Source: a phage | Length of the DNA stretch: 50,979 nucleotides | Sequence record: PZ445502.1 | Strand: one strand, 5' to 3' | Shown: positions 1 to 50,979 of the stretch, piece by piece | How the letters are laid out: each line of letters begins with the position of its first letter | Position numbering within the stretch: position 1 is the stretch's first letter | Program-made: the position numbers and the translations under genes | The notes under the pieces: generated by a model | What the model was told of the DNA's origin: nothing | The model's database searches: none | The model's input: only the letters and a program-made list of their open reading frames with translations

Positions 1-1569
1 ATGATCATATGGGAAGATTTGACGGCAGCGCAAAAGCGAGCCATTAAAGAAATCAGTGAGCATTCATTCGAAAAGATGATCAGAATCTGGTTCCAGTTAT
101 TGCAGGGGCAAAAATTCCAGAGCAACTGGCATTTTAGCTTATTGTGCAGTGAGGTAGAGAAGATCATCAATGGAGAGTCGCAGAATGTGATTTTCAATAT
201 TACGCCAGGTAGCGGCAAGACTGAGATTTTCTCGATCCACATGTCACCCTACGCGTCATTGAAAAGCCGGAAGGTGAGAAACCTTAACCTTTCGTTTAGT
301 GATGGACTTGTCCAGCAAAACAGCAACAGGATAAAGGAGATTATCGGTTCTCCTGAGTGGCAAGAGCTATGGCCAGGAAAACTGGCAAAGGCGAGTGCAA
401 AAGATCTCATAGTTACGGATGGCGGCAAGGTTAAATTGCAAGTTAACTCACGATCTATTGGCGGACAGGTAACGGGTTTGCGTGGCGGCTATATGGACGA
501 TGGTTTTACTGGTATGCTGGTTCTTGACGATCCAGACAAGCCGGATGATATGCTTTCTAAGGTCAAGCGTGAGGCGATCCACATGAGGTTAAAAAACACA
601 GTGCGATCGCGTCGAATGAAAGACACTACGCCGATTGTTATGGTGCAACAGCGACTACACGTTAATGATTCCACCTGGTTTATGCTTAATGGCGGGATGG
701 GTGGTATTGAGTTTAAAGTTGTGAGTATTCCGGCGCTGGTTACGAAAGAATACCGCGAAACGCTTCCTGATTGGTTGAAGCCTGAATTTGATCGTGATGT
801 TCTGTCAAGTAAGCCAGTGATGATAGATGGCGTTGCTCATTATTCATTTTGGCCTGCAAAGGAAAGCGCGGAGGAATTGCTTGCATTGCGGAATGCAGAT
901 CCTTACACGTTCGCCAGCCAATACCAACAACAACCAATCGCGCTTGGCGGCAACGTGTTTAAAACAGAGTGGTTCCAGTATTACGGCAGAGGCGAAAAAT
1001 GCGCACTTCCTAAACCGGATCGCTTTGAATACACATTTATTACTGGAGATACAGCACAGAAGGCCGGAGAGCTTAACGACTATTCAGTTTTTTGTTATTG
1101 GGGGATGTATAAAAATCGCGTTTACTTCATTGATGGCATTCGCGGCAAGTGGGAAGCGCCAGATCTTGAATTAAATTTTATTGCCTTCGTTAATCAGTGC
1201 TGGAAGCGCAATAAGGAGTGTGGCAGCTTGCGACGTATTCACATTGAGGATAAGGCCAGCGGCACGGGTTTGATTCAGGGGGCCAAAAAGAAGATCCCGA
1301 TTGATATAAATCCCGTTCAGCGAAGCAATGACAAGGTAACGCGAGCAATGGACGCCGCGCCAGTAATGAGGGCCGGACGTGTGGCACTGCCAGAAAATCA
1401 TCCCATGCTGCCTGAGATACTGGCAGAGGTTGCAGCATTCACTTTTGATGATTCTCATCCCCATGATGATATTGTCGATAATATAGTTGATGCTGTTAAC
1501 GTCGAAATGAATTTGGCAGACGATCCGGTAGCAAGGATGAAAAAGCTGGCTGGTCTACGCAATAAATAG
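1..1569 (+). CDS. terL: terminase large subunit
   Basis: 522 aa; Walker A-like ITPGSGKTE and Walker B-like MLVLDDPDKPDD; first gene of the structural module; ATG at window position 1. Confidence 0.85.
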   Translation: MIIWEDLTAAQKRAIKEISEHSFEKMIRIWFQLLQGQKFQSNWHFSLLCSEVEKIINGESQNVIFNITPGSGKTEIFSIHMSPYASLKSRKVRNLNLSFSDGLVQQNSNRIKEIIGSPEWQELWPGKLAKASAKDLIVTDGGKVKLQVNSRSIGGQVTGLRGGYMDDGFTGMLVLDDPDKPDDMLSKVKREAIHMRLKNTVRSRRMKDTTPIVMVQQRLHVNDSTWFMLNGGMGGIEFKVVSIPALVTKEYRETLPDWLKPEFDRDVLSSKPVMIDGVAHYSFWPAKESAEELLALRNADPYTFASQYQQQPIALGGNVFKTEWFQYYGRGEKCALPKPDRFEYTFITGDTAQKAGELNDYSVFCYWGMYKNRVYFIDGIRGKWEAPDLELNFIAFVNQCWKRNKECGSLRRIHIEDKASGTGLIQGAKKKIPIDINPVQRSNDKVTRAMDAAPVMRAGRVALPENHPMLPEILAEVAAFTFDDSHPHDDIVDNIVDAVNVEMNLADDPVARMKKLAGLRNK

Positions 1570-1585
1570 CACTAATTGCTAAAAA
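1565..1585 (+). promoter_or_regulatory. variant copy of the conserved intergenic motif (AATAGCACTAATTGCTAAAAA), followed by TATATAAT and a hairpin
   Basis: overlaps the terL stop TAG; 4 mismatches to the consensus; -10-like box only ~8 nt downstream, so it does not fit the usual spacing. Confidence 0.4.
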
Positions 1586-1596
1586 GTTATATAATC

Positions 1597-1624
1597 AAGG
1601 CTGGATTTTTCCAGCCTTTTTTAT
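1597..1624 (+). terminator. rho-independent terminator-like hairpin between terL and portal
   Basis: AAGGCTGG-attttt-CCAGCCTT followed by a T-run. Confidence 0.5.
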
Positions 1625-1639
1625 TATGGAGATTTGACG

Positions 1640-2932
1640 ATGAGCGAAAAAACAAGGCTAGTTAAGGCCGATGGATACAACGAGATTTTCAAGGGTAGTA
1701 AGGGCAATGGGCGTGTAGAGTTGCCTTTCTTTATGCAGGGGTTCGAATACACCACGCACGCTGATTTTTACATTCGCGACGGCCTAGCAAAACGAATCAT
1801 CGACGTTGTTCCAGAAGAAATGGTGACGCCTGGATTTAATATTGATGGCGTGGAAGATGAGGAAAGTTTTAGATCTTTGTGGGATGAGAAGCGACTAAAC
1901 GATAAAATCATTGATGCGCTTTGCTGGTCGCGTCTTTTTGGTGGCGCTGCAATCGTGGCAATCGTCCAGGATGGCAGGGCGTTAAAGTCACCTGTAGCGC
2001 CCGGTGCAATCCTTGAAGATGTTCGCGTTTACGATCGCTTTCAGGTTCGCGTAGAAAAGCGCGAAACTAATCCACGCAAGGTGCGATATGGCGAGCCGTT
2101 AATTTACACCATTTCACCTGGTGCGGACTTGCCAGAATATCAGGTTCACTATTCGCGAGTCTGTATTATCGACGGTGAGCGGCTACCAAATCAGCGACGT
2201 CAATCAAATGATGGGTGGGGTGAATCGATCCTGAATAAGCGACTAGTTGAGGCCATTTGTGATTATAACTACTGCGAAAACTTAGCAACTCAATTGTTGC
2301 GACGTAAGCAACAGGCGGTATGGAAAGCTAAAGGTCTTGCTGATCTTTGTGATGATGATGATGGTGTTAACGCTGCACGTTTGCGCCTTGCTCAAGTTGA
2401 TGATGAGGGTGGCGTAGGCCGCGCGATCGGCATTGATGCGGAAGATGAGGAATATGATGTTTTAAATTCTGATATTTCCGGCGTCGATTCATTCCTGGAA
2501 AAGAAGATGGATCGCATTGTATCTCTTTCCGGCATCCATGAAATCATCCTCAAAAACAAGAACGTTGGCGGTGTTAGCGCGAGCCAAAACACGGCGCTTG
2601 AAACCTTCTACAAGCTGATCGATCGAAAGCGAAAGGAAGAATACAAACCAATCCTTGAATTTCTGATCCCGTTCCTGATTCAAGAGGAAGAATGGAGTAT
2701 TCAGTTTGCGCCGTTAAGCGTTCCCAGCGAAAAGGACCAGGCCGAGATCTTGAACAAGAATATTGATTCTTTGAGCAAGGCTATTGACGGTCAATTCATG
2801 GATGCAGATGAGGCACGCGACACATTGCGAGCCATTGCGCCTAACGTTAAACTAAAAGACGGCAATAACATTAAATTACCTGAGCAGGACGTAGAGCCGG
2901 AGCCAGGAACAACCGAGGGTAACGATCAATGA
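1640..2932 (+). CDS. portal protein
   Basis: 430 aa immediately after terL; GGAG 9 nt upstream of ATG 1640 (track begins at TTG 1634); acidic C-terminus. Confidence 0.75.
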   Translation: MSEKTRLVKADGYNEIFKGSKGNGRVELPFFMQGFEYTTHADFYIRDGLAKRIIDVVPEEMVTPGFNIDGVEDEESFRSLWDEKRLNDKIIDALCWSRLFGGAAIVAIVQDGRALKSPVAPGAILEDVRVYDRFQVRVEKRETNPRKVRYGEPLIYTISPGADLPEYQVHYSRVCIIDGERLPNQRRQSNDGWGESILNKRLVEAICDYNYCENLATQLLRRKQQAVWKAKGLADLCDDDDGVNAARLRLAQVDDEGGVGRAIGIDAEDEEYDVLNSDISGVDSFLEKKMDRIVSLSGIHEIILKNKNVGGVSASQNTALETFYKLIDRKRKEEYKPILEFLIPFLIQEEEWSIQFAPLSVPSEKDQAEILNKNIDSLSKAIDGQFMDADEARDTLRAIAPNVKLKDGNNIKLPEQDVEPEPGTTEGNDQ

Positions 2933-3684
2933 TAGTGAAAGGCGTCGTTAAACAATGGCGCTTTCCTGAGGCAAGCGAGCGGCAATTGCGCCGCTCAATT
3001 CAGGAGGCGATAAGGGATCTTGTTGTGCTGATGCGCAGCAAAACAAAGGAAATGAAATTTGACGCGGACACCGAAGAAATCAACGCCGCAGAGGATGAGA
3101 TTAGTAGCTTCGCGTTAAAGCTAATAGCTGGCATCGCCGCATCACTTCCGGCTATCGGTCTTGCTGTTTATAAATTCAACTCGAAGCAATTTATTAACGT
3201 AGCCAAATCAACGGGAGGCAAGTCAAATTCAGCCGTTATCATTCTTATGGCTATTGGGGCCAATGCGAATGAGAGTTGGTATAGGACGCTATACGGTCAA
3301 TGGCATGACATGACGATCGCATCTCTTCAAAAGCTATTTGGAAACATCGTGTCTGACTGGTCAACCAATATTAGATTGGCAAACTTTCGCGGAATGAGAG
3401 ATAGCCAGGTTAATGAATTGGCTGGTAAGAGGTTCGCAGTGTATAGCTCTTGGGGTAAGACAAGGGCGGAAAACATCATAGGCGCTTGGAATAGTAGACT
3501 CATGCGCCAGCGTCTTTATGATTCAAAAGTAACTCATTATTTTTGGCATGGTATGCTTGATGACAGAGAGCGATTGCAGCATGTACAATGGGAAGGTAAG
3601 CGCATTGCGCTAGATTCTGAACATGATTTTCCTGGTGAGCCTTTCGGTTGTCGTTGTTGGGCCATACCAGATTGGAACAGTTAA
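2929..3684 (+). CDS. head morphogenesis / minor head protein
   Basis: 251 aa; ATGA start-stop overlap with portal; position typical of an SPP1 gp7 / Mu F-like gene. Confidence 0.5.
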   Translation: MIVKGVVKQWRFPEASERQLRRSIQEAIRDLVVLMRSKTKEMKFDADTEEINAAEDEISSFALKLIAGIAASLPAIGLAVYKFNSKQFINVAKSTGGKSNSAVIILMAIGANANESWYRTLYGQWHDMTIASLQKLFGNIVSDWSTNIRLANFRGMRDSQVNELAGKRFAVYSSWGKTRAENIIGAWNSRLMRQRLYDSKVTHYFWHGMLDDRERLQHVQWEGKRIALDSEHDFPGEPFGCRCWAIPDWNS

Positions 3685-3694
3685 GAGGTATTAA

Positions 3695-4810
3695 ATGAAG
3701 GCAAAACAAAGATTTGATAGCGCCAAAGTAAAGGCGCACTTTGATGATAACGGGTTTTTAGTTGATCGCCCTATCGTGGCGCGAATTGGTTTACAAGTCT
3801 ATCAGACTCCTTTCGGTGAGCGCCGAGAATTTCGCCCTGCGTCAGAAGTATTCAAGGCCGACTCGCTCGCCACCTTTGCAGGGAAGCCGGTCACGGTTGG
3901 TCACGTCACGGTAACGCCAGAAAATGCCGAAAAGGTTGTGGTTGGTTCTTGTGCTGGCGCTGGTGTGCCTAACGGGATCGGCGTAGAGGTTCCGTTAAGC
4001 ATTTACTCAAAACGAGCAATCGAAAGCGCAAAGAAGCGAGACACGGCTGAAATTTCAGTTGGTTATACATCGGTTGATATTGATAAACCAGGCTGGGGCA
4101 ATAATAAAACTGGTGAGTATGTTTTCGATGAGGACGTTAGCGAAGACTGGAAACCTGATTCTCCTGATTGGGTTAAGTTTGATGCAATCCAGACTGAAAT
4201 CAAGGTAAACCACATCGCGCTAGTTTTCCGAGGTCGAGCTGGCATTGCAAAATTAAACCTTGATAGCCAGCAAGATTTTCCGTATAGTGACGACGTTATT
4301 AACAACAAAGAGGATCAAATCATGACTGTAAAAATTAAACTGGATGGCGCTGTAGAGTTTGACGTGCCGAAAGCGGTTGCGGATCACATTGAATCACTGA
4401 AAGCTGATACCAAAGCTCAGAAAGAAAAGGCTGACAGCCTTGAAGCTGAGCGAGACGCACTGCAAACCAAAGTAGATGGCATTCAGGATCAGATTGATGC
4501 CGCAGTCAAGAAGGCCAAAGAAGATGCCGAGCAATATGCTCAATTAGTGGCAGACGCTAAAGAGTTAGGCATCAAGTGCGACGGCCTGGATGCGAAAGCA
4601 ATCAAGGTTGCATACATCAAGGAAGTTATGGGCAATGACGTTTCTGATAAAACTGATGCCTATATCGAAACAGCTTTCGACATCGCCAAAAACTCTGATA
4701 AAATGGCGGCGCAGCGTAAGAGCATTAAAGGTGACTCTTTCGCGAATGAAAAGCAGGATGACGCAGGTTCTAAGCTGAATCCTAACGCTCGTTTTGAGAA
4801 ACTGAAATAA
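3695..4810 (+). CDS. putative head scaffolding / maturation protein
   Basis: 371 aa; C-terminal coiled-coil-like K/E/A/D-rich region; located between morphogenesis gene and capsid genes. Confidence 0.45.
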   Translation: MKAKQRFDSAKVKAHFDDNGFLVDRPIVARIGLQVYQTPFGERREFRPASEVFKADSLATFAGKPVTVGHVTVTPENAEKVVVGSCAGAGVPNGIGVEVPLSIYSKRAIESAKKRDTAEISVGYTSVDIDKPGWGNNKTGEYVFDEDVSEDWKPDSPDWVKFDAIQTEIKVNHIALVFRGRAGIAKLNLDSQQDFPYSDDVINNKEDQIMTVKIKLDGAVEFDVPKAVADHIESLKADTKAQKEKADSLEAERDALQTKVDGIQDQIDAAVKKAKEDAEQYAQLVADAKELGIKCDGLDAKAIKVAYIKEVMGNDVSDKTDAYIETAFDIAKNSDKMAAQRKSIKGDSFANEKQDDAGSKLNPNARFEKLK

Positions 4811-4822
4811 GGAGTAATTAAA

Positions 4823-5332
4823 ATGGCTAAAATTGGAGCAAGTTATTTTGACACTATGGCGCGTGCGCTTCCTGGTCAGGTATCCGATACTTCGGCATAT
4901 AACATCGACGGCGCTTGTGTTCTTGACAAGGAAGACGGCATCCCAATCCTGGTTGGCGTGGCTGTTAAGCTAAAAGGCGTTGACTCAATGGGTAATAAGC
5001 TGATCGACGCTATTTCTGGTAGTGGTGATGTTCCTTATGGCGTTGGCATCCGTTCGCACTTTCAAACTACGGCTGATAATGGACGAATGGTTTATGAGGC
5101 TGGCGGCGGAATCAACGTTATGACAGAGGGCCGCGTTTGGATGGTTGGCGATGATACCGACAAGAGCAAAAAACCATCGTATCGTGAGCCTGTAAAAATT
5201 GATGAAAACACTGGCAAGGTGAAAAGTGCTGGCACTATCAATACCAACTGGATTTACACGGGAGATAAAACCACATTTGGAACTGGCGATGATGTGTTGA
5301 CTTTGTTTGAAGTTCAGGTCTTCCCAAGCTAA
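4823..5332 (+). CDS. head protein, paralog 1 (possible decoration protein)
   Basis: 169 aa; strong SD; shares an N-terminal YNIDG-containing segment with the next gene; terminator follows. Confidence 0.4.
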   Translation: MAKIGASYFDTMARALPGQVSDTSAYNIDGACVLDKEDGIPILVGVAVKLKGVDSMGNKLIDAISGSGDVPYGVGIRSHFQTTADNGRMVYEAGGGINVMTEGRVWMVGDDTDKSKKPSYREPVKIDENTGKVKSAGTINTNWIYTGDKTTFGTGDDVLTLFEVQVFPS

Positions 5333-5337
5333 AATTA

Positions 5338-5362
5338 AGGCGCTCGCTTGAGCGCCTTTTTT
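5338..5362 (+). terminator. rho-independent terminator
   Basis: GGCGCTCGCTTGAGCGCC hairpin followed by TTTTTT. Confidence 0.6.
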
Positions 5363-5382
5363 ATTATGTAAGGAGAAATGAA

Positions 5383-6165
5383 ATGGCTAAAGATTATTCA
5401 TCTGTTATGGGTCTTTCTTGCCCTGGTTGTTTGGTTGATTCTACTCGCTACAATATTGATGGAACTGGCGTTTGCGGATCTGAGTCGATCATTGCTGGCA
5501 AAGTTGTTTTCTTCAAAGAGAGAGTGGAAGGTTATAACATATTTGTTGATCATAAAGAGTATGATGCTGTGGTTGCTGGTGTTGCTATAAGGAGCAATAT
5601 CACGACAACGGTTAACGAGGAAGACGGATACTCTGACTATAAGGAAGGAGATTCTATCAATATTTTAACAAGAGGGGTTGTATGGTGCTTAACTCAAACG
5701 ATTGAGTCTGCGCCTGAACATGGCGATCTTGTTTATGTTAACAATGATGGTTTTGTAGCAAAAAGTGATGGCGATGAAATCGTCGATGGCTGGATTTTTA
5801 CTGGTGACTTCTACAAGTTTGATGAAACAATGAACATAGTCGGAGTCAGAATAACGCCGCTTCATCATAGAAAATACCTTCTTACTGGTGCGATCATTGA
5901 GGCCGAAGATGGCTACATAGAGGGAACAGAGACGATTAATAACGTTCAATTAAAGGTAACGGTTGTTCCTACTTGGGCTGATGACAAAACGGGTCAGTGG
6001 ACAATTACAAACGAGCAAGATCCAAAGGTTGCCAGCGTTAGCCGTACAGGTCTTGTTGTTCCTACTGGTGTAGGAGGCAGAGTTAACGTCAACTGGACTG
6101 CTAATGATGGTTCTGGAGTTGCTGACCAGTTTGATATTGTATTTACGAAAACCGCTGGCGAATAA
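5383..6165 (+). CDS. head protein, paralog 2 with Ig-like C-terminal region (possible decoration protein)
   Basis: 260 aa; N-terminus similar to 4823..5332; C-terminal beta-rich T/V/G segment. Confidence 0.4.
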   Translation: MAKDYSSVMGLSCPGCLVDSTRYNIDGTGVCGSESIIAGKVVFFKERVEGYNIFVDHKEYDAVVAGVAIRSNITTTVNEEDGYSDYKEGDSINILTRGVVWCLTQTIESAPEHGDLVYVNNDGFVAKSDGDEIVDGWIFTGDFYKFDETMNIVGVRITPLHHRKYLLTGAIIEAEDGYIEGTETINNVQLKVTVVPTWADDKTGQWTITNEQDPKVASVSRTGLVVPTGVGGRVNVNWTANDGSGVADQFDIVFTKTAGE

Positions 6166-6192
6166 CTAATAGCATAAAAAAACATTGCACGT

Positions 6193-6209
6193 TTAACAAA
6201 AAGTGCTAT
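6193..6209 (+). promoter_or_regulatory. conserved motif, opposite orientation (TTAACAAAAAGTGCTAT), upstream of the major capsid gene
   Basis: exact core match; followed by a hairpin with T-run and then GGAGG before ATG 6256. Confidence 0.45.
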
Positions 6210-6215
6210 CATCTA

Positions 6216-6241
6216 GGCCGTTACATTTAACGGCCTTTTTT
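6216..6241 (+). terminator. hairpin plus T-run between motif and capsid gene
   Basis: GGCCGTTACATTTAACGGCC followed by TTTTTT. Confidence 0.45.
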
Positions 6242-6255
6242 ATGGAGGAAGCAAA

Positions 6256-7227
6256 ATGGCTAAAAAATACGATGAATTAGATGCTACCATTGTAGCAAAT
6301 CATTTACAGGTTCAGGGCGTTAAGGGTGATGCTTCTGATATGGGTATTTGGACCGCTCAGGAGCTACACAAGATCCGTTCAACGGCATACGAGAAAGAGT
6401 ATCCGGCAGGTTCCGCACTTCGCGTATTCCCTGTAACAAACGAGCTTTCTGATACTGATAAGACTTTTGAGTATCAGACTTTTGATAAGGTTGGCTACGC
6501 GAAAATTATCGCCGACTACACCGACGATCTGCCGACTGTGGACGCGCTGATGACTTCTGAGTTTGGCAAAGTGTTCCGCCTGGGTAACGCTTTTCTGATC
6601 TCCATTGATGAGATTAAAGCAGGTCAGCGAACTGGCAAGAGCCTGTCAACTCGCAAGGCTAACGCTGCGCAAAATGCGCATGATCAGTTGATTAACTTCC
6701 TGGTGTTCAAAGGTTCCAAGCCTCATAAGATCGTTTCCGTTTTCGATCACCCTAACCTTACGAAAATTGTTTCTAAAGGATGGATGAGCCAGGATGGAAA
6801 CACCAAGTTCCCTGATGTGGCAAGCGATGAACTGGAGGCCGCAATCGAAACGATCGAGGAAGTAACAAAAGGCCAGCACCGCGCGACTAGCATCCTGATC
6901 CCGCCGTCCATGCGCAAAGTCCTGACGGTTCGAATGGAAAATACCACTGAAAGTTATCTGGAATACTTCCAGAAGCAAAACGGCGGCATCACTATCGACT
7001 CTATCGCAGAGCTTGAGGATATTGACGGCAAAGGTACTAAAGGTTGCTTGGTTTACGAAAAAGATCCAATGAACATGAGCATTGAGATTCCAGAAGCGTT
7101 TAACATGCTTCCGGCGCAGCCAAAAGACCTTCATTTCAAGGTTCCTTGCACTTCCAAGTGTACTGGCCTTACGATTTACCGTCCGTTTACGATGGTGCTT
7201 ATTACTGGCTTGAAAAAGTCAGTTTAA
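6256..7227 (+). CDS. major capsid protein
   Basis: 323 aa; GGAGG SD; flanked by strong terminators; size and position fit an HK97-fold coat protein. Confidence 0.65.
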   Translation: MAKKYDELDATIVANHLQVQGVKGDASDMGIWTAQELHKIRSTAYEKEYPAGSALRVFPVTNELSDTDKTFEYQTFDKVGYAKIIADYTDDLPTVDALMTSEFGKVFRLGNAFLISIDEIKAGQRTGKSLSTRKANAAQNAHDQLINFLVFKGSKPHKIVSVFDHPNLTKIVSKGWMSQDGNTKFPDVASDELEAAIETIEEVTKGQHRATSILIPPSMRKVLTVRMENTTESYLEYFQKQNGGITIDSIAELEDIDGKGTKGCLVYEKDPMNMSIEIPEAFNMLPAQPKDLHFKVPCTSKCTGLTIYRPFTMVLITGLKKSV

Positions 7228-7237
7228 TTAGATAACA

Positions 7238-7266
7238 TGGGGAGCCTTAAGGGTTCCCCTTTTTTA
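7238..7266 (+). terminator. rho-independent terminator
   Basis: GGGGAGCCTTAAGGGTTCCCC hairpin followed by TTTTTT. Confidence 0.65.
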
Positions 7267-7283
7267 TTTATGGAGTACACAAA

Positions 7284-7550
7284 ATGAGCAAAACTTTAAA
7301 ACTTAAAGTAACTGGCGTTTGCATGATTATTATGGACGGTAAGCGTTATCATCCTGGTGATGAAATTGAAATTGAATCAGATCGCATTAATGATTCCGCA
7401 ATTGAATACCTGATCGCTCGCGGCGATGTGGAAGTTAAAGACAATTACGAAATTAACGAGCAAATCAAGGAGAAAGCGGAGAAGAAGCGCAAAAAAGATC
7501 CTACCGAGGGCAAGAGCCGCAAAGAGCTAGAGGATGGCGGCGAATATTAA
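7284..7550 (+). CDS. hypothetical protein, lysine/glutamate-rich C-terminus
   Basis: 88 aa; SD-like sequence upstream. Confidence 0.4.
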
Positions 7551-7594
7551 TAATTGGGGCGCTTATGCGCCCCTTGTCATATCTGGAGAAAAAA

Positions 7595-8014
7595 ATGGTA
7601 GATGAATTTTACACAGACGCTGAAATCGTTCAGCAAATCGTAAAGTTGGCCCCACCAATGCAGCAGGTTGATCCCGATTTAATTGTGGCATGGATTGAGA
7701 TTGCTAAAGAATTTGTTTGCAAAAAACGGTTTAAAAACTCATACCCGAAAGCGGTTGCGCTTTACACTCTTCACCTTATGACCTTAGACGGGGCAATGAA
7801 ACAGGAAGGTGAAAGCGTAGAAAGCTATTCCCGCCGCGTTGCCTCGTTCACTCTGACTGGTGAGTTTAGTCAGACGTTTGATCGAATTTCTTCCGATACA
7901 AGCGGAAAGCAGATCCGACAAACGCCGTGGGGCAAAATGTACGAAGTGTTAAACCGTAAGCACGGTGGCGGCTTTGGCCTTGTAACTGGATTGCGCCGGA
8001 GATGTTGCCGATGA
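7595..8014 (+). CDS. head-tail connector / head completion protein
   Basis: 139 aa from ATG 7595 with GGAG upstream; track start 7565 lies inside a hairpin; gene order. Confidence 0.45.
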
Positions 8015-8385
8015 ACTACAATGAGATTGCAAGAATGGCTACGGCTGGGATTAACTTTTTCAGCGACGCTAACGGTATGTTTAAGTGCATCACGCAGCAG
8101 GGAGGGGTTGAGATTATCGGCGGAGAGGAAGTTACCAAGCCGGAGATTTCAGTGATGATAAAGGGGCTTGTTAGATCCCCGAAAGCTAGAGAGGTTGACG
8201 GTGAAACAATCAGAGTAACAGACAAGTTGGGGATATTCACCAATGAAACTGAGATCAAAAATGGTTATCAGATTGAAATTGATGGCGATCGTTACGTTGT
8301 CGTTGAAGCAAGACCAGTCAGGCAGACTAACATCACGGCAGCTTATCGTCCGATATTAAGGAGGATTGCAGTGCATGGCGGATAA
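8002..8385 (+). CDS. head-tail adaptor / neck protein
   Basis: 127 aa; overlaps upstream gene; gene order. Confidence 0.4.
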
Positions 8386-8818
8386 TTATAAGATCAGGGA
8401 ATTTCACGGTGATATAAGCAGGTGGATTGATTCAGTAAGCAGCGGCCTTGTTGATTGCGTTGAAATGTTCGCGACAAACGTCCACGAGGATCTTGTAAAG
8501 CGTTCGCCAGTTGATACGGGCCGATATAAAGCTAACTGGCAGGTAACAGCAAACAAGCCGCCGCTATATGCTCTCAATCAATACGATCGCGATGGTAGTA
8601 AAACCATTGCAGAAGGCAAGCGAGCAATATATGCAATCATGCGGGGCGGTGGCGCGGTGCGGTCAATCTATTTTTCAAACATGCTTATTTACGCCAATGC
8701 GCTTGAATACGGGCATTCAAAACAAGCGCCGTCCGGCGTGCTGGGAATCGTGGCGGTAAAGCTGCGATCCTATATGACTAAGGCAATAAAGGATTCGAGG
8801 GCAAAAAATGCACTATGA
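8366..8818 (+). CDS. neck / tail component (HK97 gp10-like)
   Basis: 150 aa; gene order; overlapping starts. Confidence 0.4.
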   Translation: MQCMADNYKIREFHGDISRWIDSVSSGLVDCVEMFATNVHEDLVKRSPVDTGRYKANWQVTANKPPLYALNQYDRDGSKTIAEGKRAIYAIMRGGGAVRSIYFSNMLIYANALEYGHSKQAPSGVLGIVAVKLRSYMTKAIKDSRAKNAL

Positions 8819-9209
8819 TTTAATGTTAGCGGCAAGAAAGGCGCTGTCGGCGGAATATGAATCACGATTCAAGATCGCCTATGAAAACGTTGATTTTGTT
8901 CCGCCTGGTGATGGTTCGATGTGGTTAAAATTTGACTACATGGAAGCCGACACAGATCGCATATCTCTTGATAGAAAATGCGTTTCTTATATCGGATTGG
9001 TTCAGGTTGGAATTGTTATGCCTCCTGGCGGCGGCACTGATAAAGCGCGTTTGCTGGCTAAAGAGATTGCGAGATTTTTCTATGATGGTAGAATGTTTGA
9101 AACTGGCTATATTAGCGAGGGGGCAAACGTCCACGCATTACTAAAAAGTGAAACAGGTTGGTTCTTACCGATCCGTTTCAGTGTTAGGCTTGACACAAAG
9201 GAGGAATAA
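8808..9209 (+). CDS. tail completion / tail terminator protein
   Basis: 133 aa; directly upstream of the major tail gene. Confidence 0.4.
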   Translation: MHYDLMLAARKALSAEYESRFKIAYENVDFVPPGDGSMWLKFDYMEADTDRISLDRKCVSYIGLVQVGIVMPPGGGTDKARLLAKEIARFFYDGRMFETGYISEGANVHALLKSETGWFLPIRFSVRLDTKEE

Positions 9210-9211
9210 TC

Positions 9212-9874
9212 ATGCACTTGCCTAATGGTTCTCAAATTTTCATCGGCGTTAATATGGGTGAGCCAATTAGCGCGACTCAAATCAGCAATGCTGATAATCC
9301 TGTTTTTACAACCGAAAACACTCAAAGCATCAAAAAAGGCGCTTATGTTCTTATTGAAACATCTTCTTGGGGCAAACTTGTTAGTCGAGTGCTTCGAGTT
9401 AAGGAAGTATCAGATAATGCAAGTGTTACTCTTGAGGGTGTTAGCACTAAAGATACAAACGTATTTCCAGAAGGGCAGAACACAGCAACTTTCCGAGAAG
9501 TGAAATCTTGGGTAGAGGTTCCTTGCGTACAGGATCTTGCGCAGGACGGCGGCGAGCAACAGTATTACACTTATCAGTGTTTGGCTGATGACCAGGAGCA
9601 GCAGTTACCGACCTACAAGAGCGCGGTTTCTCTTACCTACACTTTCGCTCATGAATATGATAACCCGATTTATCCGATCTTGCGCGAGGCTGAGGAATCC
9701 GGCGACGTAACCGCTTTGCGTATGTACGTGCCGAAAGCTAAAGAGATGCGTTGCTGGGCTGGCGTATTGTCTTTTAATGACATTCCGCAAACCACTATGA
9801 ACGAAATGGAAACTGTTTCCCTTTCTGTATCTCTGAAAGGCCGATTCACGTTCTTACCTTCCGACGTTAAGTAA
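9212..9874 (+). CDS. major tail protein
   Basis: 220 aa; AGGAGG SD; followed by a strong terminator and then the chaperone and tape measure genes. Confidence 0.6.
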   Translation: MHLPNGSQIFIGVNMGEPISATQISNADNPVFTTENTQSIKKGAYVLIETSSWGKLVSRVLRVKEVSDNASVTLEGVSTKDTNVFPEGQNTATFREVKSWVEVPCVQDLAQDGGEQQYYTYQCLADDQEQQLPTYKSAVSLTYTFAHEYDNPIYPILREAEESGDVTALRMYVPKAKEMRCWAGVLSFNDIPQTTMNEMETVSLSVSLKGRFTFLPSDVK

Positions 9875-9878
9875 AACA

Positions 9879-9900
9879 AGGGGCGTTGCGCCCCTTTTTT
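9879..9900 (+). terminator. rho-independent terminator
   Basis: GGGGCGTTGCGCCCC hairpin followed by TTTTTT. Confidence 0.65.
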
Positions 9901-9942
9901 CATTCCTGTAAAATCAATCTATCAAATAAATTAATTCCACTT

Positions 9943-9959
9943 TTAACAAAAAGTGCTAT
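9943..9959 (+). promoter_or_regulatory. conserved motif, opposite orientation, directly upstream of the SD of the tail chaperone gene
   Basis: TTAACAAAAAGTGCTAT followed by AAGGAG and ATG 9974. Confidence 0.45.
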
Positions 9960-9973
9960 AAGGAGATCTTAAG

Positions 9974-10291
9974 ATGGCAAAGATGAAACTAACGTTAGGC
10001 CCACTGCCTGATTTTAAGCTGCCTGTTTCTTTCGTGCTTCCAAATGGTGATGAGCAAGTTATTGTTTTTACCGTGCGCCACAAGAAGGCAAGCGAAATTC
10101 ACGAACGATACACGGCAGAAAAGCCGATGAGCGACGTAGAAATGATCACCTTCCTTGCTTCCGGTTGGGATCTGGAAGATGAATTTAACGAGGAAAACGT
10201 TGCTAAATTGCTGGATTATTACCCGTCTGCGTCATTATCGCTGACTGGTCATTATATGAAAGCACTTGCGGGGCAGCGGGTAAAAAACTAA
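9974..10291 (+). CDS. tail assembly chaperone (G-like)
   Basis: 105 aa immediately upstream of the tape measure gene; ends in a slippery heptamer. Confidence 0.65.
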   Translation: MAKMKLTLGPLPDFKLPVSFVLPNGDEQVIVFTVRHKKASEIHERYTAEKPMSDVEMITFLASGWDLEDEFNEENVAKLLDYYPSASLSLTGHYMKALAGQRVKN

Positions 10292-10608
10292 AGCGGGCGG
10301 TTTACCTGTTTTACCTCAAGCCGCCAACTGACGCACAATTAGAGGCCGTCGGCCTATCCCGTTCAGACTACGAAGGGGAGGAGCCGCCGGAGGTAATTTT
10401 TGATGAATCAATGTTTCAATCTTGGGATCTGTTTTGCGCTATGCAGACGCAATGGAGATCGACTAGCGGCAGTGTGTATGGGTTCGACTATAACGTTTTG
10501 CCTATGCTTTTTGACATTTACAAGATTGAGGATCGGGAGATGGCGCTAAATGATTTGCGCATCATGGAACAAAAGGCGCTAGAAATGATTCATTCAAACA
10601 AAACATAA
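9974..10608 (+). CDS. tail assembly chaperone GT-like fusion made by -1 programmed frameshift at A_AAA_AAC (about 10282-10288)
   Basis: the -1 frame is open from about 10207 to 10608 and overlaps the end of the G frame; slippery heptamer sits just before the G stop. Confidence 0.5.
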
Positions 10609-10628
10609 GCGCCGCGAGGCGCTTTTTT
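10607..10628 (+). terminator. terminator-like hairpin between GT and tape measure
   Basis: GCGCCGCGAGGCGC hairpin followed by TTTTTT. Confidence 0.45.
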
Positions 10629-10647
10629 AATATCTGGAGGTTTTAAA

Positions 10648-13329
10648 ATGGCTGAAAAATACGCTGGCCTAACGCTAGGCGTTGACGTGTCGCAGGTCAA
10701 CAATGCTGTTAAATCATTGCAGCAATTCAAGAAGGCAAACGACGACGCAAAAAAAAGCGTTAATGAATTTGTTGATTCTGAGGTTGTGGCGCGACAGCAA
10801 GCAAAACAGTTTGCCGAAGAACTGGCGCGCCAGAAAGCAGAATTTAAGAAAATCCAGGAGTCAATTGATCCCACCGCGTCAAAGATGGATAAGCTGCGAA
10901 AGGCAGCGACACAGCTTGATGCGCTATGGAAAAAGGGCATTGTTCCTGATGAGACTTTTTTTGAGCTTGGATCAATTCTTGAGACGCAGCAAAACAAGCT
11001 GATCGCAACAAAAAAAGCGATGACGGAGGAAGGCCGCGCGGCGCTTGAGGAATCAAAGAACAAAGCGCGTGCAGCGGAAGAGGCTAAAAAATTCGTCCAG
11101 GCTTTGCGTGAGCAGGAAGAAGCAGCCGGAAAAAGCAAGTCTGAATTGCTGGAAATGAAAGCGGCACAGCTTGGTGTTAGCCAGGAGGCAGCGCCTTACA
11201 TCGCAAGGCTGAAAGAGCAGGAAAAGCAGATCCAAAAACTTGGAATTTCTACGGGCCAATACAAACAAGCAATGGCGCAATTGCCAATGCAGATCACAGA
11301 CGTGGTGACTTCACTTGCTTCTGGAATGCCTGTTTGGTTGGTCGCAATCCAGCAGGGCGGACAGATTAAGGATTCTTTTGGTGGCGCATCCAATGCTTTA
11401 AAAGCGTTGCTATCTTTCCTGAATCCGGTAAACGTGGCGTTTGGCTTGCTTTCCGGTACGCTGGCAATTGCTGCATATAATGCCTACAAAACACAGACAG
11501 AGTTTGAGGCAATTAAAAAAACCGTTCAGGAAACAACTGGCTTGACTGGTGATTTTGCCGAAAAGATTGCTACCGGAATACAGGAGCTTTCCGACAAGAC
11601 AGGCGAAAGCGCCGAAGATCTTGCAAAGGCTTACATCACTACGAAAGACGGCGCGAGCGAGGCGATTAAAAAACTGGTTGACGTTGGCATGACTTATGAT
11701 GACGCAAAAAAGAAAGTCAACGAGTACAAGGGCGCGTCTAGCTTTGTCAGCTTGAATAACGAAATTGCAAACCACAAAAACAAAGTCCTTGAGTTGGGCG
11801 ATTCGTGGTATGAGGTTTTGAAAGCGAAGCGTGATTACGCTTCCCCGTCCGGCGGCCTGTTAGGTAAGGAGCTTGGCTATGTTAACCCTATGCTTAAGTT
11901 TGCACTTAACACTTATGAAGACATTGGAAAGGTCGTAAAAGATGCGAATAAGGACATGGCGGAACGAGCGGAGCGAATCGACAAAGAAAACCTGGCCTTA
12001 AACAGAGTGCGCGCAGCACAGGAGGCTTTAAACAAAGCTATTGAGGATCAGAAAAATGTGGCGCGTTCGGCTGATGAAGAACTGAAAAAGCGCGCGGCTG
12101 AAAACGTGGAGTTTAGGCGCAAAGAGCTTGAGGAAATCAAGAAGCAGGAGCAGAAAAAGAAAGAGGCTAAAGGTGGAATAGTTCGCGGCCCGACTGAGCA
12201 GCTTGATAAAGAGTTGTACGTTTTAAAAGCGCAACTGGAGATGCTTAAAGAGCATCGCACTGTTAACGATGTTATTTCTCGCCAGCGTAAATCATTATGG
12301 AGTATCGAAAAGCAGATCGAGATCCTGGAGGAAGCGCAGAGCAAGCGTAAATTGACCGGAGCGGAACAGGCGCTACTAAACGAGCAAAAAGCCGTTCTTG
12401 AAATGGCAAGGCAAAAAGCGGAGCTAGGGGATCAGATTGTTTTACAGGAGCGCAAAAACAAGCTGGAGCAAGATAGCATTAAGTTTATCCGTGAAACTCA
12501 GGCGGCTATTGATGTGCTTGGCCTTAAGCAACTTGGCTACACTGAAAAGCAGATCGAGCGTGAGCTAGAGTTACGCAAGCTGCGCACCGACTACGAGGCG
12601 CAAGGCGGAAGCGTTAGCGATGAAGTTTTTCAGCAAATGGAGGCGAAACTTAAGCAGTATTATCAGACACAGGATGAGGTTCAAGGCAACTGGTTGGCAG
12701 GAGCAAAAAACGCATGGGAGATGTTCGCGCAAGATGCAAACAATGCATATGGCAATGTTCAGCAGATCGCAAGCGAGGCGTTAAACGGCCTTACAAACCA
12801 ATTAGCGAATTTTATCGCTACTGGCAAGGCAAACTTTAAAGACTTCTCGACGGCTATCATCAAAATGATTATTCAGATGATTACGAAAATGGTTGTCTTT
12901 AATGCGTTATCTGGCCTGATGGGTGGTCAAACCTGGACGATGGGGAGCTTGCTTAAGAATATTGGCGGATTTGCTGGCGGTGGATACACTGGCGACGGCG
13001 GGAAGTATGAGCCAGCCGGAATTGTCCATAAAGGTGAATTTGTCATGACGAAGGAGGCGACGCAGCGTATCGGGGTAGGAAACTTGTACCGCATGATGCG
13101 AGGCTATGCTAACGGCGGCGTTGTTGGTAGTTCCGGCTATACTGGCGGTGGCGCTGTAACTGGTGGAGCACCTCAATTTAACATCGGCGGGATTGATGTT
13201 AGCATCACTAACGGAAACGATCCGAAGGGCATCGAAACTGGTGTTAAGATGATCTTTACTGATATGATTAAACGTTCCTGTATGCAGGGCGGCGAGGTTT
13301 ACGAATTTGTTATGAGCAAGCGAGGTTGA
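10648..13329 (+). CDS. tail tape measure protein
   Basis: 893 aa; long coiled-coil-rich K/E/A/Q stretch; Gly-rich C-terminal region; position after G/GT. Confidence 0.85.
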   Translation: MAEKYAGLTLGVDVSQVNNAVKSLQQFKKANDDAKKSVNEFVDSEVVARQQAKQFAEELARQKAEFKKIQESIDPTASKMDKLRKAATQLDALWKKGIVPDETFFELGSILETQQNKLIATKKAMTEEGRAALEESKNKARAAEEAKKFVQALREQEEAAGKSKSELLEMKAAQLGVSQEAAPYIARLKEQEKQIQKLGISTGQYKQAMAQLPMQITDVVTSLASGMPVWLVAIQQGGQIKDSFGGASNALKALLSFLNPVNVAFGLLSGTLAIAAYNAYKTQTEFEAIKKTVQETTGLTGDFAEKIATGIQELSDKTGESAEDLAKAYITTKDGASEAIKKLVDVGMTYDDAKKKVNEYKGASSFVSLNNEIANHKNKVLELGDSWYEVLKAKRDYASPSGGLLGKELGYVNPMLKFALNTYEDIGKVVKDANKDMAERAERIDKENLALNRVRAAQEALNKAIEDQKNVARSADEELKKRAAENVEFRRKELEEIKKQEQKKKEAKGGIVRGPTEQLDKELYVLKAQLEMLKEHRTVNDVISRQRKSLWSIEKQIEILEEAQSKRKLTGAEQALLNEQKAVLEMARQKAELGDQIVLQERKNKLEQDSIKFIRETQAAIDVLGLKQLGYTEKQIERELELRKLRTDYEAQGGSVSDEVFQQMEAKLKQYYQTQDEVQGNWLAGAKNAWEMFAQDANNAYGNVQQIASEALNGLTNQLANFIATGKANFKDFSTAIIKMIIQMITKMVVFNALSGLMGGQTWTMGSLLKNIGGFAGGGYTGDGGKYEPAGIVHKGEFVMTKEATQRIGVGNLYRMMRGYANGGVVGSSGYTGGGAVTGGAPQFNIGGIDVSITNGNDPKGIETGVKMIFTDMIKRSCMQGGEVYEFVMSKRG

Positions 13330-13682
13330 TAATGAAGCTGGATCAGTTTAAGTGGTGCACGCAGGTTCAGAACGGTGGCGGGTCCATGACGTCATCAAAT
13401 AACGATCGAGAGATTGCATTCGGTAACGGATACACACAGGTAGCATCTGGAGGCTTTAACACAATCCGGCGAGAGTTTAGCATTGTTTACGCTGGGCTTG
13501 ATTACAGAGATGTTGTCAAGTTCCTAAATGAGCACAGACTAAAACCTTTCTTGTGGATCATGCCTGATGGAAGCCCTGGATTGTTCAGAGTGAAAAGCGG
13601 TAGCGTCGGCCTTACTCCATTGTCGCCAACCGTTCAGGAAGTAAAAGCCACTTTTACGGAGCAATTTACATCAATGCAGTAA
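13326..13682 (+). CDS. minor tail protein (lambda gpM-like)
   Basis: 118 aa; ATGA overlap with the tape measure gene; gene order. Confidence 0.6.
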   Translation: MIMKLDQFKWCTQVQNGGGSMTSSNNDREIAFGNGYTQVASGGFNTIRREFSIVYAGLDYRDVVKFLNEHRLKPFLWIMPDGSPGLFRVKSGSVGLTPLSPTVQEVKATFTEQFTSMQ

Positions 13683-13684
13683 TT

Positions 13685-13711
13685 TAAAGCCGCCTTTGTG
13701 CGGCTTTTTTC
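13685..13711 (+). terminator. rho-independent terminator
   Basis: AGCCGCCTTTGTGCGGCT hairpin followed by TTTTTT. Confidence 0.55.
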
Positions 13712-13744
13712 TTGATGTTACAATGAGCAAAAAGGAGGTAGAAA

Positions 13745-14506
13745 ATGGCTAATAAAGAATCAGGTAGAGTTGAATTTGAGAACTGCCTACAAAGTTTGTA
13801 CCCAGGCGAAATTATAACGCTTGTAGAGATTGACGGGACGAAGTTCGGAGCAAATATTTACCGATTTCACAATGAGAACATCTCTTATACTGCCGAGGAA
13901 TTAATGCAAGCGCAGCAAACCGGAATCTTGCCGCCGAAAGATATTATTTTTCAGGGTGATGTTTACGGAGCGCGGCCTTTCGGTGTGAGCGGGATTAACT
14001 TCACAAGTAACGGCAGGGCAGATAAGCCTCAGCTTATAGTGTCAAACCTTGACAGCAGGGTTAGCGCCATGATCAGAAATTACAATGGCATGATGCAAGC
14101 AAAGGTGACTTTCTGGATCACGGCAAAGGAATTTATAGGAGAAGGCGGAGCAATCAAAGATGGCGCTTACAGAAAATTGGTTTATTACATTGAGCGACCA
14201 AGCCAGTATAATAGAGAGGTGGCGAAATTTGATCTGACATCGCCTTACGATATGGATGGATTAATGATCCCGCCGCGCATCACTCAAAGCGTTTGCTATT
14301 GGGCGCAAAGGGGGTGGTACAGGAGCGGAAAGGGTTGCTCTTATAACGGATCGGCAATGTTCGATAAAGACAATAATCCAGTAACAGATCCATCACAAGA
14401 CTATTGCGCAGGAACTGTAACGGCTTGCAAATTGAGATTCGGTCAGCAAAACGAGTTGGATTTCGGCGGTTGCGCGGTGGCGTCACTGCTACGGAGGAAT
14501 CAATAA
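13745..14506 (+). CDS. minor tail protein (lambda gpL-like)
   Basis: 253 aa; Cys-rich C-terminal segment; gene order. Confidence 0.65.
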   Translation: MANKESGRVEFENCLQSLYPGEIITLVEIDGTKFGANIYRFHNENISYTAEELMQAQQTGILPPKDIIFQGDVYGARPFGVSGINFTSNGRADKPQLIVSNLDSRVSAMIRNYNGMMQAKVTFWITAKEFIGEGGAIKDGAYRKLVYYIERPSQYNREVAKFDLTSPYDMDGLMIPPRITQSVCYWAQRGWYRSGKGCSYNGSAMFDKDNNPVTDPSQDYCAGTVTACKLRFGQQNELDFGGCAVASLLRRNQ

Positions 14507-15237
14507 TGATTAGTGCAAAAATTAAACTTGAAATAATGCAGCACGTTAAAGAGGAATACCCTAAAGAGGCTTGCGGCGTCATAACTCAAAAGTCACGGGT
14601 ACAGAAATATCACCGCATAACCAACGTGCATGACGATCCAGAAAATCACTTTGAAATGGACGCCGTAGAATACGCTGAATCGCTCGACAAAGGCGAATTA
14701 ATCGCGGTGGTGCATTCCCATTGCGGGGATGGTGCTAGTACGATACCGAGCGCGCACGACTCATGTATGTGCGATGAAATGGGTGTGTCGTGGATTATAG
14801 TGTCATGGCCCGAAGGTGATATGAGAATTGTCGAGCCGCAGGAGAGGCCGCTTATCGGTCGCCCGTGGTCGCTGGGGTCGTTCGATTGCTGGGGTCTTAT
14901 CATGGCATGGCATAAACAGCACGGAGTAGTATTGAATGACTTCCGAAAGCCTTACGAGTGGTGGAAGTCAGAATATGGTGAAAATCTTTACCAGGATAAT
15001 TATTTGAAAGAGGGATTTGTTGAAACTAACGAGCCTCCAAAACCTGGTGATATGGTGATTATGCAACTATCATCACCAGTCTGGAATCATGCGGGAATTT
15101 ATTTGGGTAACAACCAGCTATTACATCATGCGTTTGGAAAGCTATCTCGCATCGACTTGTATTCTGGATGGTATCAGGAGCACACTGTAAAAATTTGTCG
15201 ACATAAGGATCTGAAATATGACATTGAAAGTAATTAA
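14506..15237 (+). CDS. tail assembly protein (lambda gpK-like, JAMM/MPN plus NlpC/P60-like)
   Basis: ATG 14506 with GGAGG upstream, TAATG overlap with the preceding stop; HSH..D metal-site-like and Cys/His motifs. Confidence 0.65.
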   Translation: MISAKIKLEIMQHVKEEYPKEACGVITQKSRVQKYHRITNVHDDPENHFEMDAVEYAESLDKGELIAVVHSHCGDGASTIPSAHDSCMCDEMGVSWIIVSWPEGDMRIVEPQERPLIGRPWSLGSFDCWGLIMAWHKQHGVVLNDFRKPYEWWKSEYGENLYQDNYLKEGFVETNEPPKPGDMVIMQLSSPVWNHAGIYLGNNQLLHHAFGKLSRIDLYSGWYQEHTVKICRHKDLKYDIESN

Positions 15238-15814
15238 GCTATCTGGTTCCCTGGGGCGTAGATTTGGCGTCTTTCACAAAATGGCGGTTGACTCATACCC
15301 CGAAGCAATACGTGCGTTATCTTCCCAGGTTGAAGGGTTCAAAGACTACATGCAAAGCGAAGTAGGATCGCGCATGAAGTACGCTGTATTCGTTGACGGT
15401 AAAAACGTTGGTCAGCATGATGAAAAATCATGGAAGTGCGCGCGAGAGGTTCGAATAGTTCCCGTTCCAACTGGTTCTAAGTCCGGCGGCCTGTTTAATG
15501 TTGTTCTTGGCGCTGCAATTATGGCCACTGCGTTCTTTACTGGTGGTGCAAGTCTTGCTGCTATGGGCGCTTTTGCATCTTCCGCATTTATGATGGGTGG
15601 TGCTATCGCGCTTGGCGGTGTCATGCAAATGATCTCGCCGCAGCAGGGAGGAATGAAACTGCAAAGCCAATCAGCAGAAAATAAGCCTTCTTACGCTTTC
15701 GGCGGTGCTGTAAATACCACGGCGGCAGGTTATCCGGTTCCTTTGCCATATGGATATAGGACAGTAGGCGGCGCAATCTGGTCGGCTGGCAGCTACGCAG
15801 AAGATAAAGCATAA
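15218..15814 (+). CDS. tail assembly protein (lambda gpI-like)
   Basis: 198 aa; Gly/Ala-rich hydrophobic C-terminal half; gene order. Confidence 0.6.
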   Translation: MTLKVIKLSGSLGRRFGVFHKMAVDSYPEAIRALSSQVEGFKDYMQSEVGSRMKYAVFVDGKNVGQHDEKSWKCAREVRIVPVPTGSKSGGLFNVVLGAAIMATAFFTGGASLAAMGAFASSAFMMGGAIALGGVMQMISPQQGGMKLQSQSAENKPSYAFGGAVNTTAAGYPVPLPYGYRTVGGAIWSAGSYAEDKA

Positions 15815-15845
15815 AAAAATACCCGCCTTGCGCGGGTTTTTTTGT
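15813..15845 (+). terminator. rho-independent terminator
   Basis: ACCCGCCTTGCGCGGGT hairpin followed by a T-run. Confidence 0.55.
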
Positions 15846-15892
15846 GCATTTATAATGTGCAAACCAAGAAACAGCACAAAAGGTTAAAAGTC

Positions 15893-18800
15893 ATGGCTAA
15901 ATATATGATAAGCGGCAGTAAGGGCGGAAGCAAAAAGCCATACGTGCCAAAAGAGATGGAAGATAACCTGATCTCGATAAACAAGATTAAAGTTTTGCTG
16001 GCTGTATCTGATGGCGAGTGCGATCCAGATTTCACGTTGCGCGATCTTTATCTTGATGATGTTCCGGTTATTGCCAGCGATGGCACTGTTAACTACGAGG
16101 GAGTTACGGCTGAATATCGACCGGGTACGCAGACGCAAGATTACATCCAGGGTTTTACTGACACATCAAGTGAGGTGACAGTTGCAAGAGATATTACCGG
16201 AGACAATCCTTATGTTATTTCTGTTACAAATAAAAATCTATCTGCGGTAAGAATAAAGATCCTGATGCCAGTAGGCATAAAACAGGAGGATAACGGCGAT
16301 CTTGTTGGCGTAAGGGTTGAGTATGCCGTAGATATGGCTATTGATGGCGGTTCTTATAGCGAGGTTATGAGAGATGTAATTGACGGCAAGACAAGATCAG
16401 GATACGACCGCAGCAGAAGGATTGATCTTCCTAAGTTTGATGAGCGCGTTTTAATCCGAGTAAAGCGACTGACTCCAGACAGCACATCTTCAAAGGTAAC
16501 TGATAAAATCAAGCTGCAAAGTTACGCTGAGGTTGTTGATGCAAAATTCCGTTATCCTCTGACTGGCCTTGTATTCGTAGAATTTGACAGTGAATTGTTT
16601 CCTACGCAAATCCCTAACATTTCTATAAAAAAGAAATGGAAGATTATTAATGTGCCAAGCAACTATGATCCAATATCAAGAGAATATCACGGGTCATGGG
16701 ATGGGACTTTTAAAAAAGCGTGGTCAAATAATCCCGCTTGGGTTCTTTATGATCTGGTGACAAATCAGCGTTATGGACTTGATCAGCGAGAGTTAGGAAT
16801 ACAGATCGACAAGTGGAGCTTATACGAGGCGGGCGTTTACTGTGATCAGAAAGTTCCAGACGGTAAGGGCGGTACTGAGCCTCGCTACCTATGCGATGTG
16901 GTGATTCAGAATCAAGTTGAGGCTTATCAGCTAATCCGTGACATTTGCTCAATCTTTCGCGGAATGAGTTTTTGGAATGGTGAGAGCTTATCAATCGTGA
17001 TTGATAAGCCACGCGATCCATCATACGTGTTTACTAATGAAAACGTCATCAACGGTGATTTTCAGTACACAACCGCAAGCGAAAAAAGCATGTACACGCA
17101 GTGTAACGTGACGTTTGACGACGAACAAAACATGTATCAGCAGGACGTAGAGGGTGTTTTTGATACTGAGGCGGCATTACGATTTGGATACAATCCAACA
17201 AGCATTACAGCGATCGGGTGCACACGCAGGAGCGAAGCGAATCGTCGCGGTCGGTGGGTTTTGAAAACAAACCTTAGAAGCACTACTGTAAACTTTGCTA
17301 CCGGACTAGAGGGGATGATTCCATCAATAGGTGATGTTATTGCTATCGCTGATAATTTTCAGAGTAGCAACCTAACGTTAAACCTATCGGGCCGAGTAAT
17401 GGAAGTTTCAGGATTGCAGGTTTTCGTTCCGTTTAAGGTTGATGCTCGCCCTGGTGATTTTATTATCATCAACAAGCCGGACGGCAAGCCAGTTAAGCGC
17501 ACGATCTCAAAGGTTAGCGCAGACGGAAAAACCATAGAGTTAAATATTGGATTTGGTTTTGATGTTAAGCCTGATACTGTTTTTGCGATTGACCGTACTG
17601 ATCTTGCGTTGCAGCAATACGTTGTGACAACTATCAGCAAGGGTGATGACGAAAACGAGTTTACCTATTCAATCACGGCTGTGGAGTACGATCCGAACAA
17701 ATACGACGAGATTGATTATGGCGTAAACATTGATGACAGGCCGACTTCAATTGTTCAGCCTGACGTGATGGCAGCGCCTGAGAACGTTAAGATCTCATCT
17801 TATTCTCGCGTCGTGCAGGGCGTTAGCGTTGAGACTATGGTTGTTTCATGGGATAAGGTTCCTTACGCATCGCTTTATGAAATGCAGTGGCGAAAAGGTG
17901 ATGGTAACTGGCTGAATACGCCGCAGACCGCTAACAAAGAGATAGAGGTAGAAGGGATTTATTCAGGCAACTACCAAGTAAGGGTGAGATCCGTTTCTGC
18001 AAGCGGTAACGCTTCCCCGTGGTCAAAGATTGCAACCGCCACTCTGACAGGTAAAGTTGGCGAGCCAGGAGCGCCGATTAATCTTACGGCTTCTGATAAT
18101 GAAGTTTTTGGCATTCGTGTCAAATGGGGTATGCCGGAAGGATCAGGCGATACGGCTTACATTGAGCTTCACCAATCGCCAGACGGAACGGTTGAAAACT
18201 CAAGTCTGCTTACGCTGATTCCATATCCTCAATATGAGTATTGGCATAGCACGTTACCAGCGGGGCAAGTTGTATGGTATAGAATCCGCAGCGTTGACAG
18301 AATAGGCAACGTTTCCAGTTGGACTGACTTTGTTCGCGGTATGGCGTCAGATGATGTTGAATCTGTTTTGGGCGACATTCTGGACAAGATTTTTGATACA
18401 GAAGCTGGTCAAGAAATCAAAGAGAACGCCATAGACAGCGCCAATAAAATCAAAGACCAGGCACAATCAATCATACAGAACGCGTTGGCAAATGATGCAG
18501 ATGTGAAGTGGACGCGAGTGCAAAACGGAAAGCGCAAGGCTGAATATGGTCATGCTCTTGAGCTTATCGCCAATGAAACAGAAGCGCGCGTAACTCAAAT
18601 CGAAGAGTTAAGGGCATCAATTGATGGCGAGATAACATCAAGCATCAAGACAGTGCAGGAGGCAATTGCCACTGAATCAGAGACGCGAGCGACTCAAATT
18701 CAGCAGCTTGATTCTAAATTCACAAAAGAAATCGACGGCGTGCGCAAGGATACTTCTGCAAGCATTAGCGATGTAAGGCAGACAATCACTAACGAGTCAG

Positions 18801-19471
18801 AAGCGCGCGCTCAGGCCGTTCAGCAGCTTGACGCTAAGTTCACGAAAGAGATAAACGACCTTGACGGAGTTATCAAAACAGAAGTCGAGGCTAACATCTC
18901 AGAAGTGAAACAGGCGATCGCCAATGAGACAGAGGCAAGGGTTCAGGCTGACCAGGCATTAACAGCACGATTTGGCGACGTTGAATCTGCATTGGTTGAA
19001 AAGTTGGATTCTTGGGCGAGCGTTGATTCAGTTGGCGCTAAATACGCTATGAAGCTTGGCCTTACTTACAAAGGCCAGCAATACAGCGCAGGAATGGTGA
19101 TGCAGCTTTCGCAGGGTTCATCCGGCCTTATCTCGCAAATTTTGTTTGATGCTAACAGGTTCGCCATTATGACTAGCTCTACTGGAGGGACTTTTACTTT
19201 GCCTTTCGTGGTTGAGAATAATCAGGTTTTCATTAATAGTCTTTTGGTTAAGAACGGTTCAATCACTAATGCGATGATTGGTAATGTGATTCAGTCAAAC
19301 AACTTTGTTCAAAACCAGCAAGGATGGAGGCTTGATAAAAACGGAATCTTTGAGAATTACGGATCAACGCCAGGAGAAGGAGCTACTAAATTCACCAATG
19401 AGGGATTGAAGGTAAAAGATGCAAACGGAGTATTGAGGGTTGAAGTCGGAAGGATTACCGGAAGCTGGTAA
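15893..19471 (+). CDS. central tail fibre / host specificity protein (lambda gpJ-like)
   Basis: about 1192 aa from ATG 15893 (track begins at TTG 15842); fibronectin-III-like segments; four ~33-aa repeats near the C-terminus; last gene of the tail module. Confidence 0.8.
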   Translation: MAKYMISGSKGGSKKPYVPKEMEDNLISINKIKVLLAVSDGECDPDFTLRDLYLDDVPVIASDGTVNYEGVTAEYRPGTQTQDYIQGFTDTSSEVTVARDITGDNPYVISVTNKNLSAVRIKILMPVGIKQEDNGDLVGVRVEYAVDMAIDGGSYSEVMRDVIDGKTRSGYDRSRRIDLPKFDERVLIRVKRLTPDSTSSKVTDKIKLQSYAEVVDAKFRYPLTGLVFVEFDSELFPTQIPNISIKKKWKIINVPSNYDPISREYHGSWDGTFKKAWSNNPAWVLYDLVTNQRYGLDQRELGIQIDKWSLYEAGVYCDQKVPDGKGGTEPRYLCDVVIQNQVEAYQLIRDICSIFRGMSFWNGESLSIVIDKPRDPSYVFTNENVINGDFQYTTASEKSMYTQCNVTFDDEQNMYQQDVEGVFDTEAALRFGYNPTSITAIGCTRRSEANRRGRWVLKTNLRSTTVNFATGLEGMIPSIGDVIAIADNFQSSNLTLNLSGRVMEVSGLQVFVPFKVDARPGDFIIINKPDGKPVKRTISKVSADGKTIELNIGFGFDVKPDTVFAIDRTDLALQQYVVTTISKGDDENEFTYSITAVEYDPNKYDEIDYGVNIDDRPTSIVQPDVMAAPENVKISSYSRVVQGVSVETMVVSWDKVPYASLYEMQWRKGDGNWLNTPQTANKEIEVEGIYSGNYQVRVRSVSASGNASPWSKIATATLTGKVGEPGAPINLTASDNEVFGIRVKWGMPEGSGDTAYIELHQSPDGTVENSSLLTLIPYPQYEYWHSTLPAGQVVWYRIRSVDRIGNVSSWTDFVRGMASDDVESVLGDILDKIFDTEAGQEIKENAIDSANKIKDQAQSIIQNALANDADVKWTRVQNGKRKAEYGHALELIANETEARVTQIEELRASIDGEITSSIKTVQEAIATESETRATQIQQLDSKFTKEIDGVRKDTSASISDVRQTITNESEARAQAVQQLDAKFTKEINDLDGVIKTEVEANISEVKQAIANETEARVQADQALTARFGDVESALVEKLDSWASVDSVGAKYAMKLGLTYKGQQYSAGMVMQLSQGSSGLISQILFDANRFAIMTSSTGGTFTLPFVVENNQVFINSLLVKNGSITNAMIGNVIQSNNFVQNQQGWRLDKNGIFENYGSTPGEGATKFTNEGLKVKDANGVLRVEVGRITGSW

Positions 19472-19500
19472 AAAAAGGGGGCATAGCCCCCTTTAATTTT
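19470..19500. terminator. bidirectional rho-independent terminator between convergent genes
   Basis: AAAAAAA-GGGGGCATAGCCCCC-TTTAATTTT. Confidence 0.65.
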
Positions 19501-20113
19501 AATCATAGTGTGATGCATTTATAACCAAAACAGATGAAGCGGTGTAAATACCAACAGGTCCAGGAGTTTGTGCAACCTGCCTAGAAAAAGAGTAGATCCC
19601 GTTACCATACGCGGCAGCTTGAGACTCAAAAATCATGAATCCACCTAAAGCCGGATTAGGAACAGAGTTTAATGCTGTCAGTGATGGCATTATGGCGCAA
19701 GGATAGCCCATGTTAACATCAAATGCGATCCCGCTTACTCCTACTTGCTTTGCATCTAGCGGCCTCATTTTTCCATGATAAACCATTTCACCATGAGCAT
19801 TATAAAACGCTATGCCGTGACTACCTGGGGGAGTCACCATATTACTAAAAGCATAAACAATAACCTCACCCTGATTATCAGATCTATCAAGTCTTATTGC
19901 GTGCCTTCCACCATTGTTAAATTGCGTGAATGATATGTATGATTTAGCGGTCAATCTAACAAAGAAAAAACATACCCTATCAACAGGAATTGACGAAGTA
20001 AAAACGGTTCCGGTATTAGCAGATATTACGGCCCGATCAATTAGATTAACTGGAGTGAAATCTGGACTTAACCATAACGATCCGTCTGATTTTTTTATAC
20101 TCATCCCGTACAT
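19499..20113 (-). CDS. hypothetical protein (candidate receptor-binding accessory protein)
   Basis: 204 aa from ATG with GGGGGTGA SD (track begins at TTG 20125); sits between the gpJ-like gene and the lipoprotein gene. Confidence 0.45.
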   Translation of the reverse strand: MYGMSIKKSDGSLWLSPDFTPVNLIDRAVISANTGTVFTSSIPVDRVCFFFVRLTAKSYISFTQFNNGGRHAIRLDRSDNQGEVIVYAFSNMVTPPGSHGIAFYNAHGEMVYHGKMRPLDAKQVGVSGIAFDVNMGYPCAIMPSLTALNSVPNPALGGFMIFESQAAAYGNGIYSFSRQVAQTPGPVGIYTASSVLVINASHYD

Positions 20114-20115
20114 TA

Positions 20116-20394
20116 TCACCCCCAAAAAGTATATATATATCTTGAATCAGATCCAGAAAGCCCACTCCATGTAACGGTGTCGCCACTCACCCCTAAGTTT
20201 GGTGCGCCAGGGTCGCCACCACGCCAGGAATTCATGCCAACATATATTGCTTTCAATGATTTACCTGGCGGCCTGTTTTGGTAAGTCTTGCTACCTGATG
20301 GCTGAGTGAATTTATCAAGGAAGAAAACAGGCGTTAAAAGTCCTGTAACTTCCCTTCCTCGATCGTCATATATTGCATAACCATATTGCGCCAT
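20116..20394 (-). CDS. hypothetical protein
   Basis: 92 aa; GAGGTG SD; in operon with the lipoprotein gene. Confidence 0.45.
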   Translation of the reverse strand: MAQYGYAIYDDRGREVTGLLTPVFFLDKFTQPSGSKTYQNRPPGKSLKAIYVGMNSWRGGDPGAPNLGVSGDTVTWSGLSGSDSRYIYTFWG

Positions 20395-20663
20395 TAATTA
20401 CACCTCAAATCAATAAATTTACTTTCATTTTGCCAACGGTTGATAAATTTAACTTCTTTATTGTCAACGCTCAACCTGTATTGCTTTTGGCTGAATCTGT
20501 TTTCGCGGACTGCATTAATTTTGACTTCATGGAATCCGTTAACAGGGAATGTTTTAACGTTAAATTTTGCCGTGCAATCGATCTCCTTGAAGTTGCCAGT
20601 AGGCGACGCTGCGCATCCTGTCAGAGCGGCTACAGTGGCGATAACTGCGATTAACTTTTTCAT
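20394..20663 (-). CDS. small outer-membrane lipoprotein, Cor/Llp-like superinfection exclusion candidate
   Basis: 89 aa; signal peptide with lipobox LTGC; AAGGAG SD; next to the tail fibre region. Confidence 0.55.
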   Translation of the reverse strand: MKKLIAVIATVAALTGCAASPTGNFKEIDCTAKFNVKTFPVNGFHEVKINAVRENRFSQKQYRLSVDNKEVKFINRWQNESKFIDLRCN

Positions 20664-20694
20664 CTTTATATCTCCTTAGTTGTTGTTGTTTTCA

Positions 20695-20740
20695 ACTATA
20701 CACGATCTTGGGCATCGCGTTTAGCAAAAAGTGCTATTTG
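20695..20740 (-). promoter_or_regulatory. motif-class promoter (motif, ~21 nt, TATAGT) reading toward the lipoprotein operon
   Basis: minus strand reads AATAGCACTTTTTGCTAAAC then 21 nt then TATAGT. Confidence 0.5.
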
Positions 20741-21105
20741 TTATTTTTTGTTTTCCGGTGTTATCGAATTTAAGACGGCGTAAATTTAGCGCAAATTTTA
20801 TCCAACACAAGAACAATAAACAATCAATAAAATAGATATATACATATAAAATCAATAGTTTATTTATTTATGTATGTATATTTGTTTTTTCTTGTTGTCT
20901 GCGTTTCTTGTGGTTTTGGTTGTTTGTGGTGATTTTTCTTTCTGAGTATCTGTATGTGCCATCATTCATGTGTATGTATATAATCCGGCGTATCTGAGAG
21001 AACAGGGGAACAAGAAAAATAACACATATTAATCATTAACTTATGAGTCAAATCTGTTTTCTTGCCATCTGAGAACGTTTAGAAAACAGAAAAAACAAAA
21101 CAGCT

Positions 21106-21134
21106 ATTGACTAAATCAACCAAATGGCTACAAT
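21106..21134 (+). promoter_or_regulatory. sigma70-like promoter (TTGACT-N16-TACAAT)
   Basis: near-consensus hexamers at canonical spacing about 30 nt upstream of ATG 21165. Confidence 0.5.
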
Positions 21135-21164
21135 GCACGCATAAAGCAACAAGGAGCATTAAAG

Positions 21165-22220
21165 ATGAGTGATTTTAACGCCTACACTAGCGAAGAAATG
21201 AGCAACGAGCTTTATCATGATCCTAACGCGTGGACGGCTGAATATGTCAGCGGTTCCAGCCTGGCGGAGATTTACAGCACTTGCCCGGCGTACTGGAAGT
21301 ACAAGCCGCGCCAGGAAACTAAAGCACTTGTTTTCGGTACGCAGTCGCATACCAACTTTGAAAGCAAGGAGCTATTCGAAAAAACATATCGCCGCGCACC
21401 GTCGCAGGATGATTTTAAAGATCTGATCACTAGCCAAACGGCGTTAGCATCAAAGCTGAAATCTTTTGGCCTGAAAGGTACGACGGGTAAACAATACCCT
21501 GAATTACTGGAAATGCTGTACAAGTGCGGCGAGGATCTCAATGTGTGGTGGCTTATCGAAATGATGGCAGAATGCCAGGCCGCAGCGGACGGAGTGCAGT
21601 TAATAGACGCTAAAGATTATGATGCCTGTGTAGCGATGCGGCGCGTACTTGAGGCCATACCGGAGCATAACGCTTGCATGAACAGCCCAACCGCGCAGCG
21701 TGAAATGTCAATATTTGGGATCATCAACGGCGTAAAAGTAAAAGTGCGTCTTGATCACGTTGACGTAAACAAGGATGTAAAGGCAACAATCATTAACGGT
21801 TACGACGAAAAAGGCAGGCCGATTTATGAAGAAGTCACCTATCCAGAAGCGGTGATTATCACTGACTACAAAACAACGGTTAGCGCAAATCCGGTTGACT
21901 TCCAGCGCCTGGCTTACAATCACGGCTATTATCTTAAAATGGCTTTGCAACATGACTTATTCAAAAAGGCGTATCCAGACGAGGAAAGGCCAGTAATTGT
22001 AAGATTGCTTGCGCAGGAGAAGAAAGAGCCTTACTTGCCGCTTGCTTTCCGCATGAATATTGAGCAATTGAAGATCGGGCGCATCCAGTACATGAGCGTG
22101 ATCAACAAGTTCAACGTTTGCCAGCAGTTAGATGAATGGCCTTCGTATGCAAACGGACAACCAGAAATTGATCTTGATACTCCTGATTGGGTTCGTGCTC
22201 AATTCAGGCAGTATCTGTGA
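21165..22220 (+). CDS. putative recombination exonuclease (PD-(D/E)XK-type)
   Basis: 351 aa; ITDYKTT-type motif; first gene of an exonuclease / annealing protein / SSB block. Confidence 0.5.
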   Translation: MSDFNAYTSEEMSNELYHDPNAWTAEYVSGSSLAEIYSTCPAYWKYKPRQETKALVFGTQSHTNFESKELFEKTYRRAPSQDDFKDLITSQTALASKLKSFGLKGTTGKQYPELLEMLYKCGEDLNVWWLIEMMAECQAAADGVQLIDAKDYDACVAMRRVLEAIPEHNACMNSPTAQREMSIFGIINGVKVKVRLDHVDVNKDVKATIINGYDEKGRPIYEEVTYPEAVIITDYKTTVSANPVDFQRLAYNHGYYLKMALQHDLFKKAYPDEERPVIVRLLAQEKKEPYLPLAFRMNIEQLKIGRIQYMSVINKFNVCQQLDEWPSYANGQPEIDLDTPDWVRAQFRQYL

Positions 22221-22292
22221 CAAACTAAACAAATAGCTAAACTTTTATAATGGTTGGTGATATAATTCACCAACCAGATAACGGGAGAATGA

Positions 22293-22949
<657 letters not shown>

Positions 22950-22950
22950 T

Positions 22951-22977
22951 AAACGGGGCGCTTGCGCCCCTTTTGTC
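22951..22977 (+). terminator. terminator-like hairpin
   Basis: GGGGCGCTTGCGCCCC followed by TTTTGT. Confidence 0.45.
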
Positions 22978-22992
22978 ATAGGAGAAAACAAA

Positions 22993-23445
22993 ATGCACGT
23001 TATTACAGGTGAGATTCGAAAAGAGCCAAAAGTAAAGCAAATGCCTAACGGCAGCACGCTATATGTTATTGAGCTTTCCGAGCGATACAAAGACCGAGAA
23101 GGAAATTGGCAGTATACAAACTATGTGTTTTTCTTTAACGCGAAAACAGACGGCCTGAATGGTTGGTATGCCGAGGCGTTCCAGGTAGGCAAGGTTGTTT
23201 CTGTTTCCTGCGATACCTTGCGAGTTGAAACGCGAGAATACAACGGAAAGATTTACAGCACCGTGCAGCCTGGCGGATTTGCAAACTTGCTATTTAGCCA
23301 GAGAGGTGAAAGCCAGCAACAATATCAGCAGCGAACGCAAGGAGGCTGGGGGCAACCACAACAGCAACAGCAACAAAATACTCAACAGCAGCCGCAGCAA
23401 AGCAATCAGCCTCCGATTGACTTTGACGATGATATACCATTCTGA
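22993..23445 (+). CDS. ssb: single-stranded DNA-binding protein
   Basis: 150 aa from ATG 22993 with GGAG upstream; Gln-rich linker; C-terminal tail DFDDDIPF as in E. coli SSB. Confidence 0.85.
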   Translation: MHVITGEIRKEPKVKQMPNGSTLYVIELSERYKDREGNWQYTNYVFFFNAKTDGLNGWYAEAFQVGKVVSVSCDTLRVETREYNGKIYSTVQPGGFANLLFSQRGESQQQYQQRTQGGWGQPQQQQQQNTQQQPQQSNQPPIDFDDDIPF

Positions 23446-23449
23446 TAAC

Positions 23450-23480
23450 AAAATGCCCCGCATATGCGGGGCATTTTTTA
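23450..23480. terminator. bidirectional rho-independent terminator
   Basis: AAAA-TGCCCCGCATATGCGGGGCA-TTTTTT between convergent ssb and fibre genes. Confidence 0.65.
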
Positions 23481-24215
23481 GTCTAACGTGGTTGGTTTGT
23501 TTACCAGTGCCGCTACAACCGCTTTTAGCTCGTCAATTTCTTTTCTCATCTCATCGTTTTCCGCTTTCAGTTTCTTAACGTGGTGAATCAGTGGAACAGT
23601 TAGGCGGTCATACATAACGCCTTCCGCCACCATGCCATTACTTGAAGCAATGGCAGGATCTTCTCCTTCTTGCAGCGGTCGCCAGTGAACGTACTCCGGA
23701 GCAATTTCTCCAACCTCTTCCGCGATTAGCCCGTACCATCCCCAATCTTTACGGTCGCTTTCACAAGTTGACCGATACCACACAGGACGCATTTCAAGCA
23801 TCAGATCCGCATATTCATCAATAACCGATTCTACGCTGCGCTTATAACGAGAAGAGGAAGTTGAGCGTAAAACTTGCGACACTCCAGCATTTGGATCAAG
23901 CCATAAGTTTGCTGATTGAGCGGTTGTGTTAATATTAAATAAATAAAATGCATCGTTACCAGTTAGGGGGTAAAAACTCCCACTATACCTTCCGCTACCC
24001 AACTCGGATGATAGATCAGTTTGTTTTAGATACGGTTTCAACTTATTGTCAACATCAGCAGTTGATGCTTTTCCTGCAACATCCTGTTTTAGTGTCGAAA
24101 CATCACTTTTCAGCTTCGTTATATCACCAGGAATAGTAGCAACATCCTGTTTTATCGTAGAAACATCATTTTTCAGCTTCGTTATATCACTAGGTATAAC
24201 AGTGACTGTAGCCAT
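23478..24215 (-). CDS. short tail fibre with C-terminal intramolecular chaperone (peptidase S74-like) domain
   Basis: 245 aa; two tandem 21-aa repeats at the N-terminus from a ~63-bp DNA repeat; C-terminal region resembling the self-cleaving fibre chaperone domain. Confidence 0.55.
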   Translation of the reverse strand: MATVTVIPSDITKLKNDVSTIKQDVATIPGDITKLKSDVSTLKQDVAGKASTADVDNKLKPYLKQTDLSSELGSGRYSGSFYPLTGNDAFYLFNINTTAQSANLWLDPNAGVSQVLRSTSSSRYKRSVESVIDEYADLMLEMRPVWYRSTCESDRKDWGWYGLIAEEVGEIAPEYVHWRPLQEGEDPAIASSNGMVAEGVMYDRLTVPLIHHVKKLKAENDEMRKEIDELKAVVAALVNKPTTLD

Positions 24216-24227
24216 TTTCCTAACTCC

Positions 24228-24506
24228 TTAAGCCCATTCTCTAATCGGCTGATCTAACTCAACCACGTAGCCGTTAAAAATTACGGCATCAAACTTATCA
24301 TCAATGATTCGCACATTGACGAAATAGCCGTCGTTCTTTCGCGCAATCTCATCGCCATCGTCAGATCGTGCAATTACTGTGTAAGTATTGCCGATTACAT
24401 CGAGCAGGATTGCATCCTGAATGGATTCGTTTTCGTTCCATTCAATTTCTTCCAGAAAGGCGGAAAAATCCGCCTTGTCTAAAAATTTCAGTGTTAAATC
24501 ACGCAT
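24228..24506 (-). CDS. hypothetical protein (possible fibre assembly factor)
   Basis: 92 aa from ATG 24506, TAATG overlap with the stop of the upstream fibre gene. Confidence 0.4.
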   Translation of the reverse strand: MRDLTLKFLDKADFSAFLEEIEWNENESIQDAILLDVIGNTYTVIARSDDGDEIARKNDGYFVNVRIIDDKFDAVIFNGYVVELDQPIREWA

Positions 24507-26482
24507 TATACAATTTCCCCCAATTGATGATCTGTTAGTGCCTTGTGCCATATACGGAAGTTTCTAACGTGCCCGAAAAGATGGCGTTCGCCCGTAGTTG
24601 TTTGTCCGCCAATCCTTATAGTAGCCGTTGATTCTATGTATCTCCATTCCGTTTTTGTTTCGCTTGATATTCTGGCATTACTTACACAGCAATTATTGTA
24701 ATCACTCTTTACTCTCATTCCCATGATCATCTTTTTTAGTTTTGCATTCTCGTAAACCCTTCTGTTTGATCCACCTATATCGCAATAAGGGAATCCATCA
24801 TTATCGCCCTCGGCAGATCCGAAAGCAAGAATAATTGCCGCACCAGATTGATGACCTACAGTATCAAAAACACGAGGCGCAGCATTTGGCGTTATACTCC
24901 AGTTTTTATTAGCTTCCACAAGAACTGTAAACGGCAAATTGTAAAGGTTGTTTTTTATTGGCACTGAAACCATATCGCTTGCCCTTGTTACTGGATTTTC
25001 TTCTGTAATTATGAAAGAAGAGGCACAAGATCCTCCCTCAACTTGTGGAGTTGCAATATAAATGTAATCATCCGCGCCAGTGCCCACTCCTTTTGCCGGG
25101 GCATACTGAACCATTCCACCTATCATATTTTCTGTATCAAGTGCCTTAATTGTCGCCTCAAAAAAGATCCATTTGCTTGCTTCATCTTTAACAGCCCTTG
25201 CAGTAATACGATTTGCAGCGACGCCAGTTTTTTCAATTGATAAATCTGTCAGATTTACGTAAGCATCACCCAAAAATGCATAAGCAGATCCATCGTAGTT
25301 TTCAAATCGTAATCGGCATCTTAAATTTGGAGTCCCACTTTGCGCCCTGCATGATATGGTTACATACTTTTCATTTCCTGTTACATCAAAACCTCTACTG
25401 CCGGAAACGGTTACTATGTTAATCGCTGAAGTTTGCCCTACCATTTCTGGTTTTAATGTAAATTTTGCGTACTGGAATCCGAAATTATCCACACCTGATC
25501 TAGCTAAGATCATATTTGATGACTTGTTCCATTTTGAAGGATTGACGCTATTTATAAGAAGGTTTGTTCTTTGCCCCTCAATGAGCAGACCATCCTTTTC
25601 AAATCTAGGTTCATCAATAGCAGCATTAGTAAGCACCCCAGACTTATTAATGTAAGTAGCGGTTGATGCGCGTTTAAACTTAACAATCTTGTCACCTGGC
25701 ATCGTGATCTCATCGTCACCTATAACAATCTTTTTATATGACGGAGAGAATCCGGTGATCATATCCAGGGAATCATTAAACGGTATCCACACGTCCGGCA
25801 ACGGTTGCAATAAATCTTTGTAAGGTTCTGCGGCCTGCTTTGCGTATTCCTCCGCTTGATCTCGCGCACTTTCAGCTCCTGCCTTTGCAGTGTTCGCAGC
25901 GTCACGCGCGGATTCAGCGCCTTTTCTTGCAGTTTCAGCGCCAGTCTTTGCAGTGTTTGCAGCGTCGCGCGCGGATTCAGCGGCAGCCTTTGCAGTGTCA
26001 GCACCTTTCTTGCTATTCTCTGCATTTGTTGCGCTTGTCTTTGCGTTATTCTCGCTAGTTTTAGCTGCCTTCTGGCTTGCTGCGGCTGCGTCAGCATTTG
26101 TCTTTACGTCTTCCTGGATCTTCTGTAGCTTATCCCAATCAAAATCCTTGATGATCTCAATAAATCCAGCAAACTCCGATTCCTTCCCCTGGTAATAACG
26201 CAACGTTTCCGCTACGTCTTGCGCAAGACCGTCAACCGTTAACGAGTCATGAAGCAAGATCAGGTAATTTGTCTTCTGTACTACCGCGCCGCCAGTAGTA
26301 ATTGCGCGAATGCTTGTATCGCTAATCACTTCTGTAATCACAGCAGCTTGCAAAGGTTGAGAAAGAAAGAAAATAGTTGCACCTGGGCGAATCAAGGTTA
26401 ATTGCTCACGCCATTTTGTACCGTAACCAGTTACATATCCTTGCGCGTCCATAGACGCTTGGCCTTGTCTGTAAATCGCCAT
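24506..26482 (-). CDS. long tail fibre protein with Ala-rich repeat region
   Basis: 658 aa from ATG 26482 with AGGAGG SD (track begins at 26506); N-terminal region with repeated AKxxAExARDAANTAK units; beta-rich C-terminal part. Confidence 0.55.
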   Translation of the reverse strand: MAIYRQGQASMDAQGYVTGYGTKWREQLTLIRPGATIFFLSQPLQAAVITEVISDTSIRAITTGGAVVQKTNYLILLHDSLTVDGLAQDVAETLRYYQGKESEFAGFIEIIKDFDWDKLQKIQEDVKTNADAAAASQKAAKTSENNAKTSATNAENSKKGADTAKAAAESARDAANTAKTGAETARKGAESARDAANTAKAGAESARDQAEEYAKQAAEPYKDLLQPLPDVWIPFNDSLDMITGFSPSYKKIVIGDDEITMPGDKIVKFKRASTATYINKSGVLTNAAIDEPRFEKDGLLIEGQRTNLLINSVNPSKWNKSSNMILARSGVDNFGFQYAKFTLKPEMVGQTSAINIVTVSGSRGFDVTGNEKYVTISCRAQSGTPNLRCRLRFENYDGSAYAFLGDAYVNLTDLSIEKTGVAANRITARAVKDEASKWIFFEATIKALDTENMIGGMVQYAPAKGVGTGADDYIYIATPQVEGGSCASSFIITEENPVTRASDMVSVPIKNNLYNLPFTVLVEANKNWSITPNAAPRVFDTVGHQSGAAIILAFGSAEGDNDGFPYCDIGGSNRRVYENAKLKKMIMGMRVKSDYNNCCVSNARISSETKTEWRYIESTATIRIGGQTTTGERHLFGHVRNFRIWHKALTDHQLGEIV

Positions 26483-26497
26483 TTGTAAAATCCTCCT

Positions 26498-26516
26498 AAA
26501 TAGCACTTTTTGCTAA
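26498..26516 (+). promoter_or_regulatory. conserved motif, directly upstream (opposite orientation) of the SD of the long fibre gene
   Basis: plus strand AATAGCACTTTTTGCTAA; minus strand reads TTAGCAAAAAGTGCTAT then TTAGGAGG then ATG. Confidence 0.45.
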
Positions 26517-26547
26517 TGACAATGCAGATAATAGCATTTTCAAGTGC

Positions 26548-26580
26548 AAAAAAAAACCCCGCATAAGCGGGGCAATACTA
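26548..26580 (-). terminator. rho-independent terminator downstream of primase
   Basis: minus strand CCCCGCTTATGCGGGG followed by a T-run. Confidence 0.6.
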
Positions 26581-26588
26581 GCGGAGTT

Positions 26589-27518
26589 TTATAGCAGTGA
26601 TTCAGGCTTGTAGATTTTTCTTTCTACGCCCTGTTTAAAATTATCGTTAACAGGCATCATTATGTCAAGCCCTCTTTCCTCTGCCGCGATTATCACATCA
26701 CGATCATCTTTCCGGCAGACTACGCGCATTCTTCTTTCTCCTTTATATCTATGCGCAACCATTTCAAGATTTGAAGGAGTAAAACAGGCCCACACCTCTT
26801 GACCAGTTGATAAATGAACATGCTGAGAATCAACCCAATCAAGGCACAAATAGATCGTCTTATCTGTGCTACCTGTTTTAACAACAGATCCGCGCGTGTA
26901 GTCGCGAGCTAAAAACCAATCCTTTCCATCCTCATCAATGAAAAGCACGTTACACATTTCATCATCCAGCCCGTCATCATGCACCAGGTGACAAGGTAGC
27001 GCGTGAATGTATCGACCATCCTTGACGCCGCAATCATAATGACAATCTTCCGGCGGATATATCCCCTCATAAACGCTTAAAGGTGTGCGATCGAATTTTA
27101 ATGTTTTTGCCATCACTTTTTCGCAACATTCATGACTTGCCTGTTTCCCGAACGAGTAACCAGAAGAACGCGAAGCGCGTTTGTTTGCTCTGATCCTGTA
27201 ATCTTGTGGCACTTTTCCGAGGAATCGGCCCAAAATGTTGATGGCCTCGCTGTAAGGTTCGCCAGTTAATTTCATTAACCAACCGATCCCCGTGTCGTTG
27301 CCGCATACGTTGCAGATCGCGCCGCCGTCGCCCTCTTCATTTAGCTTATCAGTCCACCTAAAACGATCCTTACCGCCGCAGTGTGGGCAAGGTTGATGCT
27401 TTTTGTTGAAAACATCGCTATGCAGTCCGCAAATGCTTTGTAGTGCTTCACGCCATAACCCCTTCATATATGGCAAAACATCTTCTTTCTGATAGGTCAT
27501 AAAGTTTTCAGTATTCAT
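26589..27518 (-). CDS. DNA primase-like protein
   Basis: about 309 aa from ATG 27518 with GAGGT SD; zinc-ribbon CPHCGG...CNVCG; adjacent to the helicase region. Confidence 0.5.
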   Translation of the reverse strand: MNTENFMTYQKEDVLPYMKGLWREALQSICGLHSDVFNKKHQPCPHCGGKDRFRWTDKLNEEGDGGAICNVCGNDTGIGWLMKLTGEPYSEAINILGRFLGKVPQDYRIRANKRASRSSGYSFGKQASHECCEKVMAKTLKFDRTPLSVYEGIYPPEDCHYDCGVKDGRYIHALPCHLVHDDGLDDEMCNVLFIDEDGKDWFLARDYTRGSVVKTGSTDKTIYLCLDWVDSQHVHLSTGQEVWACFTPSNLEMVAHRYKGERRMRVVCRKDDRDVIIAAEERGLDIMMPVNDNFKQGVERKIYKPESLL

Positions 27519-27573
27519 GGCAAACCTCAATAAAAAAGCCCAGCAAATATTATCATTTCGCTGAGCCTTATCA

Positions 27574-28050
27574 TTAGCTATTTGTGCTGTTATCACCTTT
27601 GTAGAATCGTCCGCCTGGTTCGTAGTCTGAATTCTTGACTACGCGCAACATTTCGTATTTGTCGCAACGGGTAGTAAGAGGCTTACCGTTAGAATCAAAC
27701 CGCAGATCTGGACGACAAAATGATGCGCGGTATCCTTTGCATCCATTATATTTGTAGTCGTTATGCACCTTTTGTGCTCCAGCGGCTGAAATCATACCAC
27801 GCTTTCGCCATTGGTTAACGACTTGCTGAGATACGCGTAGACGTCGAGCCATAGCAGGAACACCGCCATAATACTCGATCAGAATATCCAAGCGAGATTT
27901 CAGGCTTGCTTTTACCTCATCTCGCAGGATAAGAAATCCGGTTCGGTGTTTTCGTGGCTTTTTGTCTTTACCTCGTCGCGTTCCGTTGTTACCGTTAATA
28001 GTGCGCTTGTCGATCTCACCCGTAGACACCGCAATTCGTGCATCTTTCAT
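27574..28050 (-). CDS. putative HTH DNA-binding protein
   Basis: 158 aa; helix-turn-helix-like segment VPAMARRLRVSQQVVNQWRKRG; GAGGTGA SD. Confidence 0.4.
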   Translation of the reverse strand: MKDARIAVSTGEIDKRTINGNNGTRRGKDKKPRKHRTGFLILRDEVKASLKSRLDILIEYYGGVPAMARRLRVSQQVVNQWRKRGMISAAGAQKVHNDYKYNGCKGYRASFCRPDLRFDSNGKPLTTRCDKYEMLRVVKNSDYEPGGRFYKGDNSTNS

Positions 28051-28061
28051 CTAGTCACCTC

Positions 28062-28105
28062 ATAGCATTTTTTGTTAAAACAGTTTATTGTAATGAGTCT
28101 ATTAT
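28062..28105 (+). promoter_or_regulatory. motif-class promoter (motif, ~21 nt, TATTAT) for the helicase operon
   Basis: ATAGCATTTTTTGTTAAAAC then TATTAT; the same element lies just upstream of the SD of the divergent HTH gene. Confidence 0.5.
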
Positions 28106-28137
28106 ATACTCCAAATGGCATTTTTTAAAGGTTTAAG

Positions 28138-30135
28138 ATGATTCCAAATATCGAAAAACAAATATCAGCGTTAGGCGAGGCAGTAATAAAAAGCATCCAA
28201 GAGCGATTCACGGTTGGCAATATAGTGCCTTATCCTTATCAGTGCGTTGCGTATGCCGAGATCGCAAAGCGCATGAAAAACTATGAGCATCCTTTCTTTG
28301 TTAAGGCTTCTGTGTCGGCTGGCAAAACATTGATGTTTGCGATGGTTGCGGCGCAATGCCGAAAAATGGGATTGAAAATGATGGTCCTTGCTCGCCAGGC
28401 TGAAATTGTTGATCAGGATTCGGAAGAGATCAGCAATCTTGGAGTGCCAAACTCAATCTATTGCGCCGGACTGAAAACAAAAAGCGCATACTTTCCGATC
28501 GTGGTCGGTTCTGAGGGCACTGTAGTAAACGGATTGTTTAAGTCGTTAGGTGATTATGTTCCGCACGTTATCGGTATTGATGAATGTCACCAGGTGGATT
28601 GGGAGGATCTCGCGGACGCGATAGAAAATAATGAATCTTACCAGCAGATGACCACTAAGAAGGATTTGCCAGTGCTGATTGGAGAAGAACAGCAATTTGA
28701 TTCCAATGGCGATCCAATGTTCGGAACAGGACGCACACAGTACACCGTAATAATCATGGAAATGATGCGCAGGTGTCGCGAGGCATACGGGCACGAATTG
28801 CGAATATTCGGTATGACTGGATCTGAATTTCGCGGCGTGGTTCCAATACTGGTTGAAGATAAGAACAAAAAGGGATTCTGGCGTGAGCAGGTGACTAACA
28901 TAGACACAAACTACTTAATCAAATTCGGTTCGGTAGTGCCAACAAACTTCGGCGACGTAGGCGACCTGGGTTATGACCTTTCAGAGTTCGAAGCCAGTAG
29001 CGAGGATGGCGTTTCAGACTTTGACGCTAAAACATTGCGCAAGATGGAAGAAAAGATCCATCAAGACGCAACAATGACACAGAAAATCATGGCTAAAGTC
29101 CATGAGATATGCAAAGACAGGAACGGAGTTTTAGTTACATGCGCAGGGGAAAGACACTGCAAGGAGGCCGCCGCCGCACTGCCGCCAGGCGTTGAATACA
29201 GGATCATAACTGGCAAGACTGGAGATAATCAGCGTAAAGAGTGGCTGAGGGAGGCATACGAGGGAAAAGTAAAATACATCTTCCAGGTACAGGCGCTTAC
29301 CACTGGCGTTAACGTTCCGTTTTGGGATACTTCGGTAATACTGAGAAAGATAGGATCTCTAACATTGCTTATCCAGCTTTTGGGGCGCGGTATGCGACTG
29401 CTTAAGCAATGGCACATTGAGCAGGGATTCAAGAAAAAAGACCATCTTGTATTGGATTTTGCCGGTACTATGGATGAGTTAGGGGATTTGTATTTCGATC
29501 CAATCCTTGAGCAAGCGCAATTCCAAAAGAGATTTACAAACGGGAAAGAGCCTAAGACTTGTCCGATATGTGGAACGCTAAACAGCTTTTACGCTCGCCG
29601 ATGTATGCACGTAGACGATAACGGGAAGAGATGCGAGCATTTTTGGACTTACAGAATTTGCGAGGACCAGGTAGATCCGAGAACGAAAAAGATAATCAAG
29701 CGCGGTTGCGGAACAAAAAACGACGTAGTGGCGAGAGTATGCCGTTGTTGCGATATTTCTCTTGTCGATCCTAACGAGAAGTTAAGCGGTAAGCACTACA
29801 CCAAAAACGATTGGTGCAACGTTAAATCTTTCCGCGTTGATATGACGAAAAACCAGAAAGGAATTATTTTTTGCTATGAGCTTGAGGCCAACGGCGACAC
29901 GTTCAAGGCATACGAAAGATTTTTCCCTGAGTCAGAAAGCAACATTTGCAGGACGATATGGAGAAAAATAGCATTGCAGCACATACCGGATCGCAAGATT
30001 GCTGGTATGGTGGCGAGCTATAGAAATGCGCGTAAAATAATGTCATACGCTCATCACATCATGCCGCCTGTACGAGTAACGCATCGCAAAAACGGCAAAG
30101 GTGAGGATAACATTGCAAAACGGGAGTTTGTTTAA
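28138..30135 (+). CDS. SF2 DNA helicase with C-terminal Cys-rich zinc-binding region
   Basis: 665 aa; Walker A SAGKT; DECH box; multiple CxxC pairs near the C-terminus. Confidence 0.75.
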   Translation: MIPNIEKQISALGEAVIKSIQERFTVGNIVPYPYQCVAYAEIAKRMKNYEHPFFVKASVSAGKTLMFAMVAAQCRKMGLKMMVLARQAEIVDQDSEEISNLGVPNSIYCAGLKTKSAYFPIVVGSEGTVVNGLFKSLGDYVPHVIGIDECHQVDWEDLADAIENNESYQQMTTKKDLPVLIGEEQQFDSNGDPMFGTGRTQYTVIIMEMMRRCREAYGHELRIFGMTGSEFRGVVPILVEDKNKKGFWREQVTNIDTNYLIKFGSVVPTNFGDVGDLGYDLSEFEASSEDGVSDFDAKTLRKMEEKIHQDATMTQKIMAKVHEICKDRNGVLVTCAGERHCKEAAAALPPGVEYRIITGKTGDNQRKEWLREAYEGKVKYIFQVQALTTGVNVPFWDTSVILRKIGSLTLLIQLLGRGMRLLKQWHIEQGFKKKDHLVLDFAGTMDELGDLYFDPILEQAQFQKRFTNGKEPKTCPICGTLNSFYARRCMHVDDNGKRCEHFWTYRICEDQVDPRTKKIIKRGCGTKNDVVARVCRCCDISLVDPNEKLSGKHYTKNDWCNVKSFRVDMTKNQKGIIFCYELEANGDTFKAYERFFPESESNICRTIWRKIALQHIPDRKIAGMVASYRNARKIMSYAHHIMPPVRVTHRKNGKGEDNIAKREFV

Positions 30136-30554
30136 TGGCTATAACTGATAAAGGAGATTATCTTGAGTTTTACGAAAGAGATCCAACCGACACTAGAAAG
30201 GAAGTTAATCACCAGATAGATAGCTTTCAGTGGTTGACTTATGCTCATCCTTACTTGCTGGCGTGGCATACGGTAAACGAGAATGAGAAGTCTAAAGCAA
30301 CGGCGATGATTGATCAGCAGTCCGGCTTGGTTAAGGGTGTAAGCGATTTCATCATCCTGATTGGTTTAAACGGAAAATACCCATTTGCAGCGATTGAGAT
30401 CAAACGAGTGAATAAATCAGGCAAGGGTAAAGCATCACCAGTCAGCGATGAACAAAAGGCTTTTTTGCGTCGAGTTCGCAGCTTAGGAGGATTCGCTGCG
30501 GTCGCCTACGGATTTAATCAGTTTAAGTTGGCTATTGAATACATGCTTAAATAG
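30135..30554 (+). CDS. VRR-NUC domain nuclease
   Basis: 139 aa; acidic/Lys motif IEIKRVNKSGKG...Q..FL typical of VRR-NUC; ATGA overlap with helicase. Confidence 0.5.
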   Translation: MAITDKGDYLEFYERDPTDTRKEVNHQIDSFQWLTYAHPYLLAWHTVNENEKSKATAMIDQQSGLVKGVSDFIILIGLNGKYPFAAIEIKRVNKSGKGKASPVSDEQKAFLRRVRSLGGFAAVAYGFNQFKLAIEYMLK

Positions 30555-30594
30555 CACTTTTTGTTAAAACTTGCGCGATGGATTGCGCCATAAT
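30550..30594 (+). promoter_or_regulatory. motif-class promoter (motif, 22 nt, CATAAT)
   Basis: overlaps the stop TAG; GCGC inverted repeat in the spacer. Confidence 0.5.
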
Positions 30595-30633
30595 TCAATA
30601 ACACGAGATAGCTTTTAATAGCGGAGAAATGAA

Positions 30634-31359
30634 ATGGCTAAAGATATTTTAGATAAAGACACCCATGACGCATTCGTTAGCTTTGAGCAGTTGGAGAGAG
30701 AAACATTTATAGGGAATGCCCTTGCAACTGGAGGCCATTACCAGGCAGTAAAGCCAAATCAATATTATAAGGTAAGCGGCAACCGATACGCTGGAAGCAC
30801 TACGCCGGACGTTGTGCGCGATATGTGGAGCACACCTCAAGAGATCGTGGAGTGGATGGAATCAGAATTTGGCGAATACGATCTCGACGCGGCAGCAAGC
30901 CAGGAAAACGCAGTTTGCGAGAAGTTCTATAGCAAGGAAACAAACTGCTTAAAGCGTTGGTGGGGTAGCAACAAGCACGTATGGCTTAACCCGCCGTACA
31001 GCAACCCAACTCCATTTATCAAGAAAGCAATTGAGCAAATGGAGCACAACAACCAAATTGATGTTTTGTTGCCATCCGACAACTCTACAGCATGGTTTTA
31101 TGAGGCGCAGAAAAACGCGGCTGAAATCATCTGGATCACTGGCGAGGTTTACGAAGAGGGGGGAGTGGAATATTCCCGCACCGGAAGAATCGCCTTTGTG
31201 TCTGGATTGACTGGCGAGCCTGTACAGGGCAACAATAAGGGGAGCGTGATTTTTGTCATGCGTAAACTTAAAGAAGGCGAAGAGCAGAAAACGCGATACG
31301 TTAAGATCAGCGATATTTGTCCTTCTGTTACCGAACGCCGAGCACGCAAACGGAGTTAA
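30634..31359 (+). CDS. DNA N6-adenine methyltransferase (Dam-like)
   Basis: 241 aa; NPPY motif (WLNPPYSNP). Confidence 0.75.
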   Translation: MAKDILDKDTHDAFVSFEQLERETFIGNALATGGHYQAVKPNQYYKVSGNRYAGSTTPDVVRDMWSTPQEIVEWMESEFGEYDLDAAASQENAVCEKFYSKETNCLKRWWGSNKHVWLNPPYSNPTPFIKKAIEQMEHNNQIDVLLPSDNSTAWFYEAQKNAAEIIWITGEVYEEGGVEYSRTGRIAFVSGLTGEPVQGNNKGSVIFVMRKLKEGEEQKTRYVKISDICPSVTERRARKRS

Positions 31360-31363
31360 TACG

Positions 31364-31603
31364 ATGGAAAAAGAGAGAAGCGTTTTACTTAATGAGGATG
31401 GCGAATTTCTTTTATATCGCGCTATGGTGTGCGACTGTATGGAAAAAAATTCGTTCGTTAAGCCATATATTGATTGCGATTTGTGGGAGTTTTCCGGCTG
31501 CCTGGATATGAGTTTTGAGGAAACTAGAAAACATCCTCTTGAAAAATGGCATGAAATAATTGCTAAAGACCTGCAAGAATTTTACGATTCAGCGATCAAA
31601 TAG
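31364..31603 (+). CDS. hypothetical protein
   Basis: 79 aa from ATG 31364, 4 nt after the Dam stop; ends with AAA TAG inside the motif. Confidence 0.45.
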   Translation: MEKERSVLLNEDGEFLLYRAMVCDCMEKNSFVKPYIDCDLWEFSGCLDMSFEETRKHPLEKWHEIIAKDLQEFYDSAIK

Positions 31604-31643
31604 CACTTTTTGTTAAAACGCCCGGCCTAGTGTCGGGCATAAT
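31599..31643 (+). promoter_or_regulatory. motif-class promoter (motif, 22 nt, CATAAT)
   Basis: GCCCGGC...GTCGGGC inverted repeat in the spacer. Confidence 0.5.
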
Positions 31644-31675
31644 TATTTCAACGAAACAAACATGAGGAAATAAAA

Positions 31676-31855
31676 ATGGTAGTATTCGATAAACGCGCTT
31701 TTAATCTTGCTCAAGAGGTGGCAAAAGGTTCAGTGGATGGCGGTTCAAAGGAAGGATTCCAGTTTGATTGGGAGATCGCAATGTTTTTACTGAAAGTTGC
31801 ATACGGTCACGCACCAATTGAACAAGCGGAGGCATATTATAAGCATGAAGGTTGA
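31676..31855 (+). CDS. hypothetical small protein
   Basis: 59 aa, not in the ORF track; GAGGAAA SD; overlaps the next start. Confidence 0.4.
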   Translation: MVVFDKRAFNLAQEVAKGSVDGGSKEGFQFDWEIAMFLLKVAYGHAPIEQAEAYYKHEG

Positions 31856-32087
31856 GCAAGGAAGAGATGCGGTATGGAATCACGCTAAAGAATGCGGTAT
31901 TGCCGACGACATAAAGAAGATCGCGCAATACTTTGATATTGCAGATGTGAGCATAATTAGCGGCGACAAGATGACTTTCCTCAAGGAAAGGCCGCGAAAA
32001 ATGGTAAGAGTTCCAGCAGTTCCAACAAAAATTGATTTCAAAGAGGCAATGGCTAAAATCCGAGAGCCTCGCAAATATTATAAATGA
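31845..32087 (+). CDS. hypothetical protein
   Basis: 80 aa from ATG 31845 with GGAGG upstream. Confidence 0.4.
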   Translation: MKVEQGRDAVWNHAKECGIADDIKKIAQYFDIADVSIISGDKMTFLKERPRKMVRVPAVPTKIDFKEAMAKIREPRKYYK

Positions 32088-32181
32088 GGATAGTTATCAT
32101 GTGGCGCTTGTTTGTTCTACCGTTACCCGTTATCATCGCTGTTACAGTTATGTACCATATAGTGATGAGATAGGTAGCAGA

Positions 32182-33297
32182 ATGAAAAATGTAAAAATTA
32201 CAGATGAGCAATTCAAGATCGAACGGGCGGCGGGTAAGACATATAAACAGATCGCTCAAGAGTACGGAATGAATGTGAGAAGCGTCGAGCGTCGCGCGGC
32301 GCGTCTTGCAAAGCAAGGCCAGGTATCCACCATTGGAGCGCCTGGTTTTGGCGTTCATGGTGAGTCAGTAATGACTGACAAAGAAGGCAACATAATCCTA
32401 AAGTGGACTAAAACCAGCAAGGATAAAGAGCAATTAGAAGCATTAATGCGCGCAGCAATGGAGGCATTTAGCGAGGAAGTTCCGCGATTAGATCCGGTCC
32501 CATTACAGGAGCGCGACTATAACGAAACGCTTTCCTTGTATCCGATCTTTGACATGCACTTAGGCGCTATGGCCCATAAGCACGAATGCGGCGAAAATTG
32601 GGATACTGCCACGGCAGAGCGCGTTATGAATAACTTTATCGACTATGCTTTAATGTGCGCACCGGATAGCGAAAAGGCTGTCATCCTGATTGGTGGCGAT
32701 ATGCTGCATAGCGACGGCCTGGAGGCGGTTACACCTGCAAGCGGTCACGTACTGGATCAAGATAGTCGATATGCAAAATTGGTTTACGTTGCCATCCGTG
32801 CAATGCGACGCGCAATCAATAAAATGTTGTTAAAGCATAAACATGTTGAAGTCCAGATCGTAGAGGGCAATCATGACCAATCAGGAATGATTTGGCTACG
32901 CGCAGCAATGGCGGCAGCATATGAAAACGATCCGCGCGTTTACGTTGATGTTTCCCCTCGCGTTGTGCACCACACGCAATACGGAAAAACTTTCCTTGCG
33001 TACCATCACGGGCACACAGTGCGTAAACCGGAGACTTTGCTAATGATGTGCGCGTCAGATTGGCGGGAGGACTTCGGAAACTCAAAAACGATGTATGCGC
33101 ACGTAGGGCACTGGCATCACCAGACCGTGACAGAAACGTCGCTTGGCATCGTTGAGGTGCATAGCACCCTGGCTGCAAAAGACGCATACGCCGCGCGAGG
33201 TGGCTGGAGATCTCGACGCCGTGCGGCGGTTATCATTTACGACAAAGAGCATGGAGAAGTGGGGCGATTTGTTCACTATCCAGAAATGATGAATTGA
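32182..33297 (+). CDS. metallophosphoesterase (calcineurin-like) with N-terminal HTH-like segment
   Basis: GDMLHSDG, GNHDQSG and GHWHH metal-site-like motifs; N-terminal 70 aa basic/HTH-like. Confidence 0.5.
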   Translation: MKNVKITDEQFKIERAAGKTYKQIAQEYGMNVRSVERRAARLAKQGQVSTIGAPGFGVHGESVMTDKEGNIILKWTKTSKDKEQLEALMRAAMEAFSEEVPRLDPVPLQERDYNETLSLYPIFDMHLGAMAHKHECGENWDTATAERVMNNFIDYALMCAPDSEKAVILIGGDMLHSDGLEAVTPASGHVLDQDSRYAKLVYVAIRAMRRAINKMLLKHKHVEVQIVEGNHDQSGMIWLRAAMAAAYENDPRVYVDVSPRVVHHTQYGKTFLAYHHGHTVRKPETLLMMCASDWREDFGNSKTMYAHVGHWHHQTVTETSLGIVEVHSTLAAKDAYAARGGWRSRRRAAVIIYDKEHGEVGRFVHYPEMMN

Positions 33298-33342
33298 TGA
33301 ATTTTTATTTAAATCAATGACAAATTAAATCAAAAACTTGCA

Positions 33343-33372
33343 AGGGGGCGGCGTTTGTCGCCTCTTTTTTTT
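33343..33372 (+). terminator. terminator-like hairpin plus T-run
   Basis: GGCGGCG..TCGCC followed by nine T. Confidence 0.45.
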
Positions 33373-33442
33373 GTTTAATTTTTTACCATGTGCGTTTATC
33401 ATGCGGTCAATATATTGACTTTAATTAATATGGAGAATAAAA

Positions 33443-33658
33443 ATGAAAGATTTTATTAACGCAGCTACCGCCGGATCTGGCGGTTCATCTATCGCAAGCG
33501 CCGCTACAGGGCAGTTAACCATTGCTATTGCCAGTTTTGTTTTAATGGCTGCATTCGGTGCGTGGGGCGCTTACCTTCGCTGGCGTGATAGTAAAAAATT
33601 CCACGAGGCGATCGAAAAAGGTGATATTCAAAAAGCTATTGAGATCAGGGGCAAGTAA
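33443..33658 (+). CDS. holin
   Basis: 71 aa; single hydrophobic helix; charged C-terminus; directly upstream of the endolysin. Confidence 0.55.
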
Positions 33659-34149
33659 TGAGCATAAAGAACAGGGTAGCGGCGGCGGCCTTTGGCGTTG
33701 CGGTTGCCTTGACTTCTCCACTTCTTGAAGAGATCGAAGGGGTAAGATACAAGCCATACAAAGATATTGCGGGAGTATGGACGGTTTGCGCAGGAATCAC
33801 CGGACCCGATGTTATCCTGGGGAAAACGTACACTAAAAAAGAGTGTGATGCTTTGTTGGCTAAGCATATCCAGGTTGCTAAAAAGGAAGTTGACAAGCAA
33901 GTTAAGGTTTACATTCCTGATAGTATGCGTGCAGCAATGTACTCATTCACTTACAATGCAGGTGTGGGAGCTTTCAGAAATTCAACAATGCTGAAACTCA
34001 TCAACCAGGGGAAATTAAACGAGGCTTGCGATCAGCTTTATCGTTGGACTTATTACCATAACCCAAAAACAGGAAAGCGAGAGAAGTCTAAAGGCTTGCT
34101 TAACAGGCGCAAGGTCGAATACAAATATTGCACAATGGATCTTAAATGA
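33658..34149 (+). CDS. SAR endolysin (T4-lysozyme-type muramidase)
   Basis: 163 aa; N-terminal weakly hydrophobic signal-anchor-release segment; catalytic E-D-T spacing in EEIEG...YKD...T. Confidence 0.7.
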
Positions 34150-34541
34150 TGAAGAAATTTTTACTTACACCAATCGCAATGGCGGTGATCTTGTCTGGAT
34201 GTTCAAGCGTTACGCCACTGACCGGATTAATCGGCAGTAAGCCGGAAATCACAGCGCAGGCTGGCGCGGAGAACGTGAAGCAGACAGTTGGCATTACAGC
34301 AAGGCAGGACGCCAGCACAAAACAGGAAACCACAATAAAGGAATCTGCGGTTGACAAGGTGGACACGTCCAGCAAGAAGGATTTCACAACATCAACCATT
34401 CAGGCCAATACCATCAAGGCAGACAAAATTCAGGTCGTGCAGGGTAATAACGGCAGATGGTACGATCCAGTAATCATATGCGTGGTTGTGTTTCTTGTGC
34501 TGATTTGTCTTTACTGGATAGAAAAGAAAAAGGAGGCTTAA
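34146..34541 (+). CDS. unimolecular spanin (lipoprotein with C-terminal transmembrane helix)
   Basis: 131 aa; lipobox LSGC at the N-terminus and C-terminal TM helix, as in the T1 u-spanin. Confidence 0.6.
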
Positions 34542-34556
34542 CGCCTCCTTTATTTT
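34518..34556. terminator. bidirectional rho-independent terminator
   Basis: AAAAAGGAGGCTTAACGCCTCCTTT flanked by A-run and T-run, between convergent operons. Confidence 0.65.
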
Positions 34557-34780
34557 TATGCGTCGGGCCACATATGGCTTTCGTTTGTTGGCTTGTTCGA
34601 TTCGTCGTACTTCCTTACTTCAATGCTGCAAGTGTCGCCGTATAGTCCTGCAATCTTGCGCTCATTTTCAACCGCCGATTGCTCACTCCAGCCTGAATCC
34701 TTATCGTAAACTGTCGGGATTTCAGAAGAAGATCCATTTGCATGATTGTATACGCGAACTACTAAAAACTTGCTGGACAT
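34556..34780 (-). CDS. hypothetical protein
   Basis: 74 aa from ATG 34780 with AAGGA SD (track start 34831 lies upstream). Confidence 0.4.
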   Translation of the reverse strand: MSSKFLVVRVYNHANGSSSEIPTVYDKDSGWSEQSAVENERKIAGLYGDTCSIEVRKYDESNKPTNESHMWPDA

Positions 34781-34817
34781 AATTTTTCCTTTTTGGTTGT
34801 TTCGTTTCGATGAAACA

Positions 34818-34862
34818 AATATACCCGACACAAGGTCGGGAGTTTTAACAAAAAATGCTATT
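34818..34862 (-). promoter_or_regulatory. motif-class promoter (motif, 22 nt, TATATT)
   Basis: CCCGAC...GTCGGG inverted repeat in the spacer. Confidence 0.5.
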
Positions 34863-35052
34863 CCATACGCTTTACTGTAACCAATAACACACCATCATCA
34901 TTGCATAAAACGTGTTCATTGGTGCTAAAAGCGCGCATATCTGAATAAAGCAGCGTAAGTAACGCATGAATAAAATCCTCATGTGATATTGAATTTACGG
35001 CGCAGTGCTTCAAGATCTTGTCTATTAGCTTTTGCCTGGAACAATTCATCAT
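34858..35052 (-). CDS. hypothetical protein (uncertain; overlaps the upstream gene)
   Basis: 64-aa ORF whose stop TAG lies inside the motif like other genes; overlaps 34979..35374 by 74 nt. Confidence 0.25.
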   Translation of the reverse strand: MMNCSRQKLIDKILKHCAVNSISHEDFIHALLTLLYSDMRAFSTNEHVLCNDDGVLLVTVKRME

Positions 35053-35374
35053 CGCCCATCTCCCCTATTCTAGCCATATCCCTGATCCAGTCGTTGCGCA
35101 TACCATCCAGGCTATACAATTCGAATCCGAAAGGCCGCTTTGACGATCCTTTGGACCAGTATTTTCCGCAGACTCCATCTATATAACCAGCCGTCATCAT
35201 TCTTGCGCAAAATTCCTTAGATGCAAGGCTGGCGAACATTCGCGGCGTAAGTCCGGCGGCCCGTGCGAGCCGCTCACATTCTCTATGCTGATAGATAAAT
35301 TTGGCTATGTGCTGCCTGTTAAACCAATCGTATGACTCACACCATTTATACAGATCAAGCAAAAACATAATCAT
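34979..35374 (-). CDS. hypothetical protein
   Basis: 131 aa; ATGA-type coupling to the upstream NTPase gene. Confidence 0.45.
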   Translation of the reverse strand: MIMFLLDLYKWCESYDWFNRQHIAKFIYQHRECERLARAAGLTPRMFASLASKEFCARMMTAGYIDGVCGKYWSKGSSKRPFGFELYSLDGMRNDWIRDMARIGEMGDDELFQAKANRQDLEALRRKFNIT

Positions 35375-36951
35375 CCCAGCAGTATTGGATTGACAAAAAT
35401 AACACCATTAATCACACAAACATAATTTCTTTCTTCCAGCATTGGCAGTAAGTGCCCTTCTATCCTTTTCATTACGCCAGCCTGACCAACGAAAGGTTTT
35501 ACCTTTCTCGCTGATTCGTACAGGGCGCGAATATTCAGGATCCCTTTGTTAGCCTTGCCGTGCCTCGTGATCAATTCAATCAATTTACCCATTTCAGCAT
35601 CATCACCAGCATAACCAGAAGCATTGGCGGCGCTAATGTATGTTTTGCTCAATTCCTGAAACATGATCAACGCCTCTTGCATTGTTTCCACGTCGATCTC
35701 TTTCGACTTCTGCGGGTATCCGGCAGGATTAAACCAGTTACGGATAACATGCAGGACGGAAGCAAGCCTGATCACCTGTTTATCCATTTTACCCAGCGCA
35801 CCGCGTAACATTGTATGAGAATACTTTCCTCCGTCTGCAAGATGCGGTTCCATATCCTGGCGAGCAATGTTGAGCACTCGCATAGCTGAACGGCTTATTT
35901 TCAGCGATATATTTGATTCGCTCATGATGTTATGCACCAATTGATAATATTGGGCTTTCAATTCAGAATCCACCGCCTCATAGGTAGAATCACCATTTTC
36001 ATCAATGAATGAGCGACGGCCTAAGAATGATTCCTCGCGGACCAACAAAAAACGCTCACTAACACCGATGCCTCGCGAACCAGCGTCCATGATTCCGCTT
36101 ATCGTTTCATCCTGGGCTATAACGCTCATACATCCAAGCGCGCGAAAACTCATATTATTGTCAGCATTAGCACGGGCAATTGATACGTGACCATTATCCC
36201 ACGCCTTAAGCACTAACTCACTGTTAGTCTTCCTTTCGCTATTTGCATAGGTCAAACCTAACAGACTGTTAATACTTGTTGCTTCATCAGAAATTACGGC
36301 AAAGTTACCTTGCTTGTTGTTGATTTTCGCCAAGCCTTCTGGAGTTGTATCTGAAACAGGAAAAGTTATATCACACATTTTTTCCAGCTTTTCCTCCAGA
36401 TCCTCTTTTTCCTGGTATAGAGATTCCATATCAGCGCCGGATCTTTCGCTTTTCATCTCCTTTGCAAGACCTGCCAGCTTTGCCTGTATTTTCTTTCTTT
36501 CCTTGCGGCGTTGCTCGTTGATCTTCTCAACTTCCGCAATCATCGGAGCAATAGCCATGCTGTTGATCGCAGATTTACCAGTTGACGGCGGCTGGCTTGT
36601 AACGACGTAAAGCGCAGTCGGCTGATCGGTTCCGTGATAGTCAACCGTAAAGCGTCCAAGCATAGCGGCAGAAATGCAGCCGATAAAGTGCATGTAAGCC
36701 GATGATTCAGGGAATTGAACGGATCGCGCAATGCTGCGTGATAACTTGCCGACAACATCAATATCATTACCAAGAGAAATAACGGGGTAGCGATCGTGAC
36801 CGCTATTCACATCCTTTACGTCGCCCCAAAAGCTGGACGACTGGCGATAGCCGTTAGCCTGAATTGATACGCGAACTGGTGAAAGGTTCTGGCTTTCAGC
36901 CATAGCGATTATTTGCTGTGGAGTTAATTTGTTCGTTTCTAATGAAAACAT
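35371..36951 (-). CDS. P-loop NTPase of unknown function
   Basis: 526 aa; Walker A SQPPSTGKSA and Walker B-like FAVISDEAT; AAGGAG SD; largest early gene. Confidence 0.55.
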   Translation of the reverse strand: MFSLETNKLTPQQIIAMAESQNLSPVRVSIQANGYRQSSSFWGDVKDVNSGHDRYPVISLGNDIDVVGKLSRSIARSVQFPESSAYMHFIGCISAAMLGRFTVDYHGTDQPTALYVVTSQPPSTGKSAINSMAIAPMIAEVEKINEQRRKERKKIQAKLAGLAKEMKSERSGADMESLYQEKEDLEEKLEKMCDITFPVSDTTPEGLAKINNKQGNFAVISDEATSINSLLGLTYANSERKTNSELVLKAWDNGHVSIARANADNNMSFRALGCMSVIAQDETISGIMDAGSRGIGVSERFLLVREESFLGRRSFIDENGDSTYEAVDSELKAQYYQLVHNIMSESNISLKISRSAMRVLNIARQDMEPHLADGGKYSHTMLRGALGKMDKQVIRLASVLHVIRNWFNPAGYPQKSKEIDVETMQEALIMFQELSKTYISAANASGYAGDDAEMGKLIELITRHGKANKGILNIRALYESARKVKPFVGQAGVMKRIEGHLLPMLEERNYVCVINGVIFVNPILLG

Positions 36952-36979
36952 TCGTTAGCTTCTCCTTTGTGGGCCGTAA

Positions 36980-37025
36980 ATTTTAACGGCCCAATACTAC
37001 CCCGTTTTGTCAAAAAGTGCTATTT
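36980..37025 (-). promoter_or_regulatory. motif-class promoter with TTGACA in the motif, 22 nt, TAAAAT
   Basis: minus strand AATAGCACTTTTTGACAAAAC; hairpin GGGCCGTTAAAATTTACGGCCC encloses the -10 box. Confidence 0.5.
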
Positions 37026-37241
37026 GATCCGCTCTATTGCAACCAGAAGTCGATCAGGATGGCGGTCGCTATAGCATTCCCCCATGATCCCATCCTTAAA
37101 CGTAAAGTAAAGAGCCTTATGATATGAAAAACCAATCAGCCAACCTACCGCCGTTTTTTTGATGGGCCTGACTATATCGCCAGGCTTGAAAGTCTTTGTG
37201 GTAGAATTCGTTACTTTGTAACGGTTTTCACTGTTTATCAC
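37020..37241 (-). CDS. hypothetical protein
   Basis: 73 aa; stop TAG inside the motif. Confidence 0.4.
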   Translation of the reverse strand: MINSENRYKVTNSTTKTFKPGDIVRPIKKTAVGWLIGFSYHKALYFTFKDGIMGECYSDRHPDRLLVAIERIK

Positions 37242-37624
37242 AGATATTTACCCTCAAAAAGATAACAGCCGCCAGCAGAGAATCCGACCTCTTCACGGTA
37301 CAGGTTCCAGCGGTCGCCGCACTCATCAAAAACATAACCCGCAACGCTTCCAAGCGGTCGCCCTTTCTCGATCTGGTATCGCTTTCCCTGCTTAAAGTGC
37401 TTTTTGCACGGCATGTTATGATCTACAAACGTGCAAAGAACGGTTTTTGTGTTAATGACGCGGTAATCATCTCGGTTTGCTGGAAGCCAGCGGCTACCCT
37501 TAACAAGCGTCTTAACCTGGAATTCTTCCACCTCGATCACATCATTACTTCCTGCAATCTTCTGATAAACCGTTTTAAATCGGCCTTTCATCAATACGTT
37601 GGTTTCATTACAGATAACATTCAT
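37238..37624 (-). CDS. hypothetical protein
   Basis: 128 aa; overlaps the downstream start by 4 nt. Confidence 0.4.
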   Translation of the reverse strand: MNVICNETNVLMKGRFKTVYQKIAGSNDVIEVEEFQVKTLVKGSRWLPANRDDYRVINTKTVLCTFVDHNMPCKKHFKQGKRYQIEKGRPLGSVAGYVFDECGDRWNLYREEVGFSAGGCYLFEGKYL

Positions 37625-37652
37625 GATCAGATCTCCTTTGTTTGTTCGATGT

Positions 37653-37699
37653 GATTATGCCAGGTTTTTACACCTGGCTTTTAACAAAAAGTGCTATTT
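37653..37699 (-). promoter_or_regulatory. motif-class promoter (motif, 22 nt, CATAAT)
   Basis: GCCAGGT...ACCTGGC inverted repeat abutting the -10 box. Confidence 0.5.
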
Positions 37700-38410
37700 T
37701 GAGTTTGACTCAAAGACGGCGCGAGCAAAGCCGCGCGGAGTGAGGGAGCGGATCATCTTTGTGCGCGATGACTTGCCGCCAGTTTTGGCCCAGCCTGGAT
37801 TATCTTTGTCTTTCTCTTTCGGCAGGATTAAAGCGCGTGGAGGAATAACAAAGCCGTTGCCAGTCCAGAGGCATGTTTTCTTAAAATAGCGATCCCGCGC
37901 CGGAATAATATCAGGGAAGTCGGGATGTTTATCATCTTCCGGCAGATAGCCAGCGTAATCGCACGGATGGAACGTATAATCAGGCTTTCGCCATAACGTT
38001 GACAACTTGCCAACCGGATTTTCGATCATGTATGGAACACCGAAATAATCAGCTATATCAGCCGCGATTCTGCAAGTGTCGGCGGCCTCATCCTGGAAAG
38101 ATGGATTTTTAAGGCGCTTTTTAGCCCAATGGCGAGATCCGCTATTTGCAAGGTCGGTGCATGGTGGGAAGGCCATAATAAAATCAGGATTGCCCCACTC
38201 ATTATTGATTGCCTTAACATAAAAAGCATCATCAATCCAGACGTTAACGTATTCGATATTCTCATGCTGTATGCGCACTGACTGGTAATCACCGTGATCG
38301 CCGCCGTCAGCATTAAAGCAAATGCACTTATAGCCATTATCAGCCCAATCTTTAACGGCTTTACCAGATCCATCAAATAGGGAGAATATTAAACCTTTAT
38401 ACATCGTCAT
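37694..38410 (-). CDS. putative DNA methyltransferase (C5-cytosine-methyltransferase-like motifs)
   Basis: about 238 aa from ATG 38410 with GAGGTA SD; FSLFDGSG, FPPC and ENPVG motifs resembling motifs I, IV and VI. Confidence 0.4.
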   Translation of the reverse strand: MTMYKGLIFSLFDGSGKAVKDWADNGYKCICFNADGGDHGDYQSVRIQHENIEYVNVWIDDAFYVKAINNEWGNPDFIMAFPPCTDLANSGSRHWAKKRLKNPSFQDEAADTCRIAADIADYFGVPYMIENPVGKLSTLWRKPDYTFHPCDYAGYLPEDDKHPDFPDIIPARDRYFKKTCLWTGNGFVIPPRALILPKEKDKDNPGWAKTGGKSSRTKMIRSLTPRGFARAVFESNSK

Positions 38411-38414
38411 TACC

Positions 38415-38639
38415 TCAAAACGGAAAACAGCGCGCACAACCAGGATCGAAATCGCATCCACAATCATTAACAATCATAGTGGGATCTGCAAATATTGCGC
38501 TTGATTCAAGATCCATATCCATATCACCTAAAGCCTCATCAAGAGTCTTAATTTTATATGCCACTTCAAGCGCCGACTCTTTATTTAGTCCGGCATCTTC
38601 TGCCATTTGAAGGCGCTCAAAAAATCCGTCTTGACTCAT
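38415..38639 (-). CDS. hypothetical acidic protein
   Basis: 74 aa; AAGGGG SD. Confidence 0.4.
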   Translation of the reverse strand: MSQDGFFERLQMAEDAGLNKESALEVAYKIKTLDEALGDMDMDLESSAIFADPTMIVNDCGCDFDPGCARCFPF

Positions 38640-38752
38640 CGCATAATCCCCTTAATAACAGCCAAGATAATAGCCAGGCCAGCAGCAGTAACCAAAAAGC
38701 CAACCGCGCCAATAATCGAATAAAAAAAGAAATCAATAGCTTTATCTATCAT
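38636..38752 (-). CDS. small hydrophobic membrane protein
   Basis: 38 aa, not in the ORF track; GAGGTGG SD; single TM helix; ATGA overlap with the downstream gene. Confidence 0.35.
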   Translation of the reverse strand: MIDKAIDFFFYSIIGAVGFLVTAAGLAIILAVIKGIMR

Positions 38753-38764
38753 TTCCACCTCATT

Positions 38765-38786
38765 TAAAAGGCGGCAAAACGCCGCC
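38765..38786 (-). terminator. terminator-like hairpin
   Basis: minus strand GGCGGCGTTTTGCCGCC followed by TTTT. Confidence 0.4.
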
Positions 38787-38793
38787 ATATTAA

Positions 38794-39021
38794 TTAAAGA
38801 GCACGCCAACTTTGAATATAGAAAGCGTTTTCTTCCAGTAATTCTTTTAACTGATCTTTATTGCATTTGCGCACCTTACCTCCTGGATGAATACCAATAA
38901 GATAGCCGCCCTTTCCCTCGGTGATAGTGATTTGGCTAATTCCGCAGGACTTATCAAGTTTTACAGCCACGCGGTGATGAGCGTCAATAGTTGACATAAT
39001 GTTTAAAACTTTTGCTTTCAT
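38794..39021 (-). CDS. hypothetical protein
   Basis: 75 aa ORF. Confidence 0.4.
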   Translation of the reverse strand: MKAKVLNIMSTIDAHHRVAVKLDKSCGISQITITEGKGGYLIGIHPGGKVRKCNKDQLKELLEENAFYIQSWRAL

Positions 39022-39129
39022 TTAAATATCCTCAATTGAAATATGAATGGCGTCGTGCTCTTTTCCCGTCGCCGCCGTAATGGTCATTTGCAACCGCTAC
39101 CATCCAAGCATTTTTGAAAATAAATAGCC

Positions 39130-39342
39130 TCATTTCTTATTTTTCATCTTAAATTTATGGCCCGGAACACCAGCGCCAATATAGCCATCGTTGTATTCCA
39201 TTAAATAAAGGTGAAGACCATTATCTGAAATTACATGAGGATCTTCTTTGAGATTTCCCATTAGTGGATATTCTTTTTCGCGCGTGAATTTCCAAATTGA
39301 GTTATAAGTTTCTACGCATTTAAGTTTTAATTGCTTTGCCAT
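39130..39342 (-). CDS. hypothetical protein
   Basis: 70 aa ORF. Confidence 0.4.
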   Translation of the reverse strand: MAKQLKLKCVETYNSIWKFTREKEYPLMGNLKEDPHVISDNGLHLYLMEYNDGYIGAGVPGHKFKMKNKK

Positions 39343-39623
39343 TATACGATCCCAGCTACGTTAAAACTTACAGCCTTTGTTGCGCCAAATACATAAGCCT
39401 CAACAGCGCCGCCAAATACACGAATTTTACCCTGGCCGTACTGCGCATTCATATTTCGCCAAACCGTTCTATTGGAGCAGAATGCGCTACCAGTCTTAAT
39501 AAGCGTATCCATCTCTTTTCTTAGATCGCGATAGTCAAGCCAGAATCTAAAGGCGCGCTGTTTAATTCGCGCCGCCTTGATTTTTTCTCTTGCGCTATTG
39601 AAATCATTCTTTTCGTATGCCAT
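39342..39623 (-). CDS. hypothetical protein
   Basis: 93 aa; coupled to flanking genes by 1-nt overlaps. Confidence 0.4.
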   Translation of the reverse strand: MAYEKNDFNSAREKIKAARIKQRAFRFWLDYRDLRKEMDTLIKTGSAFCSNRTVWRNMNAQYGQGKIRVFGGAVEAYVFGATKAVSFNVAGIV

Positions 39624-39820
39624 TAAATGATCTCCATGTATGTTTCAAAGCCATTTAACTTGAACAGGCCGTTTTCACATTTGCGCACGTTCCAAGTTAG
39701 CCCTGAGTGGTACGCCTCCATATCATCAAGGTCAATGGTGATTTCAGCACCTTTCTTAAACAAACCTTTTTCGTGAGACTTGTCGCGCTTAACAACTTTA
39801 ACATCAACCTGATTTTCCAT
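39623..39820 (-). CDS. hypothetical protein
   Basis: 65 aa ORF. Confidence 0.4.
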   Translation of the reverse strand: MENQVDVKVVKRDKSHEKGLFKKGAEITIDLDDMEAYHSGLTWNVRKCENGLFKLNGFETYMEII

Positions 39821-39851
39821 CTTTAAATCCTCGTTTGTTGTCGATGCGCTT

Positions 39852-39897
39852 ACTATACCAATCAGCAGCGCATCGTTTTTAACAAAAAGTGCTATTT
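39852..39897 (-). promoter_or_regulatory. motif-class promoter (motif, 22 nt, TATAGT)
   Basis: minus strand AATAGCACTTTTTGTTAAAAA then 22 nt then TATAGT. Confidence 0.5.
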
Positions 39898-40159
39898 AGT
39901 CCAGAAATTCGATTTCACGCTCTCCAGTTAACGGATCTACAAGCCAGAATCCGAGCGGTTCGCCGTGAGCACCGCCATAGAATCCAAGCGCCGCCAGATC
40001 TTCACCTTTAACGAATACCAGGTTTCCGCTGCGGCTTACGTGAGACACGTTAACGATAACCGGAAATGTGCGATCCTTAAATGCAGGCCGCAGGGCGTAA
40101 CACCCGTTATTGAGCAAACGTGCTTTGCGCTTAACTGGAATAGGTGCATTAATTTTCAT
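39896..40159 (-). CDS. hypothetical protein
   Basis: 87 aa; AAGGAG SD; stop TAA abuts the motif. Confidence 0.45.
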   Translation of the reverse strand: MKINAPIPVKRKARLLNNGCYALRPAFKDRTFPVIVNVSHVSRSGNLVFVKGEDLAALGFYGGAHGEPLGFWLVDPLTGEREIEFLD

Positions 40160-40171
40160 GGTTATTACTCC

Positions 40172-40384
40172 TTATCGTAAAGATTTAAAGACGTATAGTT
40201 TATTGCGGTAACTATATATCCGCATTGTTATTTCTCGCAGCGCAATATATTCCTTCCTGTTTTCCGGCAGACTGGCTAGCAACAACAGGCAGTATTTATA
40301 AGCGCGGTCAAGATTCCTTTCCGTGCCCATGCAATATCCCTTATTGCGCCTGGAGCGGTACAGCCATAACAATTTCTTGAACAT
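40172..40384 (-). CDS. hypothetical protein (uncertain)
   Basis: 70 aa from ATG with GGGAGGA SD; the track's longer 132-aa version is rejected. Confidence 0.3.
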   Translation of the reverse strand: MFKKLLWLYRSRRNKGYCMGTERNLDRAYKYCLLLLASLPENRKEYIALREITMRIYSYRNKLYVFKSLR

Positions 40385-40385
40385 T

Positions 40386-40595
40386 TCAGATCCTCCCATA
40401 CAGATCGCAAACTTCATTGATAAAGCAGCGTTGAGACTCTTTATCCTGCTTCTCAAACATCGCACGGCACTCATAGCGGTGATTATGCACGATGACAACA
40501 ACCATATTTTCAGGCGCTGACGGGTGACGCGCGGAAGCGTCGCAGATTGAAACATCCATACCCATCTCACGGGCTTTCTTGATCACATCCAACAT
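40386..40595 (-). CDS. hypothetical protein
   Basis: 69 aa from ATG 40595 with GGAG upstream (track begins at TTG 40619). Confidence 0.4.
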   Translation of the reverse strand: MLDVIKKAREMGMDVSICDASARHPSAPENMVVVIVHNHRYECRAMFEKQDKESQRCFINEVCDLYGRI

Positions 40596-40849
40596 TTTTT
40601 CTTCTCCTGCAATAAGCAAACATCATTGATAAAATCAGCACGGCCCTTAATGTTGCTGATGTGGAACGTCTTTTCAGCGTACAGGCCATTACCTTCAATC
40701 ACGATCATTACGCGAGTCGGTTTATTCACGGGCGCACGAGAAAAGGGTTGGCGCACCGGAAGAAATTTAGTCATCACATCCAGGTTAGAACTGGCGGCCC
40801 TGCAAAATGCCTCCGCCAGATCCAAATCATTTTCGGTAATCACCGCCAT
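40583..40849 (-). CDS. hypothetical protein
   Basis: 88 aa from ATG 40849, TAATG overlap with the upstream stop. Confidence 0.4.
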   Translation of the reverse strand: MAVITENDLDLAEAFCRAASSNLDVMTKFLPVRQPFSRAPVNKPTRVMIVIEGNGLYAEKTFHISNIKGRADFINDVCLLQEKKKCWM

Positions 40850-41121
40850 TACTTCTTGATCTCCTTGCTGATAAATTTCAGCACCTGGCGCAAGAAAACC
40901 TCGTTGTTGATAGTCGCTGGCAATTCTTCTTTCACTTCTTGCGGCAGATAGATATTGCCGTGCCAGGTCAAGCAATCGTAGTTGATACGATAAGAGCAAA
41001 GCCACTCGCAATCGTTATCTGCTTCCCAAATGCAGAGTTGCAGAACATCGCCAAAATCTTCAACAGTCAGATCCAGACCGTGACGCTTAGCGAAATTGAA
41101 AGTGGTTTTGCTGATGTTCAT
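40849..41121 (-). CDS. hypothetical protein, first gene of the minus-strand early operon
   Basis: 90 aa; GGAGA SD. Confidence 0.45.
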   Translation of the reverse strand: MNISKTTFNFAKRHGLDLTVEDFGDVLQLCIWEADNDCEWLCSYRINYDCLTWHGNIYLPQEVKEELPATINNEVFLRQVLKFISKEIKK

Positions 41122-41152
41122 TGCTATCTCCTGTGCGGTTCGTTTCGATGTG

Positions 41153-41200
41153 TGTAATGTACCCGATCAGGTGGCCTGAGTTTTAACAAAAAGTGCTATT
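41153..41200 (-). promoter_or_regulatory. motif-class promoter (motif, 22 nt, TACATT) at the head of the minus-strand early operon
   Basis: minus strand AATAGCACTTTTTGTTAAAAC then 22 nt then TACATT. Confidence 0.5.
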
Positions 41201-41754
41201 TGACGGTTAGCGCCAGGATTGCGATCGAAATAATCAAAAGTAATCATTCGTAATCAAATCACGTCAAAATGATGATTGCCTTTGCAAATTTGATGAGAAA
41301 AGTAATCACGTTTAATCATTGGTTGCAGGGGAGATAGTGAAACCCTCCCCTCTTGCCTCACTTTTTCGCCTGGCTGTCAGTGGTTGTTGTCTTTTGTTCA
41401 CCCCTGTTACCGATTTCAGGCGGCGTGTTTCCGCGCGGTTTTCCGGTGTAGCGAAAACGGAAAAAACAAAGAAAATCCTCTATAATACATTGAAAATAAA
41501 GATTATTTATTTATATATATCTATAATGTTTTCTTTTTGTTCTCACTGTTACAGTGCTTTTTGTTGGTTATGGTGTGGTTGTGTGTGGGTATATATGGAT
41601 AGTTGCGCGCGCGGCGGATTGCATATGTATATATACTTTTTCCGGCGGATTGCGTTAACAGAGTGAACAGAAAAATAACAGCCGCGAAATCAATAACTTG
41701 CGCATGATTTTGTAGTTTTTCGATATTGGTAACGTTTTGAATACAACAAAAACA

Positions 41755-41783
41755 TTGACACGCACCAAATAGCTTTTATAATG
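41755..41783 (+). promoter_or_regulatory. sigma70-like promoter (TTGACA-N16-TATAAT) for the plus-strand early operon
   Basis: consensus hexamers at canonical spacing about 30 nt upstream of ATG 41814. Confidence 0.55.
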
Positions 41784-41813
41784 CGCCAACAGTCAACAAC
41801 TGGAGGAAAGGAA

Positions 41814-42278
41814 ATGGAACAGAAGACCACTAAGGACTATTGCGATTGGCTTCGCGAGCTTGGTCGCCGCCTGGCTAGTGGCGATATTGAAGAGTATAAA
41901 ATGTCACTAATTGACCTGGCCGGAATGTTAAGCGGTGACGACTGCTACAAGATCACGCGCAGTTCATCCTACAGCCGGACCATTATCAACCGCGTTCCAG
42001 AAGTAAGGGCCGCAGGTCGGGTAAGCATCAAGGTAGAGGAAACGGAAGATGATAAATTTTACGTTTTCCGCATGGTCCGCGAATCGAAAAGGAAAATCAT
42101 CACACCCGAAGAATTGCCAGCCATCAAGGCAAGGGCGATCAAAAAGTTTGCCGATCGCATACTGGCAGCAATCCCGAATATCGTTGACCTGGAAGGGGAT
42201 AAACTGGCTGGGGCTTGCGAGGGCGTAAGCCGCTACCAGGATATGATCCGCGAAATCATCAAAGAGGAAGAGCAATGA
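41814..42278 (+). CDS. hypothetical protein, first early gene
   Basis: 154 aa from ATG 41814 with GGAGG SD. Confidence 0.45.
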   Translation: MEQKTTKDYCDWLRELGRRLASGDIEEYKMSLIDLAGMLSGDDCYKITRSSSYSRTIINRVPEVRAAGRVSIKVEETEDDKFYVFRMVRESKRKIITPEELPAIKARAIKKFADRILAAIPNIVDLEGDKLAGACEGVSRYQDMIREIIKEEEQ

Positions 42279-42547
42279 AAAAGGCATTAATCAGCGTTTT
42301 GGCGGCAATGGCATTCCTGACCGGATGCAAAGAAGATGGCGCGCATGTTGGCAATGTGCAGATGGCTAACCCTGGCGATGACTACAGCGTAAGGGAGCTA
42401 TTCACCGCTGACGGTTGCACCGTTTACCGATTCTATGACGATCGCACTGTTTACTTCACCAACTGCAAGGGCGCTACTAGCTGGGAAGTGTCGAAAAGCA
42501 ATGGCAAAGGCACGAAGACAGAACATATGACCGTCGAGACAAAATAG
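42275..42547 (+). CDS. small lipoprotein (second lipoprotein; Llp/Cor-like candidate)
   Basis: 90 aa; signal peptide with lipobox LTGC; ATGA overlap with the upstream gene. Confidence 0.5.
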   Translation: MKKALISVLAAMAFLTGCKEDGAHVGNVQMANPGDDYSVRELFTADGCTVYRFYDDRTVYFTNCKGATSWEVSKSNGKGTKTEHMTVETK

Positions 42548-42587
42548 CACTTTTTGTTAAAACGCCAGGCGCGAAGCCTGGCATAAT
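42543..42587 (+). promoter_or_regulatory. motif-class promoter (motif, 22 nt, CATAAT)
   Basis: GCCAGGC...GCCTGGC inverted repeat abutting the -10 box. Confidence 0.5.
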
Positions 42588-42619
42588 AGCCTCATCGAAA
42601 CGAGATTGAGGAAACAAAA

Positions 42620-42805
42620 ATGGCACGTCGCATCACCAAAGACCTTAAAGTCCTGAACAAAGAAAACGTAGTTAAAATCCTGGTTATCTGGGGCTACAAC
42701 GAAGAAACAGCAAAGCAGAAGGTAGAGGCAGGTTATGACCTGGCTGTAAAAGCAATGCCAAACGACGACGCCAAAGGCATTGCAAACTATGTAGCGTTCT
42801 TTTAA
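42620..42805 (+). CDS. hypothetical protein
   Basis: 61 aa; GAGGA SD. Confidence 0.4.
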   Translation: MARRITKDLKVLNKENVVKILVIWGYNEETAKQKVEAGYDLAVKAMPNDDAKGIANYVAFF

Positions 42806-42820
42806 TTAGCGGGTGAATAA

Positions 42821-43006
42821 ATGAAAACGAAATTAGTCCATAAATCAGAAATCAAGATCGGCGATACTGTGATTCACAACGGCGAGCTTAGAACGGTTGG
42901 CAAAGAGTCAATAAGCCACGATGAATTTATGGGGATCTTGTTGTTCGGTGACTCTTATCGTCTTGGTTACAAGATGGTTGAGCTTGTGGAAGAGGTAAAA
43001 TTCTAA
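42821..43006 (+). CDS. hypothetical protein
   Basis: 61 aa ORF. Confidence 0.4.
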   Translation: MKTKLVHKSEIKIGDTVIHNGELRTVGKESISHDEFMGILLFGDSYRLGYKMVELVEEVKF

Positions 43007-43050
43007 ATAGCACTTTTTGTTAAAACTCAAAAGCGATAACCAGGCATAAT
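43005..43050 (+). promoter_or_regulatory. motif-class promoter (motif, 22 nt, CATAAT)
   Basis: shares CCAGGCATAAT with the promoters near 42543 and 37653. Confidence 0.5.
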
Positions 43051-43252
43051 ACACACATAGACGGGCGGCAAGGATTGCTGCGGGAGAGGAGTAACGCAGG
43101 GGCTTGATCGAAGTGTCAGGATTCCCAACCGTGAGGCCAGAACTATCACACTCGCCACCAGGCAGAACGCTAGATAGGTCACTGAGCTGAGGCTACCGAC
43201 GAAGTGAAGCCCGTCACCAAAGATTAAACGGTTATTTATGTTAAAGGGGTTA

Positions 43253-43435
43253 ATGATGGATAAGATCATCAAAATGAGCGAAGTCAAGCCGGGAATGATG
43301 GTTAAGTTTGCTGGCAAATATCGCCTAGTGCTGGATAACTGCCGCAAAGAGAACATTCTTACCATTCGTGTAAATGGCAAGGCGCAGCTATTCGCCCCTA
43401 GCGCAGATATTGACGTTGAAGTTAGAATTAAGTAA
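43253..43435 (+). CDS. hypothetical protein
   Basis: about 60 aa from ATG 43253 with AAGGGG SD. Confidence 0.4.
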   Translation: MMDKIIKMSEVKPGMMVKFAGKYRLVLDNCRKENILTIRVNGKAQLFAPSADIDVEVRIK

Positions 43436-43450
43436 TTAGGAGGAAACACC

Positions 43451-44344
43451 ATGTTAAAACTTGCTGACATTAAATTCCCGATCACCTTCGAATCTCGCGG
43501 AATTGGTCATTACATTTTTACTGATGAAAAAACATGCCATAAGGTTGATTTGCATAGCTACAAGCGTGCGCCATCAAGCATGGAGATTGATCACTTCATT
43601 GATGCGCATAACAAGCACTACAACTCGCTTAAAGACTACGGCTACGCAATGCCAGGATATACCAGCTTCCACTACAAGCCATACAAGGGCCAGGTGTTAC
43701 CAGTTCGCTCACCGGAACGCGCAGAGATTCCGATGGTCAATATGAAAACCTGCGACTACAAAAAGCTGTGGTGCTTAAGTGTGGACAATATCAAGTATCC
43801 GATCACGTTCCACACAACTGGTAACTCAACGATTCGCTTCACATCACGCGACAATGGCGTTTATAGCGATGGTCAGAAATCAGGGTTGAAAGTTGATTTC
43901 TTTGTCAATGCTCACAACGATTTCAATCCGCACAACGAAAAAGATAAAGTGTACTACGTGGAAGACATTACAAAACACTTATTTGGAGAAACTCCATTCG
44001 GCGGCGGTAAGACGTCAATTCAGCAAATCATTGGCGATGAGATCCACAAAGCGGCTGCCGAAATGAAAGCGCCTGGAGGCTGGCGTATTGACAAGAGCGC
44101 CTTTGCAAATCAAGAAATCGTAACGCAGGGCGCAATTGAAGATATGCCAGTTGCAGCCACGCTAAAAGGAGTCCGGCTTGATGATGGTGTGTGGTTTGAA
44201 GTAACGGCTACACCAAAGACGTTCGAGATTCATGATGACGTTGTTATTCTTCTGCTTCACTACGGCGGCGCAAAAAACCGCACCGTTGCAGGTGAGATCA
44301 GCATCAAGCGCGGAACGATGGTTAAGTGGAAGGTCAAAGTGTAA
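43451..44344 (+). CDS. hypothetical early protein with internal tandem duplication
   Basis: 297 aa; segments around residues 5-60 and 110-165 are clear repeats (IKFPITFESRG... versus IKYPITFHTTG...). Confidence 0.5.
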   Translation: MLKLADIKFPITFESRGIGHYIFTDEKTCHKVDLHSYKRAPSSMEIDHFIDAHNKHYNSLKDYGYAMPGYTSFHYKPYKGQVLPVRSPERAEIPMVNMKTCDYKKLWCLSVDNIKYPITFHTTGNSTIRFTSRDNGVYSDGQKSGLKVDFFVNAHNDFNPHNEKDKVYYVEDITKHLFGETPFGGGKTSIQQIIGDEIHKAAAEMKAPGGWRIDKSAFANQEIVTQGAIEDMPVAATLKGVRLDDGVWFEVTATPKTFEIHDDVVILLLHYGGAKNRTVAGEISIKRGTMVKWKVKV

Positions 44345-44387
44345 ATAGCACGAATTGTTAAAACTCAAATGTGGGGCCAGGTATAAT
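44343..44387 (+). promoter_or_regulatory. motif-class promoter, GAATTG variant (motif, 21 nt, TATAAT)
   Basis: AATAGCACGAATTGTTAAAAC; hairpin TGGGG...CCCCA encloses the TATAAT. Confidence 0.5.
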
Positions 44388-44417
44388 TGCCCCACTTTCA
44401 ACGAAGGAGATAAAACG

Positions 44418-44636
44418 ATGTACATTAGCAAGAAGATGAAATGTGTTTCCGTTAACTATGCTTGCTCTGGCATGTTCAAGCCTGGCGAAATCTATACGGC
44501 GCAAAAACTGAAATCATCAACCGGATCTTTTTACGTGAGCAATAATAAGGGGCATCGCATGTTCCTGAACGGCGGCGAAGGCACTAAGGTTATGGCGCAC
44601 GCTATGGTAATTGCTGAATTTGAGGAAGTGAAATAA
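44418..44636 (+). CDS. hypothetical protein
   Basis: 72 aa from ATG 44418 with AAGGAG SD. Confidence 0.4.
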   Translation: MYISKKMKCVSVNYACSGMFKPGEIYTAQKLKSSTGSFYVSNNKGHRMFLNGGEGTKVMAHAMVIAEFEEVK

Positions 44637-44818
44637 TGGATGATTTTACTCGGCTTGTTCTCGGCTGGATTGTGTTTCTTTTTGCGTGGCTTATCCACTG
44701 TGCGAGATATAAATTCAGACTGAGCTATGATAATTCATTCGTTATGACCTGCTTCAGTATTCCAGGATGGATCATTTTACTTTTGGCTACTGCTGAATAC
44801 ATCCATAAAACATTTTAA
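44636..44818 (+). CDS. small membrane protein
   Basis: 60 aa; two hydrophobic helices. Confidence 0.4.
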   Translation: MDDFTRLVLGWIVFLFAWLIHCARYKFRLSYDNSFVMTCFSIPGWIILLLATAEYIHKTF

Positions 44819-44828
44819 GGATTAATAT

Positions 44829-45368
44829 ATGAAAAAATACACTTTCGAACTATGGGGCAAGAAATACGAATTAATGACCAGCAAGCCGATTGTTATCGTT
44901 GATCTGGATGGTACGCTATCGGACGGATCGCATCGTTTGCACTTGCTGCCAACCGAAAACTTGCACCTTACGGAATCGTGGAGCGAATTTAACAGAGCAG
45001 CCGCCGGAGATTCACCGATTAAAAGCACGATAGCGGTTATTAACGGTTTATGGGTGTCGGGATTTGCCATCGTCATCTTGACCGGACGTAGCGACGAGGT
45101 TCGCTATAAAACCTGCAAATGGTTGAATGAGAACGGTGTGAAGTTTGACGAAATCATCATGCGCCGCCAGGAGGACAACCGAAAGGATACGGTTATTAAA
45201 GAAGAAGCCTTGCGCGCCATTGGCCTGGACAGCATTGTTTGCGCCTTTGACGATTCGCCGAACGTGGTTAAGCACTTCCGCAGCCTGGGGATCACAACCT
45301 ATCAGGTCACGGAATACGACAAGCCACACGCTCACCTGCAATCTCACGGAGTGGAGTGTTTAAAATGA
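44829..45368 (+). CDS. HAD-superfamily phosphatase (5'-nucleotidase or polynucleotide-phosphatase-like)
   Basis: 179 aa; HAD motif I VDLDGTL, motif II ILTGR, motif IV FDDSPN. Confidence 0.55.
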   Translation: MKKYTFELWGKKYELMTSKPIVIVDLDGTLSDGSHRLHLLPTENLHLTESWSEFNRAAAGDSPIKSTIAVINGLWVSGFAIVILTGRSDEVRYKTCKWLNENGVKFDEIIMRRQEDNRKDTVIKEEALRAIGLDSIVCAFDDSPNVVKHFRSLGITTYQVTEYDKPHAHLQSHGVECLK

Positions 45369-45526
45369 CTTGGTTGCTTTTAATCTTTGTCACAAGTTAC
45401 AACTCCGCAGCTATTGAGTCGCAGGAGTTCCACGGCGAATCAAGATGCCAGGAGGCGCGAAAGCAAGTTATTCTCCACATGTCAGATAGTGGGAAGGATG
45501 TAACAGCGTTATGCGTTCGTAAATAG
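45365..45526 (+). CDS. small protein with N-terminal hydrophobic segment
   Basis: 53 aa, not in the ORF track; ATGA overlap with the upstream gene; ends AAA TAG inside the motif. Confidence 0.35.
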   Translation: MTWLLLIFVTSYNSAAIESQEFHGESRCQEARKQVILHMSDSGKDVTALCVRK

Positions 45527-45566
45527 CACTTTTTGCAAAAACAGATTATCGGGCTTGCGGTATAGT
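45522..45566 (+). promoter_or_regulatory. motif-class promoter (TTGCAA variant, 22 nt, TATAGT)
   Basis: GGGCTT...AAGCCC inverted repeat encloses the -10 box. Confidence 0.5.
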
Positions 45567-45597
45567 AAGCCCATAAACAACAAACGAGGATTAAATC

Positions 45598-45861
45598 ATG
45601 GCTAACAAGATTGAGTTTTTTAAAGCGGTGGACGTTATCGACGGCGCGCCTAGCTTCTTTGCCATCCATTCTATTGACGGCAAGGATATTGGGTACAACG
45701 TTATCCTTAGAGATGGAATCTCAAAACTTAGTGACCTGGTAGGTCGAGTTGTGTCATACGGTAAATGTTCACACCCCGATTCGAAACGAGAGCCACGCCG
45801 CCGCGACATGGTAGAGCCTGTTCTGCTTTACACTCTGGTAGTAGAAGGAGAAAATAAATGA
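45598..45861 (+). CDS. hypothetical protein
   Basis: 87 aa; GAGGA SD. Confidence 0.4.
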   Translation: MANKIEFFKAVDVIDGAPSFFAIHSIDGKDIGYNVILRDGISKLSDLVGRVVSYGKCSHPDSKREPRRRDMVEPVLLYTLVVEGENK

Positions 45862-46043
45862 TTTGGTTACTTGCTTTTTTGGTTGTTTTTCTTTACATTT
45901 CAGGCTTGTTTACGTTCCGCGCGTTGGTGAAATATTCTGACGCGACAGACAAAGACGATAAAATCGTTCTCGCTTTCTGGTTTGTTTGGGTGTGGTTAGC
46001 AATTTACGAGATCATCAGAGACAAACAGAAATTTGAGTGGTGA
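45858..46043 (+). CDS. small membrane protein
   Basis: 61 aa; two hydrophobic helices; ATGA overlap. Confidence 0.4.
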   Translation: MIWLLAFLVVFLYISGLFTFRALVKYSDATDKDDKIVLAFWFVWVWLAIYEIIRDKQKFEW

Positions 46044-46098
46044 TTCTTGCTATGGCGCATTCATGCAGTGCGCCATGTTGAGAAAACCTAAAGGGGAA

Positions 46099-46251
46099 AT
46101 GATGCGTAACTTTGAAAAAATCATTACCAAAAAGAAGCGTCGCGGGTACGATGAGCATGTTGAGCTTGTGAAAAAGCAACGCAAGAAGCGCAACGAAGAC
46201 AAGAAGCGCGGGAAAAAATTTAATGCGATTTTTCGCTATGGAGGAAACTAA
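46099..46251 (+). CDS. small highly basic protein
   Basis: about 50 aa from ATG 46099 with AAGGGG SD; Lys/Arg-rich. Confidence 0.35.
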   Translation: MMRNFEKIITKKKRRGYDEHVELVKKQRKKRNEDKKRGKKFNAIFRYGGN

Positions 46252-46443
46252 ATGCAATTGCCACCATTTAACGAAAAAAGCGAAGAGATTGCCAAAACTG
46301 CATGTCACCTTCGAGAGCTTGCCGACATGATAGAGCGCGGTAAGGTTATGATTGTCAATATGACTATCAAAAGCGAGAATAGAAATTTCAAGGTTTTAAG
46401 CGAGACAACAGAAATTACTGTGTTGAAAGCAAGGGGAGAATAA
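46252..46443 (+). CDS. hypothetical protein
   Basis: 63 aa; GGAGG SD. Confidence 0.4.
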   Translation: MQLPPFNEKSEEIAKTACHLRELADMIERGKVMIVNMTIKSENRNFKVLSETTEITVLKARGE

Positions 46444-46445
46444 TC

Positions 46446-47036
46446 ATGAAGCGAGACATTATTATCCTTAATGGGCCGCCTGGTTGTGGAAAGGACACTA
46501 TTGCAGCTTACCTAACGGGCCATCGTTACCCAGCGGTTAAGGCGTCATTCAAACAGCCGATGTTCGATATTGCGTTTTCCATGCTGGGCGTGTACCGATA
46601 CGATGAATTTATGGACCTGTACAACGACCGAGAACAAAAAGAAAGGCCTCAAGTTATCTTAGGCGGCAAGTCACCTCGACAATTCATGATCTGGATTAGC
46701 GAGGATGTAATGAAGCCAGTTTTTGGAGATCACTATTTCGGGCGTCGAATGGTTGAAGAGATTCACGAGATGTACCGAGATTTGGCGGTTGTGATCAGTG
46801 ATGGCGGATTCCCCGAAGAAATCAAGCCGCTCGTTAAGGCGGGGCATGAGGTGCATATTTGCCGATTGCATCGCGACGGCTTCACGTTTGCTGGCGATTC
46901 GAGAGACTACATTGACCTGAGCGGTTATCACTATCGAATCCATCACTATGACTTCCACTTGCAGGACGGCAAGCCGGAACTGGCTGTAAACGAGATCGTC
47001 AATGCAGTCAAATGGAAGCACACACAGATTAAATAG
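46446..47036 (+). CDS. P-loop nucleotide kinase (dNMP-kinase-like)
   Basis: 196 aa; N-terminal P-loop ILNGPPGCGKDT. Confidence 0.5.
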   Translation: MKRDIIILNGPPGCGKDTIAAYLTGHRYPAVKASFKQPMFDIAFSMLGVYRYDEFMDLYNDREQKERPQVILGGKSPRQFMIWISEDVMKPVFGDHYFGRRMVEEIHEMYRDLAVVISDGGFPEEIKPLVKAGHEVHICRLHRDGFTFAGDSRDYIDLSGYHYRIHHYDFHLQDGKPELAVNEIVNAVKWKHTQIK

Positions 47037-47077
47037 CACGAATTGCTAAACGCGGGGTTATCGGCCCCGCTATAATG
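47032..47077 (+). promoter_or_regulatory. motif-class promoter, GAATTG variant (22 nt, TATAAT)
   Basis: GCGGGG...CCCCGC inverted repeat abutting the TATAAT. Confidence 0.5.
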
Positions 47078-47106
47078 CTCGCATCAACAATCAAGAGGAA
47101 ATCACA

Positions 47107-47487
47107 ATGGTTAACATCCGAAAAATCCGCGTCGGCACTAAATTCTTAGTTACTTATGCCATTCCAGATAGCGGAATGAAGAAGGGCCAGATTGTTAAGG
47201 TTGATAGCAAAAGATCCGGAATCCCTAGTATCAATGGCTATCTAATCAATAGAGATCTTGGATTCGACGGCTTCGCTATCCGTGCGCTTGAGGGTATTGT
47301 TGCCACTCTTAAGCGAATCACTAATCATCGCGGCTGCCCAATCAAGACGATTAAAGCGCCAGTAAATTACGGCAAACTGGATAATCGTCGAATCCGCCGC
47401 CTGGCGCGTAACGCGTTAAAATTCCGTGGCGTAGGCGATGATTTCTACTATGGATACAAGAGGATTGCGCGCAATGCTGGGAAATAA
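47107..47487 (+). CDS. hypothetical protein
   Basis: 126 aa ORF. Confidence 0.4.
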   Translation: MVNIRKIRVGTKFLVTYAIPDSGMKKGQIVKVDSKRSGIPSINGYLINRDLGFDGFAIRALEGIVATLKRITNHRGCPIKTIKAPVNYGKLDNRRIRRLARNALKFRGVGDDFYYGYKRIARNAGK

Positions 47488-47586
47488 CAATAACGCAACG
47501 AATCCTAAGCCACCTTTTGATTTTCATTCCGCAATGATTGCGGTATTATCAATGCTACTTTTTCTTTATAGCATGAGGGCGCTACT

Positions 47587-47835
47587 ATGGTTTTTAACGC
47601 ATTGAAACGACTGTTTAAGCCGGAATACCGGATCGTGTTTTGCCGAGACTGTTCTACTTATCATGTGCAGCGACGCAGCTTAGGCGGCAATTGGCACTAT
47701 GTTACAGATGACTTTTTCGGCATCATTGCCACTGAATTTAAGTATTACAGTGATGCTTATATGTACGTGAAGAAGCGCCACCGCTTACGCAAGTGTCGTT
47801 TTTCCGTGCTGATTCACGTTAATGATTGTTACTGA
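47587..47835 (+). CDS. hypothetical Cys-containing protein
   Basis: 82 aa; GAGGG SD. Confidence 0.4.
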   Translation: MVFNALKRLFKPEYRIVFCRDCSTYHVQRRSLGGNWHYVTDDFFGIIATEFKYYSDAYMYVKKRHRLRKCRFSVLIHVNDCY

Positions 47836-47842
47836 GGTTAAA

Positions 47843-48025
47843 ATGAAAACTGGTATTATTATTCTTTTTCTGATCCTTTTCGGCAGTCATTTAACCATTA
47901 ACTACGAGGGCATTATGGCATTTTGGGGCAACTTGATGATGTTTGCCGCTGGTTCGATTGCTGGCTACTCTGACGGGAAAAAGGATGGCGTTCGCAAGAT
48001 GCTGATGGGGCTTAAACAAAAATAA
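47843..48025 (+). CDS. small membrane protein
   Basis: about 60 aa from ATG 47843 with GAGGT SD; two hydrophobic helices. Confidence 0.4.
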   Translation: MKTGIIILFLILFGSHLTINYEGIMAFWGNLMMFAAGSIAGYSDGKKDGVRKMLMGLKQK

Positions 48026-48036
48026 GGGGATCTGAA

Positions 48037-48327
48037 ATGGCAAACAAAACTTACCGCAAACTACTGGTTAACGCTTTTGAAAATATCGCGCAGTGTAACA
48101 AGTGGAACGACTCTAAACACTCGCCAGTCACAATGAAGCGCGCAGGATTCAAAAATGCTCGTTCATGGGCGCGAGCTTTCGCAGCTTGCTATATGCCGGA
48201 TGGCGGACTAGGGGTGATGAACGATTTTTTGATCAACATGATAGAGGAAGCGGCGCGAGAGGATCGACCGCTGACACAGCGAGATTTTGACGACTTCGCG
48301 CGCGATGAGCTTTACTATCTGAGCTAA
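48037..48327 (+). CDS. hypothetical protein
   Basis: 96 aa; AAGGGG SD. Confidence 0.4.
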   Translation: MANKTYRKLLVNAFENIAQCNKWNDSKHSPVTMKRAGFKNARSWARAFAACYMPDGGLGVMNDFLINMIEEAAREDRPLTQRDFDDFARDELYYLS

Positions 48328-48370
48328 TAGCACTTTTTGTTAAAACTTCCGCAAGGGCATTTGGTAAAGT
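48326..48370 (+). promoter_or_regulatory. motif-class promoter (motif, 22 nt, TAAAGT)
   Basis: AAGGGCA...TGCCCTT inverted repeat encloses the -10 box. Confidence 0.5.
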
Positions 48371-48402
48371 GCCCTTATTGAAGCGAAACAGAGGAAAGCG
48401 CA

Positions 48403-48615
48403 ATGAAAATCAAAATCACCAAAATCGACACTATCAACGGCGACGGATCAATCACTCTTGAGCAATGTGGCCTGGTTGTTGGTGATGTGCTGGAAGTTGA
48501 CGGACATTTCAGCGACGGATCTTATTGTGTTATTGCGCCGCGTAACAGCGAGTTTATCAAGGCTGGCGACAATATTAGTGTTAACCATGAAGAATGCGAG
48601 GTAGTAGAAGAATGA
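48403..48615 (+). CDS. hypothetical acidic protein
   Basis: 70 aa; GAGGA SD. Confidence 0.4.
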   Translation: MKIKITKIDTINGDGSITLEQCGLVVGDVLEVDGHFSDGSYCVIAPRNSEFIKAGDNISVNHEECEVVEE

Positions 48616-48875
48616 TCACGATTAACCTGTCAGAGCAGCAAGCGCGCATTATGTTAGCGGCCTTTGGCTGGCGAGATGATGACGGCATCCAGGCAACGGT
48701 TAAAATTCCTGAGCAAGTGGCCCGTGAAGTTTTCAGCCAGCTAGAACACGCATTTGATCCTGCTGGGACTGAGCAAGCGGAAGCTGCCGCATGGTTCGGA
48801 GAGAATGGATACAGAGATCAGCAAGTCGAAAACTGGAAGCGCATAAACGAGACTATGGAGGAATCAGGTTTATGA
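48612..48875 (+). CDS. hypothetical protein
   Basis: 87 aa from ATG 48612, ATGA overlap. Confidence 0.4.
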   Translation: MITINLSEQQARIMLAAFGWRDDDGIQATVKIPEQVAREVFSQLEHAFDPAGTEQAEAAAWFGENGYRDQQVENWKRINETMEESGL

Positions 48876-49186
48876 TTTACATTCACTACTACCAAATCGG
48901 AACTAACGAGAACAAGAAAGAGCATCGTTTCATCCATGATGATTTGGACAAGGCAAAGGCGCAGCAACAGGTTTTAGGAGGTGTCATTCAGGCTTTTGAG
49001 CCTGTAGAAGATATTGAGTACCGCGAGCATTTAAAAGATGTTGTTATTGATGAGATCTCTTGCTTGATTGATGATATGACAAATCACGGCCCTTGTTCCC
49101 CGTGGGAAGATGCAGGATCTGTAACGTGGGATAAGGCCAAAGTTAAGACGCTAAACAACTTCCGAGAGATTCTCGACGGTTTTTAA
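48872..49186 (+). CDS. hypothetical protein
   Basis: 104 aa from ATG 48872, ATGA overlap. Confidence 0.4.
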   Translation: MIYIHYYQIGTNENKKEHRFIHDDLDKAKAQQQVLGGVIQAFEPVEDIEYREHLKDVVIDEISCLIDDMTNHGPCSPWEDAGSVTWDKAKVKTLNNFREILDGF

Positions 49187-49256
49187 TTAAAAACGCATAG
49201 CCGTTAGAGCGCCTAAATCGCATTCTAACGAGCTATTTTTCTGGTAAGGTGATTTA

Positions 49257-49385
49257 ATGGATGAGTACAAACAACCTTCGCAATGGTGCAAAGAGAAGCA
49301 GGAGGAAGCACTTGAGCGCGGAGATGTAGAAGAAGCTATGAACTATTTCAAACTTGCGGAAGAATGGAAGGGGAGAGGATACTGA
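49257..49385 (+). CDS. small hypothetical protein
   Basis: 42 aa, not in the ORF track; AAGGTGA SD; TGATG overlap with the next gene. Confidence 0.3.
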   Translation: MDEYKQPSQWCKEKQEEALERGDVEEAMNYFKLAEEWKGRGY

Positions 49386-49615
49386 TGTTCGGCATGAACG
49401 AGGCGCAATTCAACGCAGCTAAACGCCAGGCTAAAAAGTGCGGCGAGGCAATGAAAGCGGATGTGGAAAAGCGCGGGAAGTATGTTGATGAAGTAATGAA
49501 GGGCATCATTGCAGAACACTACCAGCCAATCGCGCCAATGTTGACGATCACTCAATTCATTTGGCTATGTGGTTACTTGCGCGGACGTTGGGGGAACGCT
49601 TTCGACAGGGAATGA
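49385..49615 (+). CDS. hypothetical protein
   Basis: 76 aa from ATG 49385. Confidence 0.4.
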   Translation: MFGMNEAQFNAAKRQAKKCGEAMKADVEKRGKYVDEVMKGIIAEHYQPIAPMLTITQFIWLCGYLRGRWGNAFDRE

Positions 49616-49777
49616 TTGACAACTCTTTCCTGATTGGTTAGCATGGCGTCGTTTACATAAGAGCGGCTTGGTCCGAACGCGTGACGCGATAGTCACACAA
49701 CAACGGCGATATGCAGGAGGTTTTTGCAATGCAAAATAATCCGTAAGACGTATCGCCTTTTTTAATGGAGATTCAAA

Positions 49778-50011
49778 ATGATCAAATACAAATTAACCGT
49801 TTCTTTCCGTGATACCGTTATTCATCCTTTCCACAATAGCTTTGTTAACAGCTTTACAGTAGAAGCGACAGAGGATCAGTTGGACGGTGACGAAACTTGC
49901 ATTTCTATTGGAAATGTTGCTTACCCGATTCACAACATTACCAGCATTAAGCGTGAGGTTGTCGCTGATGAATTACAAAGTGAAGATGACGATCCGGCGA
50001 ATGGGGCGTAA
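49778..50011 (+). CDS. hypothetical acidic protein
   Basis: 77 aa; GGAG SD; preceded by a leader with a mini-ORF and hairpin. Confidence 0.4.
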   Translation: MIKYKLTVSFRDTVIHPFHNSFVNSFTVEATEDQLDGDETCISIGNVAYPIHNITSIKREVVADELQSEDDDPANGA

Positions 50012-50149
50012 TTGCCAATCCTGCAAACAGGAATATGAATGCGTAGTTGATGCTCTTGATGAACTGGAAGCGGTAGCAAAAGCAAAAGAGCAATCGGGCG
50101 CTAATCCTGAAACACATCAATTTTCAATTAATCTTGTGAGGGCTTTACA

Positions 50150-50374
50150 ATGATCGCATTATCTTTCTGCATTGGTTTTATCATGGCTATCATTATCTTT
50201 TCCGTTGTCATGCGCTTTGCTTATAAGTTCGTGATTAATAAAGGTTGGTACGCTTCTGCAATCTGGAGCGAAAAACAAAAGAAATGGCTTGTCCGTGGTC
50301 AATACCTGATGATCGGCAGCAAGATCCTAAATTCCATTCGAGCCAAAGATGGAAAAGTAAAATATACAGCTTAA
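50150..50374 (+). CDS. small membrane protein
   Basis: 74 aa; N-terminal TM helix; terminator follows. Confidence 0.4.
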   Translation: MIALSFCIGFIMAIIIFSVVMRFAYKFVINKGWYASAIWSEKQKKWLVRGQYLMIGSKILNSIRAKDGKVKYTA

Positions 50375-50406
50375 AAATTACCCGCCGCACGGCGGGTTTT
50401 TTATTG
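50374..50406 (+). terminator. rho-independent terminator
   Basis: ACCCGCCGCACGGCGGGT hairpin followed by TTTTTT. Confidence 0.65.
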
Positions 50407-50452
50407 CCCGTTGTCTGGTATAATCAGGCATCTAACCAAAGGAGGATTAATA

Positions 50453-50979
50453 ATGGCTAAAAATGTTGAGCCTGCTGTAAAGGCATTAAATTTCAAAGAG
50501 TTATACAATAAAACTTATGGCGATATTGTCACGCTAAACAACCGCCACAAGTACACGCCGGAACAGGTTTTTGATATGGCGATCCGCTATTTCACTTGGG
50601 CTGAAGAGAATCACATCCAGGCGGCTGAAACTGCTTCCTTTCAGGGTGACGTGTACGAGAGCAGAGTTTACAAGCCTCGCGTTTTCACGGTTAACGGATT
50701 CAGCTTGTATCTCGGCGTGACTGAGGCTGCCGTAAGCAAATGGCGTAAAGAGCCTGGATTCTGCGATGTGATGGAGTTTGTTGATAAAGTAATTTACGAG
50801 CAAAAATTCCAGCTTGCGGCAAATAACATGATTAACGCTGGATTTATCGGTAAAGAGATCGGAGTAGAGAAGCCAGCAACAGTGAGCGTTGAAGCGAGCG
50901 CGGCAGCTAATGCAAGCATTGACGCAGTAACTGCCGATGAGGTGAAAGAGGCTGTGATTGATATTCTGGAGCAACTTTA
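50453..50979 (+). CDS. terS: terminase small subunit, 3' end runs off the window
   Basis: GGAGG SD; HTH-like segment FSLYLGVTEAAVSKWRK; open to the last base; the final TA plus window base 1 would give TAATG coupling to terL. Confidence 0.6.
   Translation, partial: MAKNVEPAVKALNFKELYNKTYGDIVTLNNRHKYTPEQVFDMAIRYFTWAEENHIQAAETASFQGDVYESRVYKPRVFTVNGFSLYLGVTEAAVSKWRKEPGFCDVMEFVDKVIYEQKFQLAANNMINAGFIGKEIGVEKPATVSVEASAAANASIDAVTADEVKEAVIDILEQL

What the first reader, a model, noticed from the sequence alone, without database searches (positions are those of the whole stretch)
23478..24215. Short tail fibre with a self-cleaving chaperone-like C-terminus and a tandem 63-bp repeat
The C-terminal ~130 aa (SSRYKRSVESVIDEYADLMLEMRPVWYRST...GLIAEEVGEIAPEYVH...VMYDRLTVPLIHHVKKLKAENDEMRKEIDELK) resemble the intramolecular chaperone (peptidase S74) domain of phage fibres and endosialidases. 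The N-terminus is two near-identical 21-aa units (IPSDITKLKNDVSTIKQDVAT), visible as a DNA tandem repeat around 24085-24200 on the plus strand. Repeat number could vary by slippage and alter fibre length.
Basis: partly seen in the sequence, partly recalled or inferred. Interest (0 to 1): 0.45.

Follow-up and report, generated by a model that had tools for sequence, protein, structure and literature searches.

The report
Small self-cleaving accessory tail-fibre protein
This is a real but ordinary phage gene: a 245-residue side-fibre accessory protein with a coiled-coil stalk of variable length and a self-removing folding domain. Its one unexpected feature is that about a third of sequenced relatives carry it broken.

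Summary
ORF 23478-24215 (-) encodes 245 aa. Two 63-bp units sit at 24197-24072 (53/63 nt, 17/21 aa identical). The C-terminal ~126 aa form a peptidase S74 intramolecular-chaperone domain, supported by Pfam, a profile hit to PDB, and an AF2 model matching MyRF ICA and endosialidase chaperones. Ser120/Lys125 are invariant and T119|S120 matches the phage T5 pb1 cleavage site.

The window is a Warwickvirus (T1-like coliphage). Among 34 relatives the gene has three length alleles, 224, 231 and 245 aa, differing by whole heptads.

It is the third gene of a mobile cassette: lateral tail fibre, then a 92-aa protein, then this gene. The cassette occurs in T1-like, T5-like, Seurat/Nonag, Dhillon-like phages and E. 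coli prophages. Third-gene products share only a ~15-aa N-terminus (M-x-T-x-T-x-IPxDITxLK); most also share S74. One positional orthologue was found in virion preparations by mass spectrometry.

Best reading: a minimal LtfB-like accessory fibre subunit, not a trans-acting chaperone.

At least 12 of 34 isolates carry independent knockouts, including a recurrent C5->C6 frameshift. The main fibre gene appears intact in all 34, and intact alleles show dN/dS of 0.14-0.29.

A known kind of protein; modest interest.

The parts
23478..24215 (-). Gene 3: 245-aa accessory fibre protein (27.2 kDa precursor)
   Evidence: ORF list and sequence. 34 Warwickvirus orthologues at 94-98% nt identity. dN/dS 0.14-0.29 among intact alleles.
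24224..24229 (-). Shine-Dalgarno AAGGAG, 8 nt upstream of the ATG, overlapping the stop codon of the 92-aa gene
   Evidence: Read directly from the sequence.
24171..24215 (-). N-terminal ~15-aa motif MATVTVIPSDITKLK, the proposed docking peptide
   Evidence: Residues M1 T3 T5 I7 D10 L14 K15 are invariant among 17 homologues. The same motif heads third-gene products with unrelated central parts in T5-like, Seuratvirus, Nonagvirus, Dhillonvirus phages and a prophage.
24072..24197 (-). Two tandem 63-bp units (24197-24135 and 24134-24072), each encoding three heptads
   Evidence: TRF 24076-24198. 53/63 nt and 17/21 aa identical. Copy number is polymorphic in relatives.
24060..24185 (-). Heptad-repeat (coiled-coil) stalk, aa 11-52, with I/V at position a and L/I at position d. 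An internal Pro29-Gly30 was created by the duplication.
   Evidence: Heptad register printed. AF2 helix 12-47. Weak matches to Lpp, fibritin and P22 gp26 coiled coils.
23859..24059 (-). Short distal 'stub', aa 53-119, including the conserved pre-cleavage segment TTAxxANLxLDP....VLRST
   Evidence: Alignments A1 and A2. Low monomer pLDDT, as expected for an intertwined trimer.
23966..23970 (-). C5 homopolymer (gene nt 246-250), a recurrent frameshift site in relatives
   Evidence: C6 in orkinos, JLBYU19 and AV105, each on a different haplotype.
23841..23858 (-). Predicted autocleavage site T119|S120 and catalytic pair S120...K125 (SSSRYK)
   Evidence: S120 and K125 are invariant in 62 sequences. 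They align to the S-D-R-R-I-K motif of S16 gp37 and to the MyRF motif. T5 pb1 cleaves Thr1263|Ser1264 using Lys1269 (PMC4690869).
23481..23858 (-). Peptidase S74 intramolecular chaperone domain, aa 120-245 (14.5 kDa, predicted to be released)
   Evidence: Pfam PF13884, PDB profile hits, AF2 pLDDT above 90, Foldseek 7dc3/3gw6/3gud.
23450..23477 (.). Palindromic hairpin with flanking A and T runs between the convergent gene 3 and ssb, read here as a probable bidirectional intrinsic terminator
   Evidence: -22.1 kcal/mol, z -5.8; sequence. The terminator scan did not list it, probably because the A/T runs extend its stem.
24228..24506 (-). 92-aa cassette partner (phrog_1361, function unknown)
   Evidence: 179 phage records, always just downstream of a tail-fibre gene. 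31-74% identical in other cassette copies.
24506..26482 (-). Lateral tail fibre gene (658 aa from MAIYRQ...). No S74 domain.
   Evidence: PHROG tail and tail-fibre families. The C-terminal ~475-565 aa are 43-80% identical in the other cassette copies. A single full-length CDS with one full-coverage tblastn piece in all 34 Warwickvirus records.

Best explanation
Gene 3 encodes a minimal accessory subunit of the lateral tail fibre, working like LtfB of the T5-like phage DT57C.

Proposed sequence of events:
1. Three chains are brought into register by the C-terminal S74 intramolecular chaperone (aa 120-245).
2. This nucleates folding of the short distal stub (aa 53-119) and zips up the N-terminal trimeric coiled coil (aa 11-52).
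3. Once the trimer is correctly folded, Ser120, activated by Lys125, cuts the T119|S120 bond.
4. The 14.5-kDa chaperone leaves, and a 12.8-kDa x3 mini-fibre remains.
5. Its conserved first ~15 residues dock it onto the lateral fibre encoded two genes upstream, possibly with help from the 92-aa protein.

The stalk length is set by the number of heptads. It differs between isolates by 1 or 3 heptads, roughly 1-3 nm, through unequal recombination or slippage in the 63-bp repeat.

The subunit is dispensable for plaque formation on laboratory E. coli and is frequently lost there.

Shown here: the domain architecture, the catalytic residues, the repeat polymorphism, the cassette synteny, purifying selection and the recurrent knockouts.

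Inferred: trimerisation, cleavage, docking to the fibre, and the reason for loss.
For: S74 domain. The cleavage chemistry is transposed from T5 pb1.

Cassette of fibre, 92-aa protein and gene 3 is conserved in:
- Warwickvirus and Hanrivervirus
- Seuratvirus
- Nonagvirus
- Tequintavirus
- Dhillonvirus
- an E. coli prophage
- metagenomic phage contigs
All three partners are homologous across these copies.

Third-gene products keep the N-terminal motif while the middle part is swapped. Here it is a 60-aa stub. In HMD-P4 it is about 150 aa. In Bas32 and SIA3lw it is about 430 aa and homologous to tail fibres of phiEco32-like podoviruses. KarlBarth has a payload with no S74.

SIA3lw ORF44 is the positional orthologue; its first 17 aa are 76% identical to this protein. 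It was identified in phage particle preparations with 20 peptides and 46% coverage (PMC12752171; homology).

dN/dS is 0.14-0.29.

Heptad-number alleles.
Against: - No direct evidence that this particular 245-aa protein is in virions. Proteomics of the Warwickvirus swan01 detected only five major proteins, none of them this one, which is uninformative.
- The SIA3lw preparation also contained non-structural proteins.
- The mature part has no recognisable receptor-binding domain.
- The monomer AF2 model is poor for aa 54-120.
- Docking to the fibre is inferred from synteny alone. No multimer prediction was possible.
- The N-terminus does not appear to match the LtfB/phiEco32 gp15 docking segment: the matches begin at residue 28-49, though this was never compared directly.
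- If it were a useful fibre subunit, the roughly 35% knockout rate is surprising.
Confidence: 0.6

Rival explanations
1. Trans-acting assembly chaperone. The protein is not a structural component. It helps the upstream lateral tail fibre, which lacks its own S74 domain, to trimerise. This is the reading behind the GenBank label 'putative lateral tail fiber chaperone'.
For: BASEL records annotate it this way (PeterMerian, KarlJaspers, KurtStettler). The upstream fibre has no S74 hit. The gene is tightly linked to the fibre gene.
Against: - S74 domains characterised so far act in cis, on the chain they are cut from.
- Phage 21 has the fibre plus the 92-aa gene but no third gene.
- The fibre gene is a single full-length CDS in all 34 Warwickvirus records, including at least 12 with a broken third gene. 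If the two were an obligate client-chaperone pair, both should be equally free to decay.
- The middle of the third gene is swapped for bona fide fibre domains in relatives.
- An orthologue was detected in particle preparations.
- No match to known tail-fibre assembly families.
Confidence: 0.1
2. Decaying remnant. The ORF is the orphaned C-terminal end of an ancestral long S74-type fibre, left behind when a new fibre module was recombined in upstream. It is now drifting towards loss.
For: The whole protein aligns to positions 1147-1384 of a 1385-position PHROG profile (phrog_3299). Many longer S74 proteins share the last ~140 aa. At least 12 of 34 isolates carry inactivating lesions.
Against: - It has its own strong SD and ATG.
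- The same Met-initiated N-terminal motif is conserved across six or more phage lineages and in 742 of 5,426 complete E. coli genomes.
- dN/dS is 0.14-0.29, with synonymous sites saturated between lineages.
- Lesions sit at the tips of the tree. Nearest relatives carry different lesions or none. That points to recent loss rather than long-term decay.
Confidence: 0.1
3. Fibre-like protein attached elsewhere or acting alone. It is a real trimeric S74-processed mini-fibre, but it binds another virion site, such as the tail tube, collar or head as a whisker, or it acts outside the virion.
For: The S74 and coiled-coil architecture is equally compatible with this. Weak similarity to fibritin, Lpp and the P22 needle coiled coils. 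The conserved N-terminus shows only that something is bound, not what.
Against: The gene travels with the fibre C-terminal module and the 92-aa gene into phages whose other tail parts are unrelated: T1-like, T5-like, lambdoid prophage and Queuovirinae. The only partners common to all of these are the two cassette proteins.
Confidence: 0.15

Closest known systems
[quoted passage not shown]
   Same: A C-terminal ~130-aa S74 domain. The scissile bond is Thr-Ser, with Lys five residues after the Ser (T1263|S1264...K1269 in pb1; T119|S120...K125 here). Both belong to a lateral fibre of a siphovirus infecting E. coli.
   Different: pb1 is a single 1,396-aa chain that includes the tail-attachment end and a bullet-shaped receptor-binding domain. 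Here the S74 domain sits on a separate 245-aa protein whose mature part is about 119 aa with no recognisable binding head. Direct sequence similarity to pb1 was not detected.
LtfB of T5-like phages DT57C and DT571/2, the second subunit of a branched lateral fibre (PMC4728585; PMC10713586)
   Same: A second fibre protein encoded just downstream of the main lateral fibre gene. It has a short conserved N-terminus thought to dock on the main fibre, a variable middle and a C-terminal pfam13884 domain. It is dispensable on rough hosts.
   Different: - LtfA itself also carries S74; the main fibre here does not.
- The docking peptide appears different. In one search homology of the Bas32 third gene to LtfB-type and phiEco32-like fibres starts only at residue 28-49; no direct comparison was made.
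- A conserved 92-aa gene lies between the two fibre genes here.
- The window protein is far smaller than LtfB.
Endosialidase (K1F endoNF) C-terminal intramolecular chaperone domain, PDB 3GW6, and phage GA-1 appendage chaperone 3GUD
   Same: Same fold family by Foldseek and the same Ser/Lys autoproteolysis motif.
   Different: The match is weak (E 0.03-0.1, TM about 0.2-0.4). Those chaperones fold large triple-beta-helix enzymes or appendages, not a coiled-coil stub.
MyRF ICA (intramolecular chaperone auto-processing) domain, PDB 7DC3
   Same: The best structural and profile match (Foldseek E 2e-5, TM 0.6 on the target; hmmsearch E 1e-3). It shares the core and the long C-terminal helix.
   Different: It is a eukaryotic transcription factor. 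The similarity reflects the shared S74 fold only.
Lambda side tail fibre gene stf, frameshifted in laboratory lambda PaPa (from my own knowledge: Hendrix and Duda 1992)
   Same: An accessory side-fibre gene that is non-essential on K-12 and was inactivated by a frameshift in laboratory stocks.
   Different: In lambda it is the main side fibre that is lost. Here the main fibre is kept and only the small third gene is hit, repeatedly and independently.

Membership tests
Peptidase S74 / intramolecular chaperone auto-processing domain (Pfam PF13884) | Sequence match to the family profile at or above the curated threshold | tested here: met
   PF13884 matches residues 120-176, 22.3 bits against a cut-off of 22.0, E 1.6e-4. 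This is marginal. Most homologues carry precomputed PF13884. The profile hits the S74 proteins 7dc3 and 6f45.
Peptidase S74 / intramolecular chaperone auto-processing domain (Pfam PF13884) | Fold of solved intramolecular chaperones: a mixed alpha/beta core plus a long C-terminal helix | tested here: met
   AF2 pLDDT above 90 for about residues 130-240. Foldseek matches 7dc3 at E 2e-5, probability 1.0, TM(target) 0.60-0.64, with 3gw6 and 3gud next.
Peptidase S74 / intramolecular chaperone auto-processing domain (Pfam PF13884) | Catalytic Ser at the domain boundary with Lys five residues downstream | tested here: met
   S120 and K125 are invariant in 62 aligned homologues. They align to S-D-R-R-I-K of S16 gp37. 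The spacing and Thr-Ser context are the same as T5 S1264/K1269.
Peptidase S74 / intramolecular chaperone auto-processing domain (Pfam PF13884) | Located at the C-terminus of a trimeric fibre or spike polypeptide | tested here: met
   The domain ends 5 residues before the stop. It is preceded by a heptad-repeat stalk and a conserved pre-cleavage segment. The trimeric state itself was not tested.
Peptidase S74 / intramolecular chaperone auto-processing domain (Pfam PF13884) | Autoproteolytic release of the domain after folding | not testable with these tools
   Requires expression of wild type against S120A or K125A. Predicted products are 12.8 and 14.5 kDa.
Second (branch) subunit of a lateral tail fibre, LtfB type | Encoded immediately downstream of the main lateral fibre gene and co-inherited with it | tested here: met
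   Cassette synteny in seven or more genome types with homologous partners.
Second (branch) subunit of a lateral tail fibre, LtfB type | N-terminal docking segment homologous to LtfB / phiEco32 gp15 (first ~45 aa) | tested here: inconclusive
   No DT57C-type hit for the window protein at E<=1e-5. For the Bas32 third gene, matches to LtfB-type (mar003J3) and phiEco32-like fibres begin at residue 28-49, so the first ~27-48 aa are not shared. No direct pairwise comparison with DT57C LtfB was made.
Second (branch) subunit of a lateral tail fibre, LtfB type | Present in the virion, attached through the main fibre | not testable with these tools
   The only evidence is indirect. The positional orthologue SIA3lw ORF44 was detected by MS in a particle preparation. 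swan01 proteomics was too shallow to tell.
Trans-acting tail fibre assembly chaperone (Tfa / gp38 / gp57-like) | Similarity to a known assembly-chaperone family | tested here: not met
   No such family among the Pfam or PHROG hits. All PHROG hits are C-termini of tail fibres.
Trans-acting tail fibre assembly chaperone (Tfa / gp38 / gp57-like) | Obligate co-occurrence and co-maintenance with its client fibre | tested here: not met
   Phage 21 has the fibre and the 92-aa gene without it. The fibre gene appears intact in 34 of 34 records, while this gene is broken in at least 12 of 34.

The most novel reading that the evidence does not exclude
The repeated, independent inactivation is not neutral decay. 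Lesions include a C5->C6 frameshift on three haplotypes, the same TAC->TAA change on two, and five or more other lesions, all with the main fibre untouched. This could be selection for switching off a small branch subunit that tunes adsorption: having it is costly on rough or laboratory hosts and useful elsewhere. The homopolymer tract and the heptad-coding repeat would then act as hypermutable on/off and length switches, a contingency-locus-like bet-hedging device in a phage fibre.
Probability: 0.15. Interest if true: 0.6.

Novelty: new member of a known kind. Interest (0 to 1): 0.3.

Why it matters
Four practical consequences follow.

1. **Annotation.** The label 'lateral tail fiber chaperone', used in BASEL-derived records, is probably misleading. 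The protein is better described as an S74-processed accessory fibre subunit.

2. **A portable cassette.** The fibre, 92-aa and accessory-subunit genes travel together, and the accessory subunit carries a 15-aa N-terminal tag in front of interchangeable payloads. This cassette spans T1-like, T5-like, Queuovirinae, Dhillonvirus and lambdoid prophage genomes. If the tag really is the docking element, it suggests a simple rule for engineering or predicting lateral-fibre specificity.

3. **Isolate quality.** About a third of sequenced Warwickvirus isolates carry knockouts of this gene. Reference genomes and phage stocks used for host-range or therapy work may therefore lack a fibre component that wild phages have.

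4. **A test system.** The three heptad-length alleles are a small natural experiment on how stalk length affects adsorption.

Tried and rejected
- **Direct phmmer against PDB** found only coiled-coil noise (Lpp, fibritin, P22 gp26, an LRR protein) and no S74 structure. A 62-sequence profile was needed.
- **The monomer AF2 model** gives no usable structure for aa 54-120, with pLDDT 42-57. The nature of the distal stub therefore remains unknown.
- **Literature.** No paper uses the phrase 'lateral tail fiber chaperone'. The BASEL paper says only that the lateral fibre locus is hypervariable and that its function has never been demonstrated directly. The J Virol FhuA paper on JLBYU Warwickviruses does not discuss this gene. 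swan01 virion proteomics detected only five proteins.
- **The terminator scan** missed the hairpin after the gene, probably because the A/T runs extend the stem. It was confirmed by folding instead.
- **A link between the two 63-bp repeats** (this gene and the fibre gene) was considered. They encode unrelated peptides, and TRF lists them as separate arrays with different consensus units.
- **Sequencing error as the source of the lesions** was considered. It is unlikely for the three nonsense substitutions and the 13-nt deletion, and closest relatives carry different lesions. It cannot be excluded for single-base homopolymer changes without the reads.
Full report
**1. Observation**

- AAGGAG lies 8 nt upstream of the ATG and overlaps the stop of the preceding gene.
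- A palindromic hairpin with flanking A and T runs follows the stop at 23450-23477 (-22.1 kcal/mol, z -5.8). It sits between this gene and the convergent ssb gene.
- Tandem Repeats Finder reports 24076-24198, period 63, 2.0 copies, 90% matches, score 204.
- In codon register the units are 24197-24135 (IPSDITKLKNDVSTIKQDVAT) and 24134-24072 (IPGDITKLKSDVSTLKQDVAG). They share 53/63 nt and 17/21 aa. The chance probability is about 8e-19, a binomial estimate assuming a 0.30 per-base match rate.
- The units are three heptads each. I/V sits at position a and L/I at position d throughout residues 11-52, a pattern I would expect of a trimeric coiled coil. AF2 makes residues 12-47 one helix.

**2. The C-terminal domain is S74**

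On its own the Pfam hit is marginal: PF13884, residues 120-176, 22.3 bits against a cut-off of 22.0. Other evidence agrees with it.
- Most of the 93 database homologues carry PF13884.
- A 62-sequence profile hits the MyRF ICA domain (7dc3, E 1.1e-3) and the chaperone end of phage S16 gp37 (6f45, E 2.5e-3).
- The AF2 model has pLDDT above 90 across about residues 130-240.
- Foldseek returns 7dc3 (E 2e-5, probability 1.0), then the endosialidase chaperone 3gw6 and the GA-1 chaperone 3gud.
- S120 and K125 are two of only five invariant columns in the 62-sequence alignment.
- In T5 pb1 the Thr1263-Ser1264 bond is cut, with Ser1264 activated by Lys1269 (PMC4690869). Here the equivalent residues are T119-S120 and K125.

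Predicted products are 12.8 kDa (residues 1-119) and 14.5 kDa (residues 120-245). Cleavage itself is inferred.

**3. Where the window comes from, and repeat variation**

The gene matches 40 phage records, 34 of them distinct phages, at 94-98% nt identity. Every record inspected is classified as Warwickvirus (Drexlerviridae, Tempevirinae).

By match length, the 34 fall into three classes:

| Class | Gene length | Protein | Records |
|---|---|---|---|
| Two units | about 738 nt | 245 aa | 12 |
| One unit plus one extra DVSTxxQ heptad | about 696 nt | 231 aa | 11 |
| One unit | about 675 nt | 224 aa | 11 |

- Alignments show clean in-frame 63-nt and 42-nt differences inside the repeat.
- The one-unit alleles come in two flavours: VIPSDITKLKN... 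in tunzivis and NIPGDITKLKS... in tonn. More than one event is therefore needed.
- More distant homologues have fewer or more heptads. Examples are 268-269 aa with a third unit and 5-7 heptads in HMD-P4, L009 and KurtStettler.
- In the two-unit allele, the duplication places an IPGD (Pro-Gly) inside the coiled coil. This may act as a hinge.
Slippage and unequal recombination cannot be told apart with these data.

**4. Genomic context: a portable three-gene cassette**

Upstream on the same strand lie a 658-aa lateral tail fibre gene (24506-26482) and a 92-aa gene (24228-24506, phrog_1361). The fibre has PHROG tail-fibre hits and no S74.

The same order, big fibre then ~92 aa then a protein with this N-terminus, recurs widely:
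- Hanrivervirus KarlJaspers
- Seuratvirus KurtStettler
- Nonagvirus JenP1
- the T5-like phages HMD-P4, IrisVonRoten/Bas32 and SIA3lw
- Dhillonvirus KarlBarth
- an E. coli prophage next to an integrase
- two metagenomic phage contigs

The fibre's C-terminal ~475-565 aa are 43-80% identical to the window's. The 92-aa proteins are 31-74% identical.

The third-gene products share only the first ~15 residues, M-[AV]-T-[VK]-T-[VNI]-I-P-x-D-I-T-x-L-K, and usually the S74 end. The middle is exchangeable:
- a ~60-aa stub here
- a ~150-aa domain in HMD-P4, L009 and KurtStettler
- a ~430-aa module in Bas32 and SIA3lw, homologous from residue ~49 to tail fibres of phiEco32-like podoviruses and from residue ~28 to the fibre of mar003J3
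- a payload with no S74 in KarlBarth

KurtStettler's fibre is 80% identical to the window's over the shared region, yet its third gene has a different middle. The payload therefore swaps independently of the fibre.

The 92-aa gene is found in 179 phage records. Phage 21 has the fibre and the 92-aa gene but no third gene. The prophage version of the third gene is in 742 of 5,426 complete E. coli genomes.

**5. What it most likely is**

The closest described system is the branched lateral fibre of DT57C. There LtfB carries a short conserved N-terminus, a variable body and a pfam13884 end, and it is thought to hang on LtfA (PMC4728585; PMC10713586).

One direct piece of evidence for a structural role comes from SIA3lw. 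ORF44 of its ORF42-43-44 cassette was identified by MS in a phage particle preparation with 20 peptides and 46% coverage (PMC12752171). I confirmed that ORF42 is 61% identical to the window's fibre and ORF43 is 50% identical to its 92-aa protein. The first 17 aa of ORF44 are 76% identical to the start of this protein. That preparation also contained some non-structural proteins, so the evidence is suggestive only.

I therefore read the window gene as a minimal LtfB-like accessory subunit, made of:
- a docking peptide
- a coiled-coil stalk of adjustable length
- a tiny distal stub
- a self-removing folding domain

Confidence is about 0.6. The architecture is firm. Docking and virion location are inferred.

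**6. Rivals**

- **Trans-acting chaperone** (the BASEL label 'putative lateral tail fiber chaperone'). Arguments against:
  - S74 domains characterised so far act in cis.
  - Phage 21 lacks the gene.
  - The middle region is swappable and fibre-like.
  - A positional orthologue was detected in virion preparations.
  - The fibre gene stays intact wherever this gene is broken.
- **Decaying remnant of a longer fibre.** The alignment to the end of a 1385-position PHROG profile and the knockouts suggest this. Arguments against:
  - The gene has its own SD and ATG.
  - The Met-initiated motif is conserved across lineages.
  - dN/dS is 0.14-0.29, with saturated dS between lineages.
- **Attachment elsewhere on the virion.** This cannot be excluded. 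However, the only partners common to all host genomes are the two cassette proteins.

**7. Unexpected: recurrent knockouts**

I read 17 Warwickvirus alleles directly, counting EC125 with EC195 on the strength of their identical coordinates and scores rather than from its sequence. Twelve are clearly broken:

| Lesion | Isolates |
|---|---|
| C5->C6 at gene nt 246-250 | orkinos, JLBYU19, AV105 |
| GGA->TGA, G159* | Phunderstruck |
| GAG->TAG, E167* | tuinn |
| TAC->TAA, Y175* | EC195/EC125, JLBYU07 |
| +CC at nt 292 | JLBYU10 |
| -1 at nt 437 | ityhuna |
| -13 nt inside the repeat | KMB46 |
| -1 near codon 43 | brachmannus |

SECphi27 has a -1 frameshift that replaces the last 14 aa.

- The C6 allele occurs on three haplotypes, and each has a nearest relative with C5. 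The identical TAA occurs on two haplotypes that are only 94.7% identical. Nearest neighbours carry different lesions: orkinos against tuinn, and AV105 against EC195.
- The lesions are therefore recent and largely independent. Counting recurrence on distinct haplotypes gives about ten or more events; recombination could lower that count.
- The other 17 records are annotated as a single full-length CDS.
- By contrast, the 2.7-fold longer fibre gene is a single full-length CDS with one full-coverage tblastn piece in all 34 records. This is read from annotation and tblastn, not by checking each sequence for stop codons. The 92-aa gene is a full-length CDS in every annotated record I inspected.
- If about ten events fell at random over the three genes, the chance that all hit this one is about (738/2987)^10, roughly 1e-6. 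This is my own arithmetic from the gene lengths.
- Meanwhile the fibre is much more diverse among these phages (61-99% aa identity) than this gene (90-99%).

The simplest reading is that the subunit is dispensable, and perhaps disadvantageous, on the laboratory strains used for isolation. This would resemble the stf frameshift of laboratory lambda (my own knowledge). Two caveats apply. Single-base homopolymer changes could include assembly errors, and the selective explanation is untested.

A 2025 preprint reports that Warwickvirus has the highest density of homopolymer repeats (>=6 bases) among the BASEL genera and proposes such tracts as contingency loci. The C5/C6 site here would fit that idea, but nothing shown here demonstrates switching.

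**8. Novelty and verdict**

The protein belongs to a well-known kind, an S74-processed phage fibre protein. Public records already label it 'chaperone of endosialidase', 'peptidase S74 domain-containing' or 'tail fiber domain-containing protein'.

The following appear undescribed in the literature I could search:
- the three heptad-length alleles
- the recognition of a shared 15-aa N-terminal tag on interchangeable third-gene payloads across many phage lineages
- the high rate of independent knockouts

These are useful details, not a new mechanism. Interest is 0.3.

Noticed in passing
window 25866-26002 (minus-strand lateral tail fibre gene): A second, unrelated 63-bp tandem repeat (2.2 copies, 82% matches). 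It encodes Ala-rich 21-aa units (...AESARDAANTAKxGAE...). Related records annotate a repeat_region there, and fibre gene lengths differ among isolates (1956-1995 nt), so this stalk may also vary in length.
   Followed up: partly
[not shown]
   Followed up: partly
L019:4501-6033 (Escherichia phage KurtStettler, Bas22): The third-gene product is 510 aa. After the S74 core, the usual C-terminal helix is replaced by a Gly/Trp-rich stretch and then a Gln- and Cys-rich ~230-aa extension ending in ...PPTSCC. This could be a fusion or a frameshift product.
   Followed up: no
L027:2770-3649 (Escherichia phage KarlBarth, Dhillonvirus): The third gene starts with the same MVTKTNIPADITALK motif but has no S74 domain. 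It is annotated as two CDS overlapping by 8 nt (98 + 196 aa). This is either another broken copy or a genuinely different payload.
   Followed up: no
hits H139, H144, H151, H152, H162, H176: Records named 'Listeria phage LM 4-11-1/4-14-1' and 'Campylobacter phage C13, A116, A12a, A134' carry this coliphage fibre cassette. Some have T5-like or rV5-like genome sizes. These are probably mislabelled or contaminant records.
   Followed up: no
window 23359-23375 and ORF 22942-23445 (+): The convergent SSB gene ends in a Gln-rich tail (...QQQQQQNTQQQPQQ...) encoded partly by a CAACAG microsatellite (TRF 2.8 copies). SSB CDS lengths differ among the related records (453 against 504 nt).
   Followed up: no
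L007:2264-2947: The prophage version of this small S74 protein is present in 742 of 5,426 complete E. coli genomes, up to three copies per genome, including laboratory B-lineage strains such as C41(DE3). Most matches start at nt 39-43, so the heptad region is again the variable part.
   Followed up: partly

What the first reader, a model, noticed from the sequence alone, without database searches (positions are those of the whole stretch)
35371..36951. Large early P-loop NTPase of unknown function
At 526 aa this is by far the largest gene in the early minus-strand operon, with its own motif-class promoter that carries a true TTGACA. It has a Walker A (PPSTGKSA) and a Walker B-like hhhhDEAT (FAVISDEAT) but none of the helicase motifs seen in the 28138..30135 helicase. 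It is not obviously a replication protein. It could be a helicase loader or primase-associated ATPase, or a host-takeover or anti-defence ATPase.
Basis: partly seen in the sequence, partly recalled or inferred. Interest (0 to 1): 0.6.

Follow-up and report, generated by a model that had tools for sequence, protein, structure and literature searches.

The report
MCM-like replicative helicase of T1-like phage
This gene encodes the phage's own ring-type DNA helicase of the DUF3987 (MCM-related) family, a conserved replication protein already annotated in T1-like phages, so the finding is real but ordinary.

The parts
35371..36951 (-). CDS, 526 aa: DUF3987-family, MCM-like AAA+ (SF6) DNA helicase; orthologue of T1 gp9
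   Evidence: ORF. Pfam DUF3987 at 152.9 bits against a cutoff of 27. PHROG 2373 'DNA helicase'. 58% identical to T1 ST9 over the full length. Model and fold searches.
36655..36951 (-). N-terminal all-helical region (aa 1-99). It is specific to this subfamily and has no OB fold or zinc domain.
   Evidence: The model's secondary structure shows only helices before residue 100. The Pfam match starts at residue 81.
35977..36654 (-). AAA+ ATPase core (aa 100-325)
36571..36594 (-). Walker A, 120-QPPSTGKS-127
   Evidence: Invariant in the 25-sequence alignment. K126 is invariant across 40 diverse members.
36379..36567 (-). Long antiparallel coiled-coil hairpin inserted after the Walker A helix (aa 129-191)
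   Evidence: The model has helices 126-168 and 172-191 with pLDDT 84-95. Weak helical-hairpin Pfam hits. The DUF3987 profile covers this stretch, so the insert is family-wide.
36283..36303 (-). Walker B, 217-FAVISDE-223
   Evidence: E223 is invariant. D222 is Ala in some relatives.
36142..36189 (-). Beta-hairpin just before the sensor-1 strand (aa 255-270) with invariant R260 at its tip; candidate DNA-binding pore loop, like a pre-sensor-1 hairpin
   Evidence: Strands 255-258 and 267-270 in the model. R260 is invariant across 40 members. The role is inferred.
36106..36123 (-). Sensor-1 strand, 277-VIAQDE-282
   Evidence: Strand 273-279. Q280 is invariant. The assignment is inferred from the order of AAA+ elements.
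36049..36066 (-). 296-GVSERF-301: candidate arginine finger R300, resembling the MCM 'SRF' motif
   Evidence: G296, E299 and R300 are invariant across 40 members. The resemblance to MCM SRF is from general knowledge and the role is inferred.
35737..35967 (-). Helical lid domain (aa 329-405) with 382-LRGALGKMDK-391
   Evidence: Helices 329-405. K388 is invariant. R383, G384, G387, K388 and D390 are invariant among closer relatives.
35374..35691 (-). C-terminal helical hairpin plus winged-helix domain (aa 421-526)
37005..37024 (-). Copy of the family's intergenic repeat (AATAGCACTTTTTGACAAAA), carrying TTGACA at 37008..37013
   Evidence: The repeat is described for phage TLS in PMC11447400.
36980..36985 (-). 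-10-like hexamer TAAAAT at the class-specific distance of 19 nt after the repeat
   Evidence: 15 of 18 copies have such a hexamer at offset 18-20 against a 6% background.
36970..36993 (-). Inverted repeat (T)GGGCCGT-N8-ACGGCCC(A) enclosing the -10 hexamer
   Evidence: fold -15.6 kcal/mol, z -4.0. Relatives keep a stem here with different sequences.
36962..36967 (-). Shine-Dalgarno AAGGAG
34979..35374 (-). 131-aa ORF of unknown function ('YdbL' in deposited records). Its ATG overlaps the helicase stop codon (ATGA). Candidate accessory factor.
   Evidence: junction. Found immediately downstream in 80 of 80 related loci, median gap 7 nt. PHROG 2794 is of unknown function. No Pfam or PADLOC hit.
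26589..27596 (-). Stand-alone primase with a T7-gp4-type zinc ribbon; inferred partner of the helicase
   Evidence: Pfam Zn_Ribbon_Prim, E 4.9e-15. It matches only positions 6-316 of the 667-position primase PHROG 510. It lies about 8.4 kb downstream on the same strand in 67 of 80 related loci.

Best explanation
The gene encodes the phage's own replicative DNA helicase, a stand-alone member of the DUF3987 family of MCM-related AAA+ (superfamily 6) helicases.

Proposed mechanism:
- It is expressed from one of the repeat-class promoters that mark the non-structural genes.
- The 58-kDa protein assembles into a ring, probably a hexamer.
- ATP binds at subunit interfaces and is hydrolysed there. 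Walker A K126 and Walker B E223 act in cis, and R300 of the 'SERF' motif acts as the arginine finger from the neighbouring subunit.
- The ring translocates on single-stranded DNA using the basic beta-hairpin that carries invariant R260.
- By analogy with the one characterised family member, it moves 5'->3' on the lagging-strand template.
- There it would work with the phage's separately encoded, helicase-less primase (26589..27596) and the phage SSB (22942..23445). Host DNA polymerase III would do the synthesis, because the phage encodes no polymerase.
- The C-terminal winged helix may bind the origin or a partner protein.

Shown here: family membership, fold, motif conservation, gene content of the genome, conserved synteny, and primase fusions in relatives.

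Inferred: ring assembly, polarity, the role assigned to each residue, the partnership with the primase, and use of host Pol III.
For: Family membership: Pfam DUF3987 E 1.7e-44 over residues 81-430. PHROG 2373 'DNA helicase' E 2.6e-244 over the full length.

Motifs: across 40 relatives of 22-71% identity the invariant residues are K126, G215, E223, R260, Q280, G296, E299, R300, E306 and K388.

Fusions in relatives (Rosetta-stone evidence):
- A DnaG CHC2 zinc-ribbon protein whose C-terminal 465 aa are 34% identical to residues 62-522.
- DnaB N-terminal domain + DUF3987, PriCT-2 + DUF3987 (28% identical over residues 66-519), and NrS-1 polymerase HBD + DUF3987.
- Many primase or PrimPol fusions among viral structural matches.

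Literature:
- DUF3987 proteins were linked to MCM by profile-profile search. They carry a C-terminal wHTH, are associated with primases, and were predicted to be phage replicative helicases.
- N4 dns is a DUF3987-AEP fusion essential for replication (PMC4889955).
- The PriCT-DUF3987 protein AgaPH unwinds DNA 5'->3', depends on ATP or dATP, and is inactivated by Walker A or B mutations (PMC11724360).

Genome logic: the window has a primase that lacks the helicase half of its family profile. It also has an SSB, Erf, an exonuclease VIII homologue and an SF2 helicase. No DNA polymerase, DnaB-type helicase or loader was found among the 20 non-structural ORFs scanned, which include every large non-structural ORF in the window.

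Conservation: homologues occur in 925 phage records, including T1 gp9 and TLS. Counts per host genus nearly match those of the primase. Synteny holds in 80 of 80 loci.

A 36%-identical relative on an unrelated 78-kb contig heads a module of SF2 helicase, DUF3799 nuclease, AAA_24 and SSB.
Against: - No member of the T1-like clade has been tested biochemically or genetically, as far as the searchable literature shows.
- The helicase gene is not next to the primase, as is usual for DUF3987. It lies 7.8 kb away, separated by the lysis cassette and a plus-strand block.
- The phage has a second (SF2) helicase next to the primase. A recent paper on phage TLS names that one, not this gene, as the replication helicase.
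- Ring assembly and polarity were not tested.
- Similarity to MCM is visible only at the fold level. HMMER finds no MCM match.
- No origin-like repeats were found in or near the gene.
Confidence: 0.75

Rival explanations
1. It is a genuine DUF3987 helicase or ATPase, but not the fork helicase. It acts as an origin-binding or origin-melting initiator, or in recombination-dependent replication or fork restart. The fork itself would be driven by host DnaB or by the phage SF2 helicase.
For: The C-terminal winged helix resembles those of ORC and Cdc6 initiators. The phage has a strong recombination module of exonuclease VIII, Erf, SSB and VRR-NUC. The SF2 helicase, not this gene, sits next to the primase, and the TLS paper favours that pair. 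In the distant relative, the gene sits next to recombination genes.
Confidence: 0.17
2. It is a host-takeover or anti-defence ATPase, one of the first reader's alternatives. It would be an early protein that remodels or inactivates a host complex and would not replicate phage DNA.
For: It lies in a block of small genes of unknown function. The neighbouring 128-aa gene is probably the SECphi27 protein that triggers Mokosh type I.
Against: It is a core gene in 925 phage records, 63-100% identical across the 80 related loci examined (58% to T1 gp9), with fixed synteny. That is unlike fast-evolving accessory anti-defence genes. All fusion partners in relatives are replication domains. It has no PADLOC match. 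The escape-mutant papers read do not mention it.
Confidence: 0.03
3. It is a helicase loader that recruits host DnaB, in the manner of lambda P, DnaC or IstB.
For: It is a P-loop ATPase in a phage without its own DnaB. AAA+ loaders exist.
Confidence: 0.03
4. It is a packaging (terminase-like) ATPase.
For: None beyond the Walker motifs.
Against: The terminase large subunit is the ORF at 1..1569, followed by the portal gene. This protein has no terminase match.
Confidence: 0.01

Closest known systems
T1 gp9 (ST9), the TLS 'yfiJ putative ATPase', and the 'DNA helicase' entries of Drexlerviridae in RefSeq
   Same: Orthologues. Identity is 58% to T1 gp9 over the full length, 80% to TLS, and 100% to swan01 and AV105. 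The position is the same: after the lysis cassette and followed by the ~131-aa gene.
   Different: Nothing substantial. None of these orthologues has been studied experimentally, as far as the searchable literature shows.
AgaPH, the PriCT-DUF3987 helicase of a Seonamhaeicola mobile element (PMC11724360)
   Same: A DUF3987 ATPase followed by a small C-terminal domain, with conserved Walker A and B motifs. A protein with the same PriCT-2 + DUF3987 architecture is 28% identical over residues 66-519. AgaPH is an oligomeric 5'->3' DNA helicase that depends on ATP or dATP and binds its primase.
   Different: The phage protein lacks the PriCT domain and has its own helical N-terminus. Its primase is of the DnaG/T7-gp4 zinc-ribbon type rather than an AEP PrimPol, and is not adjacent. 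The activity of the phage protein is untested.
MCM helicases of archaea and eukaryotes
   Different: No sequence-level match. No N-terminal OB-fold or zinc domain. A 60-residue coiled-coil hairpin follows the Walker A helix. Polarity is probably 5'->3' if it resembles AgaPH, whereas MCM moves 3'->5'.
N4 dns protein (DUF3987 fused to an AEP primase)
   Same: Same helicase family in a lytic coliphage. Reported to be essential for N4 DNA replication (PMC4889955).
   Different: N4 dns carries a C-terminal AEP primase domain. In this phage the primase is a separate protein of the DnaG/T7 type.
P4 alpha and T7 gp4 primase-helicases
   Same: The same job: a primase plus a ring helicase, with a winged-helix origin binder in P4 alpha. 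The T1 record notes that the T1 primase is similar to P4-type alpha proteins. The window's primase matches only the primase half of a longer primase family profile, PHROG 510.
   Different: Those helicases belong to SF3 (P4) or SF4 (T7) and are fused to the primase. Here the helicase is SF6 and is encoded 7.8 kb from the primase.
SCCmec Cch, the MCM-like helicase of a staphylococcal mobile element
   Different: A more distant fold match than MCM itself, and a different Pfam family.

Membership tests
DUF3987 (Pfam PF13148), SF6 helicase family | Match to the family profile above the curated threshold | tested here: met
   152.9 bits against a cutoff of 27. Residues 81-430 align to profile positions 3-350 of 364. 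All 25 aligned relatives match as well.
DUF3987 (Pfam PF13148), SF6 helicase family | Conserved Walker A lysine and Walker B glutamate | tested here: met
   K126 and E223 are invariant across 40 members of 22-71% identity. Positions are given.
DUF3987 (Pfam PF13148), SF6 helicase family | AAA+ fold related to MCM | tested here: met
DUF3987 (Pfam PF13148), SF6 helicase family | [quoted passage not shown] | tested here: met
DUF3987 (Pfam PF13148), SF6 helicase family | Gene fused to a primase gene or immediately downstream of one | tested here: not met
   The primase is at 26589..27596, 7.8 kb away. This holds in 67 of 80 related loci, median 8.4 kb. This feature is a frequent association, not a strict requirement of the family.
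DUF3987 (Pfam PF13148), SF6 helicase family | Co-occurrence with a primase in the same genome, and primase fusions in relatives | tested here: met
   A primase is present. Per-genus record counts are similar: Klebsiella 420 vs 469, Escherichia 294 vs 316, Shigella 37 vs 37. Fusions to DnaG zinc-ribbon, DnaB-N, PriCT-2 and NrS-1 HBD domains.
DUF3987 (Pfam PF13148), SF6 helicase family | ATP-dependent DNA unwinding, 5'->3' in AgaPH | not testable with these tools
   Needs purified protein. Shown only for AgaPH.
DUF3987 (Pfam PF13148), SF6 helicase family | Ring oligomer | not tested
   Only a monomer model was made. AgaPH elutes as an oligomer.
MCM (Pfam PF00493) | Sequence-profile match to MCM | tested here: not met
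   No MCM hit at E<=10 for any of 25 members. A profile search of PDB sequences finds no MCM. The published link needed profile-profile comparison.
MCM (Pfam PF00493) | N-terminal OB-fold and zinc-binding domain | tested here: not met
   Residues 1-99 are entirely helical in the model.
MCM (Pfam PF00493) | AAA+ core with a pre-sensor-1 hairpin and an SRF-type arginine finger | tested here: inconclusive
   The fold match is strong. A hairpin at 255-270 and an invariant 'ERF' are present. Residue-level equivalence to MCM could not be checked, because no structural alignment output or MCM sequence was available.
SF2 helicases (as at 28138..30135) | DEAD/ResIII and Helicase_C domains | tested here: not met
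   These domains are found in the 28138..30135 protein but not in this one.
Helicase loaders (DnaC/IstB, lambda P) | Profile match to a loader family | tested here: not met
   No such hit in Pfam, NCBIfam or PHROGs.
Terminase large subunit | Profile match to terminase families | tested here: not met
   No hit for this protein. The terminase large subunit is the ORF at 1..1569.

The most novel reading that the evidence does not exclude
The DUF3987 protein could be both the origin-recognising initiator, through its C-terminal winged helix, and the fork helicase. An MCM-fold ring running 5'->3' would then take over the roles of DnaA, DnaC and DnaB and couple directly to the bacterial Pol III holoenzyme. 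The strictly co-linear, translationally coupled 131-aa protein would act as its loader or as an adaptor to the host replisome. That would make T1-like phages a simple system for studying how an MCM-like motor works with a bacterial replisome.
Probability: 0.25. Interest if true: 0.45.

Novelty: already known. Interest (0 to 1): 0.18.

Why it matters
For genome annotation it matters little. The gene is a conserved core replication gene of Drexlerviridae, already labelled 'DNA helicase' in RefSeq and PHROGs, and it belongs to a family whose helicase activity has been demonstrated.

Some gaps remain:
- No DUF3987 protein has a solved structure.
- No orthologue in a T1-like phage has been tested.
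- The most recent descriptive paper on a T1-like phage discusses replication without mentioning this gene.
- It is still unknown how a polymerase-less phage connects an MCM-like helicase to host Pol III.

The promoter work done in passing may be more useful. It shows that the family's unexplained 21-nt intergenic repeat has a fixed geometric relation to a -10 hexamer and to a structured spacer.

Tried and rejected
- Sequence searches of the PDB with the protein and with a 25-sequence profile gave only chance hits.
- NCBIfam gave nothing.
- A Pfam scan of all 25 aligned relatives at E<=10 gave no MCM or other AAA+ family. The MCM link therefore rests on the fold search and on the literature.
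- The supplementary tables of Kazlauskas 2016, which might list T1 explicitly, are not held.
- Literature searches for defence-escape mutations in this gene found none. These covered SECphi27 and Drexlerviridae.
- A search for classical T1 genetics (DNA-negative amber mutants) found nothing usable. My recollection that T1 genes 1 and 2 are DNA-negative remains unverified and was not used.
- A locus search with the diverse 40-sequence alignment failed for lack of a conserved stretch. The 25-sequence alignment worked but returned only close relatives of 63-100% identity.
- A repeat search around the gene found no iteron-like origin.
- The generic sigma-70 scan did not call the promoter upstream of the gene.
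- A full-text search for the repeat sequence found nothing. The repeat was then found described in the TLS paper.
- PADLOC gave no hits.
- The loader, terminase and anti-defence readings were rejected for the reasons given under the rival explanations.
Full report
**What the window is**

The region around the finding is 99.8% identical in DNA to Escherichia phages tunus and vB_Eco_SLUR29, and 99.4% identical to swan01, SECphi27 and others. Tunus is classified as Drexlerviridae, Tempevirinae, Warwickvirus. The window is therefore essentially a complete genome of a T1-like virulent coliphage.

**Check of the observation**

- The ORF at 35371..36951 on the minus strand is real: ATG start, 526 aa, 58.2 kDa.
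- AAGGAG lies 10 nt upstream of the ATG.
- Walker A PPSTGKSA is residues 121-128, and FAVISDEAT is residues 217-225.
- It is the largest ORF in the minus-strand block. The next largest is a 259-aa DNA methyltransferase.

The 'motif-class promoter' is also real. The 20-mer AATAGCAYTTTTTGWYAAAA occurs 18 times in the window against 0.12 expected. The copy at 37005..37024 (-) is the only one with TTGACA in place of TTGTTA.

A -10-like hexamer lies a fixed 19 nt (sometimes 18) after the repeat in 15 of 18 copies, against a background rate of 6%. For this gene the hexamer is TAAAAT at 36980..36985. The TTGACA is therefore 22 nt from the -10, which is not canonical sigma-70 spacing, and the generic scan did not call the site. 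The TTGACA is also peculiar to this lineage. Relatives have TTGCTA, TTGTTA, TTGATA or TTGCCA there, and the Klebsiella-phage branch lacks the repeat at this position.

**What the protein is**

Database matches:
- Pfam DUF3987: E 1.7e-44, residues 81-430, nearly the whole profile.
- PHROG 2373 'DNA helicase': E 2.6e-244, end to end.
- NCBIfam: no model.
- PDB sequences: no match, even with a profile. The family has no solved structure.

Anatomy from the model:
- aa 1-99: helical N-terminal region.
- aa 100-325: AAA+ core, with a 60-residue antiparallel coiled-coil hairpin inserted after the Walker A helix.
- aa 255-270: a beta-hairpin just before the sensor-1 strand.
- aa 329-405: helical lid.
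- aa 421-526: helical hairpin and winged helix.

Conservation. Across 40 relatives of 22-71% identity the invariant residues are K126, G215, E223, R260, Q280, G296, E299, R300, E306 and K388. These fall on Walker A, Walker B, the tip of the hairpin, the end of the sensor-1 strand, a 'SERF' motif that resembles the MCM 'SRF' arginine finger, and the lid. Assigning each residue to a role is inference from the order of AAA+ elements. I could not obtain a residue-level structural alignment.

**Evidence from relatives**

- The family is large: 6205 cluster representatives at E<=1e-3 in the 1.84-billion-protein library.
- Longer members carry replication domains at the N-terminus. These are a DnaG CHC2 zinc ribbon (P0150), the DnaB N-terminal domain (P0180), PriCT-2 (P0238) and the NrS-1 polymerase helix-bundle domain, HBD (P0260).
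- P0150 is the most informative. Its last 465 residues are 34% identical to residues 62-522 of the window protein (E 5e-85). The subfamily to which this protein belongs is therefore found fused to a bacterial-type primase.
- P0238 has the architecture of the characterised helicase AgaPH and is 28% identical over residues 66-519.
- Viral structural neighbours include many primase or PrimPol fusions.
- A 36%-identical homologue on a 78-kb contig heads a module of SF2 helicase, DUF3799 nuclease, AAA_24 and SSB.

**Published knowledge**

Kazlauskas et al. 2016 linked DUF3987 to MCM by profile-profile search. They noted its C-terminal wHTH and its association with AEP or DnaG primases. [quoted passage not shown]

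A 2025 study purified a PriCT-DUF3987 protein, AgaPH. It is oligomeric, binds its primase, unwinds 5'-tailed and forked DNA with ATP or dATP, and is inactivated by Walker A or B mutations (PMC11724360).

**Genome logic**

Among the 20 non-structural ORFs scanned, which include every large non-structural ORF in the window, I found:
- a primase (26589..27596);
- an SF2 helicase (28138..30135);
- an SSB, Erf and an exonuclease VIII homologue;
- a phosphoesterase-type exonuclease;
- two methyltransferases, PNK and a dNMP kinase.

None of these ORFs is a DNA polymerase, a DnaB-type helicase or a loader. The terminase is at 1..1569. The primase has the zinc ribbon of primase-helicases but covers only positions 6-316 of a 667-position family profile. 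Its helicase partner must therefore be supplied in trans. The TLS paper also states that T1 and TLS lack a polymerase and probably use host enzymes.

The DUF3987 gene is a core gene. It has 925 phage records, 911 of them full-length, including TLS (80% identical) and T1 gp9 (58% identical). Its per-genus counts track those of the primase.

In 80 related loci the local order is fixed:
- the 128-aa gene upstream in 79 of 80;
- the 131-aa gene immediately downstream in 80 of 80;
- the endolysin about 1 kb away;
- the SF2 helicase about 5.7 kb away;
- the primase about 8.4 kb downstream.

**Best explanation and rivals**

The protein is most likely the phage's replicative ring helicase. It would work with the separate primase and SSB and with host Pol III (confidence about 0.75).

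The main rival (about 0.17) keeps the helicase/ATPase identity but gives it a different job: initiator, or recombination or fork-restart helicase. The fork would then be driven by host DnaB or by the SF2 helicase that sits beside the primase.

The loader, anti-defence and packaging readings lack any positive evidence.

Points against the best explanation:
- the gene is 7.8 kb from the primase;
- no T1-like orthologue has been tested;
- ring assembly and polarity are inferred;
- no origin-like repeats were found near the gene.

**Comparison with known systems, and novelty**

The protein meets the tested defining features of DUF3987: profile match, Walker residues, MCM-like fold, C-terminal winged helix, and co-occurrence with and fusion to primases. 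The exception is adjacency to the primase.

It is not a member of the MCM family proper. It has no sequence-level match to MCM and no OB-fold or zinc N-terminal domain.

Because identical proteins are deposited, RefSeq annotates the orthologues as DNA helicase, and the family is characterised, the finding is already known. What remains open is mechanistic: how an MCM-fold helicase couples to a bacterial replisome, what the winged helix binds, and what the coupled 131-aa protein does.

**Side observations**

The repeat upstream of the gene is the 21-nt direct repeat aaATAGCACnnnTTGnTAAAA reported for phage TLS. The authors of that paper list its function as an open question. In this window:
- it sits at a fixed distance from a -10 hexamer;
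- the 19-nt spacer or the -10 region usually contains a stable inverted repeat, with mean fold z-score -3.0 over 18 copies;
- the stem around the helicase gene's -10 is maintained with different sequences in related phages.

The only 128-aa ORF in the window (37238..37624) is probably the SECphi27 protein reported as the trigger of Mokosh type I.

Noticed in passing
window, 18 sites: 1565, 6191(-), 9941(-), 20719(-), 26499, 28061, 30550, 31599, 34843(-), 37005(-), 37679(-), 39877(-), 41181(-), 42543, 43006, 44344, 45522, 48326 (start coordinates): The 21-nt intergenic repeat of T1-like phages (AATAGCACTTTTTGTTAAAA) has a -10-like hexamer exactly 18-19 nt after its end in 15 of 18 copies, against a 6% background. 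That places TTGTTA 22 nt, or TTAAAA 19 nt, from the -10, which is longer than sigma-70 spacing. The TLS paper (PMC11447400) calls the repeat's function an open question. Strong copies mark the non-structural gene blocks; weak or antisense copies lie in the structural block. Many copies are followed by a CA-rich leader, CATCGAAACGAAAC.
   Followed up: partly
window, the 40 nt after each repeat copy, e.g. 37655..37674(-), 31623..31641(+), 42567..42585(+), 36970..36993(-): Most repeat-class promoters contain a stable inverted repeat. It lies either in the spacer, ending at the -10, or around the -10 hexamer. Mean fold z-score is -3.0 over 18 copies. The stem sequences differ between copies, so it is structure rather than a shared operator sequence that recurs.
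   Followed up: partly
L004, L008, L009, L013, L024, L029, L033, L041, L042, L044, L055: the ~80 nt upstream of the helicase start: The hairpin enclosing the -10 of the helicase promoter is kept in related phages with different stem sequences, for example GGGCCG/CGGCCC, GTTGCCC/GGGCAAC, GGTGCGG/CCGCATC and GTTCCGG/CCGGAAC. This looks like compensatory change. It was not tested formally with a covariation tool.
   Followed up: partly
window 37238..37624 (-): This is the only ORF of exactly 128 aa in the window (PHROG 2684, unknown function), and it is present upstream of the helicase in 79 of 80 related loci. It is probably the homologue of the 128-aa SECphi27 protein reported to trigger the Mokosh type I defence system (bioRxiv 10.1101/2022.08.27.505566). 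The identity of the two genes was not verified by sequence.
   Followed up: partly
window 34979..35374 (-): A 131-aa ORF ('YdbL' in deposited records; PHROG 2794, unknown function; no Pfam or PADLOC hit). Its ATG overlaps the helicase stop codon (ATGA). It follows the helicase in 80 of 80 related loci and in T1 (gp10). It is absent next to the 36%-identical homologue in L002. It is a candidate helicase accessory protein.
   Followed up: partly
phage records MG065685.1, MG065636.1, MG065640.1 and about 18 more: About 20 unannotated records named 'Campylobacter phage' (host C. jejuni) carry this helicase and the primase at 80-88% protein identity to this coliphage. They look like T1-like enterobacterial phages and may be mislabelled or contaminants.
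   Followed up: no
window 35374..35631 (-), aa 441-525; Klebsiella phage KL NC_049838.1 6230..6508: The C-terminal helical-hairpin and winged-helix module matches a separate PHROG of unknown function (7327, E 1.3e-37). It also matches an unannotated stretch of Klebsiella phage KL at 43% identity. The module therefore appears to occur independently of the ATPase.
   Followed up: no
window 32032..33297 (+): As listed by the ORF listing from a TTG start, the phosphoesterase-type 'DNA repair exonuclease' has an N-terminal extension. The extension gives weak sigma-70 region 4 and HTH hits (Pfam E 0.002-0.008, residues 66-97). The annotated tunus gene (1197 bp, 398 codons) is shorter than this 421-codon ORF, so the extension may not be translated.
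   Followed up: no
protein P0180 (666 aa, metagenomic): A DnaB N-terminal domain, the primase-interacting domain of SF4 helicases, is fused to a DUF3987 (SF6) motor. This is a hybrid helicase architecture.
   Followed up: no
alignment A1, column of D222: The Walker B aspartate (D222) is alanine in several relatives, including P0101, P0104 and P0115-P0117, while the following glutamate (E223) is invariant.
   Followed up: no

What the first reader, a model, noticed from the sequence alone, without database searches (positions are those of the whole stretch)
37653..37699. GC-rich inverted repeats fill the motif-to-box spacer or enclose the -10 box, several ending in CCWGG
Between the motif and the -10-like hexamer most copies carry a 5-7 bp stem, for example GCCAGGT..ACCTGGC-ATAAT (37653), GCCAGGC..GCCTGGC-ATAAT (42560), GCCCGGC..GTCGGGC-ATAAT (31616) and GCGGGG..CCCCGC-TATAAT (47050). 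In others the hairpin encloses the -10: TGGGG-CCAGGTATAATTG-CCCCA (44371), GGGCCGTTAAAATTTACGGCCC (36970-36991) and GGTTGGTGATATAATTCACCAACC (22252-22275, upstream of the annealing-protein gene). Four copies have CCAGG or CCTGG, the Dcm-type site, immediately 5' of the -10. A conserved structure with non-conserved sequence suggests it is used as a DNA or RNA structure, for example a 5' stabilising stem-loop, a promoter active in partly single-stranded DNA, or a site modulated by methylation.
Basis: seen in the sequence. Interest (0 to 1): 0.6.

Follow-up and report, generated by a model that had tools for sequence, protein, structure and literature searches.

The report
Hairpins embedded in T1-like phage promoters
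Most early-gene promoters of this T1-like coliphage carry a small GC-rich hairpin between a conserved 21-base repeat and the -10 box; comparison across the family indicates it is read as RNA at the end of the upstream gene's transcript, so each intergenic region is a compact stop/stabilise-plus-restart cassette like the PeSLs of T4-like phages.

Summary
The window is a nearly complete Warwickvirus (Drexlerviridae, T1-like) genome. In 12 of 15 promoter-type copies of the repeat AAATAGCACnnnTTGnTAAA, a 5-10 bp GC-rich stem fills the 20-nt gap before the -10 hexamer or encloses the hexamer (mean MFE -10.9 vs -5.6 kcal/mol for shuffles, z about -10).

Across about 130 distinct hairpins from T1, Rtp, Klebsiella, Cronobacter and metagenomic relatives:
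- The stems covary: 9 of 10 pairs show compensatory changes.
- Internal mismatches are G.T on the sense strand 54 times and A.C 4 times.
- Loops are often GNRA or UUCG.
- Hairpins are nearly absent from promoters with no co-directional gene upstream (1/10 vs 80%).

This points to an RNA stem-loop in read-through transcripts, acting as a leaky terminator or 3' stabiliser of the upstream cistron, not a 5' stem, a cruciform or a Dcm switch. T1's GenBank record already annotates three such hairpins as terminators. The architecture matches PeSL cassettes of RB49-like phages, including mosaic junctions at the cassettes.

The repeat, whose function a 2024 paper lists as an open question, is a perfect class II marbox (MarA/SoxS/Rob site) with the same geometry as micF. 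CCWGG is a minority feature.

The parts
37680..37699 (-). 21-nt direct repeat AAATAGCACTTTTTGTTAAA(A). It contains an exact marbox 15-mer, GCACTTTTTGTTAAA. TAG at repeat positions 4-6 is the stop codon of the upstream dcm-like methylase gene (37694..38473).
37659..37678 (-). Flagged class A hairpin GCCAGGT-gtaaaa-ACCTGGC at about -31..-12. It carries CCAGG and CCTGG.
   Evidence: (MFE -14.0, z -5.2)
37654..37659 (-). -10 hexamer CATAAT, preceded by TGG (extended -10 type). The predicted start lies about 6-8 nt downstream, near 37646-37650.
37622..37645 (-). Leader with SD (AAGGAG) and ATG (37622-37624) of the downstream 128-aa gene.
42564..42582 (+). Class A hairpin GCCAGGC-gcgaa-GCCTGGC. Repeat at 42542-42561, CATAAT at 42582-42587.
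   Evidence: (z -3.2)
31620..31638 (+). Class A hairpin GCCCGGC-ctagt-GTCGGGC with a sense-strand G.T pair. It passes the terminator-like filter on the sense strand. Repeat at 31598-31617.
34824..34840 (-). Class A hairpin CCCGAC-cttgt-GTCGGG followed by TATATTTGTT. It passes the terminator-like filter. Repeat at 34844-34863.
47052..47070 (+). Class A hairpin GCGGGG-ttatcgg-CCCCGC. Repeat at 47031-47050, TATAAT at 47071-47076.
30573..30588 (+). Weak class A hairpin GCGCGA-tgga-TTGCGC. Repeat at 30549-30568.
   Evidence: (z -1.6)
20700..20720 (-). Class A hairpin ACGCGAT-gcccaag-ATCGTGT with a G.T pair. Repeat at 20720-20739. This is a unit-initial promoter with a weaker stem.
36970..36993 (-). 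Class B hairpin TGGGCCGT-taaaattt-ACGGCCCA enclosing the -10 TAAAAT (36980-36985). Repeat at 37006-37025. It lies upstream of the helicase gene.
39842..39875 (-). Class B hairpin CGATGCGCT...AGCGCATCG enclosing TATAGT (39852-39857). Repeat at 39878-39897. This module is a mosaic junction with FritzSarasin.
   Evidence: (z -4.0)
44371..44395 (+). Class B hairpin GTGGGGC-caggtataatt-GCCCCAC enclosing TATAAT (44382-44387). Repeat at 44343-44362.
45550..45573 (+). Class B hairpin GGGCTTGC-ggtata-GTAAGCCC around TATAGT (45561-45566). Repeat at 45521-45540.
   Evidence: (z -4.0)
48353..48376 (+). Class B hairpin AAGGGCATTT-ggta-AAGTGCCCTT around TAAAGT (48365-48370). Repeat at 48325-48344. It belongs to the covarying subfamily.
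   Evidence: (z -3.6)
22252..22275 (+). Hairpin GGTTGGTGA-TATAAT-TCACCAACC between the exonuclease and annealing-protein genes. The -10 sits in the loop. There is no proper repeat upstream.
28060..28105 (+). Repeat plus TATTAT promoter of the helicase gene in a divergent intergenic region, with no hairpin. This serves as the informative negative control.
   Evidence: (z +0.2)

Best explanation
Each intergenic region of the early and middle gene blocks is a roughly 76-nt composite cassette, in this order:
- the stop codon of the upstream gene, embedded in the 21-nt repeat;
- a GC-rich stem-loop;
- a -10 hexamer, usually with G at -14;
- a C-1/A+1 start;
- an A/C-rich leader, SD and ATG.

The stem-loop is not part of the transcript that starts at its own promoter. 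It is transcribed only by polymerases arriving from the upstream gene, and it folds in that read-through RNA.

In that RNA it most likely acts in two ways. It is a leaky terminator or attenuator, most plausibly for class A hairpins, which abut the A/U-rich -10. It is also a barrier to 3' exonucleases that stabilises the upstream cistron, for both classes. The effect is to insulate neighbouring cassettes from each other. Putting the hairpin inside the promoter lets the promoter's own transcripts escape it.

Shown here: the hairpins are real, they covary, they are strand-specific, and they depend on upstream co-directional genes. Inferred: that the folded molecule is RNA rather than sense-strand ssDNA, and that its effect is termination or stabilisation.

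The arrangement is the siphovirus counterpart of the PeSL (promoter-early stem-loop) cassettes of RB49/phi1. As in those phages, the cassettes coincide with mosaic junctions between related genomes.
For: Hairpins exceed chance. In the window z is about -9.9, with per-copy z values. Family-wide, 64% of regions hold a strong helix against 17.6% of shuffles.

Covariation. A subfamily chosen by loop sequence, not by pairing, has 94.1% of cells paired, against 73% in shuffles and 36-54% in slid controls. Nine of 10 pairs change on both sides and 0 of 500 shuffles reach the observed values. Class A examples show the same: CCCGGC/GTCGGG, CCAGGC/GTCTGG, CCCGAC/GTCGGG and CCCGAT/ATCGGG. Orthologous helicase promoters carry unrelated stems, in different positions.

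Strand specificity.
- Internal non-Watson-Crick pairs are G.T or T.G 54 times and A.C or C.A 4 times. At the level of sequence clusters the count is 44 vs 4. The shuffle null puts G.T at 0.45 of these, giving p about 1e-11.
- Of 32 four-base loops, 18 are GNRA or UNCG on the sense strand and 1 is the antisense equivalent.
- Sense-strand folds are more stable than antisense folds (-7.0 vs -5.7 kcal/mol, p=4e-10).

Dependence on upstream transcription. Of 10 promoters with no co-directional upstream gene, taken from five genomes, 1 has MFE <= -8 (mean -3.5). Of 61 promoters behind a co-directional gene, 80% do (mean -11.6). Mann-Whitney p=2.4e-5.

Stop codon. The upstream stop codon lies in the repeat in 13 of 16 forward copies, so ribosomes release just before the hairpin.

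Terminator calls. Two window hairpins pass a terminator filter on the sense strand. Some relatives carry textbook terminators in the same slot, for example CCCGC-TTCG-GCGGG-TTTTGTATTAT. The T1 RefSeq record annotates three spacer hairpins as rho-independent terminators.

PeSL precedent. PeSLs have an upstream stop codon, a promoter, G-then-C stems with G-T pairs placed mostly between -35 and -10 or over the -10, and SD plus ATG. One PeSL stem-loop was shown experimentally to terminate (PMC2839356).

Mosaic junctions. Seven of 20 window/FritzSarasin block boundaries fall in cassettes, against 0.63 expected (P=1.7e-6). One is a two-gene insertion flanked by a duplicated cassette.
Against: No transcript-end data exist for any T1-like phage in the searchable literature, so termination or stabilisation is inferred.

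Class B hairpins, the majority, are followed by ATCGAAAC and have no U-tract. Class A tails are no more T-rich than the same promoter positions in hairpin-less modules (0.32 vs 0.31). Canonical intrinsic termination can therefore hold only for a subset.

G.T pairs are also the most tolerated mismatch in single-stranded DNA. Deamination of C on the non-template strand could contribute to the asymmetry. GAAA loops closed by C-G are also stable in DNA.

There are exceptions. Window 43005+, SG01 34295- and 36857-, and Rtp 16306+ have upstream co-directional genes but no hairpin.

The unit-initial labels were assigned by hand from annotation tables.
Confidence: 0.6

Rival explanations
1. DNA-level promoter element. 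The inverted repeat extrudes as a cruciform, or folds in transiently single-stranded DNA, and tunes promoter opening or supercoiling sensitivity.
For: The repeats lie entirely in promoter DNA from -34 to about +4. Class B 3' arms form a C-rich discriminator (49% C at -6..-1), a region known to affect open-complex stability. G.T is tolerated in ssDNA hairpins, so the asymmetry alone does not exclude folding of the sense DNA strand.
Against: A cruciform needs both strands to fold, yet A.C on the sense strand (which is G.T on the other strand) is 13-fold rarer than G.T. Unit-initial promoters of the same type mostly lack hairpins, so the promoter does not need them. UUCG loops and the terminator-like copies with T-tracts are RNA hallmarks. 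The 5' arm (-31..-19) stays double-stranded in an open complex.
Confidence: 0.1
2. Antisense terminators. Read on the opposite strand, the hairpin is followed by TTTTAACAAAAAG, the complement of the repeat, and would stop transcription that runs against the gene block.
For: Class A hairpins are immediately followed on the antisense strand by TTTTAAC. Gene blocks alternate in orientation.
Against: Sense G.T pairs become A.C mismatches in antisense RNA (54 vs 4). GNRA and UUCG loops are on the sense strand (18 vs 1). Antisense folds are weaker. The terminator scan called none of the promoter hairpins on the antisense strand. Class B hairpins lie 8-15 nt away from the T-run.
Confidence: 0.04
3. 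Methylation switch. CCWGG next to the -10 makes promoter activity depend on the host or phage Dcm methylase.
For: The phage encodes a Dcm-like methylase. Four of 15 promoters carry CCWGG ending at -13 or -12 (P=0.007). At position -17..-13 there are 10 family-wide occurrences against 2.8 expected from column composition.
Against: Only 10 of 231 distinct modules have it, and several of those are orthologues of the window's copies. The commonest pentamer at that position is TCGGG. CCWGG is not enriched genome-wide (129 vs 126.5). G at -14 and -13 together with stem pairing explains much of the excess, because CCAGG in one arm forces CCTGG in the other. T1, which has the same hairpins, has only a Dam-type methylase annotated.
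Confidence: 0.04
4. Recombination element with no transcriptional role. The hairpins are sites, or scars, of cassette exchange: folded single-strand substrates for the phage Erf/exonuclease system, loosely analogous to integron attC sites.
For: Mosaic junctions concentrate in the cassettes. In RB49 a crossover was mapped within a PeSL loop (PMC2839356). Structure is conserved while sequence is not, and the asymmetry is strand-specific, as in attC.
Against: No site-specific recombinase is annotated in the close relative FritzSarasin. Junctions are equally well explained by homology in the 21-nt repeat and the conserved -10/leader. Absence from unit-initial promoters fits a transcript-related role better. 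Several copies are complete canonical terminators.
Confidence: 0.08
5. Operator-type protein-binding palindromes for phage or host regulators.
For: They are inverted repeats located in promoters. The phage encodes a Cro/YdaS-like HTH regulator.
Against: Stem sequences differ completely between promoters and between orthologues. Pairing, not sequence, is what is conserved. Loop lengths range from 3 to 16 nt.
Confidence: 0.02

Closest known systems
PeSL (promoter-early stem-loop) cassettes of RB49/phi1 and other T4-like myoviruses (Arbiol et al. 2010, PMC2839356; Comeau et al. 2014, PMC4122927)
   Same: The order of parts is the same: upstream stop codon, promoter, SD plus ATG of the next small gene. 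The stem-loop is rich in G then C, has G-T pairs, and sits mostly between the upstream promoter element and the -10 or over the -10. Cassettes are dense in blocks of small accessory genes and coincide with indel and replacement junctions between close relatives (searches compared).
   Different: The phage family is different (Drexlerviridae siphoviruses) and there is no sequence relationship. The upstream promoter element is not a -35 hexamer at 17 bp but a 21-nt repeat that matches a class II marbox 20 nt from the -10. Terminator activity and mini-circles were shown experimentally for PeSLs and are untested here.
Rho-independent terminators, including those annotated in phage T1 (NC_005833: 38973-39001, 39998-40024, 41980-42007)
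   Same: GC-rich 5-8 bp stems, GNRA or UUCG loops, and position just after a stop codon. Three T1 hairpins in exactly this promoter slot are annotated as terminators. Two window copies pass a simple terminator filter.
   Different: Most copies lack a U-tract. What follows the stem is the -10 hexamer (class A) or the +1 leader ATCGAAAC (class B).
Class II MarA/SoxS/Rob-dependent promoters, for example E. coli micF
   Same: The repeat contains an exact match to the published marbox 5'-gcannwwntgnnaaa-3' (PMC12052159). It is in forward orientation and centred near -40/-41, and there is no usable -35. The distance is exactly that of micF: marbox, 20 nt, then the -10 hexamer.
   Different: This concerns the motif flanking the hairpin, not the hairpin itself. 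Binding by Rob, MarA or SoxS is untested. Known marbox promoters are chromosomal stress genes and have no spacer hairpins.
Hairpin promoters read in single-stranded form (coliphage N4 virion RNA polymerase promoters; plasmid ssDNA promoters such as Frpo). Recalled from general knowledge, not tested against their sequences.
   Same: A short GC-rich stem inside a phage promoter, with structure conserved more than sequence.
   Different: Those need a dedicated polymerase or a single-stranded template and have fixed loop and stem features. Here no RNA polymerase or sigma gene is annotated in relatives (PMC11447400). Loops range from 3 to 16 nt. The hairpin is missing from unit-initial promoters.
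3' stem-loop stabilisers of polycistronic mRNAs (REP-type hairpins; the 3' hairpins left on T7 early mRNAs). General knowledge.
   Same: An intercistronic stem-loop directly after a stop codon that would block 3'-5' exonucleases. This fits class B hairpins, which have no U-tract.
   Different: No processing site or nuclease is identified. The stems are far shorter than RNase III substrates.

Membership tests
PeSL-type composite promoter/stem-loop cassette | Stop codon of the upstream gene at the 5' edge of the cassette | tested here: met
   TAG at repeat positions 4-6, or TAA at position 0/1, ends an upstream ORF of at least 60 codons in 13 of 16 forward copies.
PeSL-type composite promoter/stem-loop cassette | Sigma-70 early promoter with consensus -35 and -10 at normal spacing | tested here: not met
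   The -10 is good (TAnnnT, G at -14 in 85%, C-1/A+1). TTGYTA lies 22 bp from the -10. A standard -35/16-18/-10 scan misses all but one module. The upstream element is a marbox-like repeat instead.
PeSL-type composite promoter/stem-loop cassette | Stable stem-loop (G-run then C-run, with G-T pairs) between the upstream element and the -10, or overlapping the -10 | tested here: met
   46 class A, 71 class B and 9 intermediate unique hairpins; 54 G.T pairs; z-scores.
PeSL-type composite promoter/stem-loop cassette | SD and start codon of the next gene at the 3' edge | tested here: met
   Start codons lie 73-81 nt after the repeat start. TLS shows the same, about 76 nt (PMC11447400).
PeSL-type composite promoter/stem-loop cassette | Cassettes mark insertion, deletion or replacement junctions between close relatives | tested here: met
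   7 of 20 block boundaries against FritzSarasin lie in cassettes (0.63 expected, P=1.7e-6). A roughly 650-bp two-gene insertion is flanked by a duplicated cassette.
PeSL-type composite promoter/stem-loop cassette | The stem-loop terminates or attenuates upstream transcription (reporter assay) | not testable with these tools
   Indirect support only: hairpins are present behind co-directional genes (80%) and absent from unit-initial promoters (10%).
Intrinsic (rho-independent) terminator | GC-rich stem of at least 5 bp with a 3-8 nt loop | tested here: met
   Met by class A hairpins and several class B.
Intrinsic (rho-independent) terminator | U-tract directly 3' of the stem | tested here: inconclusive
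   2 of 15 window copies pass the filter of at least 5 T in 8 nt. 22 of 46 class A hairpins have at least 4 T in 8 nt. There is no T enrichment over hairpin-less modules. Class B has none.
Class II marbox (MarA/SoxS/Rob) promoter | Match to the marbox consensus gcannwwntgnnaaa | tested here: met
   18 exact matches in the window against 0.56 expected, and 7-21 in five other Drexlerviridae genomes. The variable repeat positions coincide with the n/w positions of the consensus.
Class II marbox (MarA/SoxS/Rob) promoter | Forward orientation, centred near -41, overlapping and replacing the -35 | tested here: met
   The centre is at -40/-41. The 20-nt gap to the -10 occurs in 123 of 145 modules. 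This is identical to micF as measured here. The definitions come from PMC12052159 and PMC10268841.
Class II marbox (MarA/SoxS/Rob) promoter | Bound and activated by MarA, SoxS or Rob | not testable with these tools
   phmmer found no MarA homologue in the window. No paper links marboxes to phage promoters.
Single-strand hairpin promoter (N4 type / ssDNA promoters) | Dedicated polymerase or single-stranded template, with fixed stem and loop geometry | tested here: not met
   No RNA polymerase or sigma gene is annotated in FritzSarasin or TLS. Loops range from 3 to 16 nt. The hairpin is dispensable at unit-initial promoters.
Dcm (CCWGG) methylation-sensitive promoter | CCWGG consistently placed in the promoter | tested here: not met
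   Present in 4 of 15 window promoters and 10 of 231 distinct modules family-wide.

The most novel reading that the evidence does not exclude
The hairpins may be one half of a family-wide cassette whose other half, the 21-nt repeat, is a class II marbox. A 2024 paper lists that repeat's function as an open question.

On this reading, T1-like phages fire some 15-20 early and middle promoters through the host's Rob, MarA or SoxS (RamA in Klebsiella). Phage gene expression would then be wired to the host's bile, antibiotic and oxidative-stress regulators. The embedded RNA hairpins would insulate each Rob/MarA-driven cassette from read-through, and so keep the cassettes freely exchangeable between phages.
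Probability: 0.45. Interest if true: 0.85.

Novelty: new variant of a known kind. Interest (0 to 1): 0.6.

Why it matters
T1 is a classic coliphage, yet its transcription programme is essentially unmapped. A 2024 reannotation of TLS found only three conventional promoters and named the function of the 21-nt intergenic repeat as an open question (PMC11447400).

This analysis reads each intergenic region as repeat (marbox-like activator site), then an RNA hairpin serving the upstream gene, then an extended -10 promoter. That yields a concrete, testable transcription map for the whole Drexlerviridae family. It also explains why standard promoter and terminator predictors fail on these genomes.

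It shows that PeSL-like 'stop-and-restart' cassettes arose independently in a siphovirus family and mark the places where small genes are swapped.

The cassettes are about 76 nt long, self-insulating expression units, which may be useful as compact parts for synthetic operons.

If the marbox reading is right, infection efficiency of a large group of therapeutic-candidate phages could depend on host stress regulators that are also central to antibiotic resistance.

Tried and rejected
- Column-by-column complementarity over 81 non-redundant modules gave only one significant column pair, (-21, -4), because hairpin registers differ between modules. I switched to per-sequence helix finding and to a subfamily chosen by loop sequence.
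- A gapless MAFFT alignment of class A modules mixes 4-, 5- and 6-nt loops, so no single structure string could be tested on it. Compensatory changes for class A were read directly from the sequences.
- Two automatic classifications of 'upstream co-directional gene', one by stop codon in the repeat and one by longest ORF, were noisy because of spurious antisense ORFs. They were replaced by hand labels from the annotation tables.
- U-tract enrichment after class A stems was tested and not found.
- Rfam gave no hit and ARAGORN found no tRNA.
- The roughly 180-nt leader after promoter 43005+ is not unusually structured (z=0.57).
- A phage-encoded MarA-like activator was not found. The annotated phage regulator is Cro/YdaS-like.
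- The Rtp genome paper was not available. Searches for T1-family transcriptomics or for Rob/MarA-phage links returned nothing relevant.
- The IMG/VR pattern scan returned many chance single hits in unrelated contigs. Only contigs with at least two modules were used in the statistics.
Full report
IDENTITY AND CONTEXT

The window is an almost complete genome of a Warwickvirus (Drexlerviridae, Tempevirinae). It is 97-98% identical to phages SLUR29, tiwna, tonijn and FritzSarasin. Genes lie in alternating blocks. Structural genes are on the + strand from 1 to 19.5 kb, and small early and middle genes fill 20-51 kb.

The 'motif' in the finding is AAATAGCACnnnTTGnTAAA(A). It occurs 20 times against 0.9 expected. 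In 15 copies it is followed, 20 nt after the 20-mer, by a -10-like hexamer (CATAAT, TATAAT, TATAGT and similar). A conserved start region (C-1/A+1, often CATCGAAAC), an SD and a start codon follow, the start codon about 76 nt from the repeat.

The same 21-nt repeat has been described in TLS, T1, Rtp and Rogue1. Its function is explicitly listed there as an open question (PMC11447400). That paper does not mention hairpins.

Yes. All quoted examples are at the stated positions.

- Folding the -34..+4 region of the 15 promoter copies as RNA gives hairpins with z from -1.6 to -5.2 in 12 of them. Copies 28060+, 41201- and 43005+ have none.
- As a set, the mean MFE is -10.9 kcal/mol, against -5.6 (sd 0.53) for dinucleotide shuffles and -4.4 for random genome windows.
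- I collected modules from T1, Rtp, Klebsiella phage Sin4, Cronobacter phage SG01, FritzSarasin and IMG/VR contigs. Across these, 155 of 241 regions hold a strong helix against 17.6% of shuffles.
Among 126 unique hairpins, 46 fill the spacer (class A, about -31..-12), 71 enclose the -10 (class B, typically -24..-19 pairing with -6..-1) and 9 are intermediate.

IS THE STRUCTURE SELECTED?

To avoid circularity I chose a class B subfamily by its loop sequence (CATTTGnTAnAGT), not by its pairing.

- On that alignment 94.1% of cells form pairs, against 73% in shuffles and 36-54% when the partners are slid.
- Nine of 10 pairs show changes on both sides.
- The inner helix is 99% paired, with stems such as AAGGGC/GCCCTT, AAGGCC/GGCCTT, GAGTGC/GCACTC, GGAGAC/GTCTCC and AACGTC/GGCGTT.
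- An outer helix (ACTTC/GAAGT, which becomes ACTTG/CAAGT) extends to +3..+8.

Class A promoters show the same kind of change: CCCGGC/GTCGGG, CCAGGC/GTCTGG, CCCGAC/GTCGGG and CCCGAT/ATCGGG. Orthologous promoters of the same helicase gene carry unrelated stems, in either class.

WHICH MOLECULE FOLDS?

Three independent measures point to the sense strand alone.

- Internal non-Watson-Crick pairs are G.T or T.G 54 times and A.C or C.A 4 times. At cluster level the count is 44 vs 4. Helices found in shuffled sequences give a G.T share of 0.45.
- Of 32 four-base loops, 18 are GNRA or UNCG on the sense strand and 1 is the antisense equivalent.
- Sense folds are more stable than antisense folds (p=4e-10).

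A cruciform, an antisense terminator or a protein-binding palindrome would not give this pattern.

The hairpin lies upstream of the conserved start, so it is absent from the transcript made at its own promoter. It can only fold in RNA that reads through from the upstream gene or, less likely, in sense-strand ssDNA.

A DISCRIMINATING TEST

If the hairpin served the promoter, every promoter of this type should have one. If it served the upstream transcript, promoters that begin a transcription unit should lack it.

I labelled promoters by hand from the annotation tables of five genomes. The 10 unit-initial promoters have mean MFE -3.5, and 1 of 10 reaches -8 or lower. They include the helicase promoter that diverges from the regulator gene in all five genomes. 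The 61 promoters behind a co-directional gene have mean -11.6, and 80% reach -8 or lower. Mann-Whitney p=2.4e-5.

The upstream gene's stop codon is embedded in the repeat in 13 of 16 forward copies. Ribosomes therefore release about 15-25 nt before the stem.

WHAT DOES THE HAIRPIN DO?

For termination:
- Some relatives carry textbook terminators in this slot, for example CCCGC-TTCG-GCGGG-TTTTGTATTAT.
- Two window hairpins pass a simple terminator filter on the sense strand (31620-31638 +, 34840-34824 -).
- The T1 RefSeq record annotates three spacer hairpins as rho-independent terminators.

Against canonical termination as the general role:
- Class A tails are no more T-rich than the same positions in hairpin-less modules.
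- Class B hairpins are followed by ATCGAAAC.

My committed reading is an RNA stem-loop that attenuates read-through (class A especially) and protects the 3' end of the upstream cistron (both classes), which insulates adjacent cassettes. I put this at about 0.6. The choice of RNA over ssDNA, and the molecular effect, are inferences.

COMPARISON WITH KNOWN SYSTEMS

The closest match is the PeSL cassette of RB49/phi1. [quoted passage not shown] One PeSL stem-loop was shown to terminate, and PeSL cassettes mediate gene shuffling (PMC2839356, PMC4122927).

The shuffling signature is present here too. Seven of 20 alignment-block boundaries between the window and FritzSarasin fall within cassettes, against 0.63 expected (P=1.7e-6). 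One is a roughly 650-bp two-gene insertion in FritzSarasin flanked by a duplicated cassette.

The differences are the phage family, the lack of sequence relationship, and the promoter type. TTGYTA lies 22 bp from the -10, and a standard sigma-70 scan misses the modules.

THE MOTIF ITSELF

The repeat contains an exact match to the published marbox, 5'-gcannwwntgnnaaa-3' (PMC12052159).

- There are 18 exact matches in the window against 0.56 expected, and 7-21 in the other five genomes.
- Its variable positions are exactly the n and w positions of the consensus.
- It is in forward orientation, centred at -40/-41, with no usable -35. This is the definition of class II MarA/SoxS/Rob promoters (PMC10268841).
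- In E. coli micF, measured here, the marbox is followed by 20 nt and then the -10 hexamer. This is the same spacing as 123 of 145 phage modules. fumC is similar.
- No MarA homologue was detected in the window. The phage's annotated regulator is Cro/YdaS-like.
- I found no paper making this connection.

Binding is untested, so this goes forward as the novel case and not as the verdict.

CCWGG

The four cases are real and mildly over-represented in this phage (P=0.007 at promoter level). They are a minority feature family-wide, at 10 of 231 modules. They are partly explained by the conserved G at -14/-13 and by stem symmetry. The genome as a whole shows no CCWGG bias.

VERDICT

The finding is a real, selected, strand-specific structure. 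It is a new variant of a known kind: PeSL-like promoter/stem-loop cassettes, here in T1-like phages and built on a marbox-type promoter.

Noticed in passing
window repeats at 1564-1583(+), 20720-20739(-), 28060-28079(+), 30549-30568(+), 31598-31617(+), 34844-34863(-), 37006-37025(-), 37680-37699(-), 39878-39897(-), 41182-41201(-), 42542-42561(+), 43005-43024(+), 44343-44362(+), 45521-45540(+), 47031-47050(+), 48325-48344(+): [quoted passage not shown] It is forward-oriented, centred near -41, and has the same marbox-to--10 spacing as E. coli micF. The TLS paper of 2024 lists the repeat's function as an open question. No MarA-like gene was found in the phage.
   Followed up: partly
window 6192-6211(-), 9942-9961(-), 26498-26517(+): Three repeat copies point against the local gene direction. 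Each sits between a terminator and the SD of the next gene. The 9961 copy has TAGATT at the right spacing and then runs into a bidirectional terminator (about 9870-9895), which would give a roughly 40-nt antisense RNA. T1 has the same arrangement at 18852(-).
   Followed up: no
window 41755-41782 (+): A perfect sigma-70 consensus promoter (TTGACA, 16 nt, TATAAT; 12/12) lies in the divergent intergenic region at the head of the rightward early block. It is a likely activator-independent immediate-early promoter.
   Followed up: no
window 39818-39897; L001 (FritzSarasin) 40087-40164 and 40813-40890: FritzSarasin carries about 650 bp with two extra small genes, flanked by two copies of the cassette that is single in the window. 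Other block boundaries start or end exactly at cassettes (42542, 43060, 44334/44343, 45518).
   Followed up: yes
window 43061-43433: A window-specific insertion of about 370 bp relative to FritzSarasin begins right at the start site of promoter 43005+. It holds a GC-rich leader of about 180 nt and a 65-aa ORF (43238-43435). The leader is not unusually structured (z=0.57) and has no Rfam or tRNA hit.
   Followed up: partly
window 1584-1618 (+): After the large terminase gene, the repeat is followed by TATAAT (1590-1595) one base before a strong terminator hairpin (1597-1618, then TTTTTTATT). A start about 7 nt after this -10 would fall inside the 5' arm. Such transcripts would escape the terminator that stops upstream transcripts, which is the same logic as the early cassettes.
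   Followed up: no
window promoter positions -15/-14 and -1/+1 of all modules (e.g. 37660-37661, 42580-42581): G at -14 is conserved in 85% of 81 non-redundant modules and T at -15 in 44% (extended -10 type). C-1/A+1 is conserved in about 82%, followed by an A/C-rich leader (ATCGAAACGAAAC).
   Followed up: partly
window 27574-28079: The Cro/YdaS-like regulator gene (27574..28050, minus strand) starts 10 nt from a repeat copy (28060-28079) that drives the divergent helicase gene. A protein bound there could therefore repress the regulator's own mRNA leader while activating the helicase promoter.
   Followed up: no

What the first reader, a model, noticed from the sequence alone, without database searches (positions are those of the whole stretch)
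37694..38410. Second DNA-methyltransferase-like gene in addition to Dam
Besides the Dam-like N6-adenine methyltransferase (30634..31359, NPPY motif), the early minus-strand operon encodes a ~238-aa protein with FSLFDGSG, FPPC and ENPVG motifs resembling motifs I, IV and VI of C5-cytosine methyltransferases, though it is short for that family. Two methyltransferases suggest broad anti-restriction by self-methylation. If its specificity were CCWGG it could also act on the CCWGG sites in the promoter hairpins.
Basis: partly seen in the sequence, partly recalled or inferred. Interest (0 to 1): 0.5.

Follow-up and report, generated by a model that had tools for sequence, protein, structure and literature searches.

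The report
Known mini cytosine methyltransferase of T1-like phage
The gene is real and encodes an unusually small DNA cytosine-C5 methyltransferase that public records of related T1-like coliphages already annotate, and whose 89%-identical counterpart has been shown by experiment to make 5-methylcytosine and to trigger the retron Ec86 defence, so the finding is correct but ordinary.

Summary
The window is a T1-like coliphage (Drexlerviridae, Warwickvirus), 99% identical to phage tunus over 37000-39000. The ORF exists and carries the motifs described. Its likely start is the second ATG (38404, 236 aa), not 38410.

The protein is 89% identical to the "Dcm-like" gene of phage KarlJaspers. The equivalent gene of KarlJaspers' close relative K42 was shown (Wang et al. 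2023 preprint; Cell Rep 2024) to put 5mC on retron Ec86 msDNA and to trigger that defence.

My added evidence concerns specificity. Relatives that carry the gene keep CCWGG at the expected frequency (O/E 0.8-1.3). Relatives without it are lower (0.06-0.87), and phage IME347 has 4 sites against 72 expected. Dam and GATC show the same pattern.

Protection is narrow, not broad. The genome lacks 12 six-base palindromes entirely and is depleted in CCSGG. Only 2 of about 10 promoter-like hairpins contain CCWGG.

Verdict: already known, low interest.

The parts
37694..38404 (-). Coding sequence of the mini C5-cytosine DNA methyltransferase ('Dcm-like'). It encodes 236 aa from the second ATG, with the stop codon at 37694-37696.
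   Evidence: ORF list and sequence; PHROG 757, E = 1.4e-85; 89% identity to KarlJaspers bas06_0055; C5-methyltransferase fold.
38413..38416 (-). Shine-Dalgarno GAGG, 8 nt upstream of ATG 38404. It overlaps the TGA stop codon of the upstream 74-aa ORF.
   Evidence: Sequence. [quoted passage not shown] On the sense strand of KarlJaspers, position -9 is a G of this GAGG. This mapping is my inference, because the K42 sequence is not held.
38363..38386 (-). Motif I, FSLFDGSG (AdoMet-binding FxGxG loop after strand 1).
   Evidence: DGSG is invariant in 21 close relatives. It aligns with motif I of E. coli Dcm in the profile comparison and of DNMT3B.
38159..38170 (-). Motif IV, FPPC, holding the catalytic cysteine (Cys84 in 238-aa numbering; Cys82 of K42 Dcm). 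The loop continues as PPCTDLANSG, which aligns with the GSPCNDLSN loop of DNMT3B.
   Evidence: Cys84 is invariant in 52 diverse family members. Aligned to the PC motif of DNMT3B and of Dcm. The C82A-containing quadruple mutant of K42 Dcm is inactive.
38009..38023 (-). Motif VI, ENPVG (Glu130; Glu128 of K42 Dcm).
   Evidence: Glu130 is invariant in 52 members. Aligned to ENV of Dcm.
37766..37858 (-). Short variable segment (residues about 185-215) between the KKTCLW strand and motif IX. It occupies the position of the target-recognition domain, is about 30 aa long, and has the lowest model confidence.
   Evidence: Residues 201-210 have mean pLDDT 59. Relatives show two loop types, DNPGW and GYSxQ. 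Calling it the target-recognition domain is inferred from its position.
37703..37753 (-). Motif IX-like IRSLTPRG helix (37730-37753) and the C-terminal helix ending in Asn236 (37703-37705; motif X-like).
   Evidence: BLASTP aligns IRSLTPRGFARAV with RRLTPRECARLM of E. coli Dcm. R221, S222, P225 and G227 are nearly invariant.
30634..31359 (+). Companion Dam-type N6-adenine methyltransferase (the 'first' methyltransferase).
   Evidence: Pfam PF05869, E = 1.5e-61. GATC O/E is 1.0 in the window, whereas relatives without Dam have 0.15-0.36.
37654..37687 (-). Promoter-like cassette TTGTTAAAA-GCCAGG-TGTAAAAA-CCTGGC-ATAAT directly after the stop codon. Its stem holds two CCWGG sites and would be a substrate of the enzyme if its specificity is CCWGG.
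   Evidence: Conserved in KarlJaspers. Any effect of methylation is untested.

Best explanation
The gene encodes an active, orphan, unusually small (236 aa) DNA cytosine-C5 methyltransferase.

Mechanism (inferred from the family's established chemistry). The enzyme uses S-adenosylmethionine, bound by the FDGSG loop. The target cytosine is flipped out and attacked by Cys84 of the FPPC loop. Glu130 of ENP protonates N3. The product is 5-methylcytosine in double-stranded DNA.

Target and benefit. The most likely target is the inner C of CCWGG. The gene sits among short genes of unknown function on the minus strand, and its product would methylate replicating phage DNA. The 129 CCWGG sites would then resist EcoRII-type (CCWGG) and SsoII/Ecl18kI-type (CCNGG) endonucleases, while the phage Dam protects GATC. 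All other type II sites are handled by site avoidance.

Cost. The same activity betrays the phage to retron Ec86/Eco1. That retron's msDNA stem carries a CCTGG, and its methylation activates the abortive-infection effector.

What is shown and what is inferred.
- Shown here: ORF, motifs, fold, orthology, site statistics.
- Shown in the literature for an orthologue: 5mC formation, dependence on C82/E128/K175/K176, retron triggering, dispensability of the gene.
- Inferred: CCWGG specificity and the anti-restriction benefit.
For: Identity of the phage and of the gene. The window is 99.2% identical to phage tunus over 37000-39000. Relatives annotate this gene as 'dcm', 'DNA-cytosine methylase' or 'Dcm-like C5 cytosine methyltransferase'.

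Family and fold.
- PHROG 757 'DNA methyltransferase', E = 1.4e-85.
- AlphaFold model with pLDDT 87.5 and pTM 0.87.
- Best Foldseek PDB hits are the DNMT3B and DNMT3A catalytic domains, E about 1e-6.

Conserved residues. Cys84 and Glu130 are invariant, and F81, P82, N131, P132, K177, R221, S222, P225 and G227 nearly invariant, in 52 members at 33-56% identity. One family member is fused to a D12 Dam-type DNA methyltransferase.

Orthology to the studied enzyme. The protein is 89% identical without gaps to KarlJaspers bas06_0055, a 711-bp gene in the same gene order. K42 is a KarlJaspers strain with 95.4% genome identity and a 711-bp dcm. For that gene, LC-MS showed 5mC on msDNA, a C82A/E128A/K175A/K176A mutant was inactive, and four escape mutants hit dcm. 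Those four residues are C84, E130, K177 and K178 here.

Specificity.
- Markov O/E for CCWGG is 0.82-1.32 in 13 sequences that carry the gene and 0.06-0.87 in 8 that lack it (Mann-Whitney p = 2e-5; not corrected for shared ancestry).
- The complete genome of IME347 has no such gene and 4 CCWGG against 72 expected.
- Dam and GATC behave the same way, which serves as a positive control.
- Within the window CCWGG (O/E 1.02) and GATC (1.01) are spared, while CCSGG (0.29) and many 6-bp palindromes are purged.
Against: - No activity or specificity was measured for this protein.
- In the preprint the CCWGG specificity of K42 Dcm was assumed by analogy with host Dcm. It was supported only by loss of defence when the msDNA CCTGG was mutated.
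- The protein has no detectable similarity to E. coli Dcm outside the shared catalytic motifs (BLASTP E = 0.67; hhalign probability 1.6%), so specificity cannot be transferred by homology.
- Neither Pfam PF00145 nor a family profile searched against PDB sequences recognises it.
- T1 lacks the gene yet is only mildly depleted in CCWGG (83 observed against 100 expected).
- Most comparison loci are partial (11-21 kb) and related by descent.
- Host Dcm also methylates CCWGG in most E. coli strains, so the benefit of a phage copy is inferred.
- BASEL saw no simple link between methyltransferase genes and restriction resistance, though it tested no CCWGG enzyme.
Confidence: 0.8

Rival explanations
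1. The protein is an active C5 DNA methyltransferase, but its target is not CCWGG. It could have a shorter or looser site, as might be expected from a target-recognition segment of only about 30 aa and a DNMT3-like architecture. The CCWGG pattern in genomes would then reflect host Dcm or shared ancestry.
For: - Specificity was never mapped in the preprint.
- There is no similarity to the Dcm target-recognition domain.
- The nearest structures are the CpG-specific DNMT3 enzymes.
- msDNA from dcm-positive MG1655 with an empty vector had little 5mC, so the phage enzyme does something host Dcm does not do efficiently.
- T1 lacks the gene but keeps 83 CCWGG.
Against: - Presence or absence of the gene tracks CCWGG tolerance across relatives. 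IME347 is nearly free of CCWGG.
- CCSGG, GGCC, AGCT and many C-containing 6-mers are depleted in the window, which argues against a broad CC, CG or GC specificity.
- Mutating either C of the msDNA CCTGG abolished retron defence.
Confidence: 0.13
2. The protein is a C5-methyltransferase-fold enzyme with another substrate or another chemistry. Candidates are an RNA m5C methyltransferase (Dnmt2-like), or an enzyme that transfers a different group, such as the carboxymethyl group of the C5-carboxymethyltransferase 8yf3.
Against: - LC-MS detected 5mC in DNA for the orthologue.
- The four ORFs flanking the gene give only a DUF3987 (helicase-like) Pfam match and no carboxy-SAM synthase.
- A family member is fused to a Dam-type DNA methyltransferase.
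- The link between gene presence and a DNA site frequency makes sense only for a DNA enzyme.
Confidence: 0.04
3. The protein is a catalytically inactive remnant or a pure DNA-binding protein. It would be kept for a role other than methylation.
For: It is very short. No clear QxRxR motif VIII can be recognised in the sequence. Motif II has Asn33 where distant relatives have Asp.
Against: The catalytic Cys and Glu are invariant over about 2000 cluster representatives sampled at 33-56% identity. The orthologue is active, and its activity depends on these residues.
Confidence: 0.03

Closest known systems
Dcm of Escherichia phage K42 / KarlJaspers (Drexlerviridae, Hanrivervirus), the trigger of retron Ec86 (Eco1). 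Source: Wang et al., bioRxiv 10.1101/2023.08.16.553469; published as Cell Rep 2024;43:114857.
   Same: 89% identical over all 236 residues with no gaps. Same gene neighbourhood: DUF3987 helicase, two small ORFs, dcm. Same downstream promoter-like hairpin. The four residues mutated in that study are all present (C84, E130, K177, K178).
   Different: 25 substitutions, mostly in residues 24-122. The segment from residue 123 to the end is nearly identical. The phage genus differs (Warwickvirus). Nothing has been measured for this allele.
Mammalian DNMT3A/DNMT3B catalytic domain (closest solved structures, e.g. 6u8p, 6kdt)
   Different: Only 17-18% identity. About 45 residues shorter. No evidence of DNMT3-type oligomer interfaces or of CpG specificity. 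It is a phage enzyme with no regulatory domains.
E. coli Dcm / M.EcoRII (CCWGG-specific C5 methyltransferases, Pfam PF00145)
   Same: Probably the same product (C-5mC-WGG), and the same order of catalytic motifs.
   Different: 236 aa against 472 aa. No significant sequence similarity (BLASTP E = 0.67). No Pfam PF00145 match. No homologous target-recognition domain. No linked vsr gene. 'Dcm-like' is a functional nickname, not orthology.
Phage-encoded orphan Dam methyltransferases (T1 Dam, PF05869)
   Same: Same strategy: the phage carries its own copy of a host-type solitary methyltransferase activity. The corresponding site is spared from avoidance in genomes that carry the gene and depleted in those that lack it.
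   Different: Different fold class, base and site (N6-adenine, GATC).

Membership tests
DNA cytosine-C5 methyltransferases (class defined by conserved motifs I-X and fold) | Motif I, FxGxG, the AdoMet-binding loop | tested here: met
   FSLFDGSG at residues 9-16. DGSG is invariant in 21 relatives. It aligns to motif I of DNMT3B and of Dcm.
DNA cytosine-C5 methyltransferases (class defined by conserved motifs I-X and fold) | Motif IV Pro-Cys with the catalytic cysteine, and motif VI ENV with the glutamate | tested here: met
   FPPC (Cys84) and ENP (Glu130). Both residues are invariant in 52 diverse members.
DNA cytosine-C5 methyltransferases (class defined by conserved motifs I-X and fold) | Motif VIII (QxRxR) and motifs IX/X after a target-recognition domain | tested here: inconclusive
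   The motif IX-like IRSLTPRG aligns to RRLTPRE of Dcm. A C-terminal Asn236 may stand for the GN of motif X. No QxRxR is recognisable; the conserved Y175-x-K177-K178 strand and R141 may replace it. The target-recognition segment is only about 30 aa.
DNA cytosine-C5 methyltransferases (class defined by conserved motifs I-X and fold) | Three-dimensional fold of the C5-methyltransferase catalytic domain | tested here: met
DNA cytosine-C5 methyltransferases (class defined by conserved motifs I-X and fold) | Formation of 5-methylcytosine in DNA | not testable with these tools
   Reported by LC-MS for the K42 orthologue; the closely related KarlJaspers gene is 89% identical to this one. Not measured for this protein.
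Pfam PF00145 (DNA_methylase) as a sequence family | Score above the Pfam gathering threshold | tested here: not met
   No hit even at E <= 10. Only 4 of 52 relatives give weak hits, best E = 0.0039. NCBIfam gives none. A family profile finds no C5 methyltransferase among PDB sequences.
Dcm / M.EcoRII group (CCWGG-specific) | Homologous target-recognition domain and overall sequence similarity to Dcm | tested here: not met
   BLASTP E = 0.67, with only the motif IX patch aligned. hhalign probability 1.6%.
Dcm / M.EcoRII group (CCWGG-specific) | Methylation of the inner cytosine of CCWGG | tested here: inconclusive
   Indirect only. CCWGG O/E is 0.82-1.32 in relatives with the gene and 0.06-0.87 in those without. 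The msDNA CCTGG is required for retron triggering.
Phage triggers of retron Ec86/Eco1 | Orthology to K42 Dcm with the catalytic residues intact | tested here: met
   89% identity to the KarlJaspers gene. C84, E130, K177 and K178 are conserved. Actual triggering was not tested.
Orphan (solitary) methyltransferase rather than part of a restriction-modification system | No cognate restriction endonuclease gene next to it | tested here: met
   The neighbours are small ORFs without Pfam matches and a DUF3987 helicase-like gene. The same arrangement is found in FritzSarasin and KarlJaspers.

The most novel reading that the evidence does not exclude
These 210-260-aa phage enzymes form a separate lineage of 'minimal' C5 DNA methyltransferases. 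The lineage has about 2000 clusters at 50% identity, is invisible to Pfam, and has a DNMT3-like catalytic loop. Its members would read a 5-bp site (CCWGG) with a recognition segment of only about 30 residues, perhaps as a dimer on the palindrome or with a preference for hairpin or stem-loop DNA such as msDNA. In this phage the enzyme could also methylate the CCWGG stems of two of its own promoter-like hairpins and so affect gene expression. None of this has been mapped: neither the specificity nor the recognition mode of the family has been determined at base or atomic resolution in anything I could read.
Probability: 0.12. Interest if true: 0.5.

Novelty: already known. Interest (0 to 1): 0.15.

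Why it matters
For this window it matters little. The gene is annotated in dozens of near-identical public genomes, and its orthologue has been characterised.

It is useful in three practical ways.
- It predicts that this phage is sensitive to retron Ec86/Eco1, which is native to E. coli BL21.
- It predicts that the phage DNA carries 5mC and is therefore a target for modification-dependent nucleases such as McrBC- or MspJI-type enzymes.
- It explains why CCWGG and GATC are the two short palindromes the genome does not avoid.

The comparison I ran is cheap independent support for the CCWGG specificity that the retron study assumed. Gene presence tracks tolerance of the site, with Dam and GATC as an internal control.

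The family is also a reminder that Pfam-based screens miss a very large group of phage cytosine methyltransferases.

Tried and rejected
- Pfam and NCBIfam scans of the protein gave nothing, even at E <= 10.
- A single-sequence search of PDB sequences gave only DNMT3B at E = 0.6.
- A 52-sequence profile against PDB sequences gave no methyltransferase at all, so family assignment had to rest on structure.
- BLASTP and hhalign against E. coli Dcm tested true Dcm orthology, which I rejected.
- The afdb50 fold library was not available.
- The published Cell Reports paper is not held, so I relied on the preprint. I cannot say whether specificity was mapped in the final version.
- Literature searches for methylome or restriction data on T1-like phage cytosine methylases found nothing beyond the retron work and BASEL. 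One search failed on term length.
- Finding the KarlJaspers accession took three guesses.
- I considered a CCNGG or other broad specificity and rejected it, because CCSGG is strongly depleted in the window.
- I considered that the 257-aa form from TTG 38473, annotated in some relatives, is the real product. I rejected it because homologues do not conserve the extension and the Shine-Dalgarno spacing favours ATG 38404.
- Locus L016 was dropped from the comparison because the slot where the gene would lie is cut off by the contig end.

Full report
**What the window is.** The 2 kb around the finding is 99.2% identical to Escherichia phage tunus and 97-99% identical to many other T1-like coliphages (Drexlerviridae, Tempevirinae, Warwickvirus). 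In those records the gene under the finding is called 'dcm: DNA-cytosine methylase', 'DNA methyltransferase' or, in the BASEL phage FritzSarasin, 'Dcm-like C5 cytosine methyltransferase'. The feature is therefore already annotated in public data.

**The observation.** A minus-strand ORF ends at 37694 and contains FSLFDGSG, FPPC and ENPVG exactly as described. It also holds IRSLTPRG, which BLASTP aligns with the motif IX patch RRLTPRECAR of E. coli Dcm.

  - The GAGG ribosome-binding site (38413-38416) is 8 nt from the second ATG (38404) and only 2 nt from the first.
  - In KarlJaspers the upstream ATG is out of frame and the gene is 711 bp, starting MYKG.
  - Alignments to diverged relatives begin at base 7 of the query.
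- A 257-aa form from TTG 38473, annotated in some relatives, overlaps the upstream ORF and is not conserved.
- The Dam gene at 30634-31359 is confirmed (PF05869, E = 1.5e-61).

**What the protein is.**

- *Sequence libraries.* These do poorly. There is no Pfam or NCBIfam match even at E <= 10. Only 4 of 52 relatives touch PF00145 weakly. A 52-member profile finds no methyltransferase among PDB sequences. PHROG 757 'DNA methyltransferase' matches at 1.4e-85.
- *Family size.* The family is large and uniform in length: 2063 proteins in the 90% database, none with a precomputed Pfam domain; 2085 representatives at 50% identity, mostly 210-260 aa; and 1497 GenBank phage records covering Escherichia, Klebsiella, Salmonella, Vibrio, Arthrobacter and other hosts and several phage families.
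- *Structure.* An AlphaFold model built on 21 sequences is confident (pLDDT 87.5, pTM 0.87).
  - Foldseek against the PDB puts the DNMT3B and DNMT3A catalytic domains first (E about 1e-6).
  - The viral structure library returns phage 'DNA-cytosine methylases'.
- *Conserved residues.* Across 52 members at 33-56% identity the catalytic Cys84 and Glu130 are invariant. F81, P82, N131, P132, R141, K177, R221, S222, P225 and G227 are nearly so.
- *Loop and recognition segment.* The catalytic loop PPCTDLANSG aligns with the GSPCNDLSN loop of DNMT3B. The segment where a target-recognition domain should lie (about residues 185-215) is short, variable and of low confidence.
- *Fusions.* One relative is fused to a D12 Dam-type DNA methyltransferase.

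**Link to experiment.** Wang et al. (bioRxiv 10.1101/2023.08.16.553469; cited elsewhere as Cell Rep 2024;43:114857) isolated escape mutants of the Drexlerviridae phage K42 on retron Ec86. K42 is a KarlJaspers strain with 95.4% genome identity.

- All four escapers hit a 711-bp dcm gene or the position 9 bp upstream of it.
- Expressing Dcm was toxic only in cells with the retron.
- LC-MS showed 5mC on msDNA with wild-type Dcm but not with a C82A/E128A/K175A/K176A mutant.
- Mutating the CCTGG in the msDNA stem abolished defence.
- 34 of 35 Ec86-sensitive phages in their collection encode Dcm.

I fetched KarlJaspers. Its 711-bp 'Dcm-like' gene lies in the same gene order and is 89% identical (211 of 236, no gaps) to the window protein. 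The four mutated residues correspond to C84, E130, K177 and K178 here. The window gene is thus an orthologue of a characterised enzyme. One K42 escaper lost a 2.3-kb region that includes dcm, so the gene is dispensable in the laboratory.

**Specificity.** The preprint assumed CCWGG by analogy with host Dcm. That analogy has no basis in homology. The protein shows no significant similarity to E. coli Dcm beyond the catalytic motifs. I therefore looked for a genomic signature.

- *Within the window.*
  - Many type II sites are avoided. Twelve 6-bp palindromes have zero copies against 4.5-16.3 expected: GATATC, CTGCAG, AGCGCT, GGCGCC, GCATGC, GCCGGC, CCGCGG, CGGCCG, CAGCTG, CACGTG, CCATGG and CGTACG.
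  - GGATCC, AAGCTT and AGGCCT have one copy each.
  - CCSGG has 7 copies against 24 expected.
  - GATC (317 against 314) and CCWGG (129 against 126.5) sit exactly at expectation.
- *Comparison set.* I collected 19 IMG/VR loci around the neighbouring DUF3987 helicase and added T1, KarlJaspers and IME347.
- *Result for CCWGG.*
  - Thirteen sequences with the gene have CCWGG O/E of 0.82-1.32.
  - Eight without it have 0.06-0.87 (Mann-Whitney p = 2e-5, not corrected for phylogeny).
  - The complete genome of IME347 has Dam but no dcm-like gene, and holds 4 CCWGG against 72 expected. IME347 is a Drexlerviridae phage isolated on BL21(DE3). That strain carries retron Ec86 and is dcm-negative (established strain genotype).
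- *Result for GATC.* The same logic holds as an internal control. Loci without Dam have GATC O/E of 0.15-0.36, and loci with Dam about 0.8-1.1.
- *Loop variants.* Both variants of the variable loop (DNPGW and GYSxQ) occur in CCWGG-tolerant loci.
- *Weak points.* T1 has no gene and an O/E of 0.83. Most loci are partial. The sequences are related by descent.

**How it most likely works.** The enzyme is an orphan: no nuclease gene is adjacent. It lies among short genes of unknown function on the minus strand. It would methylate CCWGG on replicating phage DNA, complementing Dam at GATC.

- This gives narrow protection against EcoRII-type enzymes. Combined with the purge of CCSGG in this lineage, it would also protect against CCNGG enzymes of the SsoII/Ecl18kI type; this last step is my inference.
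- The rest of the type II repertoire is met by site avoidance, so 'broad anti-restriction by self-methylation' is not what the genome shows.
- BASEL found no simple relation between these genes and resistance to its six restriction-modification systems, but none of those is CCWGG-specific.
- The price of the gene is recognition by retron Ec86.

**The promoter-hairpin idea.** A cassette TTGTTAAAA-N19-CATAAT recurs: 6 exact copies, and 15 with up to 3 mismatches against 3.9 expected. Several copies lie 30-70 nt before a start codon on the same strand, and many carry a short inverted repeat in the spacer. The stems differ between copies (GCCCGG, CCCGAC, GCGGGG and others). Only 37659-37678 and 42564-42582 are GCCAGG/CCTGGC. 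If the enzyme is CCWGG-specific it will methylate those two stems, but nothing suggests a general regulatory link.

**Verdict.** Novelty: already known. Interest: low. The residual open points concern the family as a whole: how so small an enzyme recognises its site, and the formal mapping of that site.

Noticed in passing
window 30561-30594(+), 31610-31643(+), 37654-37687(-), 42554-42587(+), 43017-43050(+), plus looser copies at 34818, 39852, 41156, 47043, 48337: A recurring intercistronic cassette, (TAG)CACTTTTTGTTAAAA(C) - short inverted repeat - (C)ATAAT. There are 6 exact matches to TTGTTAAAA-N19-CATAAT, and 15 with up to 3 mismatches against 3.9 expected. Several copies lie 30-70 nt before a start codon on the same strand. 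The TTGTTA-to-CATAAT distance is 22 nt, too long for a standard sigma-70 spacer, and the stem sequence differs from copy to copy. The equivalent element before T1 dam is annotated in GenBank as a terminator.
   Followed up: partly
whole window: Extreme avoidance of 6-bp palindromes. Twelve have zero copies against 4.5-16 expected, and GGATCC, AAGCTT and AGGCCT have one each. EcoRV sites number 0 and EcoRI sites 4. This may explain why the near-identical BASEL phage FritzSarasin is reported as highly resistant to the tested restriction-modification systems.
   Followed up: partly
whole window; loci L005, L007, L008, L011, L012, L019: CCSGG is almost absent in this lineage (7 in 51 kb; 0-2 per locus), while T1 has 65 and other dcm-bearing relatives have 1-2 per kb. 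With CCWGG methylated, such genomes would hold almost no cleavable CCNGG site. This suggests selection by SsoII/Ecl18kI-type enzymes, which is an inference.
   Followed up: partly
L026 (Escherichia phage vB_EcoS_IME347, MH051918, 1-50000): This Drexlerviridae phage was isolated on BL21(DE3), which is dcm-negative and carries retron Ec86. It has Dam but no dcm-like gene, and only 4 CCWGG against 72 (Markov) or 95 (base composition) expected. This looks like the alternative solution to the same restriction pressure, and it avoids the retron trigger.
   Followed up: yes
loci L014, L015, L021-L024: Relatives that lack a Dam gene within the fetched 14-21 kb are strongly depleted in GATC (O/E 0.15-0.36). 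L021-L024 are also depleted in CCWGG (0.22-0.28). Whole genomes were not checked.
   Followed up: no
L020 (IMGVR_UViG_2974600923_000001), dcm-like match near 6649: The dcm-like reading frame aligns only over residues 5-190, so it may be truncated or interrupted there. Elsewhere in the family one member carries an HNH_2 endonuclease domain (P0259), and Shigella phage 2019SD1 matches in three pieces. This hints at insertions in the gene.
   Followed up: no
window 35371-36951(-): The 526-aa neighbour annotated as 'putative helicase' is a DUF3987 protein (E = 1.7e-44). It is conserved next to the dcm slot from T1 to Salmonella phages and served here as the anchor for the comparison.
   Followed up: partly
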